From Bacteroidota bacterium (GTDB lineage: Bacteria > Bacteroidota > Bacteroidia > Bacteroidales > JBHOTF01), in NCBI GenBank assembly GCA_042584005.1, contig JBHOTF010000004.1, positions 4,151-68,150 of the forward strand: a stretch of 64,000 bases of DNA. Direction: 5' to 3'. The translations under genes were made by a program, and so were the position numbers. Under the pieces are notes generated by a model that saw only the letters and a program-made list of their open reading frames with translations, had not been told where the DNA came from and made no database searches. Below are positions 1-64,000 of this stretch, piece by piece (within the stretch, counting starts at the first letter, position 1; each line of letters starts with the position of its first letter).

Positions 1-1
1 A

Positions 2-814
2 ACATTAAGCAATAAGGAGGCTGATATATATATATATTACGATTTTTATTGTTTTGTTAAAGAAAATATGTCATATGAACCTAAAGTTTCAGGATTCTTT
101 AGAAAAGATGATAATCTGGATGATTCATTTGATTTTTTATTTAGTATTGGTGGAGATGGAACATTTTTGGAAAGCATTATTTTTATAAGAAATAAAAATA
201 TACCGGTTGTTGGAATTAACAGCGGAACTCTTGGTTTTTTGGCGGATATTTCAAAAAGTGAAATTTCAAGTGCTTTGGAATCTCTGTTTAATAAAGAATA
301 TTCATTGTGTGCAAGAACTTTACTTGAATTAAAATCAAATAAAAATCTTTTTGGGGTTTTTAATTATGCTTTAAACGAGATTACTCTCCATAAACGTGAT
401 ACTTCATCAATGATAATTATTCACACTTATTTGGATAATAAATTAATGAATTCATATCGGGCTGATGGAATAATTGTGTCCACGCCTACTGGCTCAACAG
501 CATATTCTATGAGTGTTGGAGGACCAATTGTAACCCCAGATGCTAATAATATTATTATTGCTCCAATTGCTCCTCATAATCTTAGCGTAAGACCTCTGGT
601 TATTCCCGATAATATTAGTATTAAGCTTGAGGTTGAAGGAAGTGAAATAAATTATTTGGCCTCACTTGATTCCCGATCAGCAGAGTTTGATTCCGATGCA
701 GAATTTATTATCCGAAAAGCAAATTTCACACTGAAAACAATTGTATTTGCAAACAAATCATTTTATAGCACGCTGAGAAGCAAGCTAATGTGGGGATATG
801 ACAGTAGAAATTAG
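2..814 (+). CDS. nadK: NAD kinase, 5' end runs off the window (the ATG at 68 is probably internal)
   Basis: GGDGTFL motif and a NadK-like C-terminal half (STPTGSTAYSMSVGGPIV). The frame is open from nt 2. GGDGT lies only about 30 aa after the Met at 68, which is too close for a full-length NadK. Confidence 0.8.
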   Translation, partial: TLSNKEADIYIYYDFYCFVKENMSYEPKVSGFFRKDDNLDDSFDFLFSIGGDGTFLESIIFIRNKNIPVVGINSGTLGFLADISKSEISSALESLFNKEYSLCARTLLELKSNKNLFGVFNYALNEITLHKRDTSSMIIIHTYLDNKLMNSYRADGIIVSTPTGSTAYSMSVGGPIVTPDANNIIIAPIAPHNLSVRPLVIPDNISIKLEVEGSEINYLASLDSRSAEFDSDAEFIIRKANFTLKTIVFANKSFYSTLRSKLMWGYDSRN

Positions 815-897
815 AATTAAAGACCAAATAAATATTCTGTAGAATTCTATAATTTGTTGCAGGAAAAAAATCGACTAATAATCATAATTAATTATAC

Positions 898-905
898 TAT
901 ATTTG
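898..905 (+). promoter_or_regulatory. Candidate Bacteroidota -7 box TATATTTG (TAnnTTTG)
   Basis: Exact match to TAnnTTTG, 108 nt upstream of the OMP/uppS/bamA gene string. Confidence 0.4.
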
Positions 906-908
906 CGG

Positions 909-926
909 TTTACAAGTTATTGTAAA
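909..926. repeat. Perfect 7-bp inverted repeat TTTACAA-GTTA-TTGTAAA
   Basis: Read directly. The same half-site recurs at 980-1000 in the opposite arrangement. Confidence 0.6.
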
Positions 927-979
927 TAAATAAGAAAATATTAAAGTATTTTCTAAGAAAAAACTCAAAGCAGGGAGTT

Positions 980-1000
980 TTGTAAAAAATTGATTTACAA
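980..1000. repeat. Perfect 7-bp inverted repeat TTGTAAA-N7-TTTACAA
   Basis: Read directly. It shares its half-site with 909-926 and sits 13 nt upstream of the ATG at 1013. Confidence 0.6.
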
Positions 1001-1012
1001 TAAAAAAAGATA

Positions 1013-1654
1013 ATGAAGAAATTAATTATTATTACAATATTTTTTATGTCCTTTTGTGGGATAAATGCGCAAAAATATTTTGATATAGGAATATTCTCCG
1101 GAGGTTCTGCATATCATCCTGATTTTGTAAATCCATCATTTAAAGCAATTAACCCTTCATTTGGAGGCCTGGTCAAGTATAACTTAAATTCAAGATTTGC
1201 TTTAAGGAGTAGTATTATTTACGGACAGCTTGCTTTTCCTGATTCCACCATTGTAGATAAATATGTACCTGCTCAGGATATTTCTTCATTTTATGAATTT
1301 GCGGTTCAGATGGAGTTTAATTTTACTCCTTTTAAAGGCAATCTGAAAACTCCATGCTATTCTACTTATATTGCAATAGGACTTGCATATACCGGCTCGG
1401 ATATTAGTATTGCCAATGCTCAGGGGTTTTATTCCCAAATTGCAATACCTTTTACTGTAGGTTGGAAATATAATTTATCAAAACGTTTTGGTGTTGGTGT
1501 TGAATGGAATGTGAGAAAGATGATAAGTAAAAAAATGGGTGGACAGGAATTGTATAATGAGAGTTATCAGAAACATTGGTATTCGTTTGCAGGTATTGTA
1601 ATTTGTTACAAATTTGGAGGTCCCGACCTTGGAAGAATTATTTGGCACATATAA
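1013..1654 (+). CDS. Outer-membrane beta-barrel protein (DUF6089-like position between nadK and uppS)
   Basis: Signal peptide MKKLIIITIFFMSFCGINAQ and an alternating aromatic/hydrophobic strand pattern. The syntenic slot is conserved in Bacteroidota. Confidence 0.55.
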   Translation: MKKLIIITIFFMSFCGINAQKYFDIGIFSGGSAYHPDFVNPSFKAINPSFGGLVKYNLNSRFALRSSIIYGQLAFPDSTIVDKYVPAQDISSFYEFAVQMEFNFTPFKGNLKTPCYSTYIAIGLAYTGSDISIANAQGFYSQIAIPFTVGWKYNLSKRFGVGVEWNVRKMISKKMGGQELYNESYQKHWYSFAGIVICYKFGGPDLGRIIWHI

Positions 1655-1683
1655 GGATTATCAGTTATTTTATAACCTGAATT

Positions 1684-2424
1684 ATGAACTATAAAGAAGA
1701 ACTGATAAAAGATAAATTACCCCGGCATATTGCCGTTATCATGGATGGTAATGGCAGGTGGGCAAGGAAAAAAAATGCGCCCAGAATATTTGGACATAAA
1801 AATGGGGTGACAGCTGTGCGTGAGATTGTTGAAGCGTCCGGTGAGATTGGAATAAAATATTTATCATTATATGCTTTTTCTCAGGAAAATTGGAGCAGGC
1901 CTAAAGCTGAGATTGAAGCATTAATGAAGTTACTTATTTCAGCTATCGACTCTGAAAAAAAGAAACTAAACGATAATAATGTCCGTTTAAGAATTATTGG
2001 AGATTGGGATTCTCTGCCCGGGGACGTTAGTTTAAAGCTAAGAAAACTTGTAGATTCAACATCAGAAAATACAGGTTTGAATGTTATTCTGGCAATAAGT
2101 TATAGTGCTAGATGGGAAATTGTTGATGCAGTACGAAAAGTTGGCATGGATTTGGTAGATAAAAAAATCAAAATTGATGAAATTGAGGAGAAAATGCTCA
2201 GATCATATTTTGTATCGTCGGAAATACCAGATCCTGAACTTCTTATTCGTACAAGCGGAGAATATCGGATAAGTAACTTTTTATTATGGCAAATAGCATA
2301 TAGTGAATTGTATTTTACTGATACTTTATGGCCTGATTTCAGAAAAAAAGATCTCTATAAAGCGATTTATGATTATCAGAAAAGGGAGAGAAGATTTGGG
2401 AAAACAAGTGAACAATTATTCTAG
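1684..2424 (+). CDS. uppS: Undecaprenyl-diphosphate synthase (isoprenyl transferase)
   Basis: HIAVIMDGNGRWA and RTSGEYRISNFLLWQ motifs; 246 aa. Confidence 0.9.
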   Translation: MNYKEELIKDKLPRHIAVIMDGNGRWARKKNAPRIFGHKNGVTAVREIVEASGEIGIKYLSLYAFSQENWSRPKAEIEALMKLLISAIDSEKKKLNDNNVRLRIIGDWDSLPGDVSLKLRKLVDSTSENTGLNVILAISYSARWEIVDAVRKVGMDLVDKKIKIDEIEEKMLRSYFVSSEIPDPELLIRTSGEYRISNFLLWQIAYSELYFTDTLWPDFRKKDLYKAIYDYQKRERRFGKTSEQLF

Positions 2425-2448
2425 AATAAACTAAATCACATAAGAGGA

Positions 2449-4941
2449 ATGTTAAAGAGAATATATATACTTTGCTTATTCATTTGTGTAACACTAAGCG
2501 GAAATTTTGCGCAAGTTACTATTAATCAGTCGGAAAAGGTAATTGATTATAATAGGCCCCGAACAATGGAGATTGGCGGTATTACTTTCTCGGGTGTGAA
2601 ATATGCCAGTCAAAACGTTTTATTACATTTATCCGGACTTGCTGTTGGACAAACTATTACTGTTCCTGGAACAGAGATAGAAAAAGCAATAACAAAACTT
2701 TGGGAACAAGACTTGTTCTCAGATATAAGAATAAGTGAAACAAGGAGCTTTGCGGGAAAAATCTTTTTAGATATATATCTTCAGGAAAAACCAAAACTAT
2801 CTAAATTCTCTTTTACCGGTGTAACTAAATCTGAAGCTGATGACATTAGGGAAAAAGTTGGACTGCGCAGGAATAACAGGATAACAGATAATGAGATAAA
2901 TAGGGCCAAAAATACTATAATAGAACATTTTGTTAATAAAGGTTACCTCAATACAAAGGTGCAAATTGAACAATTGGCAGATACTGTAGAGGTTAATTCA
3001 GTTTATCTCAGAATAATTATTGAAAAAAATGAGAAGATAAAGATCCGGGAAATTTCCTTTGAGGGCAATGATATGATGCCTGAAAAAAAGCTCAGGGCAG
3101 CTATGAGGGAAACTAAAATTAAAGGACTTAAAAAAGGTATTCGGAGTATTTTTAAAACTTCAAAATTTATAAAAAGCAATTTTGAGCTGGATAAAGAATT
3201 AATTAAGGTTAAATATAATGAGTTAGGGTATAGAGATGCCAGAATACTCAGTGATTCGATTATTGTAAATGATGAAAAAACAATAGATTTGATTATCAGG
3301 GTTGAAGAAGGCAAACAATATTTTTTCAGAGATATTACCTGGAGTGGAAATACTAAATATTCTTCAAGCTGGCTTAGCGAGTATCTGGGTATTGAAAAGG
3401 GAAGTGTTTTTAACCAGACAAATCTTCAAATGCGTCTTGATATGGATCAGAATTCTATTCGAAGTTTATATCAGAATCAGGGATATTTGAATTTTTATGT
3501 AATACCAGTTGAGGTAATGGTAGAAAACGACTCTATTGACATGGAAATTAGAATAATTGAAAACAAAATTGCATATATCAATAATGTGATAATTGAGGGT
3601 AATGATAAAACCAATGAACATGTTATAAGAAGAGAACTTTTAACCCTTCCTGGTGATATGTTTTCACGTGAATTAATAATGGAGAGTCAAAGGGAAATTG
3701 CCCAGTTAGGCCATTTTGATCCTGAGAGTGTTCAAAGAGATTTTGATGTTATTCCTAATCCTGATGGAAGTGTTGACCTGAAATATGGTGTGAAAGAAAG
3801 GCCGAATGACCAGATTGAAATATCAGGTGGTTGGGGATACAGGATGATTGTAGGTACTCTTGGTGTGCGATTTAATAATTTCTCAGTCAGGAATATTCTA
3901 AATAAATCTGCATGGAGACCATTACCTTCGGGCGACGGGCAGAGCCTTGGGCTCCAGGCAAGGTCAAATGGGAAATATTATCAATCATTTAATATAAATT
4001 TTGTTGAACCATGGCTTGGTGGTAAAAAACCAAACGCACTTTCAGTCAGCACCTATCTTACAAAACAAACCAATGGGCAAAAGAAAACAGATGATAGCTA
4101 CGGTGAAATGAAAATTTCGGGCTTTTCAGTCGGATTGAACCGAAGGTTAAAATGGCCTGATAGAAACTTCTTTTTAAGTCATGAGTTTAGTTTCCAACAA
4201 TATAATTTAAATAATTGGAGTGGATGGGGATTTAATATTTTCTCAGATGGAGTGGCAAATAACCTATATCTGAAAACAAATTTAATACGACAATCTACCG
4301 ATCAGCAATTATACCCAAGAAGAGGGTCAATTTTTTCTCTCTCTCTTCAAATCACACCTCCTTATTCATTGCTTAATGGAAAGGATTATGATATAATATC
4401 AAATGAGGAGAAATATAAATGGATTGAATATCATAAATGGTCATTTAAAGCTTCATGGTTTGCAGAATTAACCAAAAATCTGGTATTAAATGCAAAAGCT
4501 CAGTTTGGATACCTCGGGCATTATAATGTTAAGGCAAAGTCGCCTTTTGAAGGTTTTATTGTTGGTGGTAGCGGTATGACAGGATTTAATTATTATGGGC
4601 ATGAAACCGTTGCACTTAGAGGATATGACGACAGATCACTTACTCCAAATGAAGGAACTAATATTTATAATAAACTTACAGTTGAACTAAGATATCCGAT
4701 TTCACTTAATCCAACCTCTACAATTTATGCACTGGCATTTCTTGAAGGAGGTAATGCATGGTACGATTTTAAAAGTTTTAATCCTTTTAAAATAAAGCGT
4801 TCAGCTGGTATCGGTGTACGAATATTTATGCCGATGTTTGGAATGATGGGGATTGACTGGGGTTATGGTTTTGATGATATACCATTTAATCCGGGCAAAA
4901 ATGGCTCTCAGTTTCATTTTGTTCTTGGCCAACAATTCTGA
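2449..4941 (+). CDS. bamA: Outer membrane protein assembly factor BamA
   Basis: 830 aa with a signal peptide, POTRA-repeat region and an Omp85 barrel ending in ...HFVLGQQF. Followed by ompH genes. Confidence 0.9.
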   Translation: MLKRIYILCLFICVTLSGNFAQVTINQSEKVIDYNRPRTMEIGGITFSGVKYASQNVLLHLSGLAVGQTITVPGTEIEKAITKLWEQDLFSDIRISETRSFAGKIFLDIYLQEKPKLSKFSFTGVTKSEADDIREKVGLRRNNRITDNEINRAKNTIIEHFVNKGYLNTKVQIEQLADTVEVNSVYLRIIIEKNEKIKIREISFEGNDMMPEKKLRAAMRETKIKGLKKGIRSIFKTSKFIKSNFELDKELIKVKYNELGYRDARILSDSIIVNDEKTIDLIIRVEEGKQYFFRDITWSGNTKYSSSWLSEYLGIEKGSVFNQTNLQMRLDMDQNSIRSLYQNQGYLNFYVIPVEVMVENDSIDMEIRIIENKIAYINNVIIEGNDKTNEHVIRRELLTLPGDMFSRELIMESQREIAQLGHFDPESVQRDFDVIPNPDGSVDLKYGVKERPNDQIEISGGWGYRMIVGTLGVRFNNFSVRNILNKSAWRPLPSGDGQSLGLQARSNGKYYQSFNINFVEPWLGGKKPNALSVSTYLTKQTNGQKKTDDSYGEMKISGFSVGLNRRLKWPDRNFFLSHEFSFQQYNLNNWSGWGFNIFSDGVANNLYLKTNLIRQSTDQQLYPRRGSIFSLSLQITPPYSLLNGKDYDIISNEEKYKWIEYHKWSFKASWFAELTKNLVLNAKAQFGYLGHYNVKAKSPFEGFIVGGSGMTGFNYYGHETVALRGYDDRSLTPNEGTNIYNKLTVELRYPISLNPTSTIYALAFLEGGNAWYDFKSFNPFKIKRSAGIGVRIFMPMFGMMGIDWGYGFDDIPFNPGKNGSQFHFVLGQQF

Positions 4942-5038
4942 TTTTAGAATTATATTGAATAATCCTCAAAAATTACTCTAATATGTGGCATAAATATTGA
5001 GTATAGTAATTTTGATTGTTAACTTAATAAATAATGAT

Positions 5039-5557
5039 ATGAAAAAGATATTTTTAACATTAACTGTTTTGACCATAATATTGGGAACCGGATTTTCACA
5101 ACAAAAGTTTGCTTTTGTTGACTCAGACTATATCCTTGGAAATATTCCACGCTATGAATCTGCCCAAAAAAGCCTGGATAAACTTGCTGCCGACTGGCAA
5201 AAAGAAGTAGAAGCCCTATATGTAAAAGTCGATCAAATGTATAAAGATTTTCAAACAGATAAACCTCTTCTCATAGATGAAAGGAAAACAAAAAGAGAAA
5301 ATGAGATAATAGAAAAAGAAAAAGAAGCTAAAGATTTGCAAAAGAAGTATTTCGGACGTGAGGGTGAATTGTATAAGAAACGGACTGAGTTGGTTAAACC
5401 TATTCAGGATGAAGTTTTTAATGCTGTTCAGGAATTAGCTGAAGAAGGAAATTATGCAGTAATATTTGATACATCAGGCGGAATAGGTATGCTTTATACA
5501 AATCCGAAATGGGATAAAAGCGATGAAGTGCTTGAAAAGCTAGGTTTTAAAAAATAA
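5039..5557 (+). CDS. OmpH/Skp-family periplasmic chaperone
   Basis: Signal peptide MKKIFLTLTVLTIILGTGFSQQ and a coiled-coil-rich body. I prefer the ATG at 5039 to the TTG at 4997 in the ORF track. Confidence 0.8.
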   Translation: MKKIFLTLTVLTIILGTGFSQQKFAFVDSDYILGNIPRYESAQKSLDKLAADWQKEVEALYVKVDQMYKDFQTDKPLLIDERKTKRENEIIEKEKEAKDLQKKYFGREGELYKKRTELVKPIQDEVFNAVQELAEEGNYAVIFDTSGGIGMLYTNPKWDKSDEVLEKLGFKK

Positions 5558-5561
5558 TTAC

Positions 5562-5569
5562 TATCTTTG
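5562..5569 (+). promoter_or_regulatory. Candidate -7 box TATCTTTG
   Basis: TAnnTTTG match 69 nt upstream of the second ompH. Confidence 0.4.
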
Positions 5570-5637
5570 TGAGCTTAAAAAAGTAATTTAAAAGCAATTA
5601 GAATTAATTATTAATATTATAAAATAAAAAAATACAG

Positions 5638-6159
5638 ATGAAAACAATTCTGAAATTATTAGTTGTGGTTCTGTTTATTTCAGCAGGATCTGTGAATGCT
5701 CAAAAGAGTCAGAAAGTTGGACATATTGATTTTCAGTCACTTATTCAAGTTATGCCTGAAACTGCAGTAGCAAGTGCGGAACTGTTAAAACAACAAACCG
5801 AAATGGAAACTCAGTTAGACAATATGAGAGTTGAATATAATAGGCTTGTCAATGAACTTCAAACCCAACAAGATTCACTTCTTCCTATAGTTATACAGGC
5901 CAAAAGTGTTGAGATTGGTAATAGTGAGAAATTGATAAATGATTATTTTACCAGTGCACAGCAACAACTTGGTGATTTACAAGCTTCACTAACTCAACCA
6001 ATAGTTTTGGCAGCACAAAACGCAGTAAAAGAAGTTGCCAAAGAAAAAGGATATTCATATGTTTTTAACTCAAATCCTAATGTAGGATCCTTGTTAGTTT
6101 TTCCTGAAGTTACTGATGATTTATTACCTTTTGTTAAAGAAAAACTGGGGATAAAATAA
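5638..6159 (+). CDS. OmpH/Skp-family periplasmic chaperone (second copy)
   Basis: Signal peptide ending in VNAQ and a Skp-like helical body, in tandem with the first ompH. Confidence 0.75.
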   Translation: MKTILKLLVVVLFISAGSVNAQKSQKVGHIDFQSLIQVMPETAVASAELLKQQTEMETQLDNMRVEYNRLVNELQTQQDSLLPIVIQAKSVEIGNSEKLINDYFTSAQQQLGDLQASLTQPIVLAAQNAVKEVAKEKGYSYVFNSNPNVGSLLVFPEVTDDLLPFVKEKLGIK

Positions 6160-6186
6160 TTGAAAAAATTTAGTTTTCAAGATATT

Positions 6187-6227
6187 CCTTGCTTTTTTGA
6201 ATAATCAAAGAAGCAAGGTTTTTTTTT
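6187..6227 (+). terminator. Rho-independent terminator after ompH-2
   Basis: 14-bp stem CCTTGCTTTTTTGA / TCAAAGAAGCAAGG (one G-U pair), loop ATAA, then nine T residues. Confidence 0.8.
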
Positions 6228-6233
6228 ATTATT

Positions 6234-7052
6234 ATGAATCTGAGCCCTGAACAACCAATAGGATTATTTGACTCCGGAGTAGGAGGTTTGACTGTTGCAA
6301 GCGCAATAAAAAGAATTCTGCCTAATGAGAATATTATATATTTCGGAGATATAGCACATTTACCTTACGGTGATAAATCGGCCGAGTCGGTAAAATATTA
6401 TTCAACCAGAATATCATCATTTCTTCTTGAACAGAATTGTAAAGTAATACTTGTTGCATGTAATACTGCCTCAGCTCAGGCTTATAATGACGTGCAGAAA
6501 CTAGTAGGTGAGAAGGCCATTGTTATGAATGTTATTGATCCTGTTGTTGAATATTTAATTACGCATGCCAAAAAAGGGAAAGTTGGAATAATTGGAACAA
6601 AAGGAACTATTAGTAGCGGGGTTTATGAGGAAAAAATAAAAGAGAAGAATAAAAATTTGGAAGTTAGCTCAATACCAACTCCTTTATTTGTTCCAATGAT
6701 AGAGGAAGGTTTTATTTTTGATAATATTAGTAATGCTATAATAAAGTCATATTTATCAAGGCCTGAATTGAATAATATAGCCACTCTTATTCTTGGATGT
6801 ACCCATTACCCGATAATTAAAAACCAAATAAGCAAATATTACGATTTTAAAGTAGATATAATTGATTCAGCACAAACAGCAGCTGCCAGATTACGTGTTT
6901 TACTCGAAAATAAATCTTTGTTGAATAATAATCCTGAACCTGACAATAAATTTTTTGTATCAGATTATACTCCTTCTTTTGAAGTTATTTCTAAAATGTT
7001 TTTTGAGGAAAAAATTAACCTGAAAAAACTCGATCTCTGGAAAGAAAAATAG
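6234..7052 (+). CDS. murI: Glutamate racemase
   Basis: GLFDSGVGGLTV, ACNTAS and GCTHYP motifs. Confidence 0.9.
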   Translation: MNLSPEQPIGLFDSGVGGLTVASAIKRILPNENIIYFGDIAHLPYGDKSAESVKYYSTRISSFLLEQNCKVILVACNTASAQAYNDVQKLVGEKAIVMNVIDPVVEYLITHAKKGKVGIIGTKGTISSGVYEEKIKEKNKNLEVSSIPTPLFVPMIEEGFIFDNISNAIIKSYLSRPELNNIATLILGCTHYPIIKNQISKYYDFKVDIIDSAQTAAARLRVLLENKSLLNNNPEPDNKFFVSDYTPSFEVISKMFFEEKINLKKLDLWKEK

Positions 7053-7247
7053 AATATTTTATCTTAAAATAAATCATTAATCAACATTTATTCACTGCAA
7101 ATAATACAGAATTAATAGTATTCAATGATAATTTTATGTTTTGTGACATAAAATTTTTCAAGACAATGGGTTAAGTGTGTTAAAATCAGGTTGATAAAAT
7201 ATTGAAAAATTAAAGCATTTATCCTAAATATTGAAATAAAAAATATC

Positions 7248-7255
7248 TATGTTTG
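7248..7255 (+). promoter_or_regulatory. Candidate -7 box TATGTTTG
   Basis: TAnnTTTG match 41 nt upstream of korA. Confidence 0.45.
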
Positions 7256-7295
7256 CTCTTGATTTGTAGTAAAAAAATTTAAACAATTTTTCAAA

Positions 7296-9140
7296 ATGAG
7301 AAATAAATCAAAGGTCGTGGAACTCGATCATGTTGTTATCAGATTTTCCGGAGATTCAGGTGATGGAATGCAATTAACTGGCACATTGTTTTCTAATACA
7401 TCAGCTCTTATGGGAAATGATGTTTCTAATTTTCCTGATTATCCTGCCGAGATAAGAGGACCATCAGGCTCTGTATCTGGTGTTTCAGGTTTTCAATTGC
7501 AATTTGGAAGGAAAAAGGTAAAAACACCTGGTGATTATGCCGATGTGCTGGTTGCAATGAACCCTGCTGCTATTAAGGCAAATGCAAAATGGATTAAAAG
7601 AGGAGGCATAATTATTACTGATTCAGATAACTTTGATATTAAAAGTATTCAAAAAGCAGGCTATAAAGAAGATCCTGTTGTTGAAGAAAACCTTGGTGAT
7701 TTTAATTTGATTAAGGCTCCAATATCCAGTTTAACTCTGGAAAACCTTAAGGAATTTGATCTTGATCGAAAAACAATGCTGAGAAGTAAAAATATGTTTG
7801 CTCTGGGTATAGTCTTATGGTTGTTTGACAGGTCACTGGAATATTCTGAAAGTTATTTTGAAGAAAAATTCAAAACGAAGCCAATAATTATTAAGGCTAA
7901 TAAAAAAGTATTGGAAGCTGGTTATAATTTTGCAGAAACCATTGAAGCATTAGTTCCTTCATACAAGGTTGAATCGACTGAAATTGAAAAGGGTACTTAT
8001 AGAAATATTTCTGGAAATGATGCTGTTGCATGGGGATTTATTGCTGCTGCAGAAAAATCAGGTCGACAGTTATTTCTTGGATCATATCCTATTACTCCGG
8101 CTTCTGAAATTCTTGTGGAACTATCTAAAAGAAAAGATCTGGGTGTTAAATGTTTTCAGGCAGAAGATGAAATTGCAGGTATTTGTACAGCAATTGGTGC
8201 AAGTTTTGCCGGATCGCTTGGTGTTACTACAACCTCTGGCCCGGGTCTGGCACTAAAATCAGAAGCTATCGGACTGGCAGTTATTGCTGAATTACCATTA
8301 GTTGTTGTTAATGTACAAAGAGGAGGGCCTTCAACCGGCTTACCCACAAAATCAGAACAATCAGATCTTCTGCAATCATTATACGGAAGAAATGGGGAGA
8401 GTCCGGTAGTTGTAATGGCTGCAAGTTCACCATCAGATTGTTTTCATTATACATTTCATGCAAGCAAAATAGCACTCGAACATATGGTTCCGGTGATATT
8501 GTTAACAGATGGTTTTCTTGGACTGGGATCAGAACCATGGAAAATTCCTAAAATGAAAGATTATCCTGATATTAATCCACCTATTGTAAAAGCAAATACC
8601 AAAGACTGGATGCCTTATGTTAGAGATTTAGAAAAACATGCACGTACATGGGCTATTCCGGGAACACCTGGTTTGAAACACAGAATAGGTGGCTTAGAAA
8701 AAGATGCTGTAACAGGAAATCCTTCTCATGTTCCTGAAAATCATCAATTAATGACCGATAATCGTGCTGAGAAGGTTAGACGTGTGCAAAATTTCATTCC
8801 TGATGTGGAAGTTTACGGGGCTGATAAAGCCGATTTGCTTGTTGTGGGATGGGGAGGAACTTTCGGGCATCTTCTTTCAGCAGTTGAGGAGTTACAGGAT
8901 GAAAAGAAAAGCATAAGCCTGGCTCATTTTAATTATATCAACCCACTACCAGCTAATACTGGTGAAGTTTTAGGTCGGTATAAGAAAATTGTTGTTTGTG
9001 AAATTAATATGGGGCAGTTTGCAAGTTATCTGAGAATGAACTTCCCTCAATATGAATATTTGCAATATAATAAAGTTCAAGGACTTCCATTTACAATTAT
9101 AGAATTAAAAGAATGTTTCAATAAAATGTTGGAGGAATAA
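7296..9140 (+). CDS. korA: 2-oxoglutarate(2-oxoacid):ferredoxin oxidoreductase, fused gamma-alpha subunit
   Basis: 614 aa. A gamma-like N-terminal domain (RFSGDSGDGMQLTG) is followed by an alpha domain. It is translationally coupled to the TPP-binding beta subunit. Confidence 0.85.
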   Translation: MRNKSKVVELDHVVIRFSGDSGDGMQLTGTLFSNTSALMGNDVSNFPDYPAEIRGPSGSVSGVSGFQLQFGRKKVKTPGDYADVLVAMNPAAIKANAKWIKRGGIIITDSDNFDIKSIQKAGYKEDPVVEENLGDFNLIKAPISSLTLENLKEFDLDRKTMLRSKNMFALGIVLWLFDRSLEYSESYFEEKFKTKPIIIKANKKVLEAGYNFAETIEALVPSYKVESTEIEKGTYRNISGNDAVAWGFIAAAEKSGRQLFLGSYPITPASEILVELSKRKDLGVKCFQAEDEIAGICTAIGASFAGSLGVTTTSGPGLALKSEAIGLAVIAELPLVVVNVQRGGPSTGLPTKSEQSDLLQSLYGRNGESPVVVMAASSPSDCFHYTFHASKIALEHMVPVILLTDGFLGLGSEPWKIPKMKDYPDINPPIVKANTKDWMPYVRDLEKHARTWAIPGTPGLKHRIGGLEKDAVTGNPSHVPENHQLMTDNRAEKVRRVQNFIPDVEVYGADKADLLVVGWGGTFGHLLSAVEELQDEKKSISLAHFNYINPLPANTGEVLGRYKKIVVCEINMGQFASYLRMNFPQYEYLQYNKVQGLPFTIIELKECFNKMLEE

Positions 9141-9142
9141 TT

Positions 9143-10159
9143 ATGTCTGAAAATGCAATTAAAATAACTCCCAAGGATTTTAAAGTTGATATGATGGCAA
9201 AATGGTGTGCCGGCTGTGGTGATCATTTTGTACTTCATTCTGTTCATAAAGCTTTACCGGAATTGGATGTAAAACATGAAGATTTTGTTTTTGTTTCAGG
9301 AATTGGTTGCTCTTCCAGGTTTCCATATTACATGAATACTTATGGTTTTCACGGAATTCACGGCCGCGCAGCTGCAATTTCTTCGGGAGTAAAAGTAGCA
9401 AACCCTGAACTTTCTGTTTGGAATATTACCGGTGATGGTGATGCATTAGCTATTGGAGGTAACCATTTTATTCACTGCATAAGAAGAAATATTGATATTA
9501 ATATTCTTCTTTTTAATAATGAGATTTACGGATTAACAAAGGGGCAATACTCTCCGACCTCTAAAGAAGGAGCTGTATCAAAAACTTCACCTTTCGGAAC
9601 AGTTGAAAGGCCATTCAGCCCGGGTGCTCTTACAATTGGAGCCAATGGTTCATTTTTTGCCAGAACAATTGATAGTAATATCAAATTATCGACTGATATT
9701 TTTGTGGAGGCCGGTAATTTTAAGGGCACATCTGTTATCGAGATACTTCAGAATTGTGTAATTTTTAATGATATGACATTTGGTGATATTGTTGATAAGG
9801 AACATAAAGACGACCGTCAGTTAATTCTAAAACATGGTGAACCAATGATCTTTGGTAAAGAACTGGATAAAGGAATTATTCTTGAGGGATTAAAACTGAA
9901 AGTTGTTAAGATTGGTGAAAACGGTATTACAGAAAAAGATATTCTTGTTCATGATGCACATTGCGAAGAAACAGGAATACATACTTTGCTGGTAAATATG
10001 AAATTGCCGAAATTTCCTGTAGCCCTTGGTGTTATTCGTTCTGTAAAGATGAAAACATATGATGCTGCTGTTGTTGAACAAATTAAAACAGTTCAGTCTG
10101 AAACAAAAATTAAATGTATGGACGATTTGCTAAACAGCGGTAAAACCTGGACAATTTAA
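9143..10159 (+). CDS. korB: 2-oxoglutarate(2-oxoacid):ferredoxin oxidoreductase, beta (TPP-binding) subunit
   Basis: WCAGCGDH and ITGDGDALAIGGNH TPP motifs. The gap to korA is 2 nt. Confidence 0.85.
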   Translation: MSENAIKITPKDFKVDMMAKWCAGCGDHFVLHSVHKALPELDVKHEDFVFVSGIGCSSRFPYYMNTYGFHGIHGRAAAISSGVKVANPELSVWNITGDGDALAIGGNHFIHCIRRNIDINILLFNNEIYGLTKGQYSPTSKEGAVSKTSPFGTVERPFSPGALTIGANGSFFARTIDSNIKLSTDIFVEAGNFKGTSVIEILQNCVIFNDMTFGDIVDKEHKDDRQLILKHGEPMIFGKELDKGIILEGLKLKVVKIGENGITEKDILVHDAHCEETGIHTLLVNMKLPKFPVALGVIRSVKMKTYDAAVVEQIKTVQSETKIKCMDDLLNSGKTWTI

Positions 10160-10163
10160 ATTT

Positions 10164-11039
10164 TTATGCACTTTCTGTTGGAATCTGCCTGTCGACCTTC
10201 TTAATTAATCCTTGTAATACTTTACCAGGACCCACTTCTGTGAATGAGCTGGCACCATATTCAATCATATTCTTTACTGTTTGTGTCCATCTTACAGGTG
10301 AGGTTAATTGAGCAATAAGATTTTTCTTTATTTCATCAGGGTCACTAACAGGCTTAGCATTAACGTTTTGAAATACAGGGCATATGGGGTTGTTAAAAAT
10401 TGTTGAATTAATCCCTTCTGCCAGCTCAACTCGTGCAGGTTCCATTAATGGCGAATGGAATGCACCTCCAACATTTAATGGTAAAGCTCTTTTGGCTCCC
10501 AATTCTTTTAATTTTTCAATTGCCTGATTAATCCCCGGAATTGAACCTGAAATAACGATTTGTCCCGGGCTATTATAATTTGCAGGAACAACAATTTCAT
10601 TAATTTCTTCTAATTGTTTTTCAACTACTTCATCATCCATTCCAATAATGGCAGCCATGGTTGACGCTTCAATTTCACATGCTTTTTGCATTGCACCTGC
10701 ACGGATAGCAACAAGTTTTAGAGCATTCTCAAATGACAAAGTTTTGTTTGCTACTAAGGCTGAAAATTCACCAAGTGAGTGGCCGGCAACCATTTCTGGT
10801 TTAAAACTTTCGCCAATTGTTTCAGCCAGAATTACTGAATGAAGAAAAATAGCCGGCTGTGTTACTTTTGTTTGTTTAAGTTCTTCTTCAGTTCCTGAGA
10901 ACATTATATCTGTTATTTTAAAGCCAAGAATCTCGTTTGCCTGTTCGAATTTTTTTCTAGCATCATCAAAATTGTCATAAAGATCTTTACCCATACCAAT
11001 ATACTGAGCACCCTGTCCGGGGAATACATATGCTTTCAT
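10164..11039 (-). CDS. fabD: Malonyl-CoA:ACP transacylase
   Basis: GHSLGEFSAL active-site motif; 291 aa. Confidence 0.9.
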   Translation of the reverse strand: MKAYVFPGQGAQYIGMGKDLYDNFDDARKKFEQANEILGFKITDIMFSGTEEELKQTKVTQPAIFLHSVILAETIGESFKPEMVAGHSLGEFSALVANKTLSFENALKLVAIRAGAMQKACEIEASTMAAIIGMDDEVVEKQLEEINEIVVPANYNSPGQIVISGSIPGINQAIEKLKELGAKRALPLNVGGAFHSPLMEPARVELAEGINSTIFNNPICPVFQNVNAKPVSDPDEIKKNLIAQLTSPVRWTQTVKNMIEYGASSFTEVGPGKVLQGLIKKVDRQIPTESA

Positions 11040-11071
11040 ACTCTAATAGTTTTATAATTATTTTTCTTTAA

Positions 11072-11698
11072 TTAAAGAAGTTTTGCGCTGATAAGATTGA
11101 TAAACTCTTCTCTTGTTGTTGGCCTGAGAAAAGCACCTGTAAAATCAGATGTAGTGGTTATTGAATTTTGCTTCTGAATGCCCCGCATTTGCATACACAT
11201 ATGTTGAGCTTCAATAACAACAGCTACTCCCAATGGATTTAAAGTATTCTGGATACAATCTCTTATTTGAGTGGTTAATCTTTCCTGAACTTGTAAACGG
11301 CGGGCATATGCTTCTACAACTCTGGCAATTTTACTTAAACCGGTAATATATGCATTTGGTATATATGCAACATGAGCTTTTCCAAAAAATGGTAATAAAT
11401 GATGCTCACATAAAGAATATATTTCTATGTCTTTTACTATAACCATTTGGCGATAGTTTTCTTGGTACATGGCTGATTTAAGCATTTTCTCAGGATCCAT
11501 ATTATAACCCTGAGTGAAAAATTGCATTGCTTTTGCTACTCTTAATGGAGTGCCTCGTAATCCCTGCCTCGCCGGATCTTCACCAATATGTTCTAATACC
11601 TCTTTATAAACATTTGATAAATGTTTTGTTGTATCATCATCGAACTTTTCAATTTTACTATAACCTTTATTATTTTTTCCGTTTTCAGAAAATTCCAT
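11072..11698 (-). CDS. folE: GTP cyclohydrolase I
   Basis: CEHHLLPF zinc-site motif and a QERLT region; 208 aa. Confidence 0.9.
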
Positions 11699-11773
11699 GT
11701 GTTAAGTATTTTAAAATGCTAAATTGCAGTAAACTATGAATTATTTATCTTCCTTCTCAGAAATTTCAGGCTA

Positions 11774-11792
11774 CAAATATATTACAAATTTA
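11774..11792 (-). promoter_or_regulatory. Two adjacent candidate -7 boxes on the minus strand (TATATTTG, TAAATTTG) for folE-fabD
   Basis: The plus strand reads CAAATATA (11774-11781) and CAAATTTA (11785-11792), 76-94 nt upstream of the folE start. Confidence 0.35.
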
Positions 11793-11908
11793 TATTATTG
11801 CACTTAAAACTATAATTATTCATTTATTGGAAATTTTAATAATAATATGATTATTCTTTTGAGCACACAGTAAAATAGACCATTATTATTAATGTTTAAT
11901 TAAACTTT

Positions 11909-11916
11909 TATCTTTG
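11909..11916 (+). promoter_or_regulatory. Candidate -7 box TATCTTTG
   Basis: TAnnTTTG match 65 nt upstream of hldD. No comparable box lies in the 40-nt hldD-lanB gap. Confidence 0.45.
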
Positions 11917-11980
11917 TTATAAAATGGCATTTTTTTTAAGATAAATACTATAGGAATAAAACTTTATTAGTTAATAGAGC

Positions 11981-12946
11981 ATGATAGTAATAACAGGAGC
12001 AGCCGGTTTTATAGGAAGCAATTTGTTAAACAAATTGAACTGCGAGAAATTTTATGATATTGTTCTTGTTGATGATTTTTCAAAAGAAGAAAAAAAAGCT
12101 AACTATTCAGGAAAAAAATATACTGCACTTGTCGATCGTTCTGATTTTATTTATTGGCTGGATTCAAATCATAAAATGGTTCAGTTTATATTTCATATAG
12201 GAGCACGAACTGATACAGCTGAATTTGATATAAAAGTATTTGATAAACTTAACCTCAATTATTCAAAAGAAGTATGGAAAGCTTGTGTAAAATATGGTCT
12301 TCCGCTGGTATATGCATCTTCAGCTGCAACATATGGACTTGGAGAGAATGGTTTTAATGATGATCATGATATTGTTGAAAAATTAGAACCCTTAAATCCT
12401 TATGGTGAATCAAAAAACGATTTTGATAAGTGGGCTTTAAAACAAGTCGAAAAACCATATTTCTGGGCAGGTCTAAAATTCTTTAATGTATATGGCCCGA
12501 ATGAATACCATAAGGGAAGAATGTCGTCAGTAATATTGTCAGCATACAAACAGATTAAAGATACTGGTAAAATGAAATTATTCAGATCGCACAGGCCAGA
12601 TTTTAACCACGGTGAACAAAAAAGAGATTTTATATATGTTTTTGATGTTGTTGATGTAATGTATTTTTTCTTAAATAATAGAAAAAATACAGGGATTTAT
12701 AATCTTGGAACAGGAAAAGCAAGAACATTTAAAGATCTTGTTATTTCTACTTTTACAGCTTTGAAAATTCCGGAGAAAATTGAATATATAGATACTCCAA
12801 AGGATATTCGTGAAAATTATCAATATTTCACTGAAGCAAATATGAGTAAATTACGATCAGCGGGTTATGATAAACCATTTATTAGCCTTGAAAAAGGAAT
12901 TGAGGAATATGTTATTAAATTTCTCCTTCATATGAAATGTCATTAA
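11981..12946 (+). CDS. hldD: ADP-L-glycero-D-manno-heptose 6-epimerase-like extended SDR
   Basis: Collinear with E. coli HldD by eye: MIVITGAAGFIGSN, YASSAATYG, NPYGESK, FFNVYGPNEYHKGRMSSV, YNLGTGKARTF, AGYDKPF. Confidence 0.8.
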   Translation: MIVITGAAGFIGSNLLNKLNCEKFYDIVLVDDFSKEEKKANYSGKKYTALVDRSDFIYWLDSNHKMVQFIFHIGARTDTAEFDIKVFDKLNLNYSKEVWKACVKYGLPLVYASSAATYGLGENGFNDDHDIVEKLEPLNPYGESKNDFDKWALKQVEKPYFWAGLKFFNVYGPNEYHKGRMSSVILSAYKQIKDTGKMKLFRSHRPDFNHGEQKRDFIYVFDVVDVMYFFLNNRKNTGIYNLGTGKARTFKDLVISTFTALKIPEKIEYIDTPKDIRENYQYFTEANMSKLRSAGYDKPFISLEKGIEEYVIKFLLHMKCH

Positions 12947-12986
12947 TCCAATTAAGCTGATATTTTACTTTTCTTATTAATTTATT

Positions 12987-15212
12987 ATGAATGAAAATAA
13001 CTATTCATCATTTGATAAATTTGTTCTAAGAACCCCGTTATTTCCATTTTCATATCTCAAAAAGAATTTATTGCCGGGCGCAGATATCAAGCTGCTGATA
13101 ATTAGAATATGGAAAATTAAACTTGTCAGAGAGGCTGTGTTTCTTGCCAGTCCGGATTTGTTTGAAGAAATTGGTAAAATTATACAGGGGAAGGAGTTTA
13201 AGAAGAAATATATTTGGAGAATTTATATAAGCCTGTTACAATATTTTATAAGAATGTGCTCAAGATCAACGCCATTCGGGCTTTTTGCCGGAGTAAATGT
13301 TGGAAACCTTTCAGAGAAAACCAGTATTGTGTTTGATAATCCTGAAAATATTTATCGACATACACGTTTGGATATGAATTATCTCTGTGCTTTGGCAAGC
13401 GATCTTAACAAGCAAAAATACTTAAGATCTGATCTGAAATATTTTTCCAATAATAGTATTTATAATTCAGGGGATTCATTAAGGTATATTGAATACAGAT
13501 ACGATAAGGGAAAAAGAACACATCATATGGTCAGTATTGACAGGAACCAATACATTGAGAAAATTTTAAGATTTGCTCTCCATGGGGTATTCGGAAATGA
13601 CATTGTAGGTTTGCTTATAGAAGAGGGGATAAATATAACTGAGGCGGAAGAATATATTAATGAATTAATAAACTCGCAGGTTCTTATTTGTGAACTGGAG
13701 CCAGCAATTACAGGTCCTGAATTTTTTGATCAGATACTTGAGATTTTTGATAAATATCAGGGAACAGATATAATAAGATCTTTGTTAGAAGAAGTTTCCG
13801 GTTTATTCAGAGAAATAGATAATAAAGCCAACTTTAACGGTAGGAATATATATAATGAAATTATCAGGAAGTTGGATCTGATTGAAACAAAATATAATAG
13901 GAAGTTCCTATTTCAGACAGATCTTATAAAAAAACCTGTATCCTGTGAAATTAATAAAAGAACAGTCAGGAATGTTTTAAAAGCTATAATTGTTTTAGAT
14001 AAACTTCGACCATCATCAAAAATGCAGAATCTAACTGATTTTGCAAAAAAATATACTCAACGTTATCATGATGTCGAGTTGCCTCTTCTTGAGGTACTTG
14101 ATGTTGAGTCAGGAATAGGATATCCAGTTCACAATAAAACTGATAAAACTGATATTTCCGAATTAATTGATGATATTCAAATTTTTCAAAACAATGAAGA
14201 AAATTATCTGCTATGGGACAAGACGGCAAATTTTCTTATGAGTAAATATCAGGAATGTAATAAGAAAAAGGAGCATATTATGGAGATACACGATTCTGAA
14301 TTGAAAGAATTTATCATGAATCAAAATAGCACTCCAAATAGTTTTTCCACAATGGTTTATTTGAATGAGAAAAGGGAACAAGAATCAGATATAATAATAA
14401 TTGAAAATGTAAGCGGAGCAGGAGCTGCAAATCTTAATGCTCGATTTTGTCATGCAGATGTCAATATGCAAAGCCATGTAGATGAAGTGGTTAAAAAAGA
14501 ACAGCTATTTTTTGGTGATAAAATATTAGCGGAGATTGTTCATTTACCTGAGGCACGAACAGGTAATATCTTATTAAGGCCGGTATTAAGAGATTACGAA
14601 ATCCCCTATCTGGCAAAATCAGGTATTAATAAGAAATACCAGATTCAACCAGGGGAATTGAAAATTAGTGTGAATAAAGAAGGAAGAATAATTCTTAGAT
14701 CGGAGAAATTAAATAAAGAAATTCTTCCAAGGTTAACAACAGCTCACAATTATCCGGTAAGTTCACTGCCTGTTTACAAGTTTTTGTGCGATTTGCAATT
14801 TCAGGAAAATACCTGGAACCCTACCTTTTCATGGGCGCCGTTTAATAATCAATTTGAGTTTTATCCAAGAGTTGTTTATAAAAATGTCATTCTGTCGAAT
14901 GCTTTTTGGAATATAAAAACTGAAAAATTAAAATATCTGAATAAAGTTTCTGACGAAAAATCCAAAAAACATCAATTAACAGAATGGAGACAAAAAAATA
15001 ATATTCCAGTTGAAACAGTTGTTGTAGAAGGTGATAATGAGCTTTATATTGATTTTGAGAATATTCATTATTGCCGCATCTTTTTTGAATTACTAAGAAA
15101 GAGAAAAAGAATAATAATAAAGGAATTTCTTCTTAATCCGGGACAAAAAACTAATAATGAGAATTCTGGATATATTAAACAATTTATTTTTTCTTATTAT
15201 AAAACACAATAA
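12987..15212 (+). CDS. Lanthipeptide/thiopeptide-type dehydratase, N-terminal (glutamylation) domain protein
   Basis: 741 aa. The FDKFVLRTPLFPFS start and overall organisation are typical of Lant_dehydr_N proteins. It is followed after 3 nt by the matching C-terminal domain protein. Confidence 0.75.
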   Translation: MNENNYSSFDKFVLRTPLFPFSYLKKNLLPGADIKLLIIRIWKIKLVREAVFLASPDLFEEIGKIIQGKEFKKKYIWRIYISLLQYFIRMCSRSTPFGLFAGVNVGNLSEKTSIVFDNPENIYRHTRLDMNYLCALASDLNKQKYLRSDLKYFSNNSIYNSGDSLRYIEYRYDKGKRTHHMVSIDRNQYIEKILRFALHGVFGNDIVGLLIEEGINITEAEEYINELINSQVLICELEPAITGPEFFDQILEIFDKYQGTDIIRSLLEEVSGLFREIDNKANFNGRNIYNEIIRKLDLIETKYNRKFLFQTDLIKKPVSCEINKRTVRNVLKAIIVLDKLRPSSKMQNLTDFAKKYTQRYHDVELPLLEVLDVESGIGYPVHNKTDKTDISELIDDIQIFQNNEENYLLWDKTANFLMSKYQECNKKKEHIMEIHDSELKEFIMNQNSTPNSFSTMVYLNEKREQESDIIIIENVSGAGAANLNARFCHADVNMQSHVDEVVKKEQLFFGDKILAEIVHLPEARTGNILLRPVLRDYEIPYLAKSGINKKYQIQPGELKISVNKEGRIILRSEKLNKEILPRLTTAHNYPVSSLPVYKFLCDLQFQENTWNPTFSWAPFNNQFEFYPRVVYKNVILSNAFWNIKTEKLKYLNKVSDEKSKKHQLTEWRQKNNIPVETVVVEGDNELYIDFENIHYCRIFFELLRKRKRIIIKEFLLNPGQKTNNENSGYIKQFIFSYYKTQ

Positions 15213-15215
15213 TAT

Positions 15216-16112
15216 ATGAGCAGTGTAAAACCTGATATTAAGGTACAAAAGTGTTTTATCACTGGCGACAAATGGATATATTATAAGTTATATGCTGGTG
15301 TTAGAACATGTAATAAGCTATTAATTGAATTAATTAAACCTCTAACTAAAAATCTTATTTCCAGATCTCTTATCGATAAATGGTTTTTTATAAGATATGC
15401 AGATCCAGACAATCATATTCGATTAAGAATGCATAGTACTGAAGAAAAACATATTGGAGATATTATAAATAGTATGTATGAAATGTCTAAAAGATTTATT
15501 AATCATCAACAATTATGGAAAGTACAAACTGATACTTATGTGCGTGAAACAGAAAGATATGGGACTGGCAGTATTGAACTGGCAGAAAGTTGGTTTCATT
15601 TTGATAGTGAATTAATTATTAATGTTATTGATAAAGAGCAAAAGAATCCTGATAAAGACCGGGTTTGGTTATTTTCTTTTATAGCAGTGGATAAACTTAT
15701 GGAGGATTTTGGCTTATCTCTAAAAGAAAAATATTCTCTAATAGATTTATTAAACAAATCCTATGGAGAAGAATTCAATATCAACAGAATTTTGAAGAGC
15801 CAGCTTGATAAAAAATACCGTAAAAATAACCAGAGAATAGAACAGCTTCTGGATAGTTTTGATAATCAGCCTATTTCTAAAGAATTTATGAGCTTAATAT
15901 GTAAAAGGTCTGAGAAACAATCAAAAATTGTAAATCAGATATTGTTGTCGGATAAAAATAAATGTTTGGAAGTAGAATTAAATACACTTATTGCAAGTTT
16001 TATTCACATGATGCTTAATCGATTATTCAGATCACAGCAGCGTTTACACGAATTAGTTATTTATAATTTTCTATCAAGATATTATAAATCAAAAATAGCC
16101 AGGAGCAAATAA
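15216..16112 (+). CDS. LanB C-terminal (glutamate-elimination) domain protein, thiopeptide-type bacteriocin biosynthesis family
   Basis: 298 aa. WIYYKLY ... DKWFFIRYADPDNHIRLRMH is the hallmark of Lant_dehydr_C / SpaB_C domains. Confidence 0.75.
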   Translation: MSSVKPDIKVQKCFITGDKWIYYKLYAGVRTCNKLLIELIKPLTKNLISRSLIDKWFFIRYADPDNHIRLRMHSTEEKHIGDIINSMYEMSKRFINHQQLWKVQTDTYVRETERYGTGSIELAESWFHFDSELIINVIDKEQKNPDKDRVWLFSFIAVDKLMEDFGLSLKEKYSLIDLLNKSYGEEFNINRILKSQLDKKYRKNNQRIEQLLDSFDNQPISKEFMSLICKRSEKQSKIVNQILLSDKNKCLEVELNTLIASFIHMMLNRLFRSQQRLHELVIYNFLSRYYKSKIARSK

Positions 16113-16118
16113 ATCAAA

Positions 16119-17417
16119 TTAACTGATTCTGAATATTGCTTTTTTTGCCAGTAAGGTCAGAAATATACCTCTACTGAAAAGAAAAATCAACAAGGCTAGC
16201 CATAATCCGTTATTGCTAAGACTGTTATGGAAAATCAAATATATTGGCATAAATACCAGAAATGTTGCGGCAAACATTGTATTTCTCATCTCTTTTGAAG
16301 CAATTGCACCAATATAAATTCCATCCCAAAGAAAAGCAGGGAAGCTTAATAGAGGAATTAATAATACCCAAAAGAAATATGGTGTAGATTGATCAATTAT
16401 ATTCTGATTATCGGTAAGAAGCCAGAGAAGCTCTTTTCCTGCCACAAAATATATTAATGTAAATAACATTGCAATTGCCAATCCCCATAAGAAAAGAATT
16501 TTTATCAGTTTACTTAATCCTTTATAATTTTTTGCTCCCACATATTTGCCTGTCATAGCTTCTGCGGCATGGGCAAATCCATCAACAAAAAATGAAAAGA
16601 ACATGAAAAACTGTAATAAAAGTGTATTTACTGCCAGAATTGTATCGTTGGTTTTTGCCGAGCTTGCTGTAAAAAAAGAAAAAACAAAAATCAGACAAAG
16701 AGTTCGTAAAAAAATATCAATATTAACTTTGAAAAACTCTCTAAATGCATTCAATTTTAATACTGCTGTTTTTGACCAGTATTTGAATAGTTTTTTATAA
16801 TATTTTATGAAGAAATATAATCCCAGAATAAGTCCGAGATATTGAGCTATTAATGTACCATATGCAACTCCATCAGATTTTAATCCAAATCCAAAAACAA
16901 ATATTACATTAAAAACTATGTTTAAAACATTAACTACAATTGCTATTACCATAGGGGTTTTAGTATTCTGCATCCCTATGAACCAGCCGGTTAGAACATA
17001 CAGGCCTAATGTGGCGGGGGCTGCAAATATTCTAATATAATAATATTGAGCTGCCAGTTCTTCAACTTCTGGTGATCCATCAATAATTATAAAACTAAGA
17101 ACAGCAATGGGTTTCTGTAGTATTATCAGCAACAATCCACCTCCAATTCCTACTATTGCAGCTCTCGATAATGTAAATAAACTTTCCTTAAGATCTCTGT
17201 TGCCAAATGACTGGGCAGTAAAACCGGTTGTACCCATTCTTAGAAATCCAAAGCCCCAGTATAAAAAATTAAATATCATCCCTCCAATTGCAATCGCTCC
17301 AATATAACTCTCTGATTCAAGATGTCCCAGAATTGCAAGGTCTACAATTCCAAGCAATGGAATGGTAACATTTGAAATAATATTTGGAATAGCAAGCCGG
17401 AGAATCTTTTTATTCAT
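16119..17417 (-). CDS. MATE-family efflux transporter
   Basis: 432 aa, about 12 TM segments, MATE-like N-terminus (LRLAIPNIISNVTIPLLGIVDLAILGH). Confidence 0.85.
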   Translation of the reverse strand: MNKKILRLAIPNIISNVTIPLLGIVDLAILGHLESESYIGAIAIGGMIFNFLYWGFGFLRMGTTGFTAQSFGNRDLKESLFTLSRAAIVGIGGGLLLIILQKPIAVLSFIIIDGSPEVEELAAQYYYIRIFAAPATLGLYVLTGWFIGMQNTKTPMVIAIVVNVLNIVFNVIFVFGFGLKSDGVAYGTLIAQYLGLILGLYFFIKYYKKLFKYWSKTAVLKLNAFREFFKVNIDIFLRTLCLIFVFSFFTASSAKTNDTILAVNTLLLQFFMFFSFFVDGFAHAAEAMTGKYVGAKNYKGLSKLIKILFLWGLAIAMLFTLIYFVAGKELLWLLTDNQNIIDQSTPYFFWVLLIPLLSFPAFLWDGIYIGAIASKEMRNTMFAATFLVFMPIYLIFHNSLSNNGLWLALLIFLFSRGIFLTLLAKKAIFRIS

Positions 17418-17444
17418 AATAATCTTTTTGCTCAGCGAAAATAC

Positions 17445-17452
17445 TAATTTTG
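17445..17452 (+). promoter_or_regulatory. Candidate -7 box TAATTTTG
   Basis: TAnnTTTG match 117 nt upstream of the nitroreductase at 17569. This is rather far. Confidence 0.3.
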
Positions 17453-17568
17453 TTTATCCCAACATTATTATTCAGAATATTAAGGAATAAATGTTATTTA
17501 AAGCAAGATATGATAATGCAATAATAATTTATGGCATAATTGATTAATTATTATATAAAATATGAATT

Positions 17569-18141
17569 ATGATAAATGAATTAGTAAGAAAAAACCGTAG
17601 TTACAGGCGATTTTATGAGAATCTTCCTATTAACAGGGATATTCTCATAGAATTAATCGAATTAGCAAGATTATCACCTAGTGCAAGAAATCAACAAGCA
17701 CTTAAGTTTATACTTGTGAGTGATGAGGAATTAAATGCAAAAGTTTTTCCGGAAATTACCTGGGCGGGATATCTCAAAGAATGGCATGGCCCTGAAAAAG
17801 GTGAACGACCTTCAGGATATATCATTATTCTTGGAGATAAAGAATGCGGAAAGAATTATGATATTGATCTTGGTATTGCTGCTCAAAGTATTTTATTTGG
17901 AGCTGTTGAAAAAGGTTTTGGCGGCTGTATGATATTGGCTTTTAATAAAAAAAATATAAAAAAAATATTTAATATTCCTGACCGATATGAAACTTCATTG
18001 ATTATTGCTTTGGGGAAGCCTTTAGAAATTGTCGTAATCGATGAAATGAATGAAGAGGGTGATATTAAATACTGGCGTGATGAAAAACAGGTTCACCATG
18101 TACCAAAAAGATCATTAGATGATTTAATAGTTGAATTTTAA
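17569..18141 (+). CDS. Nitroreductase-family flavoprotein
   Basis: RSYRRF and SPSARNQQALKFILV motifs; 190 aa. Confidence 0.8.
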   Translation: MINELVRKNRSYRRFYENLPINRDILIELIELARLSPSARNQQALKFILVSDEELNAKVFPEITWAGYLKEWHGPEKGERPSGYIIILGDKECGKNYDIDLGIAAQSILFGAVEKGFGGCMILAFNKKNIKKIFNIPDRYETSLIIALGKPLEIVVIDEMNEEGDIKYWRDEKQVHHVPKRSLDDLIVEF

Positions 18142-18144
18142 CCA

Positions 18145-18179
18145 CCCCAGCATATTTTATTGCTGAGGGAAGAGTTTTT
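18145..18179. terminator. Possible terminator hairpin between convergent genes
   Basis: CCCCAGCA / TGCTGAGGG stem (5+3 bp with a one-nt bulge) and an 8-nt loop. The T-run starts 5 nt after the stem, so the call is weak. Confidence 0.3.
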
Positions 18180-18180
18180 A

Positions 18181-21100
18181 TTACTTAAATGCTTTTTCAG
18201 TCAGGCCGTCACCTTTAAGTGATAAACGCTCAAAATACTCAGGAACCTCTTTGCCGGTTAACTTGTCAACATACAATTTTGCCAGGTGCATGCCTAACAT
18301 AAAGCCCTGGCCTCGCAAACCGATAAACAATCCATGTTCAGGATCAATCAGCATTCTTGGTTCAACATAATAACCAGCCCATACAGCCTGGAATCCTACT
18401 GAAGAAAGATTTGGAAGCCAGTTAACAAATACTTCAGAAACAATCTCAATAAATTCCTTTGAATTGATTTTAAGGTTTTTGTCTGTTTCCATTGGTTCAA
18501 TAAGAGGTGATGCACAACCAATAATCTGGCCTGTGTCTCCTAATTGTTGCCCATATACAGCTGAGAATCCTTTGTATTTCCGACGGTCAATTAACATTGG
18601 TAATGGTATCCCATCAGTACCAAGCATAGGTAAACGCCGGGTAATGAATGCCTGGTGTTTTACAGGGAATATTCCTGTCTCAATACCCAATTGTTTGGCA
18701 AATACATCTCCTGTTGGCCCTAATGCATTTATAAATAGCGGTGTATGATATTCAATATATTCTTTCTCATGAGTTTTAACGAGAACTATATATACTTTTT
18801 CTTCTTTTCTAACATTAATTATTTCACAATCTTCCAGAATTGTGCCCCCTTTATTTTCTCCCATTTTTCTAATCAAATCAACAACTTTCCCGGGTGTTGC
18901 CTGCCAGCAGTTCCTTGTTATAAGTGCTGATTTGTATGTTCCTAATTCAGGATTTATAAATGGAGAAACTCTATTCTTGAAATCTTTTAATTCTATCATT
19001 TCACCATCAGACCAGCTAATGGAATCTTCCAGAGCTTTATACATTTCCTCATCATGAGCAAATGTCACATAATTTATTTGTCGGAAATCTATATTGCCAG
19101 CATCTTGTAAGTTCCTGAAAATTTCAAGATTATTATTAGCAATATCAGATAATTCCGGTATTGAGAAATTTGGACGACCACCAGCAATATTCCTCCAGCT
19201 GGCACCTCGCTTATAATTCACCATTAATGGTTTTTTTCCTGCTTCTGCCAGATAACGGAACAATGCGCTTCCGCCAATTCCGCCACCTGCAACAAATGAA
19301 TCAACTTTTACAGATTTAATTGATTTTTTATGATTTACTGTAATAATCTTTTCCTTTAGTTCGGAAGGATAAACTTCTCCTAATGTAACCTGGTTTGAAA
19401 GTGGCCCTCTTGGGGTAGCGTCACCTGTAACAGTAATTCCCATTGGAAATAGGATTTGTTTCAGCCTCCTGATGCATCTTTTTCCTCTGCATGCGCCCAT
19501 GCCCAAATGAGTTATATGTTTAATCTCATCAATTGAAATATATTTTCTGTTGCCAATTGCTTCAAGAATCTGTTCTAAATCAACATCATCGCAATGACAA
19601 ATATAAGTTTTCGAATCATTATCTTCATTAACAGGCTTAAACTCAAAGGGTTCCGGATAATTATCTTTAAGGATAAATCCCCTGATATTTGTAAGGTTTT
19701 CATCATGAACATCAATAGATTTAATTCTTACAATATCTGTTCTATTTCTTTTTTTAAGTACTTTCTCAATAACTCCGGTTCCTTGTTTTTGACCATTATT
19801 ATTAACAAGATATACTTCTGAACCTTCTCTAACTCTGTATTCTACAGGTAAAAAGAGCCAGTCTTTTTTAAAATTGTAACCGAAAATCGCCAGACCAGGG
19901 CATTGATAAACACAATTCATACATCCTGTACACATAGCAAAATCGATAACAGGTATTGTACTCGTTGAAGTTTTTGTTAAAGCTCCATGCTGGCAGGCAA
20001 ATTCACATGGGTTACAAGCAAATCCATGTAGGCAGTCGCTGACAACAAAAGGTCTTGCTCTCATCCTGTCAATAGATGGTAATTTTGGTTGGTCAATTAT
20101 TTGTGTTGGTTCCTGTTGGGAATCAATATATTCTTTTGAAGTTGTCAGATGATCATTATAGTTATAATTTGCCGATTTCTCATCTAAAATCTCCATAGCA
20201 GCTTGTTTTCCTCTTACAACAGCACTTGTGCCTTCTCCAATCCTTATAGCATCACCTGCTCCGAAGCACCATCTTCCAAATATCTCTTTTCCTTTAATAA
20301 GTAATGCATCATCAGAAACCAGTCCTGTACAAATATTTATTGCCTGAATATTGTCAATAAGTTTTTCAGTTCCGGGAATAGGCTTAAAATCTTTGCATTC
20401 AGCCACAATTGCTCCTGTAATACTGGTATGATCTTCATTTGGTACAGCTCTTATTATCATGTGAGAAAGAAATACAGGAATACCTATTCTTCTTACACGA
20501 TTTGCCTGAACCGGAAATCCACCTTCATGTGGCAAAGCTTCAACTATAGCCTTGACTTTTGCTCCAGCCTGAACTAATTGATAAGATGTAAGATATCCGA
20601 TATTTCCGGCTCCAATTGTCAGAACATTCTTTCCAAGAAGAGTATGCTCAGTATTCATCATCTTTTGAACCACTGCGGCAGTATAAACTCCCGGCAAATC
20701 GTCATTTTCAAATGTTGGAAGAAAAGGAACTGCGCCTGTTGCAACAACCAGAAAATCTGATTCTACGTAATAAACTTCTTCGGTTTTCAGATCTTTAACA
20801 GCAAGCCTTTTCCCTTCAAGAATATCCCATACTGTTGAATTGAGGAAAATATCTTCCTGATCTTCACCAGCCAGTGTTCTTGCAATATCAAATCCGCGCA
20901 TGCCCCCATATTTCTTTTCTTTTTCAAAAAAGAAAAATTGATGAGTCTGCATAAGAAATTGTCCGCCAATTCTGTCATTATTATCAATAACAATATTGCT
21001 AATATTGTGTTTATTAAGTTCTTCCCTGCATGCTAATCCAGCTGGCCCCGCACCAATTATCGCAACTTCAGTCTTGTAAACTTTAACAGATTCTTCTTTT

Positions 21101-21414
21101 ATAAAAATACTCTCTTCAGGAGAGTAATCTTTTGGTATTTCTCTTACCTCTTTTATGTTGTTAATTTTGGTAATACAGATACGTTTAATTTGTCCGTCAA
21201 CCAGCATTTCACAGGCCCCACATTTACCGATTCCACATTCGAGTCCCCTGTTTCTGTTTTTTAAACTATGACTATGTACAGGATATCCTGCCTGATGCAA
21301 TGCGGCGGCTATTGTATAACCCTTTTCACCTGAAAGAGTTTTTCCATCATATAAGAACTCGTGACGAGTTCTGTTTCTGGTATTTATAATAGGATGATTG
21401 GAAATTCGATTCAT
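18181..21414 (-). CDS. Fused multi-domain flavo-iron-sulfur oxidoreductase (2Fe-2S + FAD/NAD(P) pyridine-nucleotide oxidoreductase + 2x[4Fe-4S] + BFD-like 2Fe-2S + DAO-type FAD dehydrogenase)
   Basis: Motifs in order: ECGIGKCGACEM; VAIIGAGPAGLAC; VLTIGAGNIGYL; CNPCEFACQHG and CTGCMNCVYQCP; CHCDDV...GMGACRGKRC; VAGGGIGGSALF plus a sarcosine-oxidase-beta/HcnC-like C-terminus. Confidence 0.7.
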   Translation of the reverse strand: MNRISNHPIINTRNRTRHEFLYDGKTLSGEKGYTIAAALHQAGYPVHSHSLKNRNRGLECGIGKCGACEMLVDGQIKRICITKINNIKEVREIPKDYSPEESIFIKEESVKVYKTEVAIIGAGPAGLACREELNKHNISNIVIDNNDRIGGQFLMQTHQFFFFEKEKKYGGMRGFDIARTLAGEDQEDIFLNSTVWDILEGKRLAVKDLKTEEVYYVESDFLVVATGAVPFLPTFENDDLPGVYTAAVVQKMMNTEHTLLGKNVLTIGAGNIGYLTSYQLVQAGAKVKAIVEALPHEGGFPVQANRVRRIGIPVFLSHMIIRAVPNEDHTSITGAIVAECKDFKPIPGTEKLIDNIQAINICTGLVSDDALLIKGKEIFGRWCFGAGDAIRIGEGTSAVVRGKQAAMEILDEKSANYNYNDHLTTSKEYIDSQQEPTQIIDQPKLPSIDRMRARPFVVSDCLHGFACNPCEFACQHGALTKTSTSTIPVIDFAMCTGCMNCVYQCPGLAIFGYNFKKDWLFLPVEYRVREGSEVYLVNNNGQKQGTGVIEKVLKKRNRTDIVRIKSIDVHDENLTNIRGFILKDNYPEPFEFKPVNEDNDSKTYICHCDDVDLEQILEAIGNRKYISIDEIKHITHLGMGACRGKRCIRRLKQILFPMGITVTGDATPRGPLSNQVTLGEVYPSELKEKIITVNHKKSIKSVKVDSFVAGGGIGGSALFRYLAEAGKKPLMVNYKRGASWRNIAGGRPNFSIPELSDIANNNLEIFRNLQDAGNIDFRQINYVTFAHDEEMYKALEDSISWSDGEMIELKDFKNRVSPFINPELGTYKSALITRNCWQATPGKVVDLIRKMGENKGGTILEDCEIINVRKEEKVYIVLVKTHEKEYIEYHTPLFINALGPTGDVFAKQLGIETGIFPVKHQAFITRRLPMLGTDGIPLPMLIDRRKYKGFSAVYGQQLGDTGQIIGCASPLIEPMETDKNLKINSKEFIEIVSEVFVNWLPNLSSVGFQAVWAGYYVEPRMLIDPEHGLFIGLRGQGFMLGMHLAKLYVDKLTGKEVPEYFERLSLKGDGLTEKAFK

Positions 21415-21450
21415 TATGTTTTCATTTTTTAAAGCATGGCAAAATACAAA

Positions 21451-21469
21451 TTGAATTAGAAGAATTCAA
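21451..21469. promoter_or_regulatory. Perfect inverted repeat TTGAATT-AGAAG-AATTCAA (possible operator)
   Basis: Read directly. It lies between a minus-strand -7 candidate (21498-21505) and the oxidoreductase start at 21414. Confidence 0.3.
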
Positions 21470-21497
21470 TGATCATTGTCATTATTTTATAAACATG

Positions 21498-21505
21498 CAA
21501 AACTA
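21498..21505 (-). promoter_or_regulatory. Candidate -7 box TAGTTTTG (minus strand)
   Basis: The plus strand reads CAAAACTA, 84 nt upstream of the 1077-aa oxidoreductase start. Confidence 0.35.
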
Positions 21506-21717
21506 TGATAAATACTAACACCATTTTTATATGCTACAACAGAACTTATTTAATCATTGGTGTATTTCCATTTAGGGCAGTGTGAGGTTTTCATTATTAT
21601 ACATCCAAACTGCTTTTTTCAATGACTTTCTAAGTGATCTTCTGTTATTTAGTGCATAAGGATTAAGATAATTATGTTTTTCATCGCCCTTTCCTAAGAA
21701 TAATATTAAGAAAAAAT

Positions 21718-21725
21718 TATCTTTG
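21718..21725 (+). promoter_or_regulatory. Candidate -7 box TATCTTTG
   Basis: TAnnTTTG match 26 nt upstream of the TTG start of the RdhA-like gene. Confidence 0.45.
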
Positions 21726-21750
21726 TCAGTCATAAAAAACTGTTATACAA

Positions 21751-23106
21751 TTGGAAATCACAGAACTTAGTTTTTTACATATTAGCCTTATCATATTGGC
21801 TGCAATCATATTTATTGTTTTTTGTTGGTCAGCTTTAACTTTTATTGTTGAGAAAGAATGGAAAGCTACTACAAGATCATTAATTATTAGTTTATTATTG
21901 CCTATAATTATTCTTTTCCCGGTAATATTTGAATCTCCAATTAGCACAATAATAGGCTGGTGTTTATTATTAGTAATTTTATTGATTATTTTAATATTAT
22001 GTTTTCCGGTGAATTTTTTTTCCGGATATTCTGATCCGGAGCCTTCAGAAAAATATGATGAAAGAGATATTATGTTTTCACGAGGCGAATTAATCGAAGG
22101 AACAGAAAGATTTGAGAATTATTACAATGAAAAACCGGATGTTAAAAAATGGGATGATTTATTCAGGAGTAACCCGGGGTTGCTTTCAGAAAAAGCCTCA
22201 TATTATCATCCTCATTTTTTTACTTCTGCAAAGGCAAATTTTACTACCGTAAAAGCTCTTCATAGCCTAACCGATGGAGAAGTTTCTCCTGAGAAAACCA
22301 AATATGATCAGAAAGAATTAGTAAAGTATTTAAAAAACTGGGTAATTCATTGTGGTGCTCATTCTGTTGGAGTTACTCATCTTAAAGATTATCATCTTTA
22401 TAGTTATGGAGGAAGAATGCATAATTATGGTGTTAATACAAAAAACACCCACAAATTTGCTATTGCTCTTACTGTTGAGATGGATTATGATATGGTTGGG
22501 GCATCGCCCAAAGGGCCTGAAGTTAGTGAGTCTTCATATCAGTATTTAAAATCAGGAATAATTGCTGTACAGGTCGCATCTTTTATCAGGGAGTTGGGGT
22601 ATTCTGCAAGAGCTCATATAGATGCTCATTTTGAAGTTATTTGTCCTCTTGTTGCAAGAGATGCCGGGCTTGGGGAAATAGGGCGTATGGGTTTATTAAT
22701 GACACCACAGCTGGGCTCAAGAGTTCGTATTGTAGTTATTACTACCGAATTAGAATTACCTGTAGATAATAGAAAGCCTGATTACAGTGTAATAGAATTT
22801 TGTAAATTTTGTAATAAATGCACATATAATTGTCCTGTTACAGCAATACCGGAAAATGACAGGGAAAATATAAATAATGTTTTACGGTGGAAAATTAATT
22901 CCGAAGCTTGTTACACCTATTGGACAAAAATTGGAACAGATTGCGGAAAATGCATGATGGTTTGCCCTTATTCACACCCTGATTATCTTTTCCATAAGCT
23001 AATGAGATTTTTTATTAAAAGGTCTTTTGTGTTCAGAAGATTTGCTATTTATATGGACAACTTTTTTTATGCTAAAAAACCCAAAACTAAAGATTTCCGG
23101 TTTTAA
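21751..23106 (+). CDS. Membrane-anchored reductive-dehalogenase/QueG-superfamily Fe-S protein (RdhA-like)
   Basis: Three N-terminal TM helices and no twin-arginine motif. The RdhA-like core has GAHSVGVT, FIRELGYSA and ARDAGLGEIGRMGLL. Fe-S motifs are CKFCNKCTYNCP and C-x10-CGKCMMVCP. The start is TTG, so it is uncertain. Confidence 0.6.
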   Translation: MEITELSFLHISLIILAAIIFIVFCWSALTFIVEKEWKATTRSLIISLLLPIIILFPVIFESPISTIIGWCLLLVILLIILILCFPVNFFSGYSDPEPSEKYDERDIMFSRGELIEGTERFENYYNEKPDVKKWDDLFRSNPGLLSEKASYYHPHFFTSAKANFTTVKALHSLTDGEVSPEKTKYDQKELVKYLKNWVIHCGAHSVGVTHLKDYHLYSYGGRMHNYGVNTKNTHKFAIALTVEMDYDMVGASPKGPEVSESSYQYLKSGIIAVQVASFIRELGYSARAHIDAHFEVICPLVARDAGLGEIGRMGLLMTPQLGSRVRIVVITTELELPVDNRKPDYSVIEFCKFCNKCTYNCPVTAIPENDRENINNVLRWKINSEACYTYWTKIGTDCGKCMMVCPYSHPDYLFHKLMRFFIKRSFVFRRFAIYMDNFFYAKKPKTKDFRF

Positions 23107-23169
23107 AGTATTGTTTTTGGATTAATGAAGTATTTTTAACGAATTAATTATTGATAAAATAAGTATATT

Positions 23170-23781
23170 ATGAAAAAGTATTCAGGTATAATTAACATAA
23201 TATTATTAATTGCAGTTGTAATTCTCTATTTTTTCCATTTCTCCGGTGAAAGTGATAATGATGCAATTGGCAGTCAGACAGTTGTTCAGCCCCAGGTGCA
23301 AAATTCAACAACTACTCAATCAATAGTTTTTGTTAATGTTGATTCTTTACTGGCCAATTATTTATTATATACAGAACTAACAAACGAGTTAATAAAGGAA
23401 AGAGAAAGCATGGAAGCTGAGTTAAGCAGAAAAACTGCAGTTTTCGAAAAGGAAGTGCAGAATTTTCAGGATAAAGTGGAAAAAGTCCTTATTACAAGAG
23501 CAAATGCTAAAATAGTGGAAGCTGAACTAACAACAAAACAACAGGATTTACTGGTACTTAAAGATTCAATGGCTAATAAATTAATCGAAGATGAACAATC
23601 GATGAACCTAAGATTACACGATAATATTATTGCCGAAATTAATGAATATAATAAAACGAATAATTACCAATTTGTTTTAAGCAAAACATTTGGGGGAAGT
23701 ATATTATTTGGAAATGGTAATCTTGATATTACTAAAATTATCCTCGATCGTCTTAATGAAAAATATACTAAGTCGAAATAA
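23170..23781 (+). CDS. OmpH-family protein (third copy, N-terminal anchor)
   Basis: N-terminal hydrophobic segment and a Skp-like coiled-coil body (IVFVNVDSLLANY...). Confidence 0.6.
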   Translation: MKKYSGIINIILLIAVVILYFFHFSGESDNDAIGSQTVVQPQVQNSTTTQSIVFVNVDSLLANYLLYTELTNELIKERESMEAELSRKTAVFEKEVQNFQDKVEKVLITRANAKIVEAELTTKQQDLLVLKDSMANKLIEDEQSMNLRLHDNIIAEINEYNKTNNYQFVLSKTFGGSILFGNGNLDITKIILDRLNEKYTKSK

Positions 23782-23847
23782 TCATTTTTCAATCGGGTTT
23801 TGATTTTATAAATTACTCCATTAAGAGAAGTGTTAATATATTGACAA

Positions 23848-25104
23848 ATGTCATTTGCCAATAAATATTTGATGAGGCATTCAGTCTTTGATGCCATGAT
23901 TTCAGAACAACCTCAAAAAGATCTGAATTATATTGTTGTAATTCCGGTTTATTATGAACCTGATGTTATTTTGTCATTGGAATCGTTATACAATTGTAAA
24001 CCTGTAGAATCTTCTGTTGAAGTAATAATTATAATTAATTCCTCTTCCAATGCTGAAGATTATGTGAAAGATCAGAATAGAAAAACAGAGTCACACATAC
24101 ATAATTGGACAAAGAATCATAGAAATAATAAATTCAGATTTCATATTTTACATTTTCCCGATTTAGCCAAAAAATATGCAGGGGCCGGAATGGCCAGGAA
24201 AATTGGGATGGATATTGCCATTAGTAGATTTCACAGTATAAATAATCCTGAAGGAATTATTATTTCTTTTGATGCAGATAGTATTTGCGATAAAAATTAT
24301 TTTACTGAAATAGATAGAATATTTAAAAATAAACCTGAAACAAATGCCTGTACAATATACTTTGAACATCCATTTGAAGGTGAATTATTCGATAAGGACA
24401 TTTATGATGGTATTATCCATTATGAACTTTACATTCGTTATTACAAGCAATCATTACAATATACCGGTTTTCCATTTGCATATTATACCATAGGATCATG
24501 TTTTGCTGTGAAAGCAAAAGTATATGTTAAGCAGGGAGGAATGAATAGAAAAAAAGCAGGTGAAGATTTTTATTTTCTTAACAAAGTATTTCCTAAAGGA
24601 AATATTATCGAATTAAATTCGACCAGAGTTATTCCTTCACCACGGCCATCAAAGCGTGTGCCTTTTGGGACGGGCCCGGAAATTGAAAAATGGATTAAGG
24701 AAAAAAAACTCAATGTATATAATTTTCAGGCTTTTAAAGATTTGTCTGCATTTCTTCAAAAGTATGAGATATTCAGGCAAATAACAGATAAAGAAGAACA
24801 TATAAAAGAAGTGTCAGCTTTGCCTGATGCTATTGGACAGTTCCTTGTTAAAAATGACTTTTATAGTGAAATAAATATTATTAAAGCAGATTGTAAAACA
24901 GTTTCTTCTTTTGAAAAAAGGTTTTTTCAATGGTTTGACTCTTTTAAAGTGATAAAATATCTGAATTTTGCCCATGATAATTATTATTCAAAAACACCTG
25001 TTTGTTTGGCTGCAATTGAGTTTCTTGAGCATGTAGGAGTTGAAAAGCCTATTAAGGCAGATGCATTATACTTGTTGAAGATTTTCAGAAAATTAGAGCC
25101 TTAG
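23848..25104 (+). CDS. Family 2 glycosyltransferase
   Basis: IVVIPVYYEPD N-terminal GT-A motif and an FDADS (DxD-like) motif. The start could be the internal Met (MISEQ). Confidence 0.65.
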   Translation: MSFANKYLMRHSVFDAMISEQPQKDLNYIVVIPVYYEPDVILSLESLYNCKPVESSVEVIIIINSSSNAEDYVKDQNRKTESHIHNWTKNHRNNKFRFHILHFPDLAKKYAGAGMARKIGMDIAISRFHSINNPEGIIISFDADSICDKNYFTEIDRIFKNKPETNACTIYFEHPFEGELFDKDIYDGIIHYELYIRYYKQSLQYTGFPFAYYTIGSCFAVKAKVYVKQGGMNRKKAGEDFYFLNKVFPKGNIIELNSTRVIPSPRPSKRVPFGTGPEIEKWIKEKKLNVYNFQAFKDLSAFLQKYEIFRQITDKEEHIKEVSALPDAIGQFLVKNDFYSEINIIKADCKTVSSFEKRFFQWFDSFKVIKYLNFAHDNYYSKTPVCLAAIEFLEHVGVEKPIKADALYLLKIFRKLEP

Positions 25105-25105
25105 T

Positions 25106-25456
25106 TTATTCTTCTTCTGTAATTATATAAATATCCTCATCGTCTTTTTTCATAAGATAAGTTTCCCGGGCAAATTTTTCGAGGTTTTCTTTGCTGGATC
25201 GCAATTCATTGATTTGTGTTGAATCTGTTTTTATTCGCTCTATGTAATGTAATTTGTCTTTCTCTAATTCCCGTAATTTTGATGAGCTTTTTACTCTGAA
25301 AAGAAAATTACTCTGATCAAAAATGATCATCCATATACCAAAGATCATCAGTGTAAGAAAATATTTATTCTTAACAAAATTAAAACCTTTTGAAAAAAAA
25401 TCTTTTATCAACAAAATATAAATTACTATTGAAACAACAATCAAATGAAATTTCAT
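25106..25456 (-). CDS. Septum formation initiator (FtsB/DivIC-like)
   Basis: A single TM segment then a coiled coil. The tail ARETYLMKKDDEDIYII is typical of Bacteroidota FtsB-like proteins. Confidence 0.6.
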   Translation of the reverse strand: MKFHLIVVSIVIYILLIKDFFSKGFNFVKNKYFLTLMIFGIWMIIFDQSNFLFRVKSSSKLRELEKDKLHYIERIKTDSTQINELRSSKENLEKFARETYLMKKDDEDIYIITEEE

Positions 25457-25518
25457 TTAAATTTACGAACAATCAATAAACTGAAACAAAATATCTGTTT
25501 GATTCTTATTAAAAGTTT

Positions 25519-25722
25519 TTAACCGCCTGACATCATATGTAATACCATTACATTATCACCATCCTTAATATAAATGTCAGAATATTGTGGTCGTTTCACT
25601 AATTCGCCATTTATCCTTACTACTATAAGCCTAAATGTGAAATTTTTTAATCCCAATAATTCGGTAATTGATAATTTATCTTGTTTAAATTCTTCCGTCC
25701 TGTTATTTAAAATGATTTTCAT
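25519..25722 (-). CDS. ThiS/MoaD-family sulfur-carrier protein
   Basis: 67 aa, beta-grasp size, C-terminal Gly-Gly (...HMMSGG). Confidence 0.7.
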   Translation of the reverse strand: MKIILNNRTEEFKQDKLSITELLGLKNFTFRLIVVRINGELVKRPQYSDIYIKDGDNVMVLHMMSGG

Positions 25723-25774
25723 ATTCCTTCCTCACATTATATTTTAAACAAAATTTTACTAATATTTTTCTATG

Positions 25775-25782
25775 CAAATATA
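25775..25782 (-). promoter_or_regulatory. Candidate -7 box TATATTTG (minus strand)
   Basis: The plus strand reads CAAATATA, 53 nt upstream of the ThiS/MoaD-like start. Confidence 0.4.
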
Positions 25783-25786
25783 CAAA

Positions 25787-26494
25787 TTAACCCTGGTTTT
25801 TTGTAAAATATACTTTTCTTGAAAATGGAGAAAATGATTTTGTGCCACCTCCCTGGGAAATTTCTTTTAATATCTTCTGATCGTTGTTAGAAAAAATGCT
25901 TCCAAAAATAATACTCATATTTTTATACGATAGGATTTCTTTACACATAATAGATGAGGGGCCCAGAAGAAAAATTTTACAATTTTTATTTGTTGCTTCA
26001 ACTAATTCGCAAAAGCTATTATTAAAAATTGTTGTTGCAGATAAAATAAGTGCATCAGCTTCTGATATATATTCTACCTGGTTTTCAATATTAAGCACTT
26101 TCCTGTGATCTGTTTTTTTATCAAAAATGTTTAATTTTATTTTTTCTTTTCTGAATTTTCTAACCAGTGGGCCAAAATAACCAGTCATCACTATGTTTGA
26201 GAAATCCTTAAATTTTATTTTTTTAAAAATGTCACAATCTTCATTATATGTGTTTAAATAATTAAGTTGAGCATTATAATATGCATTTAAAATAATTCGG
26301 TGTTTTATATTATCCAGATCAGGATTTTTTAAATCGATTAAACTCAATTTGAATATTTTGTTGAGTGTGGAACATACTCCAATATTTCCGTTTTTTAAAA
26401 TGACAGCATGATATTTTTCTCCGCAAACAATATTTTGTATGCTGTTATGATCAAAACCATAGATATTATAAAGTGTTAATAAAGGTTCCTGCAT
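25787..26494 (-). CDS. DUF4213/DUF364-like Rossmann protein (putative metal-chelation domain)
   Basis: 235 aa. The pattern IVMTGYFGPLV ... ADALILSATTIFNNSF ... IFLLGPSS resembles the DUF364 family. It is divergent from AOR. Confidence 0.55.
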   Translation of the reverse strand: MQEPLLTLYNIYGFDHNSIQNIVCGEKYHAVILKNGNIGVCSTLNKIFKLSLIDLKNPDLDNIKHRIILNAYYNAQLNYLNTYNEDCDIFKKIKFKDFSNIVMTGYFGPLVRKFRKEKIKLNIFDKKTDHRKVLNIENQVEYISEADALILSATTIFNNSFCELVEATNKNCKIFLLGPSSIMCKEILSYKNMSIIFGSIFSNNDQKILKEISQGGGTKSFSPFSRKVYFTKNQG

Positions 26495-26645
26495 TTAATA
26501 GAAATTAATTGTCAAATTATTTGAAGCTTAAATATCGGTATTTATCTTATCAATGCCATTTTTTCATATAATTTAATAAGATTAATCGATGAAAAAACAT
26601 TGAGATAAATCATGTATAAAAAACAATGAGCTATAATAAATTTAC

Positions 26646-26653
26646 TATTTTTG
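26646..26653 (+). promoter_or_regulatory. Candidate -7 box TATTTTTG
   Basis: TAnnTTTG match 39 nt upstream of the AOR start. Confidence 0.45.
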
Positions 26654-26691
26654 TTGGTTAAGAATTTTTAGTTAGATGTCAAAATAAATAC

Positions 26692-28848
26692 ATGATGAAT
26701 ATTCAGGAATTGAAAGGAAGCCATAAGCTACTTGCAGAGTATAAATATAATGTTACTCCGCTTGATAAGGGGTATACAGATAAAGTATTGTATATTAATT
26801 TGTCTGATAATACTATTAGGGAAAAAGATGTTCCAGCTTTGATGAAGGAAAATTTTATTGGTGGAAAAGGATATGGTTTAAAGCTGTTATGGGATGCAAC
26901 AAAACCCGATACCAAATGGACTGATCCGGAAAATGAAATTATTATTTCCTCAGGTCCTATCGGAGGAATTACCCAATATTCAGGAGCAGGCAAATCTCTG
27001 GTAGTTACATTATCACCTGCAAGTAATTCAGTTACCGATAGTAATGCTGGTGGATATTTTGGGCCATTTTTAAAATTTTCAGGTTTTGATGCGATTGAAA
27101 TTCAGGGAAAGGCAAAAGAGGATGTTATTGTCGTTATAGATGGAACAAAAGGAATTATCAGGATTGAAGAAGCACCAAATGAAGAATCAGACAGCCATCT
27201 TCTTACTGAACAATTAACTGAAATGTATGCTGATAGCGATAAAGCTAAAAGATATGTTTCTGTAGTTTCTGCAGGTAAAGGTGCTGATAATTCATGGATA
27301 GGAATGCTTAATTTTAGTCTTTTTGATGGCAGAAAAAATAAGGTCAGGTTAAAGCAGGCGGGCCGAGGTGGAACAGGGACTGTTTTTCGTGATAAAAAAA
27401 TCAAAGCACTTGTTACCAAGATACCTAAGGTTGGTGGCAATTTGAACAAAGTTGCTGACCTGCCGGCAATTGCCGAAAGGGGGAAACGCTTTAATAAAGA
27501 AATAAGAGAGCTTGATGATTATCAATGTGAGATGAGAACAAAGGGCACAGCTCACCTGATTGAAATAATGGATGATTATGATCTTCTTCCAACACATAAC
27601 TTTAAATTTGGTTCACATGAGGATTCTCAAAAAATCGAATCAGAAGACTGGAAAATTCGTTTTGCTCAGGGATCTCCGGATGCTTGCTGGATAGGTTGTA
27701 GCATGTCGTGTGCCAAAGGTGTTGATAATTATATTGTTAAGACAGGCCCATATAAAGGACAAAATGTAATTGTTGATGGCCCGGAATATGAAAATGCAGG
27801 CGGACTTGGTTCAAATTGTGGAATATTTGATCCAAATTATATTGTTGAATTAAATTTCTACTGTGATACATATGGAATTGATACAATCTCCTGGGGAACA
27901 ATGGTGGCCTTTGTAATGGAATGTTATGAAAATGGAATAATCAATAAAAAGATTACAGGGGGGCTGGAATTAAATTTCGGAAATGCCGGTTCTGCAATTG
28001 AATTATTACACATGGTTGCACGTGGTGAAGGTTTTGGACTTATTGCAGGGAAGGGGATTAGGAAGATGAAAGAGATATTTGAAAAAGAATATGGTGGAGA
28101 CCCACAGTTCTTATTTGATATAGGGATGGAAAATAAAGGACTTGAATATTCAGAATATGTTTCTAAAGAGTCTCTTGCCCAGCAAGGAGGTTTTGCTTTA
28201 ACCAATAAGGGCCCGCAACATGATGAGGCCTGGCTCATATTTATGGATATGGTAAATAATCAAATACCTACATTTAAGGATAAAGCAGAAGCTCTTCATT
28301 ATTTTCCAATGTTCAGAACATGGTTTGGCCTGGTAGGCTTATGTAAATTACCATGGAATGATGTTGAACCTGAAGATAATGCTGAAGCTGATGAACCTGC
28401 AAAAGTGCCTGAACATGTAGATAATTACGTTACATTATATAAGTCAGTTACAGGTAAGGAGTTTGATAAGGATATGTTAATTAGAATGTCAGAAAAGGTT
28501 TATAATTTCCAAAGAGTATTTAATCTCAGACGCGGATATGGTACACGTAAATGGGATGCACAACCTTATCGTGCTGCAGGACCTGTTACAATTGAGGAAT
28601 ATGAATCACGTGCTGAACGTTACGATAAACAGATGAAGGAAATTATTGGAGTTGATCCTGAAGGAAAAAATACTGAAGAAAAAATTTCCATAACAAGAAA
28701 ATTTAGAGAAGAACAATATGAAATGCTCCTTGATGCAGTTTATAAAAGACGGGGATGGAATAATAATGGTGTGCCAACAATTGAACATCTGAAGAATATT
28801 GGAATGGACCTCCCGGAATTAATTGAAATTGTGAGTCAACACCAATAG
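26692..28848 (+). CDS. Aldehyde:ferredoxin oxidoreductase family (tungsten/molybdo-pterin) enzyme, long form
   Basis: AOR N-domain (IGGKGYGLKLLWD, GPIGG, NAGGYFGPFLKFSGFDAIEIQGKA). Also RGGTGTVF, LPTHNF, a Cys cluster CWIGCSMSC, EYENAGGLGSNCGI and CDTYGIDTIS. 718 aa. Confidence 0.85.
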   Translation: MMNIQELKGSHKLLAEYKYNVTPLDKGYTDKVLYINLSDNTIREKDVPALMKENFIGGKGYGLKLLWDATKPDTKWTDPENEIIISSGPIGGITQYSGAGKSLVVTLSPASNSVTDSNAGGYFGPFLKFSGFDAIEIQGKAKEDVIVVIDGTKGIIRIEEAPNEESDSHLLTEQLTEMYADSDKAKRYVSVVSAGKGADNSWIGMLNFSLFDGRKNKVRLKQAGRGGTGTVFRDKKIKALVTKIPKVGGNLNKVADLPAIAERGKRFNKEIRELDDYQCEMRTKGTAHLIEIMDDYDLLPTHNFKFGSHEDSQKIESEDWKIRFAQGSPDACWIGCSMSCAKGVDNYIVKTGPYKGQNVIVDGPEYENAGGLGSNCGIFDPNYIVELNFYCDTYGIDTISWGTMVAFVMECYENGIINKKITGGLELNFGNAGSAIELLHMVARGEGFGLIAGKGIRKMKEIFEKEYGGDPQFLFDIGMENKGLEYSEYVSKESLAQQGGFALTNKGPQHDEAWLIFMDMVNNQIPTFKDKAEALHYFPMFRTWFGLVGLCKLPWNDVEPEDNAEADEPAKVPEHVDNYVTLYKSVTGKEFDKDMLIRMSEKVYNFQRVFNLRRGYGTRKWDAQPYRAAGPVTIEEYESRAERYDKQMKEIIGVDPEGKNTEEKISITRKFREEQYEMLLDAVYKRRGWNNNGVPTIEHLKNIGMDLPELIEIVSQHQ

Positions 28849-28859
28849 GAAAATTTATT

Positions 28860-28886
28860 AAGGATTGTAATGCAGTCCTTTTTTAT
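28860..28886 (+). terminator. Rho-independent terminator after AOR
   Basis: 8-bp stem AAGGATTG / CAGTCCTT (one G-U pair), loop TAATG, then TTTTT. Confidence 0.6.
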
Positions 28887-28920
28887 AATTTTACAATAAT
28901 TATTATTCAATTTAATATAT

Positions 28921-29202
28921 ATGTTTAAGGTAAATGAATATTTCGACGGAAAAGTAAAATCTATTGCTTTTGAAACATCAGAAGGGCCGGCAACAATTGG
29001 TGTTATGGCTAAAGGTGAATATGAATTCGGGACTTCTACAGTAGAGTATATGACTATTACATCAGGATTAATGGAGGTTTTGCTTCCTGGTGATAAAGAG
29101 TGGAAAAACTATCGTGAATTCGAAACTTTTAAAGTTGAAAAAGATGTAAAATTTAGTGTTAAAATTCTTGAAGACACTTCATATCGCTGCTTATATAAAT
29201 AA
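28921..29202 (+). CDS. ppnP: Pyrimidine/purine nucleoside phosphorylase PpnP (DUF1255)
   Basis: 93 aa. MFKVNEYFDGKVKSI and GEYEFGT align by eye with E. coli PpnP/YaiE. Confidence 0.85.
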   Translation: MFKVNEYFDGKVKSIAFETSEGPATIGVMAKGEYEFGTSTVEYMTITSGLMEVLLPGDKEWKNYREFETFKVEKDVKFSVKILEDTSYRCLYK

Positions 29203-29270
29203 CAAATTTTCCATCGAATAAAAAATATTTGCCTTAAGTAGAAATAAACATATCGACTAAATTTTAAAAT

Positions 29271-30011
29271 GTGAAATTTTTAATAGGAATAGACGATACA
29301 GATAATAAAGACAGTCGTGGGACAGGCTTCCGTTCACGCGACCTGGGAAATTACCTTGAGGCAGCCCGCCTTGGAAGAATTCTTGGTGTTAGCCGCCATC
29401 AACTTCTTGTTGATGACAGAATTCCATATACATCTAAAAATTCATCTGCTTGCATTGAAATTGAAAGTAGTCAGCTGGAAGCAATAATTTCTTTTTCAAG
29501 GGTATATCTTCTAAAAGAATCCGCAATTGGTGCCGATGTCGGTTTATGTATCATTAATAAAGACAGAATAGATAATGAAGTTGTTGATTGGGGAACCAGA
29601 GCAAAAAAAGAGGTTCTTAGCATTAATGGTGCCAGAAATCTGGCAAATAAACATGGAATTTTTCTTGAAGGATTAACCGGAACCGGTGGTGGAATAATAG
29701 GAGCAATGGCTGCTATTGGACTGAGACATAGCGGAAATGACGGACGTTTTGTCTGGCTTCGGGGAAAAGATCTGAGAGAACTGGAAGGAGTATTTAATTT
29801 CTGGGAAATAAAATCGCTTATTCCTATTGACAAGATAAAAACTATTCATGGAAATGATATATCACCGGAAGCCCGCGTTTATATTGGGAAGTGGATAAGA
29901 CCGGTATTAAAAAATAATAAAATTGTAATTATAGTTGAACCGTCAAGAAATACTCAAAGTTATGAATGGGAAGTTGCATCAAAAGAAAATATCAGAAGTA
30001 TATCCAATTAA
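29271..30011 (+). CDS. TiaS N-terminal kinase-domain (TCKD/DUF1743)-like protein, no OB or zinc-ribbon domains
   Basis: GTG start. FLIGIDDTDNKDSRGTGF, IPYTSKNSSAC and GGGIIGAMAAIGL mirror the IGIDDTDS...G.CTTY, IPYKTRGNGA and GRGLIGALAAVG blocks I recall from archaeal TiaS. Confidence 0.5.
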   Translation: MKFLIGIDDTDNKDSRGTGFRSRDLGNYLEAARLGRILGVSRHQLLVDDRIPYTSKNSSACIEIESSQLEAIISFSRVYLLKESAIGADVGLCIINKDRIDNEVVDWGTRAKKEVLSINGARNLANKHGIFLEGLTGTGGGIIGAMAAIGLRHSGNDGRFVWLRGKDLRELEGVFNFWEIKSLIPIDKIKTIHGNDISPEARVYIGKWIRPVLKNNKIVIIVEPSRNTQSYEWEVASKENIRSISN

Positions 30012-30534
30012 GAGATACGGTGTAATTGCTGAAAGTATTTTCTTATTTCTTATAGGTACTTTACCGATTATTATACATGCTAAATTTAGATACGATCTTG
30101 GAATTCCCGGTCACCATGGATTAGAATATATGGCTTTAATAATGTTGGGAAGAACGGCAACAGATATCAGGTGGGCTTCAGTATTTATTTCATTGGGAAT
30201 ATTATCTATGTTATTTCTTCCATATATAGGTTTGAAGAACCCTATTACTGCAATAGTATTTGTACTTCCACCTTTTATCGTCGACATAATATATAATTCA
30301 AAAAAGAATTGGAAAAATAATATCTTATTATTATCAGTTATTGGAGGAATAGCTTATTCAATACTTCCTGTTTCAAAATTATTAATAATGTTAACAACAG
30401 GATTTCCATATAAGGCTTTTTTAAGAAATCCGGTAGTGCCATTTATAACCCATTTTATTTTTGGATTTGCGGGAGCCTTGTTCGGGGCAGGTATTATAAT
30501 AACTATTAGGAGAATAAAGAAAAGTAATAAATAA
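29962..30534 (+). CDS. Multi-pass membrane protein of unknown family
   Basis: About 5-6 hydrophobic helices. It overlaps the 3' end of the TiaS-like gene. The start is ambiguous (ATG at 29935 or 29962). Confidence 0.5.
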   Translation: MNGKLHQKKISEVYPIKRYGVIAESIFLFLIGTLPIIIHAKFRYDLGIPGHHGLEYMALIMLGRTATDIRWASVFISLGILSMLFLPYIGLKNPITAIVFVLPPFIVDIIYNSKKNWKNNILLLSVIGGIAYSILPVSKLLIMLTTGFPYKAFLRNPVVPFITHFIFGFAGALFGAGIIITIRRIKKSNK

Positions 30535-30562
30535 AATAACTGTCAATTAAGATTAAAAAATC

Positions 30563-31435
30563 ATGAAAAAATATTATAACTCAGTATTAATAATATTATC
30601 AATATTACTCCTTACAATATCTTGTAAAAAAGAGAATGAATTACCTCCGACAATCACATTGAAAACGGATTCAGGATATACTTACGACGAAACTCTGGTT
30701 GCTGTTGGAGATACTGTAATAATTGGAATTGTAGCGAATTCTAATGGTGATGTAAATTTAACTAATGTAACAGTTAAAGTAAATGAAGAGGTAAATTATA
30801 CCAAGGGAATTAATTCGGAAAATTACAGTTTCGATTATATAATCACAAAAAGCACTCTTGAGGAAGAACTCTGGGAATTTTCAGTTACTGATAAAAATGG
30901 TAATAGTGCTTCTGTAACAGTGACCCTGAATAAAGATCCTGATTCAGAATTTGGAGCAGTTAATAACTACCCATCTGTCATTCTTGGCGGACAAGAGAAC
31001 GATAGTTTAGGAGGCTTTTTCTCATTTAGTGAAAATACTCTATATAATTTACAAGCGGCATATAATTATCAATCAGTTATAGATCTGGTATATTATTATT
31101 ACGGTTCTGATAAAAATACAATTTGCTCCCCAGGTGCAAATATTGAAGCTGAAGTTTTTAATAGCCTAATTGACCCGGGGTCATGGGATACTAAGAGAAC
31201 AACAATGTTTATCAAAACTTCATTAAGCATTGCAGATTATAATAGTATAGTATTAGACAACCTGCTTATTTCAAGTTATAGTGAAGCTAATGCAAAGAGA
31301 AAAGCTAAAGAACTGGCTGTTAACGATATTTATTCCTTTAAAACTGAAAATGGAAAATTAGGTTTGTTTTTAGTAAAATCCATTACTGGTGCAGAGGAAG
31401 GAATAATTGAAGTCTCTATTAAGATTCAGGAATAA
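30563..31435 (+). CDS. Lipoprotein of unknown function
   Basis: Lipobox LLLTISC after the signal peptide. It lies directly upstream of a TonB-dependent receptor. Confidence 0.6.
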   Translation: MKKYYNSVLIILSILLLTISCKKENELPPTITLKTDSGYTYDETLVAVGDTVIIGIVANSNGDVNLTNVTVKVNEEVNYTKGINSENYSFDYIITKSTLEEELWEFSVTDKNGNSASVTVTLNKDPDSEFGAVNNYPSVILGGQENDSLGGFFSFSENTLYNLQAAYNYQSVIDLVYYYYGSDKNTICSPGANIEAEVFNSLIDPGSWDTKRTTMFIKTSLSIADYNSIVLDNLLISSYSEANAKRKAKELAVNDIYSFKTENGKLGLFLVKSITGAEEGIIEVSIKIQE

Positions 31436-31464
31436 AAGCTTTACCCAGGAGAAACTTAATAAAT

Positions 31465-33525
31465 ATGAAAAATAGGATAGTATTATTCTTTATACTGTTT
31501 GTTTCTATTAGTGCTCTTTCACAAAATGTAGGAAAGCTTAATATTGATATTGATGAAATTATATTAACAGCCACAAGATCACCAAACTATCTGAAAAATA
31601 TTCCAGGAAGGATTGAAATTATTGACCAGAAAATAATTTCTGATTTTCCTGCAAACACATTAGATGAATTGCTATTTGTTTTACCAGGTTTAAATGTAAA
31701 CAGGAGTTGGGGAATTTTCTCAAAAAATGCCTCGGTAACATTACGGGGTTTAAATGGTACAGATAGAGTATTGGTACTCCTTAATGGACTTCCTTTGAAT
31801 AAATCTGCAGGAGGAGGAATAAACTGGCATATGATAACTCCTAATCAGGTAAAACAAATTGAAGTTTGTAAAGGGCCGGGATCTTCAGTTTATGGAAATA
31901 ATGCAATGGCTGGTGTAATCAATATTATTACAAAAAAACCTTCTGAAAAATTTGGAGGAGAAATTGGTTTTGAAACCGGAACTTATGGAACAATAGGATC
32001 CTCCCTTAATTTATCAGGAAGAAAAAATAAAGATAAAGGGCTTTATTGGAACATAAATCTTATGGGTAGAAAAGGTGATGGTTATATTCTTGAGCCAGTA
32101 GAAAATCGTGATAGCACCGATTCTAATGCATATCTGAAGGAATTATCTGCCGGAACAACTTTAGGTTACCATTTTAAAAATTCTGTTCTTGAACTGGATT
32201 ATTATTTTTATAAAGATAAAAGAGGTTCCGGAACAAAAATTTATGAAAAGGATGGTAGCTTCCTGAGTTATACAACTAATTATTTATCAGCAAAGTTTAA
32301 AGGACAAAGCAATAAGTGGTTTTATGAGATAAAAAGCTTTTTTCAGTTGCAGAATTATTTTGAAGAAAGTGAAAGTTTTAATTCTTATGCTGAATATAAA
32401 CTTTATGATATAGATCAGACATCATATGATCAGGGGATATGGATTAATTTATCCAAAAATATTACAGATAATCAGCGTGTTACATTTGGACTGGATGGCA
32501 AAGTGGCATCTTTTGACGCTATTGATGATTATAAAACATCTTCTGATTATTCTAACAGGAAAGGAAAAACTGCATTGTTTGCATTATTTGCCCAGGATGA
32601 AATAAAACTTTTGAAAGATAAGCTTCATCTGGTGGCAGGCTTAAGAGCTGATTTCTCAAATTTTTATGATGGTGAATTTGATATAAAAAATCCTACAAAA
32701 AATACAGGTTTTGCTGACGATAAAACAATTCTATACGAATCTTCAGCCTGGGCAGCAATCTCACCAAGGTTGGTTATGAAATATAACTTTAATGATAATT
32801 TGTCAGCATATATTTCATATTCAGTAGGTTTTATGCCTGCAAGCCTCGATGATCTCTGTAGCTCAAGAAAAATCAGGAAGGGATTTAAAATGGCTAACCC
32901 GGATTTAAAACCTGAAAAGTTATTTAATTATGAAACCGGAATTAATTTAACAATATGGAATAAACTCGATATTAAACCATCTGTCTATTATTCTATTGGA
33001 AAAGATTTCCAATATTTTGTTGGCACAGGCGATTCGATTGATACCGGTGGACTTTCTTTTAAGCCAATATTAAGAAGAGAGAATATATCAAATGTAATGA
33101 TTGCCGGGGCAGAGATTAGTATCAATTATTTAATTAGTAATAGTTTGAATGTAATTTCCAATTATTCATATAATTATTCTGAAATTATCAATTTTGACCT
33201 AACAAGTTATTACGGTACAGATCTTAAAGGAAAACATCTAAACGAAGTTCCGAATCATCAATTTTTTACCGGGCTTAACTGGAAAAATAAAATTACGAAT
33301 GTTTTTATGAGTAGCAGATATAACGGTCCACAGTATTATGATGAGGAAAATACAACTATGATAGATTCATACTGGCAGTTTGATATAAATTTATCGCGTA
33401 AAATAAAAAACAACATACATATTGCTCTGTCTATTCAGAACTTGTTTAATAAACGATTTATTGATAAAAAACAATTGCTTTCACCCGGCAGATTCATAAA
33501 CCTGTCTGTTCGATACAAACTTTAG
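31465..33525 (+). CDS. TonB-dependent outer-membrane receptor
   Basis: Signal peptide, plug-domain motifs (IEIIDQ..., VTLRGLNG, IEVCKGPGSSVYGNNAMAGVINIITK) and a 22-strand-size barrel. 686 aa. Confidence 0.85.
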   Translation: MKNRIVLFFILFVSISALSQNVGKLNIDIDEIILTATRSPNYLKNIPGRIEIIDQKIISDFPANTLDELLFVLPGLNVNRSWGIFSKNASVTLRGLNGTDRVLVLLNGLPLNKSAGGGINWHMITPNQVKQIEVCKGPGSSVYGNNAMAGVINIITKKPSEKFGGEIGFETGTYGTIGSSLNLSGRKNKDKGLYWNINLMGRKGDGYILEPVENRDSTDSNAYLKELSAGTTLGYHFKNSVLELDYYFYKDKRGSGTKIYEKDGSFLSYTTNYLSAKFKGQSNKWFYEIKSFFQLQNYFEESESFNSYAEYKLYDIDQTSYDQGIWINLSKNITDNQRVTFGLDGKVASFDAIDDYKTSSDYSNRKGKTALFALFAQDEIKLLKDKLHLVAGLRADFSNFYDGEFDIKNPTKNTGFADDKTILYESSAWAAISPRLVMKYNFNDNLSAYISYSVGFMPASLDDLCSSRKIRKGFKMANPDLKPEKLFNYETGINLTIWNKLDIKPSVYYSIGKDFQYFVGTGDSIDTGGLSFKPILRRENISNVMIAGAEISINYLISNSLNVISNYSYNYSEIINFDLTSYYGTDLKGKHLNEVPNHQFFTGLNWKNKITNVFMSSRYNGPQYYDEENTTMIDSYWQFDINLSRKIKNNIHIALSIQNLFNKRFIDKKQLLSPGRFINLSVRYKL

Positions 33526-33628
33526 TCACTACTGACCCTTTATATTTTACAAAAATTGTATCTTAGTAAATTAGTCGAAGAAGATTTATAATAAATTATT
33601 TTTTGGAAAATATAAGAATAAAAATATT

Positions 33629-35095
33629 ATGAAATTTATCAATATTAAATTGCCTAAAGCCATTAGTTATAGCTCGTTAGCCTTAACTGTTCCTCTTCTT
33701 TTTTCTTCATGTGCAAAAGAAGAAAAAGAACTAAATTTCATTTTAATAAATATTGATGATTTAGGTTGGACAGACCTAGAATGTTATGGAAGTAAGTATT
33801 ATGAAACTCCTAATATTGATCGTCTGGCTTCACAAGGATTAAAGTTTACAAGTGCCTATGCTTCCTGCGCAGTTTCATCACCAACAAGAGCTTCATTAAT
33901 GACAGGCAGATATCCCGCCAGGATTGGAATAACCGATTGGATAAGAGCAAGATTTCAGGGAGCTGTTATTCCTGAGGATAAAAAATTTGTTCCTGAGTAT
34001 GTTGGAAATAAAAGTAATCAGGTTTTATGTCCTAATAATCCATACTGGATGGATCATAATGAACTTACTATTGCAGAATTGCTTAAGAAAAAAGATTATA
34101 CGACTTGTCATATTGGAAAATGGCATTTAGGAACTGACGATTGGTATCCTGCAAGTCAGGGTTTTGATTTGAATTACGGTGGATGCGATTACGGGCATCC
34201 TCCCGGATATTTTGATCCATATGATAATAAGGAAAGAGATGGTATTCCAAATCTTGAACCAAGGAAAAAGGGAGAATATCTAACTGACAGAGAAGCTGAT
34301 GAGGCGGTAAAATTTATAAGAGACCATAAGGATGGCCCATTCTTTCTTAACTTTTGTCCTTATGCGGTACATACACCACTTCAGGCAAAAAAGGAACTGG
34401 TAGAAAAATATAAGGCAAAAACTCCTACAAAACAAAATAATGCTGTTTATGCTGCAATGATAGAAAGTGTTGATGATGCAGTTGGGGGAATTATGGATAT
34501 TCTGGATGAATTAAAAATTGCAGATAATACTGTAATTATTTTCACATCTGATAATGGTGGTTTATTGGGATATGCCACAAATAATGAACCTCTTCGTGAA
34601 GGTAAAGGTTATCCATATGAAGGAGGAATACGTATCCCATTAATAGTTCGCTGGCCTGGTGTTGTAGAAGAAGGTAGTATAAACGATTTTCCGGTTATCA
34701 GTACTGATATTTTTCCTACAATTTGTGAAGCAGCTGAAATTCAGTTACCGGAGGATTTGGAAATTGATGGTTTAAGTTTGATGCCTATATTTAATGGAAA
34801 AAATTCATTAGACAGAGATTTATTATGCTGGCATTTTCCACATTACAGATCAAAGGAGGTTGGCCCTTACAGTATAGTTCGTTTAGAAAACTGGAAAATG
34901 ATCAAATGGTATGAAGGCCCTGTATATGAACTTTATAATTTGGAGAATGACCTTTCTGAAAAAAATGACCTGACAAAATCTATTCCTGAAAAGGTTATTG
35001 AGATGGATATTATTCTAAGAAATTGGCTGAATAGTATTAACGCAAGATCACCTGTAGAAAATCCTGATTATATTGAAGTTATTGCCGGGCAATAA
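33629..35095 (+). CDS. Sulfatase (arylsulfatase A family), apparent Ser-type
   Basis: NIDDLGWTD metal site. The signature is SSPTRASLMTGR, with Ser at the formylglycine position. Also GKWHLG and FTSDNGG. Confidence 0.85.
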   Translation: MKFINIKLPKAISYSSLALTVPLLFSSCAKEEKELNFILINIDDLGWTDLECYGSKYYETPNIDRLASQGLKFTSAYASCAVSSPTRASLMTGRYPARIGITDWIRARFQGAVIPEDKKFVPEYVGNKSNQVLCPNNPYWMDHNELTIAELLKKKDYTTCHIGKWHLGTDDWYPASQGFDLNYGGCDYGHPPGYFDPYDNKERDGIPNLEPRKKGEYLTDREADEAVKFIRDHKDGPFFLNFCPYAVHTPLQAKKELVEKYKAKTPTKQNNAVYAAMIESVDDAVGGIMDILDELKIADNTVIIFTSDNGGLLGYATNNEPLREGKGYPYEGGIRIPLIVRWPGVVEEGSINDFPVISTDIFPTICEAAEIQLPEDLEIDGLSLMPIFNGKNSLDRDLLCWHFPHYRSKEVGPYSIVRLENWKMIKWYEGPVYELYNLENDLSEKNDLTKSIPEKVIEMDIILRNWLNSINARSPVENPDYIEVIAGQ

Positions 35096-35120
35096 TTATT
35101 TATCGGGTTATTTATTCTTT

Positions 35121-35675
35121 ATGGAGAAAATAGAAAATCTGCTTTTAGTTGGTGGAAGTTACAGGAATGTGGGTAAAACTCATTTCATTATTAAATTAAT
35201 TAATCGATTTAGTCAAAATAATCCTATAATAGGTCTCAAAGTAAAATCCATCTATAATGGTGATGATAAATTTCATGGAAGAGACTGGGATAATAATAAA
35301 GATAATTTCAGAATAATTGAAGAAAATAAAACTAATACAGACGATGGTGGACAAATGCTAAAAGCAGGTGCAAAAAAGGTATTCAGAATAAAAACAAAAA
35401 TCGAATATCTACCTGATGCAATGGAAGATTTTTTTAATCTTGTTCCCCGGGGCACTGCCATTATTGCTGAGTCAAACAGTATAAGGAAGTTTTTTGTCCC
35501 GGGCTTATATATAATGATTTATGGAGATAACAAAAAACTATATAAACCAAGTGCAATAAAATTATCACAATTGGCAGATGTTAATATTTATTCAGATGGA
35601 AAATCATTTAATATTTCTCCTGAAAATGTAAATATTGATTTTATTAATGGAAAATGGGATAAATCTAAGATCTGA
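35121..35675 (+). CDS. Hypothetical protein, weakly MobB-like with a degenerate P-loop
   Basis: LLLVGGSYRNVGKTHFIIKLI resembles the MobB N-terminus, but the glycine spacing is non-canonical. AGAKKVF and AIIAESNS blocks are in MobB-like order. Confidence 0.3.
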   Translation: MEKIENLLLVGGSYRNVGKTHFIIKLINRFSQNNPIIGLKVKSIYNGDDKFHGRDWDNNKDNFRIIEENKTNTDDGGQMLKAGAKKVFRIKTKIEYLPDAMEDFFNLVPRGTAIIAESNSIRKFFVPGLYIMIYGDNKKLYKPSAIKLSQLADVNIYSDGKSFNISPENVNIDFINGKWDKSKI

Positions 35676-35752
35676 AATCTCTTATCTCAAATCTTAATTC
35701 ATGATCATTCCTTGATTCTGTATAGTGTGTCAGTAACCGATTATTTTTGTTT

Positions 35753-36298
35753 CTATTTATACTTATTATAACTTCTTATTTCATCAATACTTCTTCTGAT
35801 TTTATTACGTATTTTATTATCAGCCGGATAACCAAGAGTTATTATCATATCAATTTGCTTGTTGTAAGGCATGCTTAATACCTTTTTTAGTTTTTTTTCA
35901 TTGAACCATCCCAGAAGACAGGTTCCCAGTCCTAATTCTGCAGCCTGAAGGCAAAAATGTTCACTTGCTATTCCAACATCATATTGATTATATATTTTGT
36001 TTTTTATCTTTTGTCCAATCCTTGTTATTGTTTTTGATTTTTCTGTAATTACTACTATAAGAACCGGCGACTGCATGGTGAAGTGATTAAAAGAAAAAAT
36101 AGTTCCAAAAGTTTCTTTGGCAACTTTTTCCTTTAATTCAGGCTCATCAACCACTATAAAATACCAGGGTTGACTATTTGATGCGGATGGGGCAATACGT
36201 GCAGCCTCTAAACATAATTCAATTTTTTCTCTGTCGACAGACTGGTCTGAATATTTTCTAACACTTTGTCTGATTTTTGCTAGCTCAATAAACTTCAT
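35753..36298 (-). CDS. Nitroreductase-family flavoprotein
   Basis: RQSVRKY and APSASNSQPWYFIVV motifs; 181 aa. Confidence 0.8.
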   Translation of the reverse strand: MKFIELAKIRQSVRKYSDQSVDREKIELCLEAARIAPSASNSQPWYFIVVDEPELKEKVAKETFGTIFSFNHFTMQSPVLIVVITEKSKTITRIGQKIKNKIYNQYDVGIASEHFCLQAAELGLGTCLLGWFNEKKLKKVLSMPYNKQIDMIITLGYPADNKIRNKIRRSIDEIRSYNKYK

Positions 36299-36324
36299 TA
36301 TAAGTTAAATATTATTTGTTTTGA

Positions 36325-36332
36325 CAAAAATA
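36325..36332 (-). promoter_or_regulatory. Candidate -7 box TATTTTTG (minus strand)
   Basis: The plus strand reads CAAAAATA, 27 nt upstream of the nitroreductase start at 36298. Confidence 0.4.
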
Positions 36333-36358
36333 TAAAACATTATGAGAGTAGAAATTAT

Positions 36359-36366
36359 TATCTTTG
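36359..36366 (+). promoter_or_regulatory. Candidate -7 box TATCTTTG
   Basis: TAnnTTTG match 20 nt upstream of the moeA ATG at 36386. Confidence 0.45.
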
Positions 36367-36385
36367 CAAGCTAAAATATTTGTTT

Positions 36386-37561
36386 ATGATACAATTAGAT
36401 GAAGCTCTTGAAATAGCCTTGAATAAGGCATTTGTATTAGATACAGAAAGAATAGATTATATTGAATCATTAGGAAGAATTCTTGGAGAAGATATAAGAT
36501 CTGATATTAATATGCCTCCGTTTAATAAATCAGCAATGGATGGGTATGCATGCCGAAGAGAGGATTTGTCTTTTGAATTGGAAGTCGTGGAGACAATTAG
36601 AGCAGGATTTGTTCCGGAAAAATCAATTGTGGAGAGACAGTGTGCCAGTATAATGACAGGTGCAATTTTACCGGAAGGAGCTAATTGTGTGATAATGGTG
36701 GAGCATACAAAAAAGAGTAAGGATAATAAAATACTTTTTACTAAAGAAAAAACTAAGAATAATATATGTTATAAAGGGGAAGATATTAAAATTGGAGAAT
36801 TGGTTTTAAAAAAAGGTGAAAAGATAAAATCACAACATATCGCTGTAATGGCATCATTAGGCTGTGTTAAACCTCAGGTATATAAACAACCAAAAGTTGG
36901 TGTAATAGCTACTGGAACAGAATTAGTTGAACCGGAGAATAAACCAGGTATTTCTCAGATAAGAAATAGCAATGGCTCACAAATGATCGCACAATTGAAA
37001 GCTTTAGGAATTAATCCTGAATATTATGGAATAGCTCCAGATTCTGAAGAAAAAACCTTTAATATAATTTCTGATTCATTGAAAGAAAATGATGTTATTT
37101 TGCTTTCAGGAGGAGTTTCGATGGGAGAGTATGATTTTGTTCCAAAGGTATTAAAGAAGCTTGGTATAGAATTGCTTTTTCAAAAAATTGCCGTTAAACC
37201 TGGTAAACCAACCACTTTTGGCGTAAATAATAAAAAATATGTTTTTGCCTTACCGGGAAATCCTGTTTCATCATTCATAATTTTTGATCTTTTGGTAAAA
37301 CCATTTTTATATAAAATGATGAATAAAGATACCTCCCAATCTATTATTAAATTACCATTAGAAAAAAGGATAGAACGAAAGAAAGCAGAACGACTGGTTT
37401 GGATGCCTGGAAAAATTAATAATAATGGAACTGTCCAGGTAATTGATTATCACGGCTCAGCTCATATAAATTCTCTAACTGATGCTGATTGTATAATTTC
37501 AATGAAAGCCGGACAACTAACTATTGAATCTGGAGAACTTGCAGATGTTAGACAAATTTAA
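36386..37561 (+). CDS. moeA: Molybdopterin molybdenum(tungsten)transferase MoeA
   Basis: PPFNKSAMDGYA and LSGGVSMGEYDFV motifs. I prefer the ATG at 36386 to the TTG at 36380. Confidence 0.85.
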   Translation: MIQLDEALEIALNKAFVLDTERIDYIESLGRILGEDIRSDINMPPFNKSAMDGYACRREDLSFELEVVETIRAGFVPEKSIVERQCASIMTGAILPEGANCVIMVEHTKKSKDNKILFTKEKTKNNICYKGEDIKIGELVLKKGEKIKSQHIAVMASLGCVKPQVYKQPKVGVIATGTELVEPENKPGISQIRNSNGSQMIAQLKALGINPEYYGIAPDSEEKTFNIISDSLKENDVILLSGGVSMGEYDFVPKVLKKLGIELLFQKIAVKPGKPTTFGVNNKKYVFALPGNPVSSFIIFDLLVKPFLYKMMNKDTSQSIIKLPLEKRIERKKAERLVWMPGKINNNGTVQVIDYHGSAHINSLTDADCIISMKAGQLTIESGELADVRQI

Positions 37562-38345
37562 CAGGAAAATAGACTATTTAAGAATTTCAGTTACCGATAG
37601 ATGTAACTTAAGGTGCACATATTGTATGCCTGAGGGTGGTGTAGAAAGCTTAAACCATAAAGATATTCTTAGCTATGATGAAATTGTTAATATTGTTAAA
37701 CTGGCAGTAAAAAACGGAATAAATAAGATAAGGCTTACTGGTGGTGAACCATTAGTACGCAAAGGAATATGCAATCTTGTTCAGATGATTTCCTCTATTC
37801 CCGGTATAGAGGATCTTAGTTTAACAACAAATGGAATGTTGCTTGATGAATATGCTGAAGATTTGAAAAAAGCAGGCCTGAACCGGGTTAATATTAGTTT
37901 GGATTCTGTTTATCCTGAGAAATTCAGGAAAATAACCAGGGGAGGTGATATTAATTTGGTTTTTAAAGGTATTAAAGCCGCTGAGAAAGCCGGACTTTTA
38001 CCTGTAAAAATTAATTGCGTTGTATTAAATTCTTCACTGGAAAAGGATGCAAAAGAAGTGGCAAAATATTGCAAATTGAATAGCCTTGAACTTCGTTATA
38101 TTCATCAAATGGATTTACAAACAGGGAAATTCTCCATTGTTGAAGGCGGTTCAGGGGGTGATTGTAAGAAATGCAACAGATTAAGATTAACAAGCAATGG
38201 TTATATTAAACCATGTTTGTTTAGTGATCTTGGATATAATATTAGAGAAATAGGGGCTGAAAAGGCGTTTAATGCCGCTATTCAAAATAAACCTGAATGT
38301 GGAAGTTATAGTCAGAGCGAAAAGTTTTATTCTATTGGAGGATAA
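37545..38345 (+). CDS. moaA: GTP 3',8-cyclase MoaA (compact form)
   Basis: Radical-SAM CNLRCTYC, a C-terminal cluster CKKCNRLRLTSNGYIKPC and a terminal Gly-Gly. The ATG at 37545 overlaps moeA by 17 nt. Confidence 0.85.
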   Translation: MLDKFNRKIDYLRISVTDRCNLRCTYCMPEGGVESLNHKDILSYDEIVNIVKLAVKNGINKIRLTGGEPLVRKGICNLVQMISSIPGIEDLSLTTNGMLLDEYAEDLKKAGLNRVNISLDSVYPEKFRKITRGGDINLVFKGIKAAEKAGLLPVKINCVVLNSSLEKDAKEVAKYCKLNSLELRYIHQMDLQTGKFSIVEGGSGGDCKKCNRLRLTSNGYIKPCLFSDLGYNIREIGAEKAFNAAIQNKPECGSYSQSEKFYSIGG

Positions 38346-38373
38346 GAAAGGGAACAATAATAAATTGTGAACT

Positions 38374-38835
38374 ATGAAGAAATTAAGTCATATCGATGAT
38401 CAGGGGAAAGCCAGAATGGTTGATGTTGGTGATAAACCAGATCAGCTGAGAATTGCAAAGGCCACAGGGCATATTTGTTTAAATAAAGATGCCATTTACC
38501 AGATTAAGGAAAATCAAAATAAAAAAGGTGATGTATTAACTGTAGCTGAAATAGCAGGTATTCAGGCTGCGAAAAAAACATCTGACATAATTCCTTTATG
38601 CCATCCATTACCAATTACAAAAATTTCAGTAAAAGCATCAATAGATAAGTCTGGAGTGACAGTAAACAGTGAATTAAAATGTATTGGTAAAACCGGAATT
38701 GAAATGGAAGCCCTGACAGCCGTAAGTGCAGCATTATTAACGATATATGATATGTGCAAGGCAGTTGATAAAAAAATGGTGATAACTGAGGTCAGGCTTA
38801 TTGAAAAGACTAAAAATAATATTAGTTTAAAGTAA
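38374..38835 (+). CDS. moaC: Cyclic pyranopterin monophosphate synthase MoaC
   Basis: MVDVGDK, IPLCHPL and GIEMEALTA motifs; 153 aa. Confidence 0.9.
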   Translation: MKKLSHIDDQGKARMVDVGDKPDQLRIAKATGHICLNKDAIYQIKENQNKKGDVLTVAEIAGIQAAKKTSDIIPLCHPLPITKISVKASIDKSGVTVNSELKCIGKTGIEMEALTAVSAALLTIYDMCKAVDKKMVITEVRLIEKTKNNISLK

Positions 38836-38865
38836 GTAAAAACACCTGTTTGAAACATATTAGAT

Positions 38866-39468
38866 TCAGGCCTTTTTATTAAGAGATTCGAGATCTTCAG
38901 GTGTATTAATATTTGTGAAATTCTTTTTTGAAAATTCATTCTCCTGTATTTCCAGATAACCAACTTTAATTTTGTCCAAAAACTTCCTGATATAAAAATT
39001 ATTAGTACTAATAAATGAGTTAAGCGATTTTAAGCTCGATTTATTATATATAGAAAACATTGGTTCTAAATTATTGCCAGTTTTTGGTACAACAGCATCA
39101 AAATTATTTTTTTTATAATAATCAATAACCTTCCTTATCATTTCAGTATTTATAAAAGGCATATCACAGGCAACAACAAAAACTGCCTCCTTTGTTGAGT
39201 ATGAAAGAGCTGAATGAATACCACCAATAGGCCCTGTATTTTTTATTTTATCAGAAACAACTCTTATTTTTTTATTCTGGTAATTATATTTTGTTGTTTC
39301 ATTTGTTACTATTAATATTTCTTCAAACAAATTCTCATATTTTTCCAGAATACTGGTAATTATTTCTTTGCCATTAACTTTTAATAAAGCTTTTTCTTTT
39401 CCTCCCATCCTGGTGTTTTTTCCTCCGGCAAGTATCGCTCCGGTCACATCTTTGTAATTTAAAATCAT
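38866..39468 (-). CDS. mobA: Molybdenum cofactor guanylyltransferase MobA
   Basis: GAILAGGKNTRMGG N-terminal motif and VVACDMPF; 200 aa. Confidence 0.8.
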   Translation of the reverse strand: MILNYKDVTGAILAGGKNTRMGGKEKALLKVNGKEIITSILEKYENLFEEILIVTNETTKYNYQNKKIRVVSDKIKNTGPIGGIHSALSYSTKEAVFVVACDMPFINTEMIRKVIDYYKKNNFDAVVPKTGNNLEPMFSIYNKSSLKSLNSFISTNNFYIRKFLDKIKVGYLEIQENEFSKKNFTNINTPEDLESLNKKA

Positions 39469-39513
39469 AGAATATTTATATTTTTTAATAGCCGGAATAG
39501 TAGTTTATACTTA

Positions 39514-40392
39514 TTATGAAACTTCTAGAAACTTCTTTATATTATTATCATATGGACCATTAAACCTTGTTTCAAGTAATGACTCCTGTATGTATTTGTT
39601 TTGCATTGCAGCAATATCAATATATCCGGAGTTCATAAAATCTATAATAGGAGTGTCTTCTTCAAGAATTTCTTCTTCGGTTTTTAACTTTTTAGTTTTC
39701 AGATATCTTCTACATCTGTCACAAGTATAAGCTGAAATTTCTGATTCACCTTCAACATTTAAATAGCTTAAAACCTCTTTTTCTGATGTAAGGCAGAATG
39801 AACATTGCAATCTTCTGAATGACCATTTCGCACCACAGCAAATACAGGCCATTATTTTTTTTCCTTCTTTTTCAATAATATATGATATTCCCGGCCAGTG
39901 GCCGCATACAGGACAAAATGCTGAGTTATGGTCATGGAAGGGGAAATCATTAAGTATACATAGTCTTACTGCTTCTCTGTATGGTAAGGCAGAGAATAAA
40001 GAAAAAAAGCTTAAAAATTCATTTGTTAATTCATTTATCCTTCCAAAATCGGAGATGTTTTTATGATTATTTTTTAAAATGTTTAATGTAAACTCCTTTG
40101 ATACTTCAGGTTTGTTATTAATTATTTTCTGTAACGAATTTATATCCTTTTCAAATTCAGGTATATGTGACTTAAATATAATTAGAAAAGATGAAAGGAA
40201 ATTATGATTGTCTTTTTTATCAATTGTCCAGATATTATCTTCAATTACATAACTTCCTTTTTCTATAAGAGGAATATTTTTTCTGATCAGACTTTTATTA
40301 AAAGATTTGTTGTTAAACAGATCCCGGAAAGATATCTTAAGATCATTAAATGCTTTGAAAAAAGATGTTACTGAGTTATTTATATTACTCAT
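39514..40392 (-). CDS. fdhE: Formate dehydrogenase accessory protein FdhE-like
   Basis: Four CxxC pairs (CPVCG, CICCG, CSFC, CDRC) in FdhE order. It is the last gene of the fdh operon. Confidence 0.7.
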   Translation of the reverse strand: MSNINNSVTSFFKAFNDLKISFRDLFNNKSFNKSLIRKNIPLIEKGSYVIEDNIWTIDKKDNHNFLSSFLIIFKSHIPEFEKDINSLQKIINNKPEVSKEFTLNILKNNHKNISDFGRINELTNEFLSFFSLFSALPYREAVRLCILNDFPFHDHNSAFCPVCGHWPGISYIIEKEGKKIMACICCGAKWSFRRLQCSFCLTSEKEVLSYLNVEGESEISAYTCDRCRRYLKTKKLKTEEEILEEDTPIIDFMNSGYIDIAAMQNKYIQESLLETRFNGPYDNNIKKFLEVS

Positions 40393-40429
40393 TCGAATTA
40401 TTGTTAAATTTTATTTTAAGTACTGGTTT

Positions 40430-41671
40430 TTATCCTTTTTCAAAAATAGGTATTCGTTTACAAATATGATAAAATAGTAGTATTGTCATTGAAAATATAC
40501 CAATGGTTATTAAAATTTCAAAAATATGAGGATAATATACAGGGTAGTTTTCAATGTTTTGTCCTATCCAAACAATATTTGCACGGTTCAGGATAACCCC
40601 TCCAACAACCATGATAGAAATCCATAATATTGCTTTCTCTGTTTTTTTCACCACTGGTAAAATTAGTAATATCAAGGGCAGGATTAATCCTGCTCCAACC
40701 TCTATCCAAAAAGCAAGGAGCTGTTTTGTAGTCGCATTAAATATCAGTCCGTTTTGAATATATAATACAACAAATTTAAATAATAGTGTTAGGAGAATTA
40801 CCCATACCATTGCTTTTGAAAGATTTCTTATTAATACAGAATCAACAGCAATTCTATAAACCCTTATGGATATAATGGATTCAATTATTATCATTGCTAA
40901 TCCGACACAAATTGCTGTTAGAATGGAATCTATTGGTAAAAGAGTTGTGTACCATGGTGCTGCTAGTTTAAATGGCACCATTAAATAAAGTATCCCCAGA
41001 GAAGATTGGTGAATAATTGAAATCACTATACCAACAATAATAAGAATAATCTGAATATTGGCTTTTGAAAGTAATGATTTGAATAATATCCATAAAATAG
41101 TAAAAAGAAGAAAAGTTGTAATAGTATAGATCAGGTTAGCTGACATTAGGAATATAAAAAAAGTCATAATAATTATTCCCAATATGGAGGCAACAATATC
41201 GTACCTTCTTTTAAGCAGTTTATTTTTTTCCAAAAGGATTGAAGTAAATTCCAGAGCCAGAATTGTTCCATATAAAATGACACACCAGCCAACAAGAAAC
41301 ATTGGTGAAGCATTATTCCAGTATAGTATTGAGTGCCACATTTCAATTGACCTGCCAAGATCCACGAACAATGCAAATATTTCCATAATGTATCCCAGAA
41401 AGGCTGTTAGTATGGCAGCCCGGTATAAATGTTTGTATTTTTCACGACCAAAAACATTAACAACAATTGCCATAATTAAGCCACCCGTGGTGAGGGCAAT
41501 ACCTGCCATAATATTTGCACCGATCAAGATTCCCCAGGGATAACCATCAGAATGATTTGTTGATGCACCCAGTCCTACATTAAATCTATAGATAATCAGC
41601 GCAATAGCTATTGCAGAAAAGCCATATAAGATGATCAGCCATGGACTGATTATTTTTTTTACCTTATTCAT
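40430..41671 (-). CDS. NrfD/PsrC-type integral membrane quinone-interacting subunit
   Basis: 413 aa, about 10 TM helices. It overlaps the Fe-S subunit gene by 8 nt. AGAGGAG lies 4 nt upstream of the ATG. Confidence 0.75.
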   Translation of the reverse strand: MNKVKKIISPWLIILYGFSAIAIALIIYRFNVGLGASTNHSDGYPWGILIGANIMAGIALTTGGLIMAIVVNVFGREKYKHLYRAAILTAFLGYIMEIFALFVDLGRSIEMWHSILYWNNASPMFLVGWCVILYGTILALEFTSILLEKNKLLKRRYDIVASILGIIIMTFFIFLMSANLIYTITTFLLFTILWILFKSLLSKANIQIILIIVGIVISIIHQSSLGILYLMVPFKLAAPWYTTLLPIDSILTAICVGLAMIIIESIISIRVYRIAVDSVLIRNLSKAMVWVILLTLLFKFVVLYIQNGLIFNATTKQLLAFWIEVGAGLILPLILLILPVVKKTEKAILWISIMVVGGVILNRANIVWIGQNIENYPVYYPHIFEILITIGIFSMTILLFYHICKRIPIFEKG

Positions 41672-42509
41672 TTTTCTCCTCTTTCTCGTTTAATAAAGTT
41701 TCATCCTTATTCTTCATTTCTGCTATTTCCTTTTTCCTGTTATAAATAAGAGCTGTAATACCAAGAGCTGCTCCAAGGCCTATAGCTACAGGTGAAATTG
41801 ATTTCATGAATGAAGTGATTTTTGAGCCAATAGCCTCCTTAGGAAGATTTTCAGGATATCCCGGATTAAAATCTTCAAGGGGTATGCTTGAAATATTCAA
41901 TACACAGGTTCCTCCAACTTCGGTTAAGCCATAAATATGTTGATGGTATTTTTCGGGGTTTTTCTTAAGTCTCCTTTCGGCAATTTTTATAAGATCCCCT
42001 CTTTCACCATAAAGAATAGCTCCTGTGGGACAAGCTTTGGAACATGATGGTGGAAGGCCTTCAAGAATACGATCCTGACAAAATGTACATTTACGTATAT
42101 CAGCAATAACTTTTGACCATTCAAACTTGGGTATGTTATAGGGACATGCTATCATGCAATACCTGCAGCCTATACATTTTTTCTCATCCCAAACAACAGG
42201 GCCTTCTTCTGTTTTATGCATAGCCCCTGTTATACAAGCGTTAGCACATGCCGGACTAATACAATGCTGACATTGATGCTTTGCAAAAACCCAACCTAAC
42301 ATTTCTCCGTTCTTATATACCTCATGATATCTAATAAGTGTAAAAGTAGAACTTGAAAGATTTGCCGGATTCTGGTAGCCCGGTCCTCCGAAAAATTTTG
42401 TTTTTTCTGCAAGCAGGTTGTTCCATTGTTTACAGGCAACCTGGCATGCACGGCATCCAATGCATTTTGTGTTATCTAATAAAAAGGATTTTTGCTTATT
42501 AGTATCCAT
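41664..42509 (-). CDS. Formate dehydrogenase Fe-S subunit (FdnH/HybA-like, C-terminal TM anchor)
   Basis: Four ferredoxin-type Cys clusters (CIGCRACQVAC, CQHCISPACANAC, CIGCRYCMIACP, CTFC...CSKACP) and a C-terminal helix. I prefer the ATG at 42509, which is preceded by AAGGAG at 7-nt spacing. Confidence 0.8.
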   Translation of the reverse strand: MDTNKQKSFLLDNTKCIGCRACQVACKQWNNLLAEKTKFFGGPGYQNPANLSSSTFTLIRYHEVYKNGEMLGWVFAKHQCQHCISPACANACITGAMHKTEEGPVVWDEKKCIGCRYCMIACPYNIPKFEWSKVIADIRKCTFCQDRILEGLPPSCSKACPTGAILYGERGDLIKIAERRLKKNPEKYHQHIYGLTEVGGTCVLNISSIPLEDFNPGYPENLPKEAIGSKITSFMKSISPVAIGLGAALGITALIYNRKKEIAEMKNKDETLLNEKEEKNE

Positions 42510-42520
42510 TTCCAAGCTCC

Positions 42521-45500
42521 TTATAATTTTTCAATGTCACATAGAAATGCTTTATACTCAGGTATATTGGTATTTGCATCTCCGATGTGTGGTGTAAGCA
42601 TGTTTGCCGAATCGCCTTTGGCTAATCCTGAATATCCATAATGCCATGGTAAACCTATTTGATGAATAAGTCGTTTTTGACCATTTGAATCTTCAAAACT
42701 AAAAGGTTCAAAACGATGAGTAATTAAAGCCTGAGCTTTTACTTTTCCACGAGCTGAAGAGATAAGTACCTTATCTCCATTTTTGATTCCTTTTTCATTG
42801 GCAAGTTCTTTTCCAATTTCCACAAAAACATCAGGCATTAATTCTACCAGCCATGGAAGGTTTCTTGTCATGGCGCCAGCTTGCCAATGCTCTGTTAGTC
42901 TGAAGGTTGTCGCCACAATAGGATATTCATCTGGTGTTCCTATTTTATTCATTTCCTTATTTTTGTTATCACCCTCATGGAATAGAATAATTGCAGGATT
43001 ATTTTTTTCAGCTGATAAAGGATTTTTGGCCAATGGTGATTCTACAGGTTCATAATGTTCAGGGTACGGGCCATCGTTTAGTTTAGCTGAAAATATTCTG
43101 GCATATCCTTCTTCATTCATTATAAACGGATATTTTGAGCCCGGAGCCCACCCTCCGTCAGGGGTATCTCCTTCAAATGCACCATCACCAGATTTGAGTA
43201 GTGGATTCCATTTGATAACCCACCTTTTTGGATTAAGTGGATTTCCTTCCAGATCAATTGAGGCTCTGTTATACAGAATCCGACGATTAACCGGCCAGCA
43301 CCACGACCAGTTAAGATTCATACCCGGAGCTCTGCCGTTAGCAATTTGTTTCTTAATTTCAGTTTCATCTTTTTCGGCTATCCTTTTGGCATATCTGTTA
43401 GAGAATCTATGCCCATTCATCTCAATAAAGTTCGGATCGGTAATTTTTCCTTCCTTATCGGTCCAGTCAACATAACCCCCACAATACAGCCAATTACCAC
43501 TTGCGGTAGTTCCATCATCTTTCAGATTACCAAAACCTGGAATTTGCCCTTTAGTATTTCCTTCTTCAATATAATATCCGTTTATCTCCTGTGCTACTAT
43601 ATGTACGTTTGGTTCTCTGTCAGGGTCAACTTTATTACCAGTATCATAATCCCAGTTAAGCTTAAGTATGGGATCGGGAAATACTCCTCCATCAACTTGA
43701 TATTCAGCTTTTATTGCTTTGTAAAGCGAATCTATCATCCAAAGATCTGACCTGGAATCACCATGCCAGCCCTTGTCTCCTGAATTAATTGCCTTATATC
43801 TCCATTGAGCCCAGCGTCCGGAATTTGTTATTGATCCTTCTTTCTCAACAGAAGCAGCAGCCGGAAGAAGGAAAACTTCAGTTTGAATTTCAGCAGGATT
43901 TACTCCCGGGCGTTTCCAGAATATTGATGTTTCTGTTTCCCAAAGATCAGCAATAACCATCCACTTAAGATTTTCGAGTGCTTTTCTTTCCTTATTTGCA
44001 TTGGGCCCGCTTACTGCCGGATTCTGACCCCATACAAACAAACCATCAAAGTTCCCTTTGTACATATTTTCAAAAAGGCTTATGTGATCATGCCAACCAT
44101 ATCTTTTAGGAAGATAATTATAGCAGAACCCACCTTCAGTATTCTTTTGTGCATTTTCACCCCACCAGGCTTTCAAAAGGCTTGTTATATATTTAGAATA
44201 ATTGCTCCACCAATTTGCCGATTTTTTATCATTAGACTCAGGACTATATTTATCAATGTAGGTTTTTAGATCAACATCCTCTGTTACAGGAGCTTTTAAA
44301 TAACCTGGAAGAATATGATAAAGCAAACACATATCGGTGGAACCCTGAACATTTGATTCTCCTCTTAATGCATTTATTCCGCCACCGGCAATTCCTATAT
44401 TTCCTAAAAGGAGTTGTAGTATAACATAAGATCTTATATATTGGGAGCCAACTGTGTGTTGGGTTGCTCCCATAGCATAACACCATGTGGCAGATTTGTC
44501 TTTTTTATATGTGCTTGAAAAAAGTTCACATACTTCTAGATATTTGTTTTTTGGAGTTCCAGTAATATTACATACAGTTTTTATATCATATCTGGAATAA
44601 TGTTTTTTTAACAACTGAAAAACACAATTTGGATCTTTCAAACTTTTATCCTGCTTTGGATTACCTTTATTATTTAATTCATATTTCCATAAATTTTTAT
44701 CATATTTTCTGGTTCTTGAATCATAACCCATAAATAGACCATCATTAAAACCGAACTTTTTATTGATAATAAAAGATGCATTTGTTGAATTAATCAGATA
44801 ATCTTCTTGAATTCTGTTATTTTCAATGCAATAATTAATCATGCCTCCAACATATGCAATATCTGTTCCTGACCGGAATTTTGTGTAAATGTCGGCAATA
44901 GATGAAGTACGTGTAAAGCGGGGGTCTGATGAAATAACCTTTCCTCCGTTTTCTTTTGCTTTTATAATCCATTTGGTAGTAAGTGGATGCATTTCAACAA
45001 CATTTGATCCCATTATCATTATTACGTCAGAGTTCTGAATATCGTTAAAATGATTTGTCATTGCACCTCTTCCAAAAGAAGAGCCCAAAGCGGCAACAGT
45101 AGAGGAATGACATATTCTTGCCTGGTGTTCTATCCAGTATATACCTAATGCACGTGCAAGTTTTACTAAAAGATAACATTCCTCAGTGTCGTGAGCAGCT
45201 CCACCAAGCTGAGCTATTCCATCAGTACGGTTAACAATATAGCCATTATCCTCTTTTACAAAAGATTTTTCACGTGCTTCTTTAACATTTTTAGCAATTT
45301 TATTAATTGCCCATTCCCAGTCTTTCTTTTCCCAGTTGGCCGACCCGGGAGCTCTGTAAAGAACAGATTTATTCCGATTTTGATTATTGCTAACCTGATA
45401 TAATCCCGCACCTTTAGCACATACTGCGCCTTCATTGATAGGATGATCAGGATCTCCTTCAATGTTTATTATCTGGCCATTCATGGTTGAAACTATTAAA

Positions 45501-45673
45501 CCACAACCAACACCACAGTATGGACAAATTGTTGTTGTTTCTTTTGATTTGGAAGTTTTAAACTGAGTATTTCCTGCCCATGAAGATTTTGAGGTCAATG
45601 CAAAAACAGATACAATTGTACCAAGCGAAAAAGTACTTCGCTTTAAAAATGATCTTCGACTAATTTGATTCAA
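42521..45673 (-). CDS. fdnG: Periplasmic formate dehydrogenase catalytic subunit (FdnG-like, Cys type)
   Basis: Tat signal SRRSFLK. Collinear by eye with E. coli FdnG from CPYCGVGCG to EYKAFLCDIEKL. HQARICHSSTVAALG carries Cys where FdnG has Sec. TTG start preceded by GGAGGTG. Confidence 0.9.
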   Translation of the reverse strand: MNQISRRSFLKRSTFSLGTIVSVFALTSKSSWAGNTQFKTSKSKETTTICPYCGVGCGLIVSTMNGQIINIEGDPDHPINEGAVCAKGAGLYQVSNNQNRNKSVLYRAPGSANWEKKDWEWAINKIAKNVKEAREKSFVKEDNGYIVNRTDGIAQLGGAAHDTEECYLLVKLARALGIYWIEHQARICHSSTVAALGSSFGRGAMTNHFNDIQNSDVIMIMGSNVVEMHPLTTKWIIKAKENGGKVISSDPRFTRTSSIADIYTKFRSGTDIAYVGGMINYCIENNRIQEDYLINSTNASFIINKKFGFNDGLFMGYDSRTRKYDKNLWKYELNNKGNPKQDKSLKDPNCVFQLLKKHYSRYDIKTVCNITGTPKNKYLEVCELFSSTYKKDKSATWCYAMGATQHTVGSQYIRSYVILQLLLGNIGIAGGGINALRGESNVQGSTDMCLLYHILPGYLKAPVTEDVDLKTYIDKYSPESNDKKSANWWSNYSKYITSLLKAWWGENAQKNTEGGFCYNYLPKRYGWHDHISLFENMYKGNFDGLFVWGQNPAVSGPNANKERKALENLKWMVIADLWETETSIFWKRPGVNPAEIQTEVFLLPAAASVEKEGSITNSGRWAQWRYKAINSGDKGWHGDSRSDLWMIDSLYKAIKAEYQVDGGVFPDPILKLNWDYDTGNKVDPDREPNVHIVAQEINGYYIEEGNTKGQIPGFGNLKDDGTTASGNWLYCGGYVDWTDKEGKITDPNFIEMNGHRFSNRYAKRIAEKDETEIKKQIANGRAPGMNLNWSWCWPVNRRILYNRASIDLEGNPLNPKRWVIKWNPLLKSGDGAFEGDTPDGGWAPGSKYPFIMNEEGYARIFSAKLNDGPYPEHYEPVESPLAKNPLSAEKNNPAIILFHEGDNKNKEMNKIGTPDEYPIVATTFRLTEHWQAGAMTRNLPWLVELMPDVFVEIGKELANEKGIKNGDKVLISSARGKVKAQALITHRFEPFSFEDSNGQKRLIHQIGLPWHYGYSGLAKGDSANMLTPHIGDANTNIPEYKAFLCDIEKL

Positions 45674-45842
45674 AATAGCACCTCCATTTAATCATATTGT
45701 TTACATATGAAGTTTGAAATTGAGCACAAAAACGCAATAAAAATAACAGGAAAAAAGAGAAAAAAGAATAAAAGATATATTTGTTTACAATAAAAGAGAA
45801 TTATGAAATGGACATAGTTTTTCGGAATCGATTATATTTATC

Positions 45843-45850
45843 TAAATTTG
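45843..45850 (+). promoter_or_regulatory. Candidate -7 box TAAATTTG
   Basis: TAnnTTTG match 28 nt upstream of mog. A second match, TATATTTG, lies at 45776-45783. Confidence 0.4.
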
Positions 45851-45877
45851 AGAATTACTCCCTTAAAATAATTAATA

Positions 45878-46426
45878 ATGAAGAAAATAACAAAGGATAA
45901 TATTAAATCTGAGCTAAAACTTGATATCAGGATAATTACATTAAGCGACAGAGCACATTCGGGAGAATACGAAGATAGAAGTGGCCCTGTTATTAAGAAC
46001 TTAATTTTTAATTATTTTAATAGTAAAGAATGGAAATTTGATATCAGCCTTAAAGTAATACCTGATAATTCCGACAGACTTAAAAAATTAATATCGGATG
46101 CTAAAAATGAAAAGGCTACAATTATAATTACAACTGGAGGTACTGGAATTGGGCCTAATGATATAACTGTTGAAACAGTCAGACCCTTTATTGATAAGGA
46201 AATACCAGGTATAATGGAACTTATCCGGGTTAAATACGGACAACAAAAACCCAATGCATTGCTTAGCAGAGGGATTGCCGGACTTATGGACGAGACCTTA
46301 GTTTATACACTTCCCGGTAGTGTTAAGGCTGTTAATGAATATATGACAGAGATTCTTAATACTCTTGAGCATTTAATTTATATGAAACTTGGAATTGATG
46401 TTCATGCATGTAAACCTGAAAAATAA
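45878..46426 (+). CDS. mog: Molybdopterin adenylyltransferase (MogA/MoaB family)
   Basis: ITTGGTGIGPNDIT and YTLPGSVKA motifs; 182 aa. Confidence 0.8.
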   Translation: MKKITKDNIKSELKLDIRIITLSDRAHSGEYEDRSGPVIKNLIFNYFNSKEWKFDISLKVIPDNSDRLKKLISDAKNEKATIIITTGGTGIGPNDITVETVRPFIDKEIPGIMELIRVKYGQQKPNALLSRGIAGLMDETLVYTLPGSVKAVNEYMTEILNTLEHLIYMKLGIDVHACKPEK

Positions 46427-46457
46427 TTATAATATTCAAAAACCATTTTTCTTTTTT

Positions 46458-47777
46458 TTATAGTTTAATAAATTTCCTGGTCAGGTAAATATTTTTATTA
46501 TCACTAACATTAATGAAGTAAGGTCCAGGTCTGAGATGATTAATATCTAAATATATTTCATTTGTATTAGAAGAATGTCTGACATCAGAAACTTTTGCCC
46601 CGGAATATGAGAAAATACTAATATATACCTCATTTCCGTAATTCGCAGGCAGGATTATCTTGATTGAACTGCCTGCCGGATTTGGAAATATTTTTAAGTC
46701 TTCCTTAATTGAAATATTATGATAAGCTAATATAGGGCTAATGAATACAGAATCTTTTGTTGAACAATTTTGATTTGATACTTCAACAATATACCATCCA
46801 TAATTAGTTACATTATATGTTTTGTTGGTCTGACCATCTTGCCACAGATAATTATAAAAATCTCCGGGATCTAGAACAATTGTATCCGGCTGGCTGGTAA
46901 AAATACTGTCATTACCTAATTGAGGAAATGGCAAAGGGTAAATTTCAACGTATGCTATTCTGCTTTCGCAATATACTCCATTACAGCTTATTATGCATTG
47001 GTATTCTCCTGATTGTTCCAAATTCGAGTAATTATAAAGTAAATCAGGGCCGCTCTCCCCATCTATTTCAACTCCATCTTTTTTCCATTTATAAATAATG
47101 GAATCTACACCACCGGCCCTGATTTGTAATATAAGTGTTTCTCCTTCACAAAGGGTTTGATCTACAGGCTGCAAGGTGATTTCTATTTCATTGCTATTTC
47201 CTGAATTGACCTCACCTGGTGTTCCAAAATCACCATCCCCGTATATAACAGTTGCTTCCTGCCAATTATTACCGTTATCATTGTCCTGAAAATTAAAATA
47301 TTGAAGGATTAATTCCATTGAGGCCCCATCTGGGTCTGGCCATCCATCATTTCCGGTATATTTTACCTGATCAACAAGCACACTTTCATCTTCGTTTAAT
47401 AGAATAATCTCATCTTCACTATTTCCAAGGGTAAAGCTTGAATATTTATAATCAATCAATATTCCTCCATTTTCAGATATATCATCATTATTTCCAAGAA
47501 CCAGATAATCTCCGGGATTAATAATTAATCCGCCATCTTTTGAAATAGTATGAGAGTTTGAACCATCATCACGAATAATCCAATTGTTCAAATCAATAAT
47601 TTTATTACTTGCATTAAAAAATTCAACCCATTCGCCTTTTGAATCGCTAACTGATTTTGGATTTTGCATTATCTCTGTGATAATTATATCTCCCGGAACA
47701 GGGATATCTTGCCCCGTTAAATTGTTTAAGGATGTTAATAATACAATAGCCAGAATTATTGCTAATTTATTTTTCAT
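46458..47777 (-). CDS. Secreted lamin-tail-domain protein with Ig-like domain and T9SS C-terminal sorting domain
   Basis: Signal peptide. LTD block ITEIMQNPKSVSDSKGEWVEFFN...LNNWIIRD. Ig I-set-like YKWKKDGVEI...SGEYQC. C-terminal KIFPNPAGSSIKI...YFINV...KFIKL. Confidence 0.7.
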   Translation of the reverse strand: MKNKLAIILAIVLLTSLNNLTGQDIPVPGDIIITEIMQNPKSVSDSKGEWVEFFNASNKIIDLNNWIIRDDGSNSHTISKDGGLIINPGDYLVLGNNDDISENGGILIDYKYSSFTLGNSEDEIILLNEDESVLVDQVKYTGNDGWPDPDGASMELILQYFNFQDNDNGNNWQEATVIYGDGDFGTPGEVNSGNSNEIEITLQPVDQTLCEGETLILQIRAGGVDSIIYKWKKDGVEIDGESGPDLLYNYSNLEQSGEYQCIISCNGVYCESRIAYVEIYPLPFPQLGNDSIFTSQPDTIVLDPGDFYNYLWQDGQTNKTYNVTNYGWYIVEVSNQNCSTKDSVFISPILAYHNISIKEDLKIFPNPAGSSIKIILPANYGNEVYISIFSYSGAKVSDVRHSSNTNEIYLDINHLRPGPYFINVSDNKNIYLTRKFIKL

Positions 47778-48105
47778 TATATAAAAATTTAATTTGTTTA
47801 TTATAAAATGTTTTTATTTCGCAGTTTTAATAAAAGATATACCATTTGTTTATATGCGATCTGTATTTATTATTGGAAAATATCTCAATAATAGTCAGAT
47901 AATGAGGCGATAAGAAATCTGTTGCATGAGAAATAATGATGAGAATGCAAAATGGAGAATATTTCTTAATTATGATAAATATATTATTTTCTCACAAACA
48001 ATATTATTAATATTGTGCTGTTATACCTGTGATAAATATTATTAATAATAATTCATCAATGTATAAGCGATTACTCAATTACAGAAATAATAAAAACCAA
48101 TAATT

Positions 48106-48855
48106 ATGAATGATATAATTTTTAAACATAGAACAATAAGAAAGTACAAGAATAAAGATATCGAACCGGAAGTGTTGAAAAATATTCTTAAAGCCGGAAC
48201 CAGAGCCTCCACTACAGGGAATATGCAGGTTTATAGTATTATTGTAACGAGGGATAAAGAATTGAAAGAAAAACTCTGGAATTACCACTTTAAGCAGGAT
48301 ATGGTTCTTCAGGCTCCTGTGATACTCACTTTCTGTGCCGATTTTAATCGTTTTAATAAATGGTGTGAATATAGAAAAGCTGAGCCCGGATATGATAATT
48401 TTCTTTCATTTTACACAGCATCAATAGATGCATTACTTGTTGCTCAAAATGTTGCTTTGGAAGCAGAATCGCATGGTCTGGGAATCTGTTATCTGGGAAC
48501 AACAACATATATGGCCCAACCAATTATTGAAGCTCTGGATATTCCTGAGAATGTAGTTCCTGTAACAACTTTAGTTGTTGGTTATCCTGACGAGGAGCCC
48601 GGACTTACTGACCGCTTACCGGTTGAGGGAGTTATTCATGAGGAAAAATATAAAAACTATTCCAAGAAAGATATTGATAAAATATATGAAGAAAAAGAAG
48701 CATTGCCCTTTACACAGGAATTGATTGAAATTAATGAAACAGAAACTCTTGCTCAGATCTTTACCGATATAAGATATACTAAAAAAGACAATAAAGTTTT
48801 TTCTCAGAAATTCCTGGAAGTAATAAAGAACCAGGGTTTTATGAATAATGAATGA
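48106..48855 (+). CDS. NfsA-like NAD(P)H nitroreductase
   Basis: HRTIRKYK and TTGNMQVYSIIVT motifs; 249 aa. Confidence 0.8.
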   Translation: MNDIIFKHRTIRKYKNKDIEPEVLKNILKAGTRASTTGNMQVYSIIVTRDKELKEKLWNYHFKQDMVLQAPVILTFCADFNRFNKWCEYRKAEPGYDNFLSFYTASIDALLVAQNVALEAESHGLGICYLGTTTYMAQPIIEALDIPENVVPVTTLVVGYPDEEPGLTDRLPVEGVIHEEKYKNYSKKDIDKIYEEKEALPFTQELIEINETETLAQIFTDIRYTKKDNKVFSQKFLEVIKNQGFMNNE

Positions 48856-50575
48856 TGTAAGAAAAATATTTGTTCTATCAGGGATTATTTTTCTGCTAAG
48901 TTTTGACCTTGCAGGACAGGACAAAAATATAAATTTACAAATTCTCATGTCCGAGGCTAATAATGAGTTTAAAATGCCCGGATATAAAAAATCTTTTCCA
49001 GACAGCCTACTTCTATTAGAAGAGTTGAATAGCCTGTTGTATAGCATTCAGGATGAAGCATATCTTACAGCGGGATTTGACTCGATAAAATATTCTGGTG
49101 ATAATGTCACAGCCTGGTTGAATCCCGGCCACAAATATTATTGGACAAATATTTCTGTTGATAAGATTGATAAATCTGTTTTAAAAAAAGCTGGAATTAA
49201 TGAAAGAAGGTTTGCCAACGAAGCAGTTTATTATAAGAAGTATCTTAAAACAATTGGGAAAATTACCAGCTGGTATGAAAATAATGCTTATCCTTTTGCA
49301 TCTGTACAGCTTGAAAATGTTAAAATTGAAAATGAAAAAATTAAGGCCAATCTTGTTGTAAAGGAAAATAACAGAATTGTATTCGACAGTTTGAATATTG
49401 AAGGGGAAGCAAAAATATCCAAAAAGTTTATTAATCGATATACAGGAATTTTTCCGGGTGGGCCATATAGTGAAAAACTGGTGTTTGATCTTAGTAAAAG
49501 ACTTAATGAACTTGCATTTTTACAAGAGCACCGGCCATTTGAACTTGAATTTACCAGAGATAAGGCAAAAATGTATTTATATCTCGATAAAAAGAAAGCC
49601 AATCGGTTTAATGGTATTCTTGCTTTATATCAAAGAGATTCATATAGTGGTAAACTCGGGTTGAAAGGCGAGCTAAGTTTTTTATTGCATAATTCTTTTG
49701 GAATAGGAGAAAAAGTATTTTTCAACTGGAAAAAACTCGAATCAACATCACAAAAGCTTGAAACAGAATTTAAATATCCTTTTGTTTTTTCCTTGCCTGT
49801 TGGTGTTAATGTCGGTTTCGGATTATTTAAAAAGGACAGTTTATATCTGAATACAAATTCCCACTTTGGTTTGGAATATTTTTTTTCAGGAGAAAATTCA
49901 TATCATATTTTCTTCAGAAATAGAGTTTCTTCCATATTATCATCTCCGGGTATAGAAGTTGTTAATGAAGGAAATATTAGGGGTTTTAACACGAAAATAT
50001 ACGGGATGGGTCTTAATTATGAAAATCTCGATTACAGATTCAATCCCCGAAAGGGTGTGCTATTAAAGATTGATGTTGGGGCAGGAAATAAAAAACAACC
50101 GGATAATACAACCCAGGAATCTGACCAAAATGAAAAATATTTTGAATTTGTTTCTGATATATCTTACTATGTGCCTATTGCTCAAAAAATAGCTCTCAGG
50201 TTTAAGAATTATTCAGGATATAAATATGCAGAATCTTTATTTGAGAACGAATTATTCAGAATAGGAGGGCTCAAAACTTTCAGAGGATTTGAAGAAGAAA
50301 CTTTTTTTGCTTCAGCTTTCAGTATTACCAGTATTGAGTTTAGATATTTATTTGAGAAGAATTCTGCTTTTTATGCATTTTTTGATGGCGGATATTATCA
50401 GAAGCCAGAAGATACTGCAACTTTTTCTGATACTCCATTTGGATTTGGTGTAGGTGTGGATTTTGAAACCAGGGCAGGAATATTTACACTTAATTATGCT
50501 CTTGGCCGTCAACAAGGCAATCCTGTTGAATTTAATTCCGGAAAAATCTATTTTGGAATAATAAACCGGTTTTAA
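48848..50575 (+). CDS. Omp85-superfamily outer-membrane protein (POTRA + surface-antigen barrel)
   Basis: Signal peptide. RIGGLKTFRGFEEE...IEFRY motif region. Barrel ends in ...GIINRF. It overlaps the nitroreductase gene by 8 nt (ATGAATGA). Confidence 0.65.
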   Translation: MNDVRKIFVLSGIIFLLSFDLAGQDKNINLQILMSEANNEFKMPGYKKSFPDSLLLLEELNSLLYSIQDEAYLTAGFDSIKYSGDNVTAWLNPGHKYYWTNISVDKIDKSVLKKAGINERRFANEAVYYKKYLKTIGKITSWYENNAYPFASVQLENVKIENEKIKANLVVKENNRIVFDSLNIEGEAKISKKFINRYTGIFPGGPYSEKLVFDLSKRLNELAFLQEHRPFELEFTRDKAKMYLYLDKKKANRFNGILALYQRDSYSGKLGLKGELSFLLHNSFGIGEKVFFNWKKLESTSQKLETEFKYPFVFSLPVGVNVGFGLFKKDSLYLNTNSHFGLEYFFSGENSYHIFFRNRVSSILSSPGIEVVNEGNIRGFNTKIYGMGLNYENLDYRFNPRKGVLLKIDVGAGNKKQPDNTTQESDQNEKYFEFVSDISYYVPIAQKIALRFKNYSGYKYAESLFENELFRIGGLKTFRGFEEETFFASAFSITSIEFRYLFEKNSAFYAFFDGGYYQKPEDTATFSDTPFGFGVGVDFETRAGIFTLNYALGRQQGNPVEFNSGKIYFGIINRF

Positions 50576-50621
50576 TCATATTATTATCCCAATACCTGCT
50601 ACTTGTTACCTGATACAAAAT

Positions 50622-51638
50622 CTATTTTGAATTATAGTCCAGAATTATTCCCTCGCCGATCCATTTTGCAAGGGCTTCACGATTATTATTAAGTAAAAAG
50701 CGTTGCTGATCGCGTGGGTTATTGATATTTCCCAGTTCTATGAAAACAGTGGGGGGATCAGTTTTACGTAACATATACAGGCTGCTTCTTGTTGAAATAG
50801 AACCATGATAACCTCTGCTGGGCTGATATTCCTTGTATTTATTATTTAAAGTTTTATGAATTTTTTGTGCAAGATTTTTCCCAGCTATGCTTCTCTCGTG
50901 ATAATAAAAGAAAACGTCAATATCTTCTGATTCTATATTACTGTCGAGATGAATTACAACGAGTCTTTGGAATTTCCCAATGTGCTGTTTATGAAGTTTG
51001 TTTATTTCATCAGTTCTTTGTTTTAACCTTTTCAAAGGATTCAGAGGCATTGAAAGATTTGGATACGACACCTCATCCCTGTCAATTTTTAGAATACTTT
51101 CATCTCTGATCCCGTCATTCATATCACGTACTATTAGATAAACCAGAGCACCATGGCTTATCAGGCTTCTGGCCAATCTAAGTGTTACATCATAGGCATA
51201 TTCATCTTCCGGTAAAGTATAATTACCATATTTGCCTAATGCTCCAGGATCAGGCCCGCCATGTCCTGCAACTAAATAATAAACTGTGCCTTTTAGCTGA
51301 TTGTCGATTATTTCAACTTTGGAGTATTTACTGCCAAAAATAGGATAGTCAACGCTTGTTACACTTTCGGCACTTTCTGTATTAATGTTATCTGATGAAG
51401 GAAGAATATAATCACGCCCTGCAAATAAACTGTTATTATTTCCCAGGTTTGATTTATTTAATTCAATAAATGAATTTAAATATTTGGCAGGATCAAGGCC
51501 GTTCCGTTGTAATAATTTGTATATTCCATCACCTTTAACAGCTTTAATTGTTTTTTCATTTGTCTGAGCATTTATGGTGAAGAATACCATTGAGATGAAA
51601 AGTGGAATCAGTATTTTTCTCAGACTTTTAATTGCCAT
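50622..51638 (-). CDS. N-acetylmuramoyl-L-alanine amidase (Amidase_3)
   Basis: Signal peptide. AGHGGPDPGALG and IELGNINN motifs. Confidence 0.8.
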   Translation of the reverse strand: MAIKSLRKILIPLFISMVFFTINAQTNEKTIKAVKGDGIYKLLQRNGLDPAKYLNSFIELNKSNLGNNNSLFAGRDYILPSSDNINTESAESVTSVDYPIFGSKYSKVEIIDNQLKGTVYYLVAGHGGPDPGALGKYGNYTLPEDEYAYDVTLRLARSLISHGALVYLIVRDMNDGIRDESILKIDRDEVSYPNLSMPLNPLKRLKQRTDEINKLHKQHIGKFQRLVVIHLDSNIESEDIDVFFYYHERSIAGKNLAQKIHKTLNNKYKEYQPSRGYHGSISTRSSLYMLRKTDPPTVFIELGNINNPRDQQRFLLNNNREALAKWIGEGIILDYNSK

Positions 51639-51812
51639 TAGTATTTTAATTACTAAAAAACTAAAGTTAAATAATAATTTGTCGGATTTTAAAAAAAGGT
51701 TATTAACAGAAAAGGCAAATATAATTTCTGTCGATTTATAATAATGCCTATTATTATTGGCAGGCAGGGGGTTTTCAATATCTAGTTATGGAAGAATCAA
51801 AACTGTGAAAAA

Positions 51813-52682
51813 CTAATAAGTTTTTGTCATTGATTCTGCTACACATATAATAATATTAGCCTTTCCAAGATTTTCTTCATCCAGCTTGTCAATAATTTCT
51901 TGTGAAACCGACCCAATAGAAAGAATTTTCAAATCAGGATTTTTTTGTTTCAAATACCAAACTATACTTTCAAAATTATCGGAATGATAAGTTCCGTGAT
52001 AATGAATGAATGTTTTGCCCTCTTCCCAGTTTTTGTAAATATTATTCGACATAGTAGCGTCTTTAATTGCCTGGGCTTTTGGTAAATTGATATTTACATG
52101 TTGTCCCATTGCTCCCCCTCCCATACTAAGCATGCTTTTATAACAGTTTAGGTTTGCATCATACTGTATAGGTAATGGGGCAATCATTTTTTTTGCTTCA
52201 TCCGTAAGCTTTTCAAGTAATTCGAAACCACCCTTACTTACCATAGAAGCATATCTTCTGGGGATATTTGTAGCAATAAATTTTAGTTTATTATCCTTGG
52301 CCATATTCACCAATGGTTTATAATCGGTTTTATAATTTGGCCATAATTTAGCTTCAGTTTCAAATCTTATAACAGAAATTAAACCATCAAGATATTCATT
52401 CAGGATTAACTGATTATCGGTTTCAAACATTTCTGCACCAAGAACCAGATTATCTCCTTTAATTTCGAACAAATCTTTGCTTAATTCATATTGTAACCAA
52501 TGAACTATAGGGTTATTGTGTAATTCACCAAAAAGTATTATGTCGGCTTCTTCACAATCTTTTAATAGTTTCTCATATTTTACAACAACACCCTGATCAT
52601 CGAAAAGCCTGAAGGCAGGTTTGTCGCTTTGTGCTGCCAGCATAAGTGCTGGAAACAGAAATAAAAACAATTTTTTAAACAT
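51813..52682 (-). CDS. ChaN/DUF399-family (haem-binding uptake, Tiki-like) protein
   Basis: Signal peptide. ADIILFGELHNNPIVHW motif typical of the ChaN family. Confidence 0.6.
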   Translation of the reverse strand: MFKKLFLFLFPALMLAAQSDKPAFRLFDDQGVVVKYEKLLKDCEEADIILFGELHNNPIVHWLQYELSKDLFEIKGDNLVLGAEMFETDNQLILNEYLDGLISVIRFETEAKLWPNYKTDYKPLVNMAKDNKLKFIATNIPRRYASMVSKGGFELLEKLTDEAKKMIAPLPIQYDANLNCYKSMLSMGGGAMGQHVNINLPKAQAIKDATMSNNIYKNWEEGKTFIHYHGTYHSDNFESIVWYLKQKNPDLKILSIGSVSQEIIDKLDEENLGKANIIICVAESMTKTY

Positions 52683-52806
52683 ATCAATAGTTTTATTTTA
52701 AAATAATTTCACAAATGTCTAAAAATAAATAGTTAATCCTGCTAAACCTTTTGATTTTTTTTTAATCTAAGTAAACACTGATCTAATAATATTTAAATAT
52801 ACACCT

Positions 52807-53460
52807 ATGGAAACAAAACTTTCTAAAAAATTTGTCTTTGTTGGAATTATGATTCTTGCTTTCCTGGTTCAGGGTATTACTGGACAGAACATAAAAGAAA
52901 ATAATGAAATTGACAGGAAGGTCAGGAAATTTCTTGAAAGCAATAAATATTCATGGAGAGATATGAATGTTCCGGAATCTGACGGAAAACTTTTATATGA
53001 TATCATTATAAAGAATAACTATAAGACAGCATTAGAGATAGGAACATCAACAGGACATTCAGGAATATGGATTGCATGGGCATTGAGTAAAACAGGAGGG
53101 AAACTAATTACTATTGAAATTGATGAAAAAAGGCATAATGAAGCTTTAGCAAATTTTAAAGAAGTTGGACTTTCCGATTATATCGATGCACGACTTGCTG
53201 ATGCTCATGTGCTTGTTAAGAAAATTAAGGGGCCATTCGATTTTGTTTTTTGTGATGCTGATAAAGGCTGGTATAAAAACTATTTAATTGATATATTACC
53301 AGAAATTAAATCTGGTGGTTGTTTTACAGCACATAATGTTGCTGGTACCCGGCAAAGGGGAATAGGGGATATGCTTGATTATTTAGAAACACTGGATAAT
53401 ATGGAAACAAAAATTGATAGATCAAGCAGATCAGGAATTTCAATAAGCTATAAGAAGTAG
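52807..53460 (+). CDS. Class I SAM-dependent O-methyltransferase (family 3-like) with N-terminal signal/anchor
   Basis: ALEIGTSTGHSGIWIA SAM-binding motif and FVFCDADK. Confidence 0.75.
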   Translation: METKLSKKFVFVGIMILAFLVQGITGQNIKENNEIDRKVRKFLESNKYSWRDMNVPESDGKLLYDIIIKNNYKTALEIGTSTGHSGIWIAWALSKTGGKLITIEIDEKRHNEALANFKEVGLSDYIDARLADAHVLVKKIKGPFDFVFCDADKGWYKNYLIDILPEIKSGGCFTAHNVAGTRQRGIGDMLDYLETLDNMETKIDRSSRSGISISYKK

Positions 53461-53520
53461 TGGATAGTAAAAAAAACGTCAACGCTATTTAGGCATTGTC
53501 AACTCGTCACTCGTCACTCG

Positions 53521-54375
53521 TTACTTATAAATACATCTGGAATTATCCGATTTCACAAAATAACTTTTATAATTTATTGCCTTTGGATCAGTGCAGCCTT
53601 TCAGGTTTAGCAATTCAACTTTTTTGAACTCGACAGGGTGGCTTTCACCCTGAAGGGAAATATAGCCTTCATTTATAAAATTACTTCCGTATTGTTTTAG
53701 CACAGATTCATAATTAGCATCATTTGTATCAAGTTGAGGTTTGCTGTAAATAAGCACAGTATCATTTTCAACAATATGAGTTATTAGAGAATCTCCCAAA
53801 ACAATTGCTTCAACCCGAACCCACTGGTCACCATGAAATGTTTTTGACGTTGAATTTGTACAATGTTGTTTTATTAACTCTCCATTTTTTTCATAGTGTG
53901 TGCCAGGAGTACATAAGTTTGCAGTTGGTCGCTCATCTGATCCATTACCACCCAAAAGTTGAAATTCGATTGATGTAGGAAAGCTCTGATCTTTTTTCAT
54001 GCTTTTTGCTGATTGGGAATGTAGCATGGCACCACTGTTCCTGAATGCCCATCCCGGCCCTCCGGGGACTTGTTCTCCTACAAATCGGTATTCAATTCTT
54101 AATTTATAATATGAAAACTTTTCATTATAAAAAATATGACCGAATTCTCCGTTAAAATTGTCATAATTATCATAAGAGGCACTTAATATGCCATTTGTTA
54201 CACGAAAAGTATTATTATAATTATCATTCAAATTATATCCGGTAATTTTTATATCCCAGCCATCAAGGTTCTTACCGTTAAACAATTTTATCCACTCTTC
54301 CTGATCCTCATTCTTTATTGAATTGCAAGAAATTATGAATATCGATATAACTAATAATAAAATATATTTTTTCAT
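53521..54375 (-). CDS. DUF1080 (3-keto-disaccharide hydrolase-like) lipoprotein
   Basis: Lipobox IFIISC. WIKLFNGKNLDGW hallmark. GYISLQGESHPVEFKKVEL. Confidence 0.7.
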   Translation of the reverse strand: MKKYILLLVISIFIISCNSIKNEDQEEWIKLFNGKNLDGWDIKITGYNLNDNYNNTFRVTNGILSASYDNYDNFNGEFGHIFYNEKFSYYKLRIEYRFVGEQVPGGPGWAFRNSGAMLHSQSAKSMKKDQSFPTSIEFQLLGGNGSDERPTANLCTPGTHYEKNGELIKQHCTNSTSKTFHGDQWVRVEAIVLGDSLITHIVENDTVLIYSKPQLDTNDANYESVLKQYGSNFINEGYISLQGESHPVEFKKVELLNLKGCTDPKAINYKSYFVKSDNSRCIYK

Positions 54376-54400
54376 TTGTAAGGATTTTGTATTGACATAC

Positions 54401-54408
54401 CAAATTTA
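54401..54408 (-). promoter_or_regulatory. Candidate -7 box TAAATTTG (minus strand)
   Basis: The plus strand reads CAAATTTA, 26 nt upstream of the DUF1080 start. Confidence 0.4.
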
Positions 54409-54456
54409 ATTTTTTTTAATATAATTTTACCATCAATAATTAATAAAGTAAAACTT

Positions 54457-54669
54457 ATGATAATAATTAGAGAAGAACTTTGCCCTAAAAATCACATATG
54501 CCCTACAATTAAACTATGTCCTGTTGATGCAATAACTCAGGAAGGATTTGATGCACCAAAGGTAGATAATGAAAAATGTATTTGCTGTTGTATTTGTACC
54601 AGGTCATGTGGAGTTTTTGTTCCAATAGGCTGTTGTGATAAAGGAAAAGATAGTAGAATGTGGAGATAA
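54457..54669 (+). CDS. Small Cys-rich 4Fe-4S-type protein
   Basis: 70 aa with 11 Cys. CPKNHICPTIKLCPVDAI plus CICCCICTRSC (CxxCxxCxxxC) plus a GCC tail. Confidence 0.5.
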   Translation: MIIIREELCPKNHICPTIKLCPVDAITQEGFDAPKVDNEKCICCCICTRSCGVFVPIGCCDKGKDSRMWR

Positions 54670-54701
54670 TAATAAATTAAACGATAATAAAATTTTATTT
54701 A

Positions 54702-55688
54702 ATGTTAAAAATTTTTGTATCAGGTGCTGATGGTTTTGTTGGAAGTAATCTGTTAAGAGAATTGCTCAGCAGGAATTATTCTATTGTTGCTTTTGTACAG
54801 TCTGGCATAGATCCGCATACAATTAAAAATCTTGATATTGATATCAGCTATGGTGATTTACTTTTGCCTGAAACAATTGATCTTGCAATGAAAGATTGCG
54901 ATATTGTAATTCATACTGCTGCAATAACTTCCATATGGCCATATCGTTCAGATATTCAGAAAAATGTAAATATTAAAGGAACAAAAAATATTATTGAGGC
55001 AGCGAAAAAGCATAAAATAAAACGATTTATTCATATTGGGACTGCTAATTCATTTGGTTTTGGTTCAAAAGAAAATCCTGGTGATGAAAATCAGCCATAT
55101 ATGGCCGGAAAATACAAAATGGACTATATGGATACTAAATATGAAGCACATAAATTGGTATTAGATGAAGTGAAGAATAATTCTTTTCCTGCAATAATAG
55201 TAAACCCGGCCTTTATGTTCGGGCCATTCCCCTCAAAATTTGGTAGTGCTACAATGATTGAATCAATTTACAAGCAAAAAGTGCCAGGCTATACAAAAGG
55301 AGGAAGAAATTATATTGCTGTAAAAGATGTGTGTGTTGCCATAGCTAATGCTGTAGTTCAGGGGGTGATAGGGGAATGTTATTTATTGGCAAATAAAAAT
55401 CTTAATTATAAAGAAGCTTTTACCTTAATTGCTGAAGTCGCTGGCGTTAAACCGCCTGGAATATATTTGCCTGCACCAATAGTGCTTTTGTATAGCCGAT
55501 TACTAACTTTTTTGGCAAAGATTGGAAAATATCAGCCTTCAGTTAATTATCAAATGGCAAGAATGTCTTTGGAAGGCCATTATTATACATCAAAAAAAGC
55601 AGTTTCAGATCTTAATTTACCACAAACATCAGTAAAAAAGGCTATTGAAGAGGCATTTGTCTGGATGAAAGATAATCAGGTTTTATAA
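54702..55688 (+). CDS. NAD-dependent epimerase/dehydratase (dihydroflavonol-reductase-like extended SDR)
   Basis: VSGADGFVGSNL Rossmann motif and YMDTKYEA (YxxxK). Confidence 0.8.
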   Translation: MLKIFVSGADGFVGSNLLRELLSRNYSIVAFVQSGIDPHTIKNLDIDISYGDLLLPETIDLAMKDCDIVIHTAAITSIWPYRSDIQKNVNIKGTKNIIEAAKKHKIKRFIHIGTANSFGFGSKENPGDENQPYMAGKYKMDYMDTKYEAHKLVLDEVKNNSFPAIIVNPAFMFGPFPSKFGSATMIESIYKQKVPGYTKGGRNYIAVKDVCVAIANAVVQGVIGECYLLANKNLNYKEAFTLIAEVAGVKPPGIYLPAPIVLLYSRLLTFLAKIGKYQPSVNYQMARMSLEGHYYTSKKAVSDLNLPQTSVKKAIEEAFVWMKDNQVL

Positions 55689-55703
55689 GATAGAATTGAT
55701 TAA

Positions 55704-57026
55704 TTAATAATAATACACACCTTTTTCTTCGTTCCTTCCAAAAAGATTAATATTTAATCCCAGAGCAGCTATCCATGCTCCGTTCTTCACAGAAACATCA
55801 TAAGTATCATATAGTTTTATGCTTCCTTTTTTCCAGAACGATCTTGCTATTCCAAAATTAATATCAATTTTATCACTTAATGTGTATTTGATTCCGGTAT
55901 TAATACTAAGGTAATTATATTTCATTACTTCAAATGAACCGATTCTTGAAAAATACCTTTCTTTATCATCGTAATTAAATCCTGTAAAAGTGCCACCTAT
56001 ACTATATTCCAGTTTGGGAGAAACCTGGAATCCCATAGCCATGCCTGCTTTATACGAGTCTCCGGCAATATTTGACCATTCCATACTATCAACTTCTGTT
56101 TTGCCCCACTCAGCAAGAGTTTGATAATAATAATTAAAATTACCTTCCAGCCAGGCCTCTTCATTTACCTGGATATGAAGCCCCAGATACAATGCAGAGG
56201 GTAAATCTCTACGATAAGTATCCTTATCTAAAAAAGTATTTGTATCATCTTTATTCACAGTAGTTTCAAAATCGAGTTTAACTCTGGTTTCATAATGAAT
56301 AGATAAATTTACCTGATTGCTTGGCGCCAAAGTTAATCCAATAATGCCACCAAAGCCGGAAGTTTTATCTTCCAGATCGATTTCAAATGGAGTGTCAATA
56401 ACCGTTGGTGATGATCCAATCATAAGTATACTTGCATTTGTATTTTTACTTGCGTCTATATAACGTCCACCCACTGAAACAGTGATTAAATTATTAAGTT
56501 TATAAGCTCCTCCAAAAGTAAAAGTAAGATAGGCTGATGAACCGGTTAATTGTTGATCACTGAATGAATTAAAAACTGGAAGATTGTCGACCAGTTGTTT
56601 TCCAATCAGGTCAGTAGATATCGAACCTGATGGATAATTAATTGCTCCTCCGCCACCGGCAATATATCCTCCTGCGTAAAAGGCATACCTGTCTTTCTTA
56701 TAAGCAGTATAAAAAGAAGGAAAGAATGCATCTACACCATCATGTTTATAGGTATTTTCACCATAACCAATATCAAAAGTATGTGATGGGGTTCTAATAA
56801 GAAACTGATTACTCATATTAATATAAAATCCATTCTTAAGGTTGGTTAAGCCGGAAGGATTATAATTTACAATATCAGCTCCATCCACAGCCGCGTTTCT
56901 ATTACCGGTACGAACCCATTCGGCACTCATATTGGCAACATTATCAAGTTGAGCAAAAAGTTTTGTTGTGAATATTACAGTTATCACAAATAATCCTGAG
57001 AATATTAATAATTTTTTCATGTGCAT
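55704..57026 (-). CDS. Outer-membrane beta-barrel protein (possibly FadL/TodX-like transport protein)
   Basis: Signal peptide (MHMKKLLIFSGLFVITVIFTTKLFAQ; an alternative ATG lies at 57020). Long alternating-strand barrel with an aromatic C-terminus. Confidence 0.45.
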   Translation of the reverse strand: MHMKKLLIFSGLFVITVIFTTKLFAQLDNVANMSAEWVRTGNRNAAVDGADIVNYNPSGLTNLKNGFYINMSNQFLIRTPSHTFDIGYGENTYKHDGVDAFFPSFYTAYKKDRYAFYAGGYIAGGGGAINYPSGSISTDLIGKQLVDNLPVFNSFSDQQLTGSSAYLTFTFGGAYKLNNLITVSVGGRYIDASKNTNASILMIGSSPTVIDTPFEIDLEDKTSGFGGIIGLTLAPSNQVNLSIHYETRVKLDFETTVNKDDTNTFLDKDTYRRDLPSALYLGLHIQVNEEAWLEGNFNYYYQTLAEWGKTEVDSMEWSNIAGDSYKAGMAMGFQVSPKLEYSIGGTFTGFNYDDKERYFSRIGSFEVMKYNYLSINTGIKYTLSDKIDINFGIARSFWKKGSIKLYDTYDVSVKNGAWIAALGLNINLFGRNEEKGVYYY

Positions 57027-57081
57027 TTCATATTAATTAAAAATATTTTTTTTCACTTTGTTATGAGAAAGCATCTCTTTT

Positions 57082-57849
57082 TTAATTGTTTTTTTTGTGT
57101 AAATTATTTGCATTTGCCTGAGCAGTTGGCATAATCAATATATCGTTAATATTTACATGTTCCGGCCGGGAGGCAACAAAAAGCACTGCTTCAGCTATGT
57201 CTTCAGCATATAATGGAGTGAATCCTTCATAAACCTTATCAGCTTTTTCTTTATCCCATTTATATCTTACATAAGAAAACTCAGTTTCAACAGCCCCCGG
57301 ACAAACTGAGCTGACTTTAATACCATATTTAAGAAGGTCAATTCGCATACCTTTGGTCAAAGCATCAACAGCATATTTTGTCGCACAGTAGGTGTTCCCA
57401 TTTGCATATACTTCTTTTCCGGCAATAGAGCCAATATTTATTATATGTCCATTTCCCCTTTTAACCATATCAGGTGATATTAGTCTTGTAATATAAAGCA
57501 AACCTTTAATATTGGTATCTATCATTTGTTCCCAATTGTCTACTATCCCTTCGTTTATTGGTTCTGCTCCGGCTGCAAGTCCTGCATTATTTACAAGAAG
57601 GTCAATTGATTCCCACTTCTCAGGAAGGCTATTTATAGCATTTTCAACAGCTTCCTTTGAACGTATATCAAAGTTTAATTTATAAACGGAATCTTCGCCA
57701 AACTTATTCTTCAGATAATCTGTGAATTTATCAAGTAATTTTTTTCGTCTGCCTGTAATAATAATTCTATATCCATTTTCAGCAAGTTTAATGGCGGTGG
57801 CATATCCTATTCCTGAAGTTGCTCCGGTTATTAGTGCCGTTTTTTTCAT
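57082..57849 (-). CDS. Classical SDR oxidoreductase (YdfG-like)
   Basis: TGATSGIGYATA, NNAG and YCATKYAV motifs. Confidence 0.85.
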   Translation of the reverse strand: MKKTALITGATSGIGYATAIKLAENGYRIIITGRRKKLLDKFTDYLKNKFGEDSVYKLNFDIRSKEAVENAINSLPEKWESIDLLVNNAGLAAGAEPINEGIVDNWEQMIDTNIKGLLYITRLISPDMVKRGNGHIINIGSIAGKEVYANGNTYCATKYAVDALTKGMRIDLLKYGIKVSSVCPGAVETEFSYVRYKWDKEKADKVYEGFTPLYAEDIAEAVLFVASRPEHVNINDILIMPTAQANANNLHKKNN

Positions 57850-58248
57850 TTGTCTGTTAAAATTTTACACCTATAAAAGTATAAAAATACAGAATTATTC
57901 TCTTATGTTTTTTAGTATTCCTTATTTTAATTCGTAATGAAACACATCATCAAAGTCAGTCCTGGAAACAATATCAAAATTACATTTTGTTAAGTTGTAT
58001 ATTACAGACAATTGATTAAAAGAATAAATATTAAACATGTTAGAAAAAAACTCTGGATTGGCAAAAAGAACTTTAAAAAAGGATAATAACATAATTCATT
58101 AAGCTTTTTTTAATTTGAAATACTAATTTTGAAAACTATTAGTTATAGCTAATAAGTTAAATGTTATTTTATATATTTAATTTTTAATAATTAGTAAAGG
58201 ATTATTTTATGATGTTTTAACATCTGTTTGTTGCAAATTCTGAAAAAT

Positions 58249-58917
58249 ATGAGAAGATCATTTTTTATAATACTTTTTATAATTGGTGTCACCGCCTTTG
58301 GACAAAGTTTCCGTCCAAAAAATCTTCCCATAATAGAATCGAAAAAATTTCATCTGGGATATACAGTAGGAATTGGTGTTATGGATTACAGAATGTCATT
58401 TAATGAAGGGCATGGCGGGGGACTTAATGTTAAAAATGCTGCAATTTTTATTGGAATGGTGTCAGATCTTTCAATTACAAAGTATACCAGCCTGCGTTTT
58501 CTTCCAGGAATATCTTTTGGGCAAAGAGATATAAGAATTGACAATTCTACTCTGGTTCCAAAAATTGAAACTGTATTTGTAGAATTGCCATTGCTTTATA
58601 AATATCGGGCGAAAAGACATAACAATTTTGCTCCATATCTTATAGGCGGATTTAATGCTCGTTTTGACCTGACAGGAGGTGAACTTGTTAGAGGACGTGT
58701 TGCAGAACGACTTGTGAAAATTTTTGATATATATTATGAACTGGGTGTTGGATTTGTTTCTTATCTGCAAAATGTAAGAGTAGCCACAGAGCTGAAATTT
58801 TCTATAGGTTTACGTAACGTATTTTCAGAAATTTCCACACCGGAATATATGGATTATACAATGAATTTTAATGGACTATATTCAAAAATAATGGTCCTTT
58901 CATTTCATATTGAATAG
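58249..58917 (+). CDS. Small outer-membrane beta-barrel protein (PorT/porin-family-like)
   Basis: Signal peptide MRRSFFIILFIIGVTAFGQ and an 8-10 strand-size barrel. I prefer the ATG at 58249 to the TTG at 58228. Confidence 0.5.
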   Translation: MRRSFFIILFIIGVTAFGQSFRPKNLPIIESKKFHLGYTVGIGVMDYRMSFNEGHGGGLNVKNAAIFIGMVSDLSITKYTSLRFLPGISFGQRDIRIDNSTLVPKIETVFVELPLLYKYRAKRHNNFAPYLIGGFNARFDLTGGELVRGRVAERLVKIFDIYYELGVGFVSYLQNVRVATELKFSIGLRNVFSEISTPEYMDYTMNFNGLYSKIMVLSFHIE

Positions 58918-58922
58918 CAAAA

Positions 58923-59732
58923 TTATTGTCTGTAAGAATGTTGTCTTTTTATTCTACGCCTGAATTCTGAACATATTATCGCTGTTGCTGCGGAAACGTT
59001 TAAAGAATTTATTTCAGCCTCATCTCCAGGAAAAGTGGGAATACTTAGTTTTTTTGTTACTAGTTTTTCTAGATTCGGGTGAATCCCTTTTGATTCATTT
59101 CCCATAATTATAATTCCGGTTTCACTAAGTTTAGTATTATAAATATTCTCACCTTCAAGGAAGGTCCCGTAAATTTGAATCGAATAATTCAGATTATCAA
59201 TCAGAGAATTTATATCTATATAGTGAACTTTTACCCTGGAAAATGATCCCATAGAAGATTGAATAACTTTTGGGTTATAAATTTCTGCTGAATCAGGAGA
59301 ACAAAAAATATTTTTTATTCCAAACCAATCAGAAATTCTGATAATATTACCGAGATTACCAGGATCTTGAATATTCTCCAGAAAAATTGACAAATCATTT
59401 TTCACTTCATTATAATTTATTTTATGATCTGGTAAATGAATTATTGCTAAAACCTGATTAGGCGTTTTTAAGGATGATATTTTTTCGAGTTCTCCGGATT
59501 TAAGATCATAGATTTTTAAATCACTGTTTTGACTGCTTATTGACTGCTGTTTGATCCATTCAGGACAGGCAAATATTTTTTTTATTTTAAAAGGGCTTTT
59601 GGTGTCTTGTTTATTTCGGTGGTAAAGTTCAGCAACTATTTTATCACCTTCTGCAATAAATTCACGATATAAATTTCTGTATTTTTTTATTCTAAGCGAT
59701 TTAATATGCTTGATTTGTTCTTTGCTCAACAT
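58923..59732 (-). CDS. TrmH/SpoU-family RNA 2'-O-methyltransferase
   Basis: DPGNLGNIIRI, IIMGNESKGI and LNVSAATAI SpoU motifs. Confidence 0.8.
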   Translation of the reverse strand: MLSKEQIKHIKSLRIKKYRNLYREFIAEGDKIVAELYHRNKQDTKSPFKIKKIFACPEWIKQQSISSQNSDLKIYDLKSGELEKISSLKTPNQVLAIIHLPDHKINYNEVKNDLSIFLENIQDPGNLGNIIRISDWFGIKNIFCSPDSAEIYNPKVIQSSMGSFSRVKVHYIDINSLIDNLNYSIQIYGTFLEGENIYNTKLSETGIIIMGNESKGIHPNLEKLVTKKLSIPTFPGDEAEINSLNVSAATAIICSEFRRRIKRQHSYRQ

Positions 59733-59826
59733 AAACTTTTGAAATACTGTATAATAATTATTATCCGGAGGAGTTATTAATTATTGAAAATGCAAGGTAT
59801 AATTTATTATTTACATTATTAAATAA

Positions 59827-59834
59827 TATATTTG
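59827..59834 (+). promoter_or_regulatory. Candidate -7 box TATATTTG
   Basis: TAnnTTTG match 35 nt upstream of the TTG start at 59869. Confidence 0.4.
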
Positions 59835-59868
59835 TCTTAGATGAAGATCATATTGAAAAATCATAATT

Positions 59869-62214
59869 TTGAAGAGCCACAGGAAGCATAATTCAATATA
59901 CAAATCGTTTAGATTTCTAATTTTTATTTTCACAATATTAATTCTTTTTTCATGTAATGTAACCAAACATGTTTCAGAAGACAGCTACCTGTTGAATAAA
60001 ACAAAAATAATTACTGATAATAGTAAGTTTAATATTGATGAAATGAAAGGCTATTTGAAACAAAAGCCCAATAAAAAGATATTCGGAGTTGTAAGATTTC
60101 ATCTGGGACTATATAATTTATCGAAAGTGGGATCATCAGGTGGAATAAGTGGATGGCTACACAAAATAGGTGAAGAACCAATAATATTTGATGAGTATGT
60201 GACGAATAACACTACCCAACAATTAACAAAATATCTGGAAACAAAAGGTTATTATAATGCTATTGTAAGAGATTCTGTTAAGTTGGAAAAAAGAAAAGCT
60301 GAAGTTTATTATATTGTTGAATTAAATCAGCCGAGAATTATAAGAAATCTTAGTTATCAGTATGATAAGGATACTCTGAATGAAGATCTTTGGTCACTTA
60401 TTCTTGCTGACACATCTACCTTTCAGGTAAAGGCAGGAAAGATAGAAGACAGGGAAATTTTTGAAAATGATAGAGAAAGAATAACTGCAATTGCAAAAAA
60501 CAATGGCTATTATAAATTTTCCAAAGATTATGTTCAATATATAGTTTATTATAGTTTGTCAAATAATCTGGTTGATGTTTCAGTCATTATTGGTAATGTG
60601 CAGGGAGATACCATTAATGGAGGTAAACATTTATTATATCATGTCAGGGAAATAAGCTTTGAAACTAACTACGATCCTAAAACTGTTCTTATGGATGAGA
60701 ACACTATAATAAATGCTGATACAATTGTTCAAGAAGAAATTAAATTTATTTATAATGACAAATTAAATATTAAACCTAATGTACTTATTGAAACTAACTA
60801 TATAAAGAAAGGCAAACTCTATAATTATTACGATGTTGAGCAAACTTCCAAAAATCTTGGTTCTCTTGGAGTATTTAAAGGAAACCCTGGTATTTATTTT
60901 CAGGAAATTCCCGATTCATCAGGAACCAGTTTAGGGTCAACTGATCTTGAATGTATTATTCAACTGACACCGCATAAATCTCAAGAACTGGTTTATGCTC
61001 TTGACGGAACCCATTCAAATGGCAATTTGGGCATTGCTGGTAATTTATCATATAAACACAGGAACCTTTTTAGGGGTGCTGAAAGTTTTGATCTTAAATT
61101 TATTGGTGCTGTTGAAATGATTAATGATAATGATAACAACCTGGATAAAATAATAAAATACGGACTTGAAGCAACAATTAATTCCCCCAAATTTTTTCTA
61201 CCATTCAGAATGGATAATTTTTTCAAAAGATTCCATCCAAAAACATCATTAAACTTTGTATACAATTTTCAAAAAAGGCCGGATTACACTCGTCTTATTA
61301 CTAACCTGAATTTTGGATATTTATGGAATAGTACAGCTTACATAAGCCATATTGTTAATCCTATTGAATTTAATTTTGTTAATGTTACAGATATCAGTAG
61401 TAATTTTAGTGATATCATTAAAGGAACATATATCGAAAATTCATTTAAAACACACCTTGTTTCGGTTTCAAGATATAGTATAGAATTTAATAATTTTCAA
61501 ACAAACAAAAATGCAGATCATTCTTTTTTTCGAATAAATCTTGAATCAGGAGGGAATTTGATTACAGGCTTTAATAAAATCATTAATTCAAAAAAAACAG
61601 AAAATTCATACCAATTATTTGGCACCCGATATGCGCAATTTGTGAAAACAGATATTGAGCTTCGTAGATATAAGTGGCTTAATGAATCAAGTTCAATAGT
61701 TGGCAGAGTCTTTATTGGCGCAGGTTTGCCTTATGGTAATATGAATGTGATGCCGTTTGAAAAGAAATATTATTCAGGAGGTGCAAATGGAATAAGAGCA
61801 TGGCAGGCAAGATCTTTAGGCCCTGGATCCTATGTTATGGATGAAAGTGAAAGTAAGGGGTTTTATCCAAACCAATTGGGTGATATTAAGATCGAATTAA
61901 ACCTTGAATACAGATTTGACCTTTTTTGGAAACTTGAAGGAGCTGTTTTCCTTGATGCAGGAAATATATGGGCAATTAATAATTCGGACGATAGAGAAGG
62001 ATCACTTTTTAAATTAAATAGTTTTTACAAAGAAATTGCGGTTGGTACAGGACTTGGAGCAAGAGTGGATTTTCGTTTTTTTCTGCTCCGCTTAGATGTT
62101 GGCTATAAACTGAGAGATCCTGCATATCCGTTGAGTAACAGATGGGTCCCTGGTAATGGAAAATTTCAGTGGAACCATCTGATGTTGAATCTTGGGATTG
62201 CTTATCCATTTTAA
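59869..62214 (+). CDS. BamA/TamA-family Omp85 outer-membrane protein (lipoprotein-type signal)
   Basis: TTG start, signal with LILFSC, POTRA-like N-terminal half, YSGGANGIRAW motif. Barrel ends in ...LGIAYPF. Confidence 0.7.
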   Translation: MKSHRKHNSIYKSFRFLIFIFTILILFSCNVTKHVSEDSYLLNKTKIITDNSKFNIDEMKGYLKQKPNKKIFGVVRFHLGLYNLSKVGSSGGISGWLHKIGEEPIIFDEYVTNNTTQQLTKYLETKGYYNAIVRDSVKLEKRKAEVYYIVELNQPRIIRNLSYQYDKDTLNEDLWSLILADTSTFQVKAGKIEDREIFENDRERITAIAKNNGYYKFSKDYVQYIVYYSLSNNLVDVSVIIGNVQGDTINGGKHLLYHVREISFETNYDPKTVLMDENTIINADTIVQEEIKFIYNDKLNIKPNVLIETNYIKKGKLYNYYDVEQTSKNLGSLGVFKGNPGIYFQEIPDSSGTSLGSTDLECIIQLTPHKSQELVYALDGTHSNGNLGIAGNLSYKHRNLFRGAESFDLKFIGAVEMINDNDNNLDKIIKYGLEATINSPKFFLPFRMDNFFKRFHPKTSLNFVYNFQKRPDYTRLITNLNFGYLWNSTAYISHIVNPIEFNFVNVTDISSNFSDIIKGTYIENSFKTHLVSVSRYSIEFNNFQTNKNADHSFFRINLESGGNLITGFNKIINSKKTENSYQLFGTRYAQFVKTDIELRRYKWLNESSSIVGRVFIGAGLPYGNMNVMPFEKKYYSGGANGIRAWQARSLGPGSYVMDESESKGFYPNQLGDIKIELNLEYRFDLFWKLEGAVFLDAGNIWAINNSDDREGSLFKLNSFYKEIAVGTGLGARVDFRFFLLRLDVGYKLRDPAYPLSNRWVPGNGKFQWNHLMLNLGIAYPF

Positions 62215-62312
62215 AACCTTAGCCTATAACTAAGATTGTTCTGTATTTATGTATATTTATTTTATTTTAATAATATTATTTAATAGCTATTAATTTCTGA
62301 AAAATTTATAAC

Positions 62313-63392
62313 ATGAGTAAAAAAATATTTGAAGTGGTAAAACCTGGGGTTGTAACCGGAAATGATGTACAGAAAATATTCAGTATTGCAAAGGAAAATA
62401 ATTTTGCCTTGCCTGCTGTGAATATTATTGGAACTCATTCAGCAAATGCTGTACTTGAAGCTGCTAAAGAAGCTAATTCTCCAGTAATTATTCAATTATC
62501 AAGTGGAGGAGCAGTATTTTTTGCCGGGAAATCTTTAAGTAACGAAAATCATCTTGCATCTATAATGGGTGGTGTTGCAGGGGCTAAACATATTCATACC
62601 ATGGCAGAAGTTTATGGAGTGCCCGTAATATTGCATACTGACCATGCAGCAAAAAAACTTCTTCCATGGATAGATGGCCTTCTTGAATTCGGAGAGAAAC
62701 ATTATAAACAATATGGAAAGCCATTATATAGTTCACATATGCTTGATCTATCCGAAGAACCTCTGGAAGAAAATGTTTCTATCTGTAAAGATTATCTTAA
62801 GAGGATGGATAAAATGGATATGACCCTTGAGATAGAACTTGGATGCACAGGAGGTGAAGAAGATGGTGTGGATAATACAGAAATGGATAATTCAAAGTTA
62901 TATACTCAACCAGATGATGTTGCTTATGCTTATGGTGAATTAATTAAAATAAGTAATAAATTCACTATTGCTGCCTCCTTTGGTAATGTTCATGGAGTTT
63001 ATAAACCCGGCAATGTTGTACTGCAACCTAAAATATTAAAAAATTCACAAAGTCTTGTTTTCGAGAAATTAGGGATAGGTCCAAATGAAATAAATTTTGT
63101 ATTCCATGGAGGATCCGGTTCTCTACAAGAAGAAATTCGCGAGGCAATAAGTTATGGAGTAATTAAAATGAATATTGATACAGACACCCAATGGGCTTTT
63201 TGGGATGGCGTAAAAGAATATTACAAAACAAACACCGATTATTTACAGGGCCAGATTGGTAATCCTGATGGTGAAGATAAACCAAACAAGAAAAAATATG
63301 ATCCCAGAGCCTGGATAAGAGAAGGAGAAAAATCAATGGCGAAAAGATTAAAAATCGCTTTTGATGATCTGAATTGTATCAATAGAAATTAA
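62313..63392 (+). CDS. fbaA: Class II fructose-1,6-bisphosphate aldolase
   Basis: Collinear over 359 aa with E. coli FbaA by eye (MSKIFEVVKPGVVTG..., VILHTDHAAKKLLPWIDGLL, FGNVHGVYKPGNVVL, FVFHGGSGS). Confidence 0.92.
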   Translation: MSKKIFEVVKPGVVTGNDVQKIFSIAKENNFALPAVNIIGTHSANAVLEAAKEANSPVIIQLSSGGAVFFAGKSLSNENHLASIMGGVAGAKHIHTMAEVYGVPVILHTDHAAKKLLPWIDGLLEFGEKHYKQYGKPLYSSHMLDLSEEPLEENVSICKDYLKRMDKMDMTLEIELGCTGGEEDGVDNTEMDNSKLYTQPDDVAYAYGELIKISNKFTIAASFGNVHGVYKPGNVVLQPKILKNSQSLVFEKLGIGPNEINFVFHGGSGSLQEEIREAISYGVIKMNIDTDTQWAFWDGVKEYYKTNTDYLQGQIGNPDGEDKPNKKKYDPRAWIREGEKSMAKRLKIAFDDLNCINRN

Positions 63393-63567
63393 TATTATTT
63401 TTTATAACAAATAACCATTCTCTTTTAGAAATCAATTGATTAAAGTTCTGTCAGTTGATACTCCTCGTTTAGATGTTTTAATAAAAGAAGTTTTTTTGTA
63501 TCATTGTGGGTTTTATATTCAGAAAATTCATATACCAGTAAGTAGATAAACTATATATTACTTTAAT

Positions 63568-64000
63568 ATTTTTAAAAATGGCAAATATTAATCCGGGAAA
63601 AAGAGATAATTTTGGATCCAAATTAGGAATTCTTGCAGCTGCTGCAGGTTCGGCAATAGGACTGGGAAATATTTGGAGATTTCCATATGAGACCGGGGAA
63701 AATGGCGGAGGTGCTTTTCTTGTGGTTTATTTGGTATTTATTTTTGCTTTAGGTGTTCCTCTGATGCTTTCTGAATTTATTATCGGTAGAAGAGCCCAAA
63801 GAAATCCAATTGGAACATTTAAAAAACTTGCTCCGGGAAAACCCTGGCATATTGTTGGACTGATGGGTGTTGCTGCAGCATTTATGATATTTGCTTTTTA
63901 TGGAGTTGTTGCCGGTTGGACTTTAGAGTATATTTTTCAGGCAGTTAAAAATGGTTTTGGCGGAAAAGATGCAACAGAAATAACAGCTATGTTTCAAGGT
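63568..64000 (+). CDS. Sodium-dependent transporter (NSS/SNF family), 3' end runs off the window
   Basis: GSAIGLGNIWRFPY hallmark of neurotransmitter:sodium symporter family proteins. The frame is open to the window end. Confidence 0.8.

Follow-up and report, generated by a model that had tools for sequence, protein, structure and literature searches.

Tungsten is known to be handled by ABC importers (Wtp, Tup and Mod), by TOBE storage proteins and by MoeA paralogues. The acquisition of scarce tungsten by anaerobes, and the routing of tungsten over molybdenum into pyranopterin cofactors, are partly understood. Uptake combined with trapping by a kinase is known from PnuC/NadR and from the Bacteroides operons for a TonB receptor, PnuT and thiamine pyrophosphokinase. 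ECF S-components (RibU, ThiT, FolT and the YkoE type) pair with EcfT and EcfA/A'. To our knowledge, the kinase domain (TCKD) of TiaS (PDB 3AMT, 3AMU, 5XOB and 3U02) is known only from archaeal tRNA modification; the FLD, OB-fold and zinc-ribbon domains of TiaS hold tRNA(Ile2). Its DDTD motif is catalytic, and TiaS reportedly autophosphorylates Thr18 (Terasaka et al. 2011). Methanogenesis marker protein 11, for which we know of no function, shares a TCKD-like region with the protein analyzed here.

We describe a widespread gene pair that joins a TiaS-type kinase domain (in the TCKD-like protein) to a small membrane partner. The pair lies in gene clusters for tungsten/molybdenum uptake and for the cofactor, which appear to be controlled in the ModE manner, and its probable role is the handling of tungstate at the inner membrane. 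It is undescribed: a literature search found no paper on the gene pair or on TonB-dependent tungsten uptake, and the tungsten-transport papers that it retrieved do not mention a TonB-dependent route. The features of the 64-kb stretch of Bacteroidota DNA that was analyzed (the window) are listed in Table 1.

Table 1. Features around the gene pair, in coordinates of the window
Feature	Position	Strand	Remarks
ThiS/MoaD-like sulfur carrier	25519-25722	-	divergent from AOR
DUF364/DUF4213 protein	25787-26494	-	divergent from AOR
Aldehyde:ferredoxin oxidoreductase (AOR family, tungstoenzyme type)	26692..28848	+	
Terminator-like hairpin	28860-28880		after AOR gene
Ppnp/DUF1255-family small cupin protein	28921..29202	+	93 aa
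Degenerate ModE-type operator-like site CCTTAAGTAGAAATAAACATATCG	29232..29255	+	right half CATATCG perfect, left half with 2 mismatches
TCKD-like protein gene	29271..30011	+	246 aa, GTG start
TiaS-type kinase-domain fold	29271-29732	+	residues 1-154 of TCKD-like protein
Beta-rich, family-specific C-terminal domain	29736-30008	+	residues ~156-246 of TCKD-like protein
Overlap of TCKD-like and membrane partner genes	29962..30011	+	50 nt; partner in +1 frame
Membrane partner gene	29962..30534	+	190 aa from conserved ATG; six TM helices
Predicted lipoprotein (cluster c2)	30563..31435	+	290 aa, conserved Cys21 lipobox
TonB-dependent outer-membrane receptor (cluster c3)	31465..33525	+	686 aa
MoeA	36380-37561	+	
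MoaA	37524-38345	+	
MoaC	38374-38835	+	
MobA-like gene	38866-39468	-	
Molybdopterin (bis-PGD) oxidoreductase catalytic subunit	42521-45673	-	
MogA/MoaB-type MoCF_biosynth protein	45878-46426	+	

The TCKD-like product is identical to an NCBI "hypothetical protein" of a Bacteroidota MAG. The blocks MKFLIGIDDTDNKDSRGTGF, IPYTSKNSSAC and GGGIIGAMAAIGL, which the first-pass annotation had quoted from this product, are present in it, and they are the best-conserved stretches of a large family (3417 matches in a sequence search; ~337 clusters at 50% identity and E≤1e-30). The gene pair was found in at least 429 species genomes. The resemblance to TiaS that had been claimed for the product was recovered by both profile and structure. 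The family profile matched the PDB chains of A. fulgidus TiaS with E=8e-8. The AF2 model (pLDDT 91.8) was compared with the TiaS structures 5xob, 4rvz, 3amu, 3amt and 3u02 by Foldseek (E 5e-9 to 2e-8, prob 1.0), and the rmsd over ~154 columns was 2.1-2.3 Å for the A. fulgidus entries and 3.3-3.6 Å for 3u02. Identity to TiaS is just 21-24%, and both library models scored below their cut-offs: Pfam TiaS_TCKD (PF22641) gave E=3e-3 and 17.9 bits, under the gathering score of 27, and NCBIfam TiaS (NF040849) gave E=1e-8 and 34 bits against a cut-off of 600. We conclude that: i) the product genuinely, though distantly, resembles the TiaS TCKD, and ii) the TCKD-like protein is not TiaS. The 3U02 entry, considered as a stand-alone archaeal homologue, was set aside; its record names it P. 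furiosus TiaS, and it probably represents a fragment from the N-terminus. The top NCBIfam match was marker protein 11 (TIGR03280, E=2e-12; 46.7 bits vs a cut-off of 255.8), which was matched at model positions 134-285 of 292. The N-terminal 133 residues of marker 11 are missing in the TCKD-like protein, and taxa and genomic context differ. The literature search found no paper on bacterial TCKD-like proteins or on marker protein 11.

The motifs common to TiaS and the TCKD-like protein are GIDDTD, the Thr18 position, PY-T/S-xx-N and G-x-IG-x-xAA-x-G. Among 30 family members D8, D9, T10, D11, R16, G17, T18 and G19 are invariant, among them the equivalent of the autophosphorylated Thr, whose conservation the first-pass annotation had proposed to check; D8, D9, T10, D11 and T18 align with the same positions of A. 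fulgidus and P. furiosus TiaS. Other invariant polar residues are R42, H43, Q44, N57, S58, S59, C61, D89, K112 and E114. As had also been claimed, the OB-fold and zinc-ribbon are absent, with only model positions 1-152 of the 422 of NF040849 aligned; the FLD is likewise absent, and the protein has no Cys4 motif. Unlike TiaS, the TCKD-like protein is bacterial, has a membrane-protein partner, occurs in Mo/W loci and ends in a 90-aa domain unrelated to TiaS. This C-terminal domain carries conserved basic residues (R159, R169, R210, K217, K238 and K242) and had no Pfam match and, in a profile search, no PDB relative below E=0.15. Its assignment as a TOBE/Mop-type or TiaS FLD-type domain was rejected on these profile results, and the TiaS fold match ends at about residue 154. 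The TCKD homology, the conserved catalytic motifs and the basic C-terminal domain would suit a bacterial tRNA- or RNA-modifying enzyme that, akin to TiaS, acts on cytidine and has the membrane gene as an unrelated neighbour. We consider this very improbable in view of the missing tRNA-holding domains, the score far under the TiaS cut-off, and a tight, selected coupling to a membrane protein in a Mo/W regulon context without tRNA logic. tilS was not recognised among the window ORFs that were scanned.

The first-pass annotation had placed an overlapping membrane ORF of roughly 190 aa at the 3' end of the TCKD-like gene. The overlap was confirmed, with two corrections: the start is the conserved ATG at 29962 (MNG...) rather than the TTG at 29935, which gives 190 aa and an overlap of 50 nt, and the 5-6 TM helices of that annotation are six. 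The AF2 model of the partner (pLDDT 86.6) has six TM helices. By the positive-inside rule (K+R per loop) the topology is N-in/C-in, with the PGHHG and GFPY motifs placed outside: the conserved PGHHGLE(F/Y)MA in outward loop L1, and GFPY in L5. Conserved intramembrane polar residues are E55, D108, K/R139 and H164; TM2, TM4, TM5 and TM6 carry conserved polar residues. The partner had been described as being of no recognised family. No Pfam family was indeed assigned, since no consistent match was obtained among 46 members even at E≤5, and no source searched had a name for the protein; the description has to be qualified by a weak fold resemblance. In a fold search the top four PDB matches, and nine of the top 23, were ECF S-components (TM 0.40-0.59, with weak E values of 0.26-5). 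The best of these were 5edl, 5kbw, 4tkr, 3rlb and 4huq_S (TM 0.47-0.59). From its model, the partner would weakly resemble ECF-transporter S-components more than anything else. It is like them in size, in its six TM helices, in its N-in/C-in topology and in a polar pocket that faces outward. It differs in its constant companion, which is the TCKD-like protein instead of EcfT and EcfA/A'. Within 10 kb in 84 loci, no recurrent EcfT-like cluster or ECF-type ATPase genes were found, and the nearby ABC genes that were typed were of the Wtp/Tup type. The weakness of the S-component likeness, which has no sequence-family support, counts against the acquisition role discussed below.

The proposal of a coupled two-gene module was borne out in related loci. 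As counted by HMM in 84 loci from Bacteroidota, Chloroflexota, Pseudomonadota and Acidobacteriota, the partner adjoins the TCKD-like gene in 78 (93%), in at least four phyla, and lies in the +1 frame relative to it in 75 of these 78. The related loci all come from MAGs, so that their taxonomic labels are approximate. The match to TiaS and the conservation of the pairing, the two points on which the first-pass proposal had been staked, were both found. An ATG exactly 50 nt before the upstream stop is present in 47 of 80 loci. The TCKD-like codon at this site is NAT (Y/H/N/D), which means that the ATG is kept across changes of the encoded residue. At the site, the loci with GC≥0.45 had 13 NAT and 2 NAC codons against a background of 402 and 393 (Fisher p=0.007), and the internal ATG is thus favoured. 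The prevalence of the +1 frame and the unusually long, conserved overlap could also be read as a programmed +1 frameshift within the 50 nt, yielding one fusion protein. The probability of this seems close to negligible: the ATG at the start of the overlap is conserved and selected, loci L031, L033 and L038 have no overlap, L064 has an intervening gene, L087 has the reversed gene order, and no fusion of ~435 aa occurs among the best 150 family representatives.

The window carries the Mo/W genes that had led the first-pass annotation to speak of a metal-cofactor island, and other genomes show this association again. Beyond what that annotation stated, the context is specifically one of tungsten and appears to be ModE-regulated, and the Bacteroidota pair is part of a larger uptake locus with a lipoprotein and a TonB receptor. 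An AOR-linked MoaD/MoeB cluster is described in PMC1779556. By tblastn, the 64 kb gave no match to a Wtp, Tup or Mod substrate-binding protein or permease, to ThiF or to a ModE-like gene. The predicted lipoprotein had no Pfam, NCBIfam or PDB relative; an HmuY-like assignment, which came from one "faint" precomputed match, was dropped after the Pfam, NCBIfam and PDB profile searches proved empty. Control of the pair by a Moco or other riboswitch was likewise rejected, with no Rfam match in the window or in seven loci. The number of terminators in the scan was not above chance, and the sigma-70 promoter scan is uninformative for Bacteroidota. The TCKD-like protein was considered as a replacement for MogA/MoaB, and this was rejected because the window and the compact loci described next both carry MoCF_biosynth genes.

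At least one Mo/W gene cluster lies within 10 kb in 41 of 80 loci. AOR recurs in 10 related loci, a Ppnp-family gene lies upstream of the module in 11-12, and the lipoprotein follows the pair in most Bacteroidota loci. WtpA near the pair scores 369-377 bits (NCBIfam cut-off, 355), TupA-like and TupB-like genes are present, and a neighbouring regulator has a ModE repressor domain (E=5e-19); further neighbours are MoeA, MoaA, ThiF, PBP_like and TBDT genes. Six compact loci (L019, L020, L025, L028, L029 and L043) have no ABC importer. Their gene set is ThiF, AOR, Ppnp, ModE, TCKD, MEM, LIPO, TBDT, T9SS, MoeA, MoaA, MoaC and MoaB, with a MOSC-MoaB fusion (c19), and the partner is the sole inner-membrane protein recognised among the recurrent genes. 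An orphan WtpA, with no permease or ATPase nearby, adjoins the pair in L001, L010 and L038. A complete Wtp/Tup ABC importer is found in the apparent operon of the pair in at least 10 loci, among them L005 and L042 (Bacteroidota) and L030, L047 and L058 (Chloroflexota). The pair thus shares loci, apparent operons and ModE-type operator logic with the WtpABC, TupABC and ModABC importers, which are under ModE or TaoR regulation. None of their components is homologous to the pair, which often has no ABC importer nearby and is accompanied in Bacteroidota by the lipoprotein and the TonB-dependent receptor.

The single operon with complete Wtp/Tup importers, and the adjoining MoeA, MoaA, MoaC and MoaB genes, could indicate that the TCKD-like protein is a tungstate-processing or cofactor-maturation enzyme that the partner merely tethers beside the importer. 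Such an enzyme might convert the oxyanion to an activated form, distinguish between W and Mo, hand tungstate over to MoeA or act on a pterin intermediate. The extra invariant polar residues (R42 to E114) suggest a small-molecule pocket besides that for ATP, and the fold search of the TCKD-like model gave weak echoes of the pterin pyrophosphokinase HPPK (E~0.02). A precedent for ATP-dependent Mo/W handling is the cage-like Mo storage protein, which is mentioned in PMC11980592. A simple anchor, however, does not need an outward polar pocket, the known Moco/Wco pathway does without such a step, with MogA/MoaB and MoeA present, and the operators appear to be positioned as for uptake genes under repression and not as for biosynthesis genes under activation. 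We regard this explanation as unlikely.

The recurrent upstream gene of the Ppnp nucleoside-phosphorylase family bears on another possibility, the salvage of an organic cofactor precursor (pterin, nucleoside or vitamin-like) that the partner would import and the TCKD-like kinase would trap by phosphorylation. S-components typically bind vitamins and their precursors, 5edl being a thiamine-precursor S-component, and operons with a TonB receptor, an inner-membrane facilitator and a kinase are typical of vitamin uptake in Bacteroidota; a distant subfamily of the pair lies outside tungsten contexts. Salvage nevertheless seems quite improbable, with metal regulators of the ModE and TaoR types in control, tungstate-binding proteins as neighbours and the full de novo pterin pathway in the same loci. 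The likeness to uptake-plus-kinase systems would be one of arrangement: in both, genetic coupling joins a cytoplasmic enzyme that uses ATP to a small membrane facilitator, the two standing downstream of a TonB-dependent receptor. The families are unrelated, and the pair has metal regulators and probably an oxyanion as substrate.

Regulation was analyzed through the palindrome CGATATG-N10-CATATCG, which agrees in half-sites and spacing with ModE operators from the literature (PMC545781, PMC12327845). It was found as 18 perfect sites in 17 loci, where ~0.02 were expected, and with at most one mismatch as 53 sites in 32 loci; 15 of these sites precede ModE-like or TCKD-like starts. In the related loci the units preceded by the palindrome are ModE-TCKD-MEM, LIPO-TBDT, AOR and ALDH. 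In the related Bacteroidota loci the pair appears to share its control by ModE-type operators with a tungstoenzyme and tungstate-binding proteins. The palindrome lies 5-22 nt upstream of the ModE-like or TCKD-like start codon; in the inspected loci a TTTG promoter element immediately precedes it. This position is repressor-like, as expected for uptake genes. In the window, 15 nt separate the operator-like site from the GTG start downstream of it, and the site shares bases with the 3' end of a TTTGCC element (29228-29233). Its position agrees with that of the perfect and one-mismatch sites of related loci. Alone it does not exceed chance (the window has 5 sites with ≤3 mismatches, and 5.5 were expected). 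That the window has only a degenerate operator, and no ModE-like gene, counts against the acquisition role.

In 23-26 loci a ModE-like gene lies directly upstream of the TCKD-like gene, often 4-20 nt away. Its 125-aa product has the ModE_repress domain as sole strong match; it is a DNA-binding domain only, without the oxyanion-binding Mop/TOBE domain. Molybdenum sensing by such single-domain ModE proteins is an acknowledged open question (PMC545781), and the pair offers a candidate answer to how Mop-less ModE proteins are embedded in Mo/W sensing. The partner might sense extracytoplasmic tungstate or molybdate, and the TCKD-like protein, which is related to a known kinase of protein and RNA and has an invariant T18 at the position autophosphorylated in TiaS, might relay the signal to the short ModE by phosphorylation or direct binding. 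A sensor-kinase module of this kind is distinctly unlikely in our estimate, since most pair loci, the window included, have no ModE-like gene nearby, the TaoR-like regulator next to the pair in Chloroflexota comes with a PBP-like ligand domain of its own, no regulator of this kind accompanies the distant subfamily, and the S-component-like fold is a transporter fold and no known sensor fold.

We tentatively favour, at somewhat less than an even chance, an inner-membrane module for tungstate or molybdate acquisition whose ATP-using partner is the TiaS-type kinase domain. From homology, conservation and gene context we infer its substrate, the two-protein complex, the use of ATP, and the direction and mechanism of coupling. 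The two overlapping genes would yield a two-protein module within a tungsten/molybdenum acquisition regulon. The substrate, most likely tungstate or molybdate, would cross the outer membrane via the products of the next two genes, the lipoprotein and the TonB-dependent receptor, and would be bound by the 190-aa partner in its outward polar pocket (PGHHG, GFPY, E55, D108, K/R139 and H164). The cytoplasmic 246-aa protein, which appears to keep the ATP core of the TiaS kinase (DDTD, the Thr18 equivalent, PYTSxNSS and GxIGxxAAxGL), may then either drive the transport cycle of the partner by its ATP chemistry, or trap or activate the imported species on the cytoplasmic side. In the at least 10 loci with a complete Wtp/Tup importer, a second inner-membrane route for tungstate would look redundant.

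A more far-reaching version of the acquisition module is possible but doubtful: either a new class of primary or kinase-coupled transporter, in which an S-component-like protein is driven by a TiaS-type kinase domain, or a TCKD-like enzyme that makes activated tungstate. In the former, the TiaS-type domain would split ATP in place of ABC ATPases, perhaps cycling through phosphorylation of Thr18; in Bacteroidota it would work with the lipoprotein and the TonB-dependent receptor, as the first described TonB-dependent pathway of tungsten acquisition. In the latter, the enzyme would be the missing step that chooses W over Mo for cofactor assembly. The loci bring the TiaS kinase domain into bacterial metal metabolism and suggest a TonB-dependent outer-membrane route for tungsten.

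The distant subfamily keeps the pairing with the gene order reversed (L087), where L087:202-786 matches the partner HMM with E=4e-20. In place of tungsten genes it has FAD oxidoreductases and a Peripla_BP_2 protein as neighbours, which indicates that the chemistry of the pair may be generic and not tungsten-specific.

The kinase-like protein encoded at the start of the gene pair, here termed TCKD-like after the Thr18-Cyt34 kinase domain (TCKD) of archaeal TiaS, is a 100% match to a Bacteroidota MAG protein annotated as a 'hypothetical protein'. The databases contain 3417 relatives of it, nearly all of 243-250 aa and without names; when 1.84 billion cluster representatives were searched, 337 clusters matched at E≤1e-30 (1085 at E≤1e-3), and relatives are encoded by at least 429 species genomes. 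The sequence blocks quoted in the first-pass annotation are real, and are the best-conserved stretches of the family. The residues D8, D9, T10, D11, N12, R16, G17, T18, G19, R42-L45, T54, S55, N57-C61, G87, D89, W107, G108, L132, G134, G137, G141, G144, A147, G150, L151 and G155 are invariant, as are D157-R159, W208, P211 and W233 toward the C-terminus.

The proposed likeness to a stand-alone TiaS kinase domain was borne out by profile matches, model superposition and shared catalytic positions. Pfam TiaS_TCKD matched with E=3e-3 and 17.9 bits, below its threshold of 27, and NCBIfam TiaS (E=1e-8, model 1-152 of 422) and methanogenesis marker 11 (E=2e-12, model 134-285 of 292) matched far under their cut-offs. 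A 30-member family profile detected the A. fulgidus and P. furiosus TiaS chains over residues 2-152 (E=8e-8 to 4e-7). The AF2 model (pLDDT 91.8, pTM 0.89) was superposed by Foldseek on five TiaS entries (E=5e-9 to 2e-8, prob 1.0) over ~154 columns with 21-24% identity, and with an rmsd of 2.1-2.3 Å for the A. fulgidus entries. In both sequence alignments D8, D9, T10, D11 and T18 coincided with the equivalent TiaS positions, Thr18 included. The fold match stops at about residue 154 and, as the first-pass annotation had stated, the tRNA-binding domains (OB fold and zinc ribbon) are absent; therefore, this is a stand-alone TCKD-like protein and not TiaS. It is TiaS-like as a domain, with the kinase-domain fold and catalytic motifs in common, but not as an enzyme, since it departs from TiaS in domain architecture and in score. 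The C-terminal 90 residues are predicted to form a beta-rich domain (R159, R169, G173, W208, R210, P211, W233 and K238 conserved), for which a profile search of the PDB detected no relative.

The downstream ORFs of 68 loci were aligned, and the start of the membrane protein, MEM, was conserved (MNG...) and equivalent to the ATG at 29962 of the window. The overlapping ~190-aa protein with 5-6 TM helices described earlier was confirmed in overlap, size and helix number (six predicted); that it belongs to no recognised family held for Pfam, though it bears a weak likeness to S-components, and it is unnamed in every source checked. Conservation of the pairing among bacterial homologues was upheld by an HMM-based count that included overlapping ORFs and placed MEM beside the TCKD-like gene in 78 of 84 distinct loci. 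MEM is read in the +1 frame relative to the TCKD-like gene in 75 of these 78, and in 47 of 80 loci its ATG lies exactly 50 nt before the TCKD-like stop. The TCKD-like codon that creates this ATG is NAT (TAT, CAT, AAT or GAT), so that the ATG is kept and the amino acid is variable; in loci with GC≥0.45 the NAT:NAC ratio at the site was 13:2, against 402:393 gene-wide (Fisher p=0.007). Since the overlap is missing, or another gene intervenes, in a few loci, TCKD-like and MEM are two genes, most likely translationally coupled. A frameshift fusion, or a tRNA-modifying role for a protein devoid of the TiaS tRNA-binding domains, is very improbable even when both are taken together.

The AF2 model of MEM (pLDDT 86.6) has six TM helices, and its closest PDB folds were consistently S-components of ECF transporters (5edl, TmRibU, ThiT and FolT), with TM 0.47-0.59 over ~178 columns and weak E values (0.26-4). 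MEM is alike in shape, but it belongs to no S-component family, and its loci lack an ECF module. By the positive-inside rule both termini, L2 and L4 are predicted to be cytoplasmic, with the near-invariant PGHHGLE(F/Y)MA (L1 into TM2) and GFPY (L5) motifs facing outward and E55, D108, K/R139 and H164 within the membrane. This modelled layout would be expected of a substrate-binding membrane protein.

Coordinates of features in the window and in related loci from other genomes (L-numbers)
Feature	Position	Strand	Remarks
TCKD-like ORF	29271-30011	+	GTG start, 246 aa
MEM ORF	29962-30534	+	conserved ATG start, 190 aa, 50-nt overlap with TCKD-like gene
ThiS/MoaD-like and DUF364/DUF4213	25519-26494	-	DUF364/DUF4213: 'putative heavy-metal chelation'; divergent from AOR
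Aldehyde:ferredoxin oxidoreductase (AOR)	26692-28848	+	
Ppnp/DUF1255	28921-29202	+	small cupin protein, annotated nucleoside phosphorylase
Degenerate palindrome	29232-29255		right half perfect, left half 2 mismatches; not significant alone
Lipoprotein	30563-31435	+	
TonB-dependent receptor	31465-33525	+	
MoeA, MoaA, MoaC, MobA-like, MogA/MoaB			farther on in window
200-aa ORF	35073-35675	+	overlaps sulfatase gene end, between TonB receptor and MoeA
Mo/W-bisPGD enzyme operon	39514-45673	-	FdhE-like, NrfD, 4Fe-4S protein, 1050-aa molybdopterin oxidoreductase
Lantibiotic-dehydratase/thiopeptide genes	12987-16112	+	741 aa, then 298 aa
Palindrome before c7 aldehyde dehydrogenase	L010:6661-6684, L012:7763-7786, L027:2067-2090, L042:9333-9356, L070:16247-16270		
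Distant TCKD-like subfamily	L086:1769-4249, L087:852-1802, L085:448-1353		
c17/c28/c30 examples	L030:9428-9919, L058:1849-2337, L062:11343-12845, L005:16334-17398		

Gene context was analyzed in 80 loci of ~20 kb fetched from reference genomes, to which the searches were confined; all neighbouring ORFs were clustered and the cluster representatives annotated. Judging by MAG record titles, the loci derive from Bacteroidota, Chloroflexota, Gamma-, Beta- and Alphaproteobacteria, Acidobacteriota and one 'Bacillaceae' MAG. The recurrent neighbours were a lipoprotein of ~300 aa (66 loci), a TonB-dependent receptor (57), a T9SS-sorted protein (26), a 125-aa ModE-like regulator (26, mostly at position -1; ModE_repress domain, E=5e-19), Ppnp (11), AOR (10), MoeA, MoaA and a ThiF-like gene (8 each), MoaC, a MOSC-MoaB fusion, and WtpA, which at 369-377 bits exceeded the NCBIfam curated cut-off of 355. 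Chloroflexota loci carried a TaoR-like HTH+PBP_like regulator, a TupA-like substrate-binding protein, a TupB-like permease and an ABC ATPase. Of the 80 loci, 41 had one or more Mo/W clusters within 10 kb. Three orders were typical: ThiF(-), AOR, Ppnp, ModE, TCKD, MEM, lipoprotein, TonB receptor, T9SS, MoeA, MoaA, MoaC, MoaB; ModE, [WtpA], TCKD, MEM, lipoprotein, TonB receptor, [WtpA, permease, ATPase]; and TaoR-like, c17, TCKD, MEM, TupA, TupB, TupC. Gene order in the window is of the first type, and the metal-cofactor island proposed there is real, with AOR, MoeA, MoaA, MoaC, MobA-like, MogA/MoaB and a bis-PGD oxidoreductase. A tblastn search of the 64-kb window for Wtp, Tup and Mod components and a ModE-like gene found none.

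The extracytoplasmic proteins of ORF clusters c17, c28 and c30 recur beside Tup/Wtp genes and the pair in Chloroflexota and Bacteroidota. In a domain scan c28 showed a repeated domain that weakly resembles both the SoxC Moco-binding region and the 'GEGP' diheme-protein domain; c17 had no Pfam match and c30 no NCBIfam match, and the two were assigned to the same group as c28 on visual inspection. All three may have an accessory part in tungstate handling.

The upstream regions of the related loci have in common a 24-bp palindrome, CGATATG-N10-CATATCG. It occurs without mismatch 18 times, in 17 loci, where the expectation for 1.29 Mb is ~0.02; with ≤1 mismatch there are 53 copies in 32 loci. Eleven sites precede the ModE-like start and four the TCKD-like start, at a distance of 5-22 nt and, in the loci inspected, immediately 3' of a TTTG promoter element; others lie at the start of the lipoprotein-TonB receptor unit (at least 9 sites) and upstream of AOR (6), an NAD-type aldehyde dehydrogenase (7) and Ppnp (2). 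The window has only a degenerate copy at the equivalent position. The ModE operator of E. coli is ATCGNTATATA-N6-TATATANCGAT (PMC545781), and that of M. acetivorans, validated by EMSA, is RTTATGT-N8-RCATAAY (PMC12327845). Half-sites and spacing agree, with TATG/CATA-type cores 10 nt apart in all three, and the E. coli operator has the same 24-nt CG...CG span. These sites and their match to published operators place the Bacteroidota pair in a predicted ModE-type regulon with tungstoenzyme and outer-membrane uptake genes. Ppnp, by the palindrome upstream of it in two loci, is a putative member of the Mo/W regulon. No riboswitches were found in the window or in seven related loci.

The c7 aldehyde dehydrogenase (~540 aa, NAD-dependent, P5C-dehydrogenase-like by eye) occurs 13 times near the pair, and could stand in for AOR as a tungsten-independent enzyme under metal-sparing control.

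The functional statements made here all derive from homology, predicted structures, gene context and predicted operators. We tentatively read the pair as an inner-membrane tungstate/molybdate acquisition module, the most strongly supported of the readings, because MEM has a transporter-like fold with a predicted outward-facing pocket, because compact loci combine the enzyme, its cofactor pathway and outer-membrane uptake genes with no ABC importer (MEM being the only inner-membrane protein recognised among their recurrent genes), because orphan WtpA genes adjoin the pair, and because the operator position is of the repressor type typical for uptake genes. MEM would bind tungstate/molybdate on the outer side, and the TCKD-like protein would contribute an ATP-dependent reaction on the inner side, which might either energise the MEM cycle or trap or activate the imported species. 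The chief evidence to the contrary is that in at least 10 loci a complete Wtp/Tup ABC importer lies in the same apparent operon as the pair, which favours an accessory role in processing, W/Mo selection or sensing. Membrane-tethered processing is unlikely, and a sensor-kinase serving a Mop-less ModE slightly more so; salvage of an organic precursor appears improbable.

Neither protein of the pair is homologous to any component of the Wtp, Tup or Mod importers. A literature search returned no account of bacterial TCKD-like proteins or of the pair, the parts of the tungsten literature examined do not mention the pair, and the tungsten-transport literature retrieved does not mention a TonB-dependent route. 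We classify the pair as a new arrangement made of known folds; it is less likely than not to be a novel type of transporter or a tungstate-activating system.

A distant TCKD-like subfamily has a Cys-rich C-terminal extension and GNDGE instead of GNDGR. A GlpA-like FAD oxidoreductase bearing a BFD [2Fe-2S] domain is fused to one member, which adjoins a Peripla_BP_2 binding protein; another adjoins a metallo-beta-lactamase-fold protein. The subfamily lies beside genes for FAD oxidoreductases and a Peripla_BP_2 protein rather than W genes, and one member keeps MEM in reversed gene order (E=4e-20); therefore, the two-protein unit predates its tungsten association and is more general than it.

In related loci a ThiF/MoeB-like E1 gene occupies the place that DUF364/DUF4213 has in the window, and the latter may act in its stead, as a non-orthologous substitute, in AOR-linked sulfur transfer to the cofactor. 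Ppnp/DUF1255 (cluster c8) recurs between AOR and the ModE-like/TCKD-like genes. The membrane-bound Mo/W-bisPGD enzyme operon adjoins the cofactor genes. The 200-aa ORF had no Pfam or NCBIfam match; it has a P-loop-like stretch containing GKT, LLVGGSYRNVGKTHF, and might be MobB-like. Elsewhere in the window, the gene for a protein with a lantibiotic-dehydratase N-terminal domain precedes one for a protein with a thiopeptide-type bacteriocin biosynthesis domain, and a MATE efflux gene adjoins them; this resembles a biosynthetic cluster for a RiPP, lanthipeptide or thiopeptide-like.
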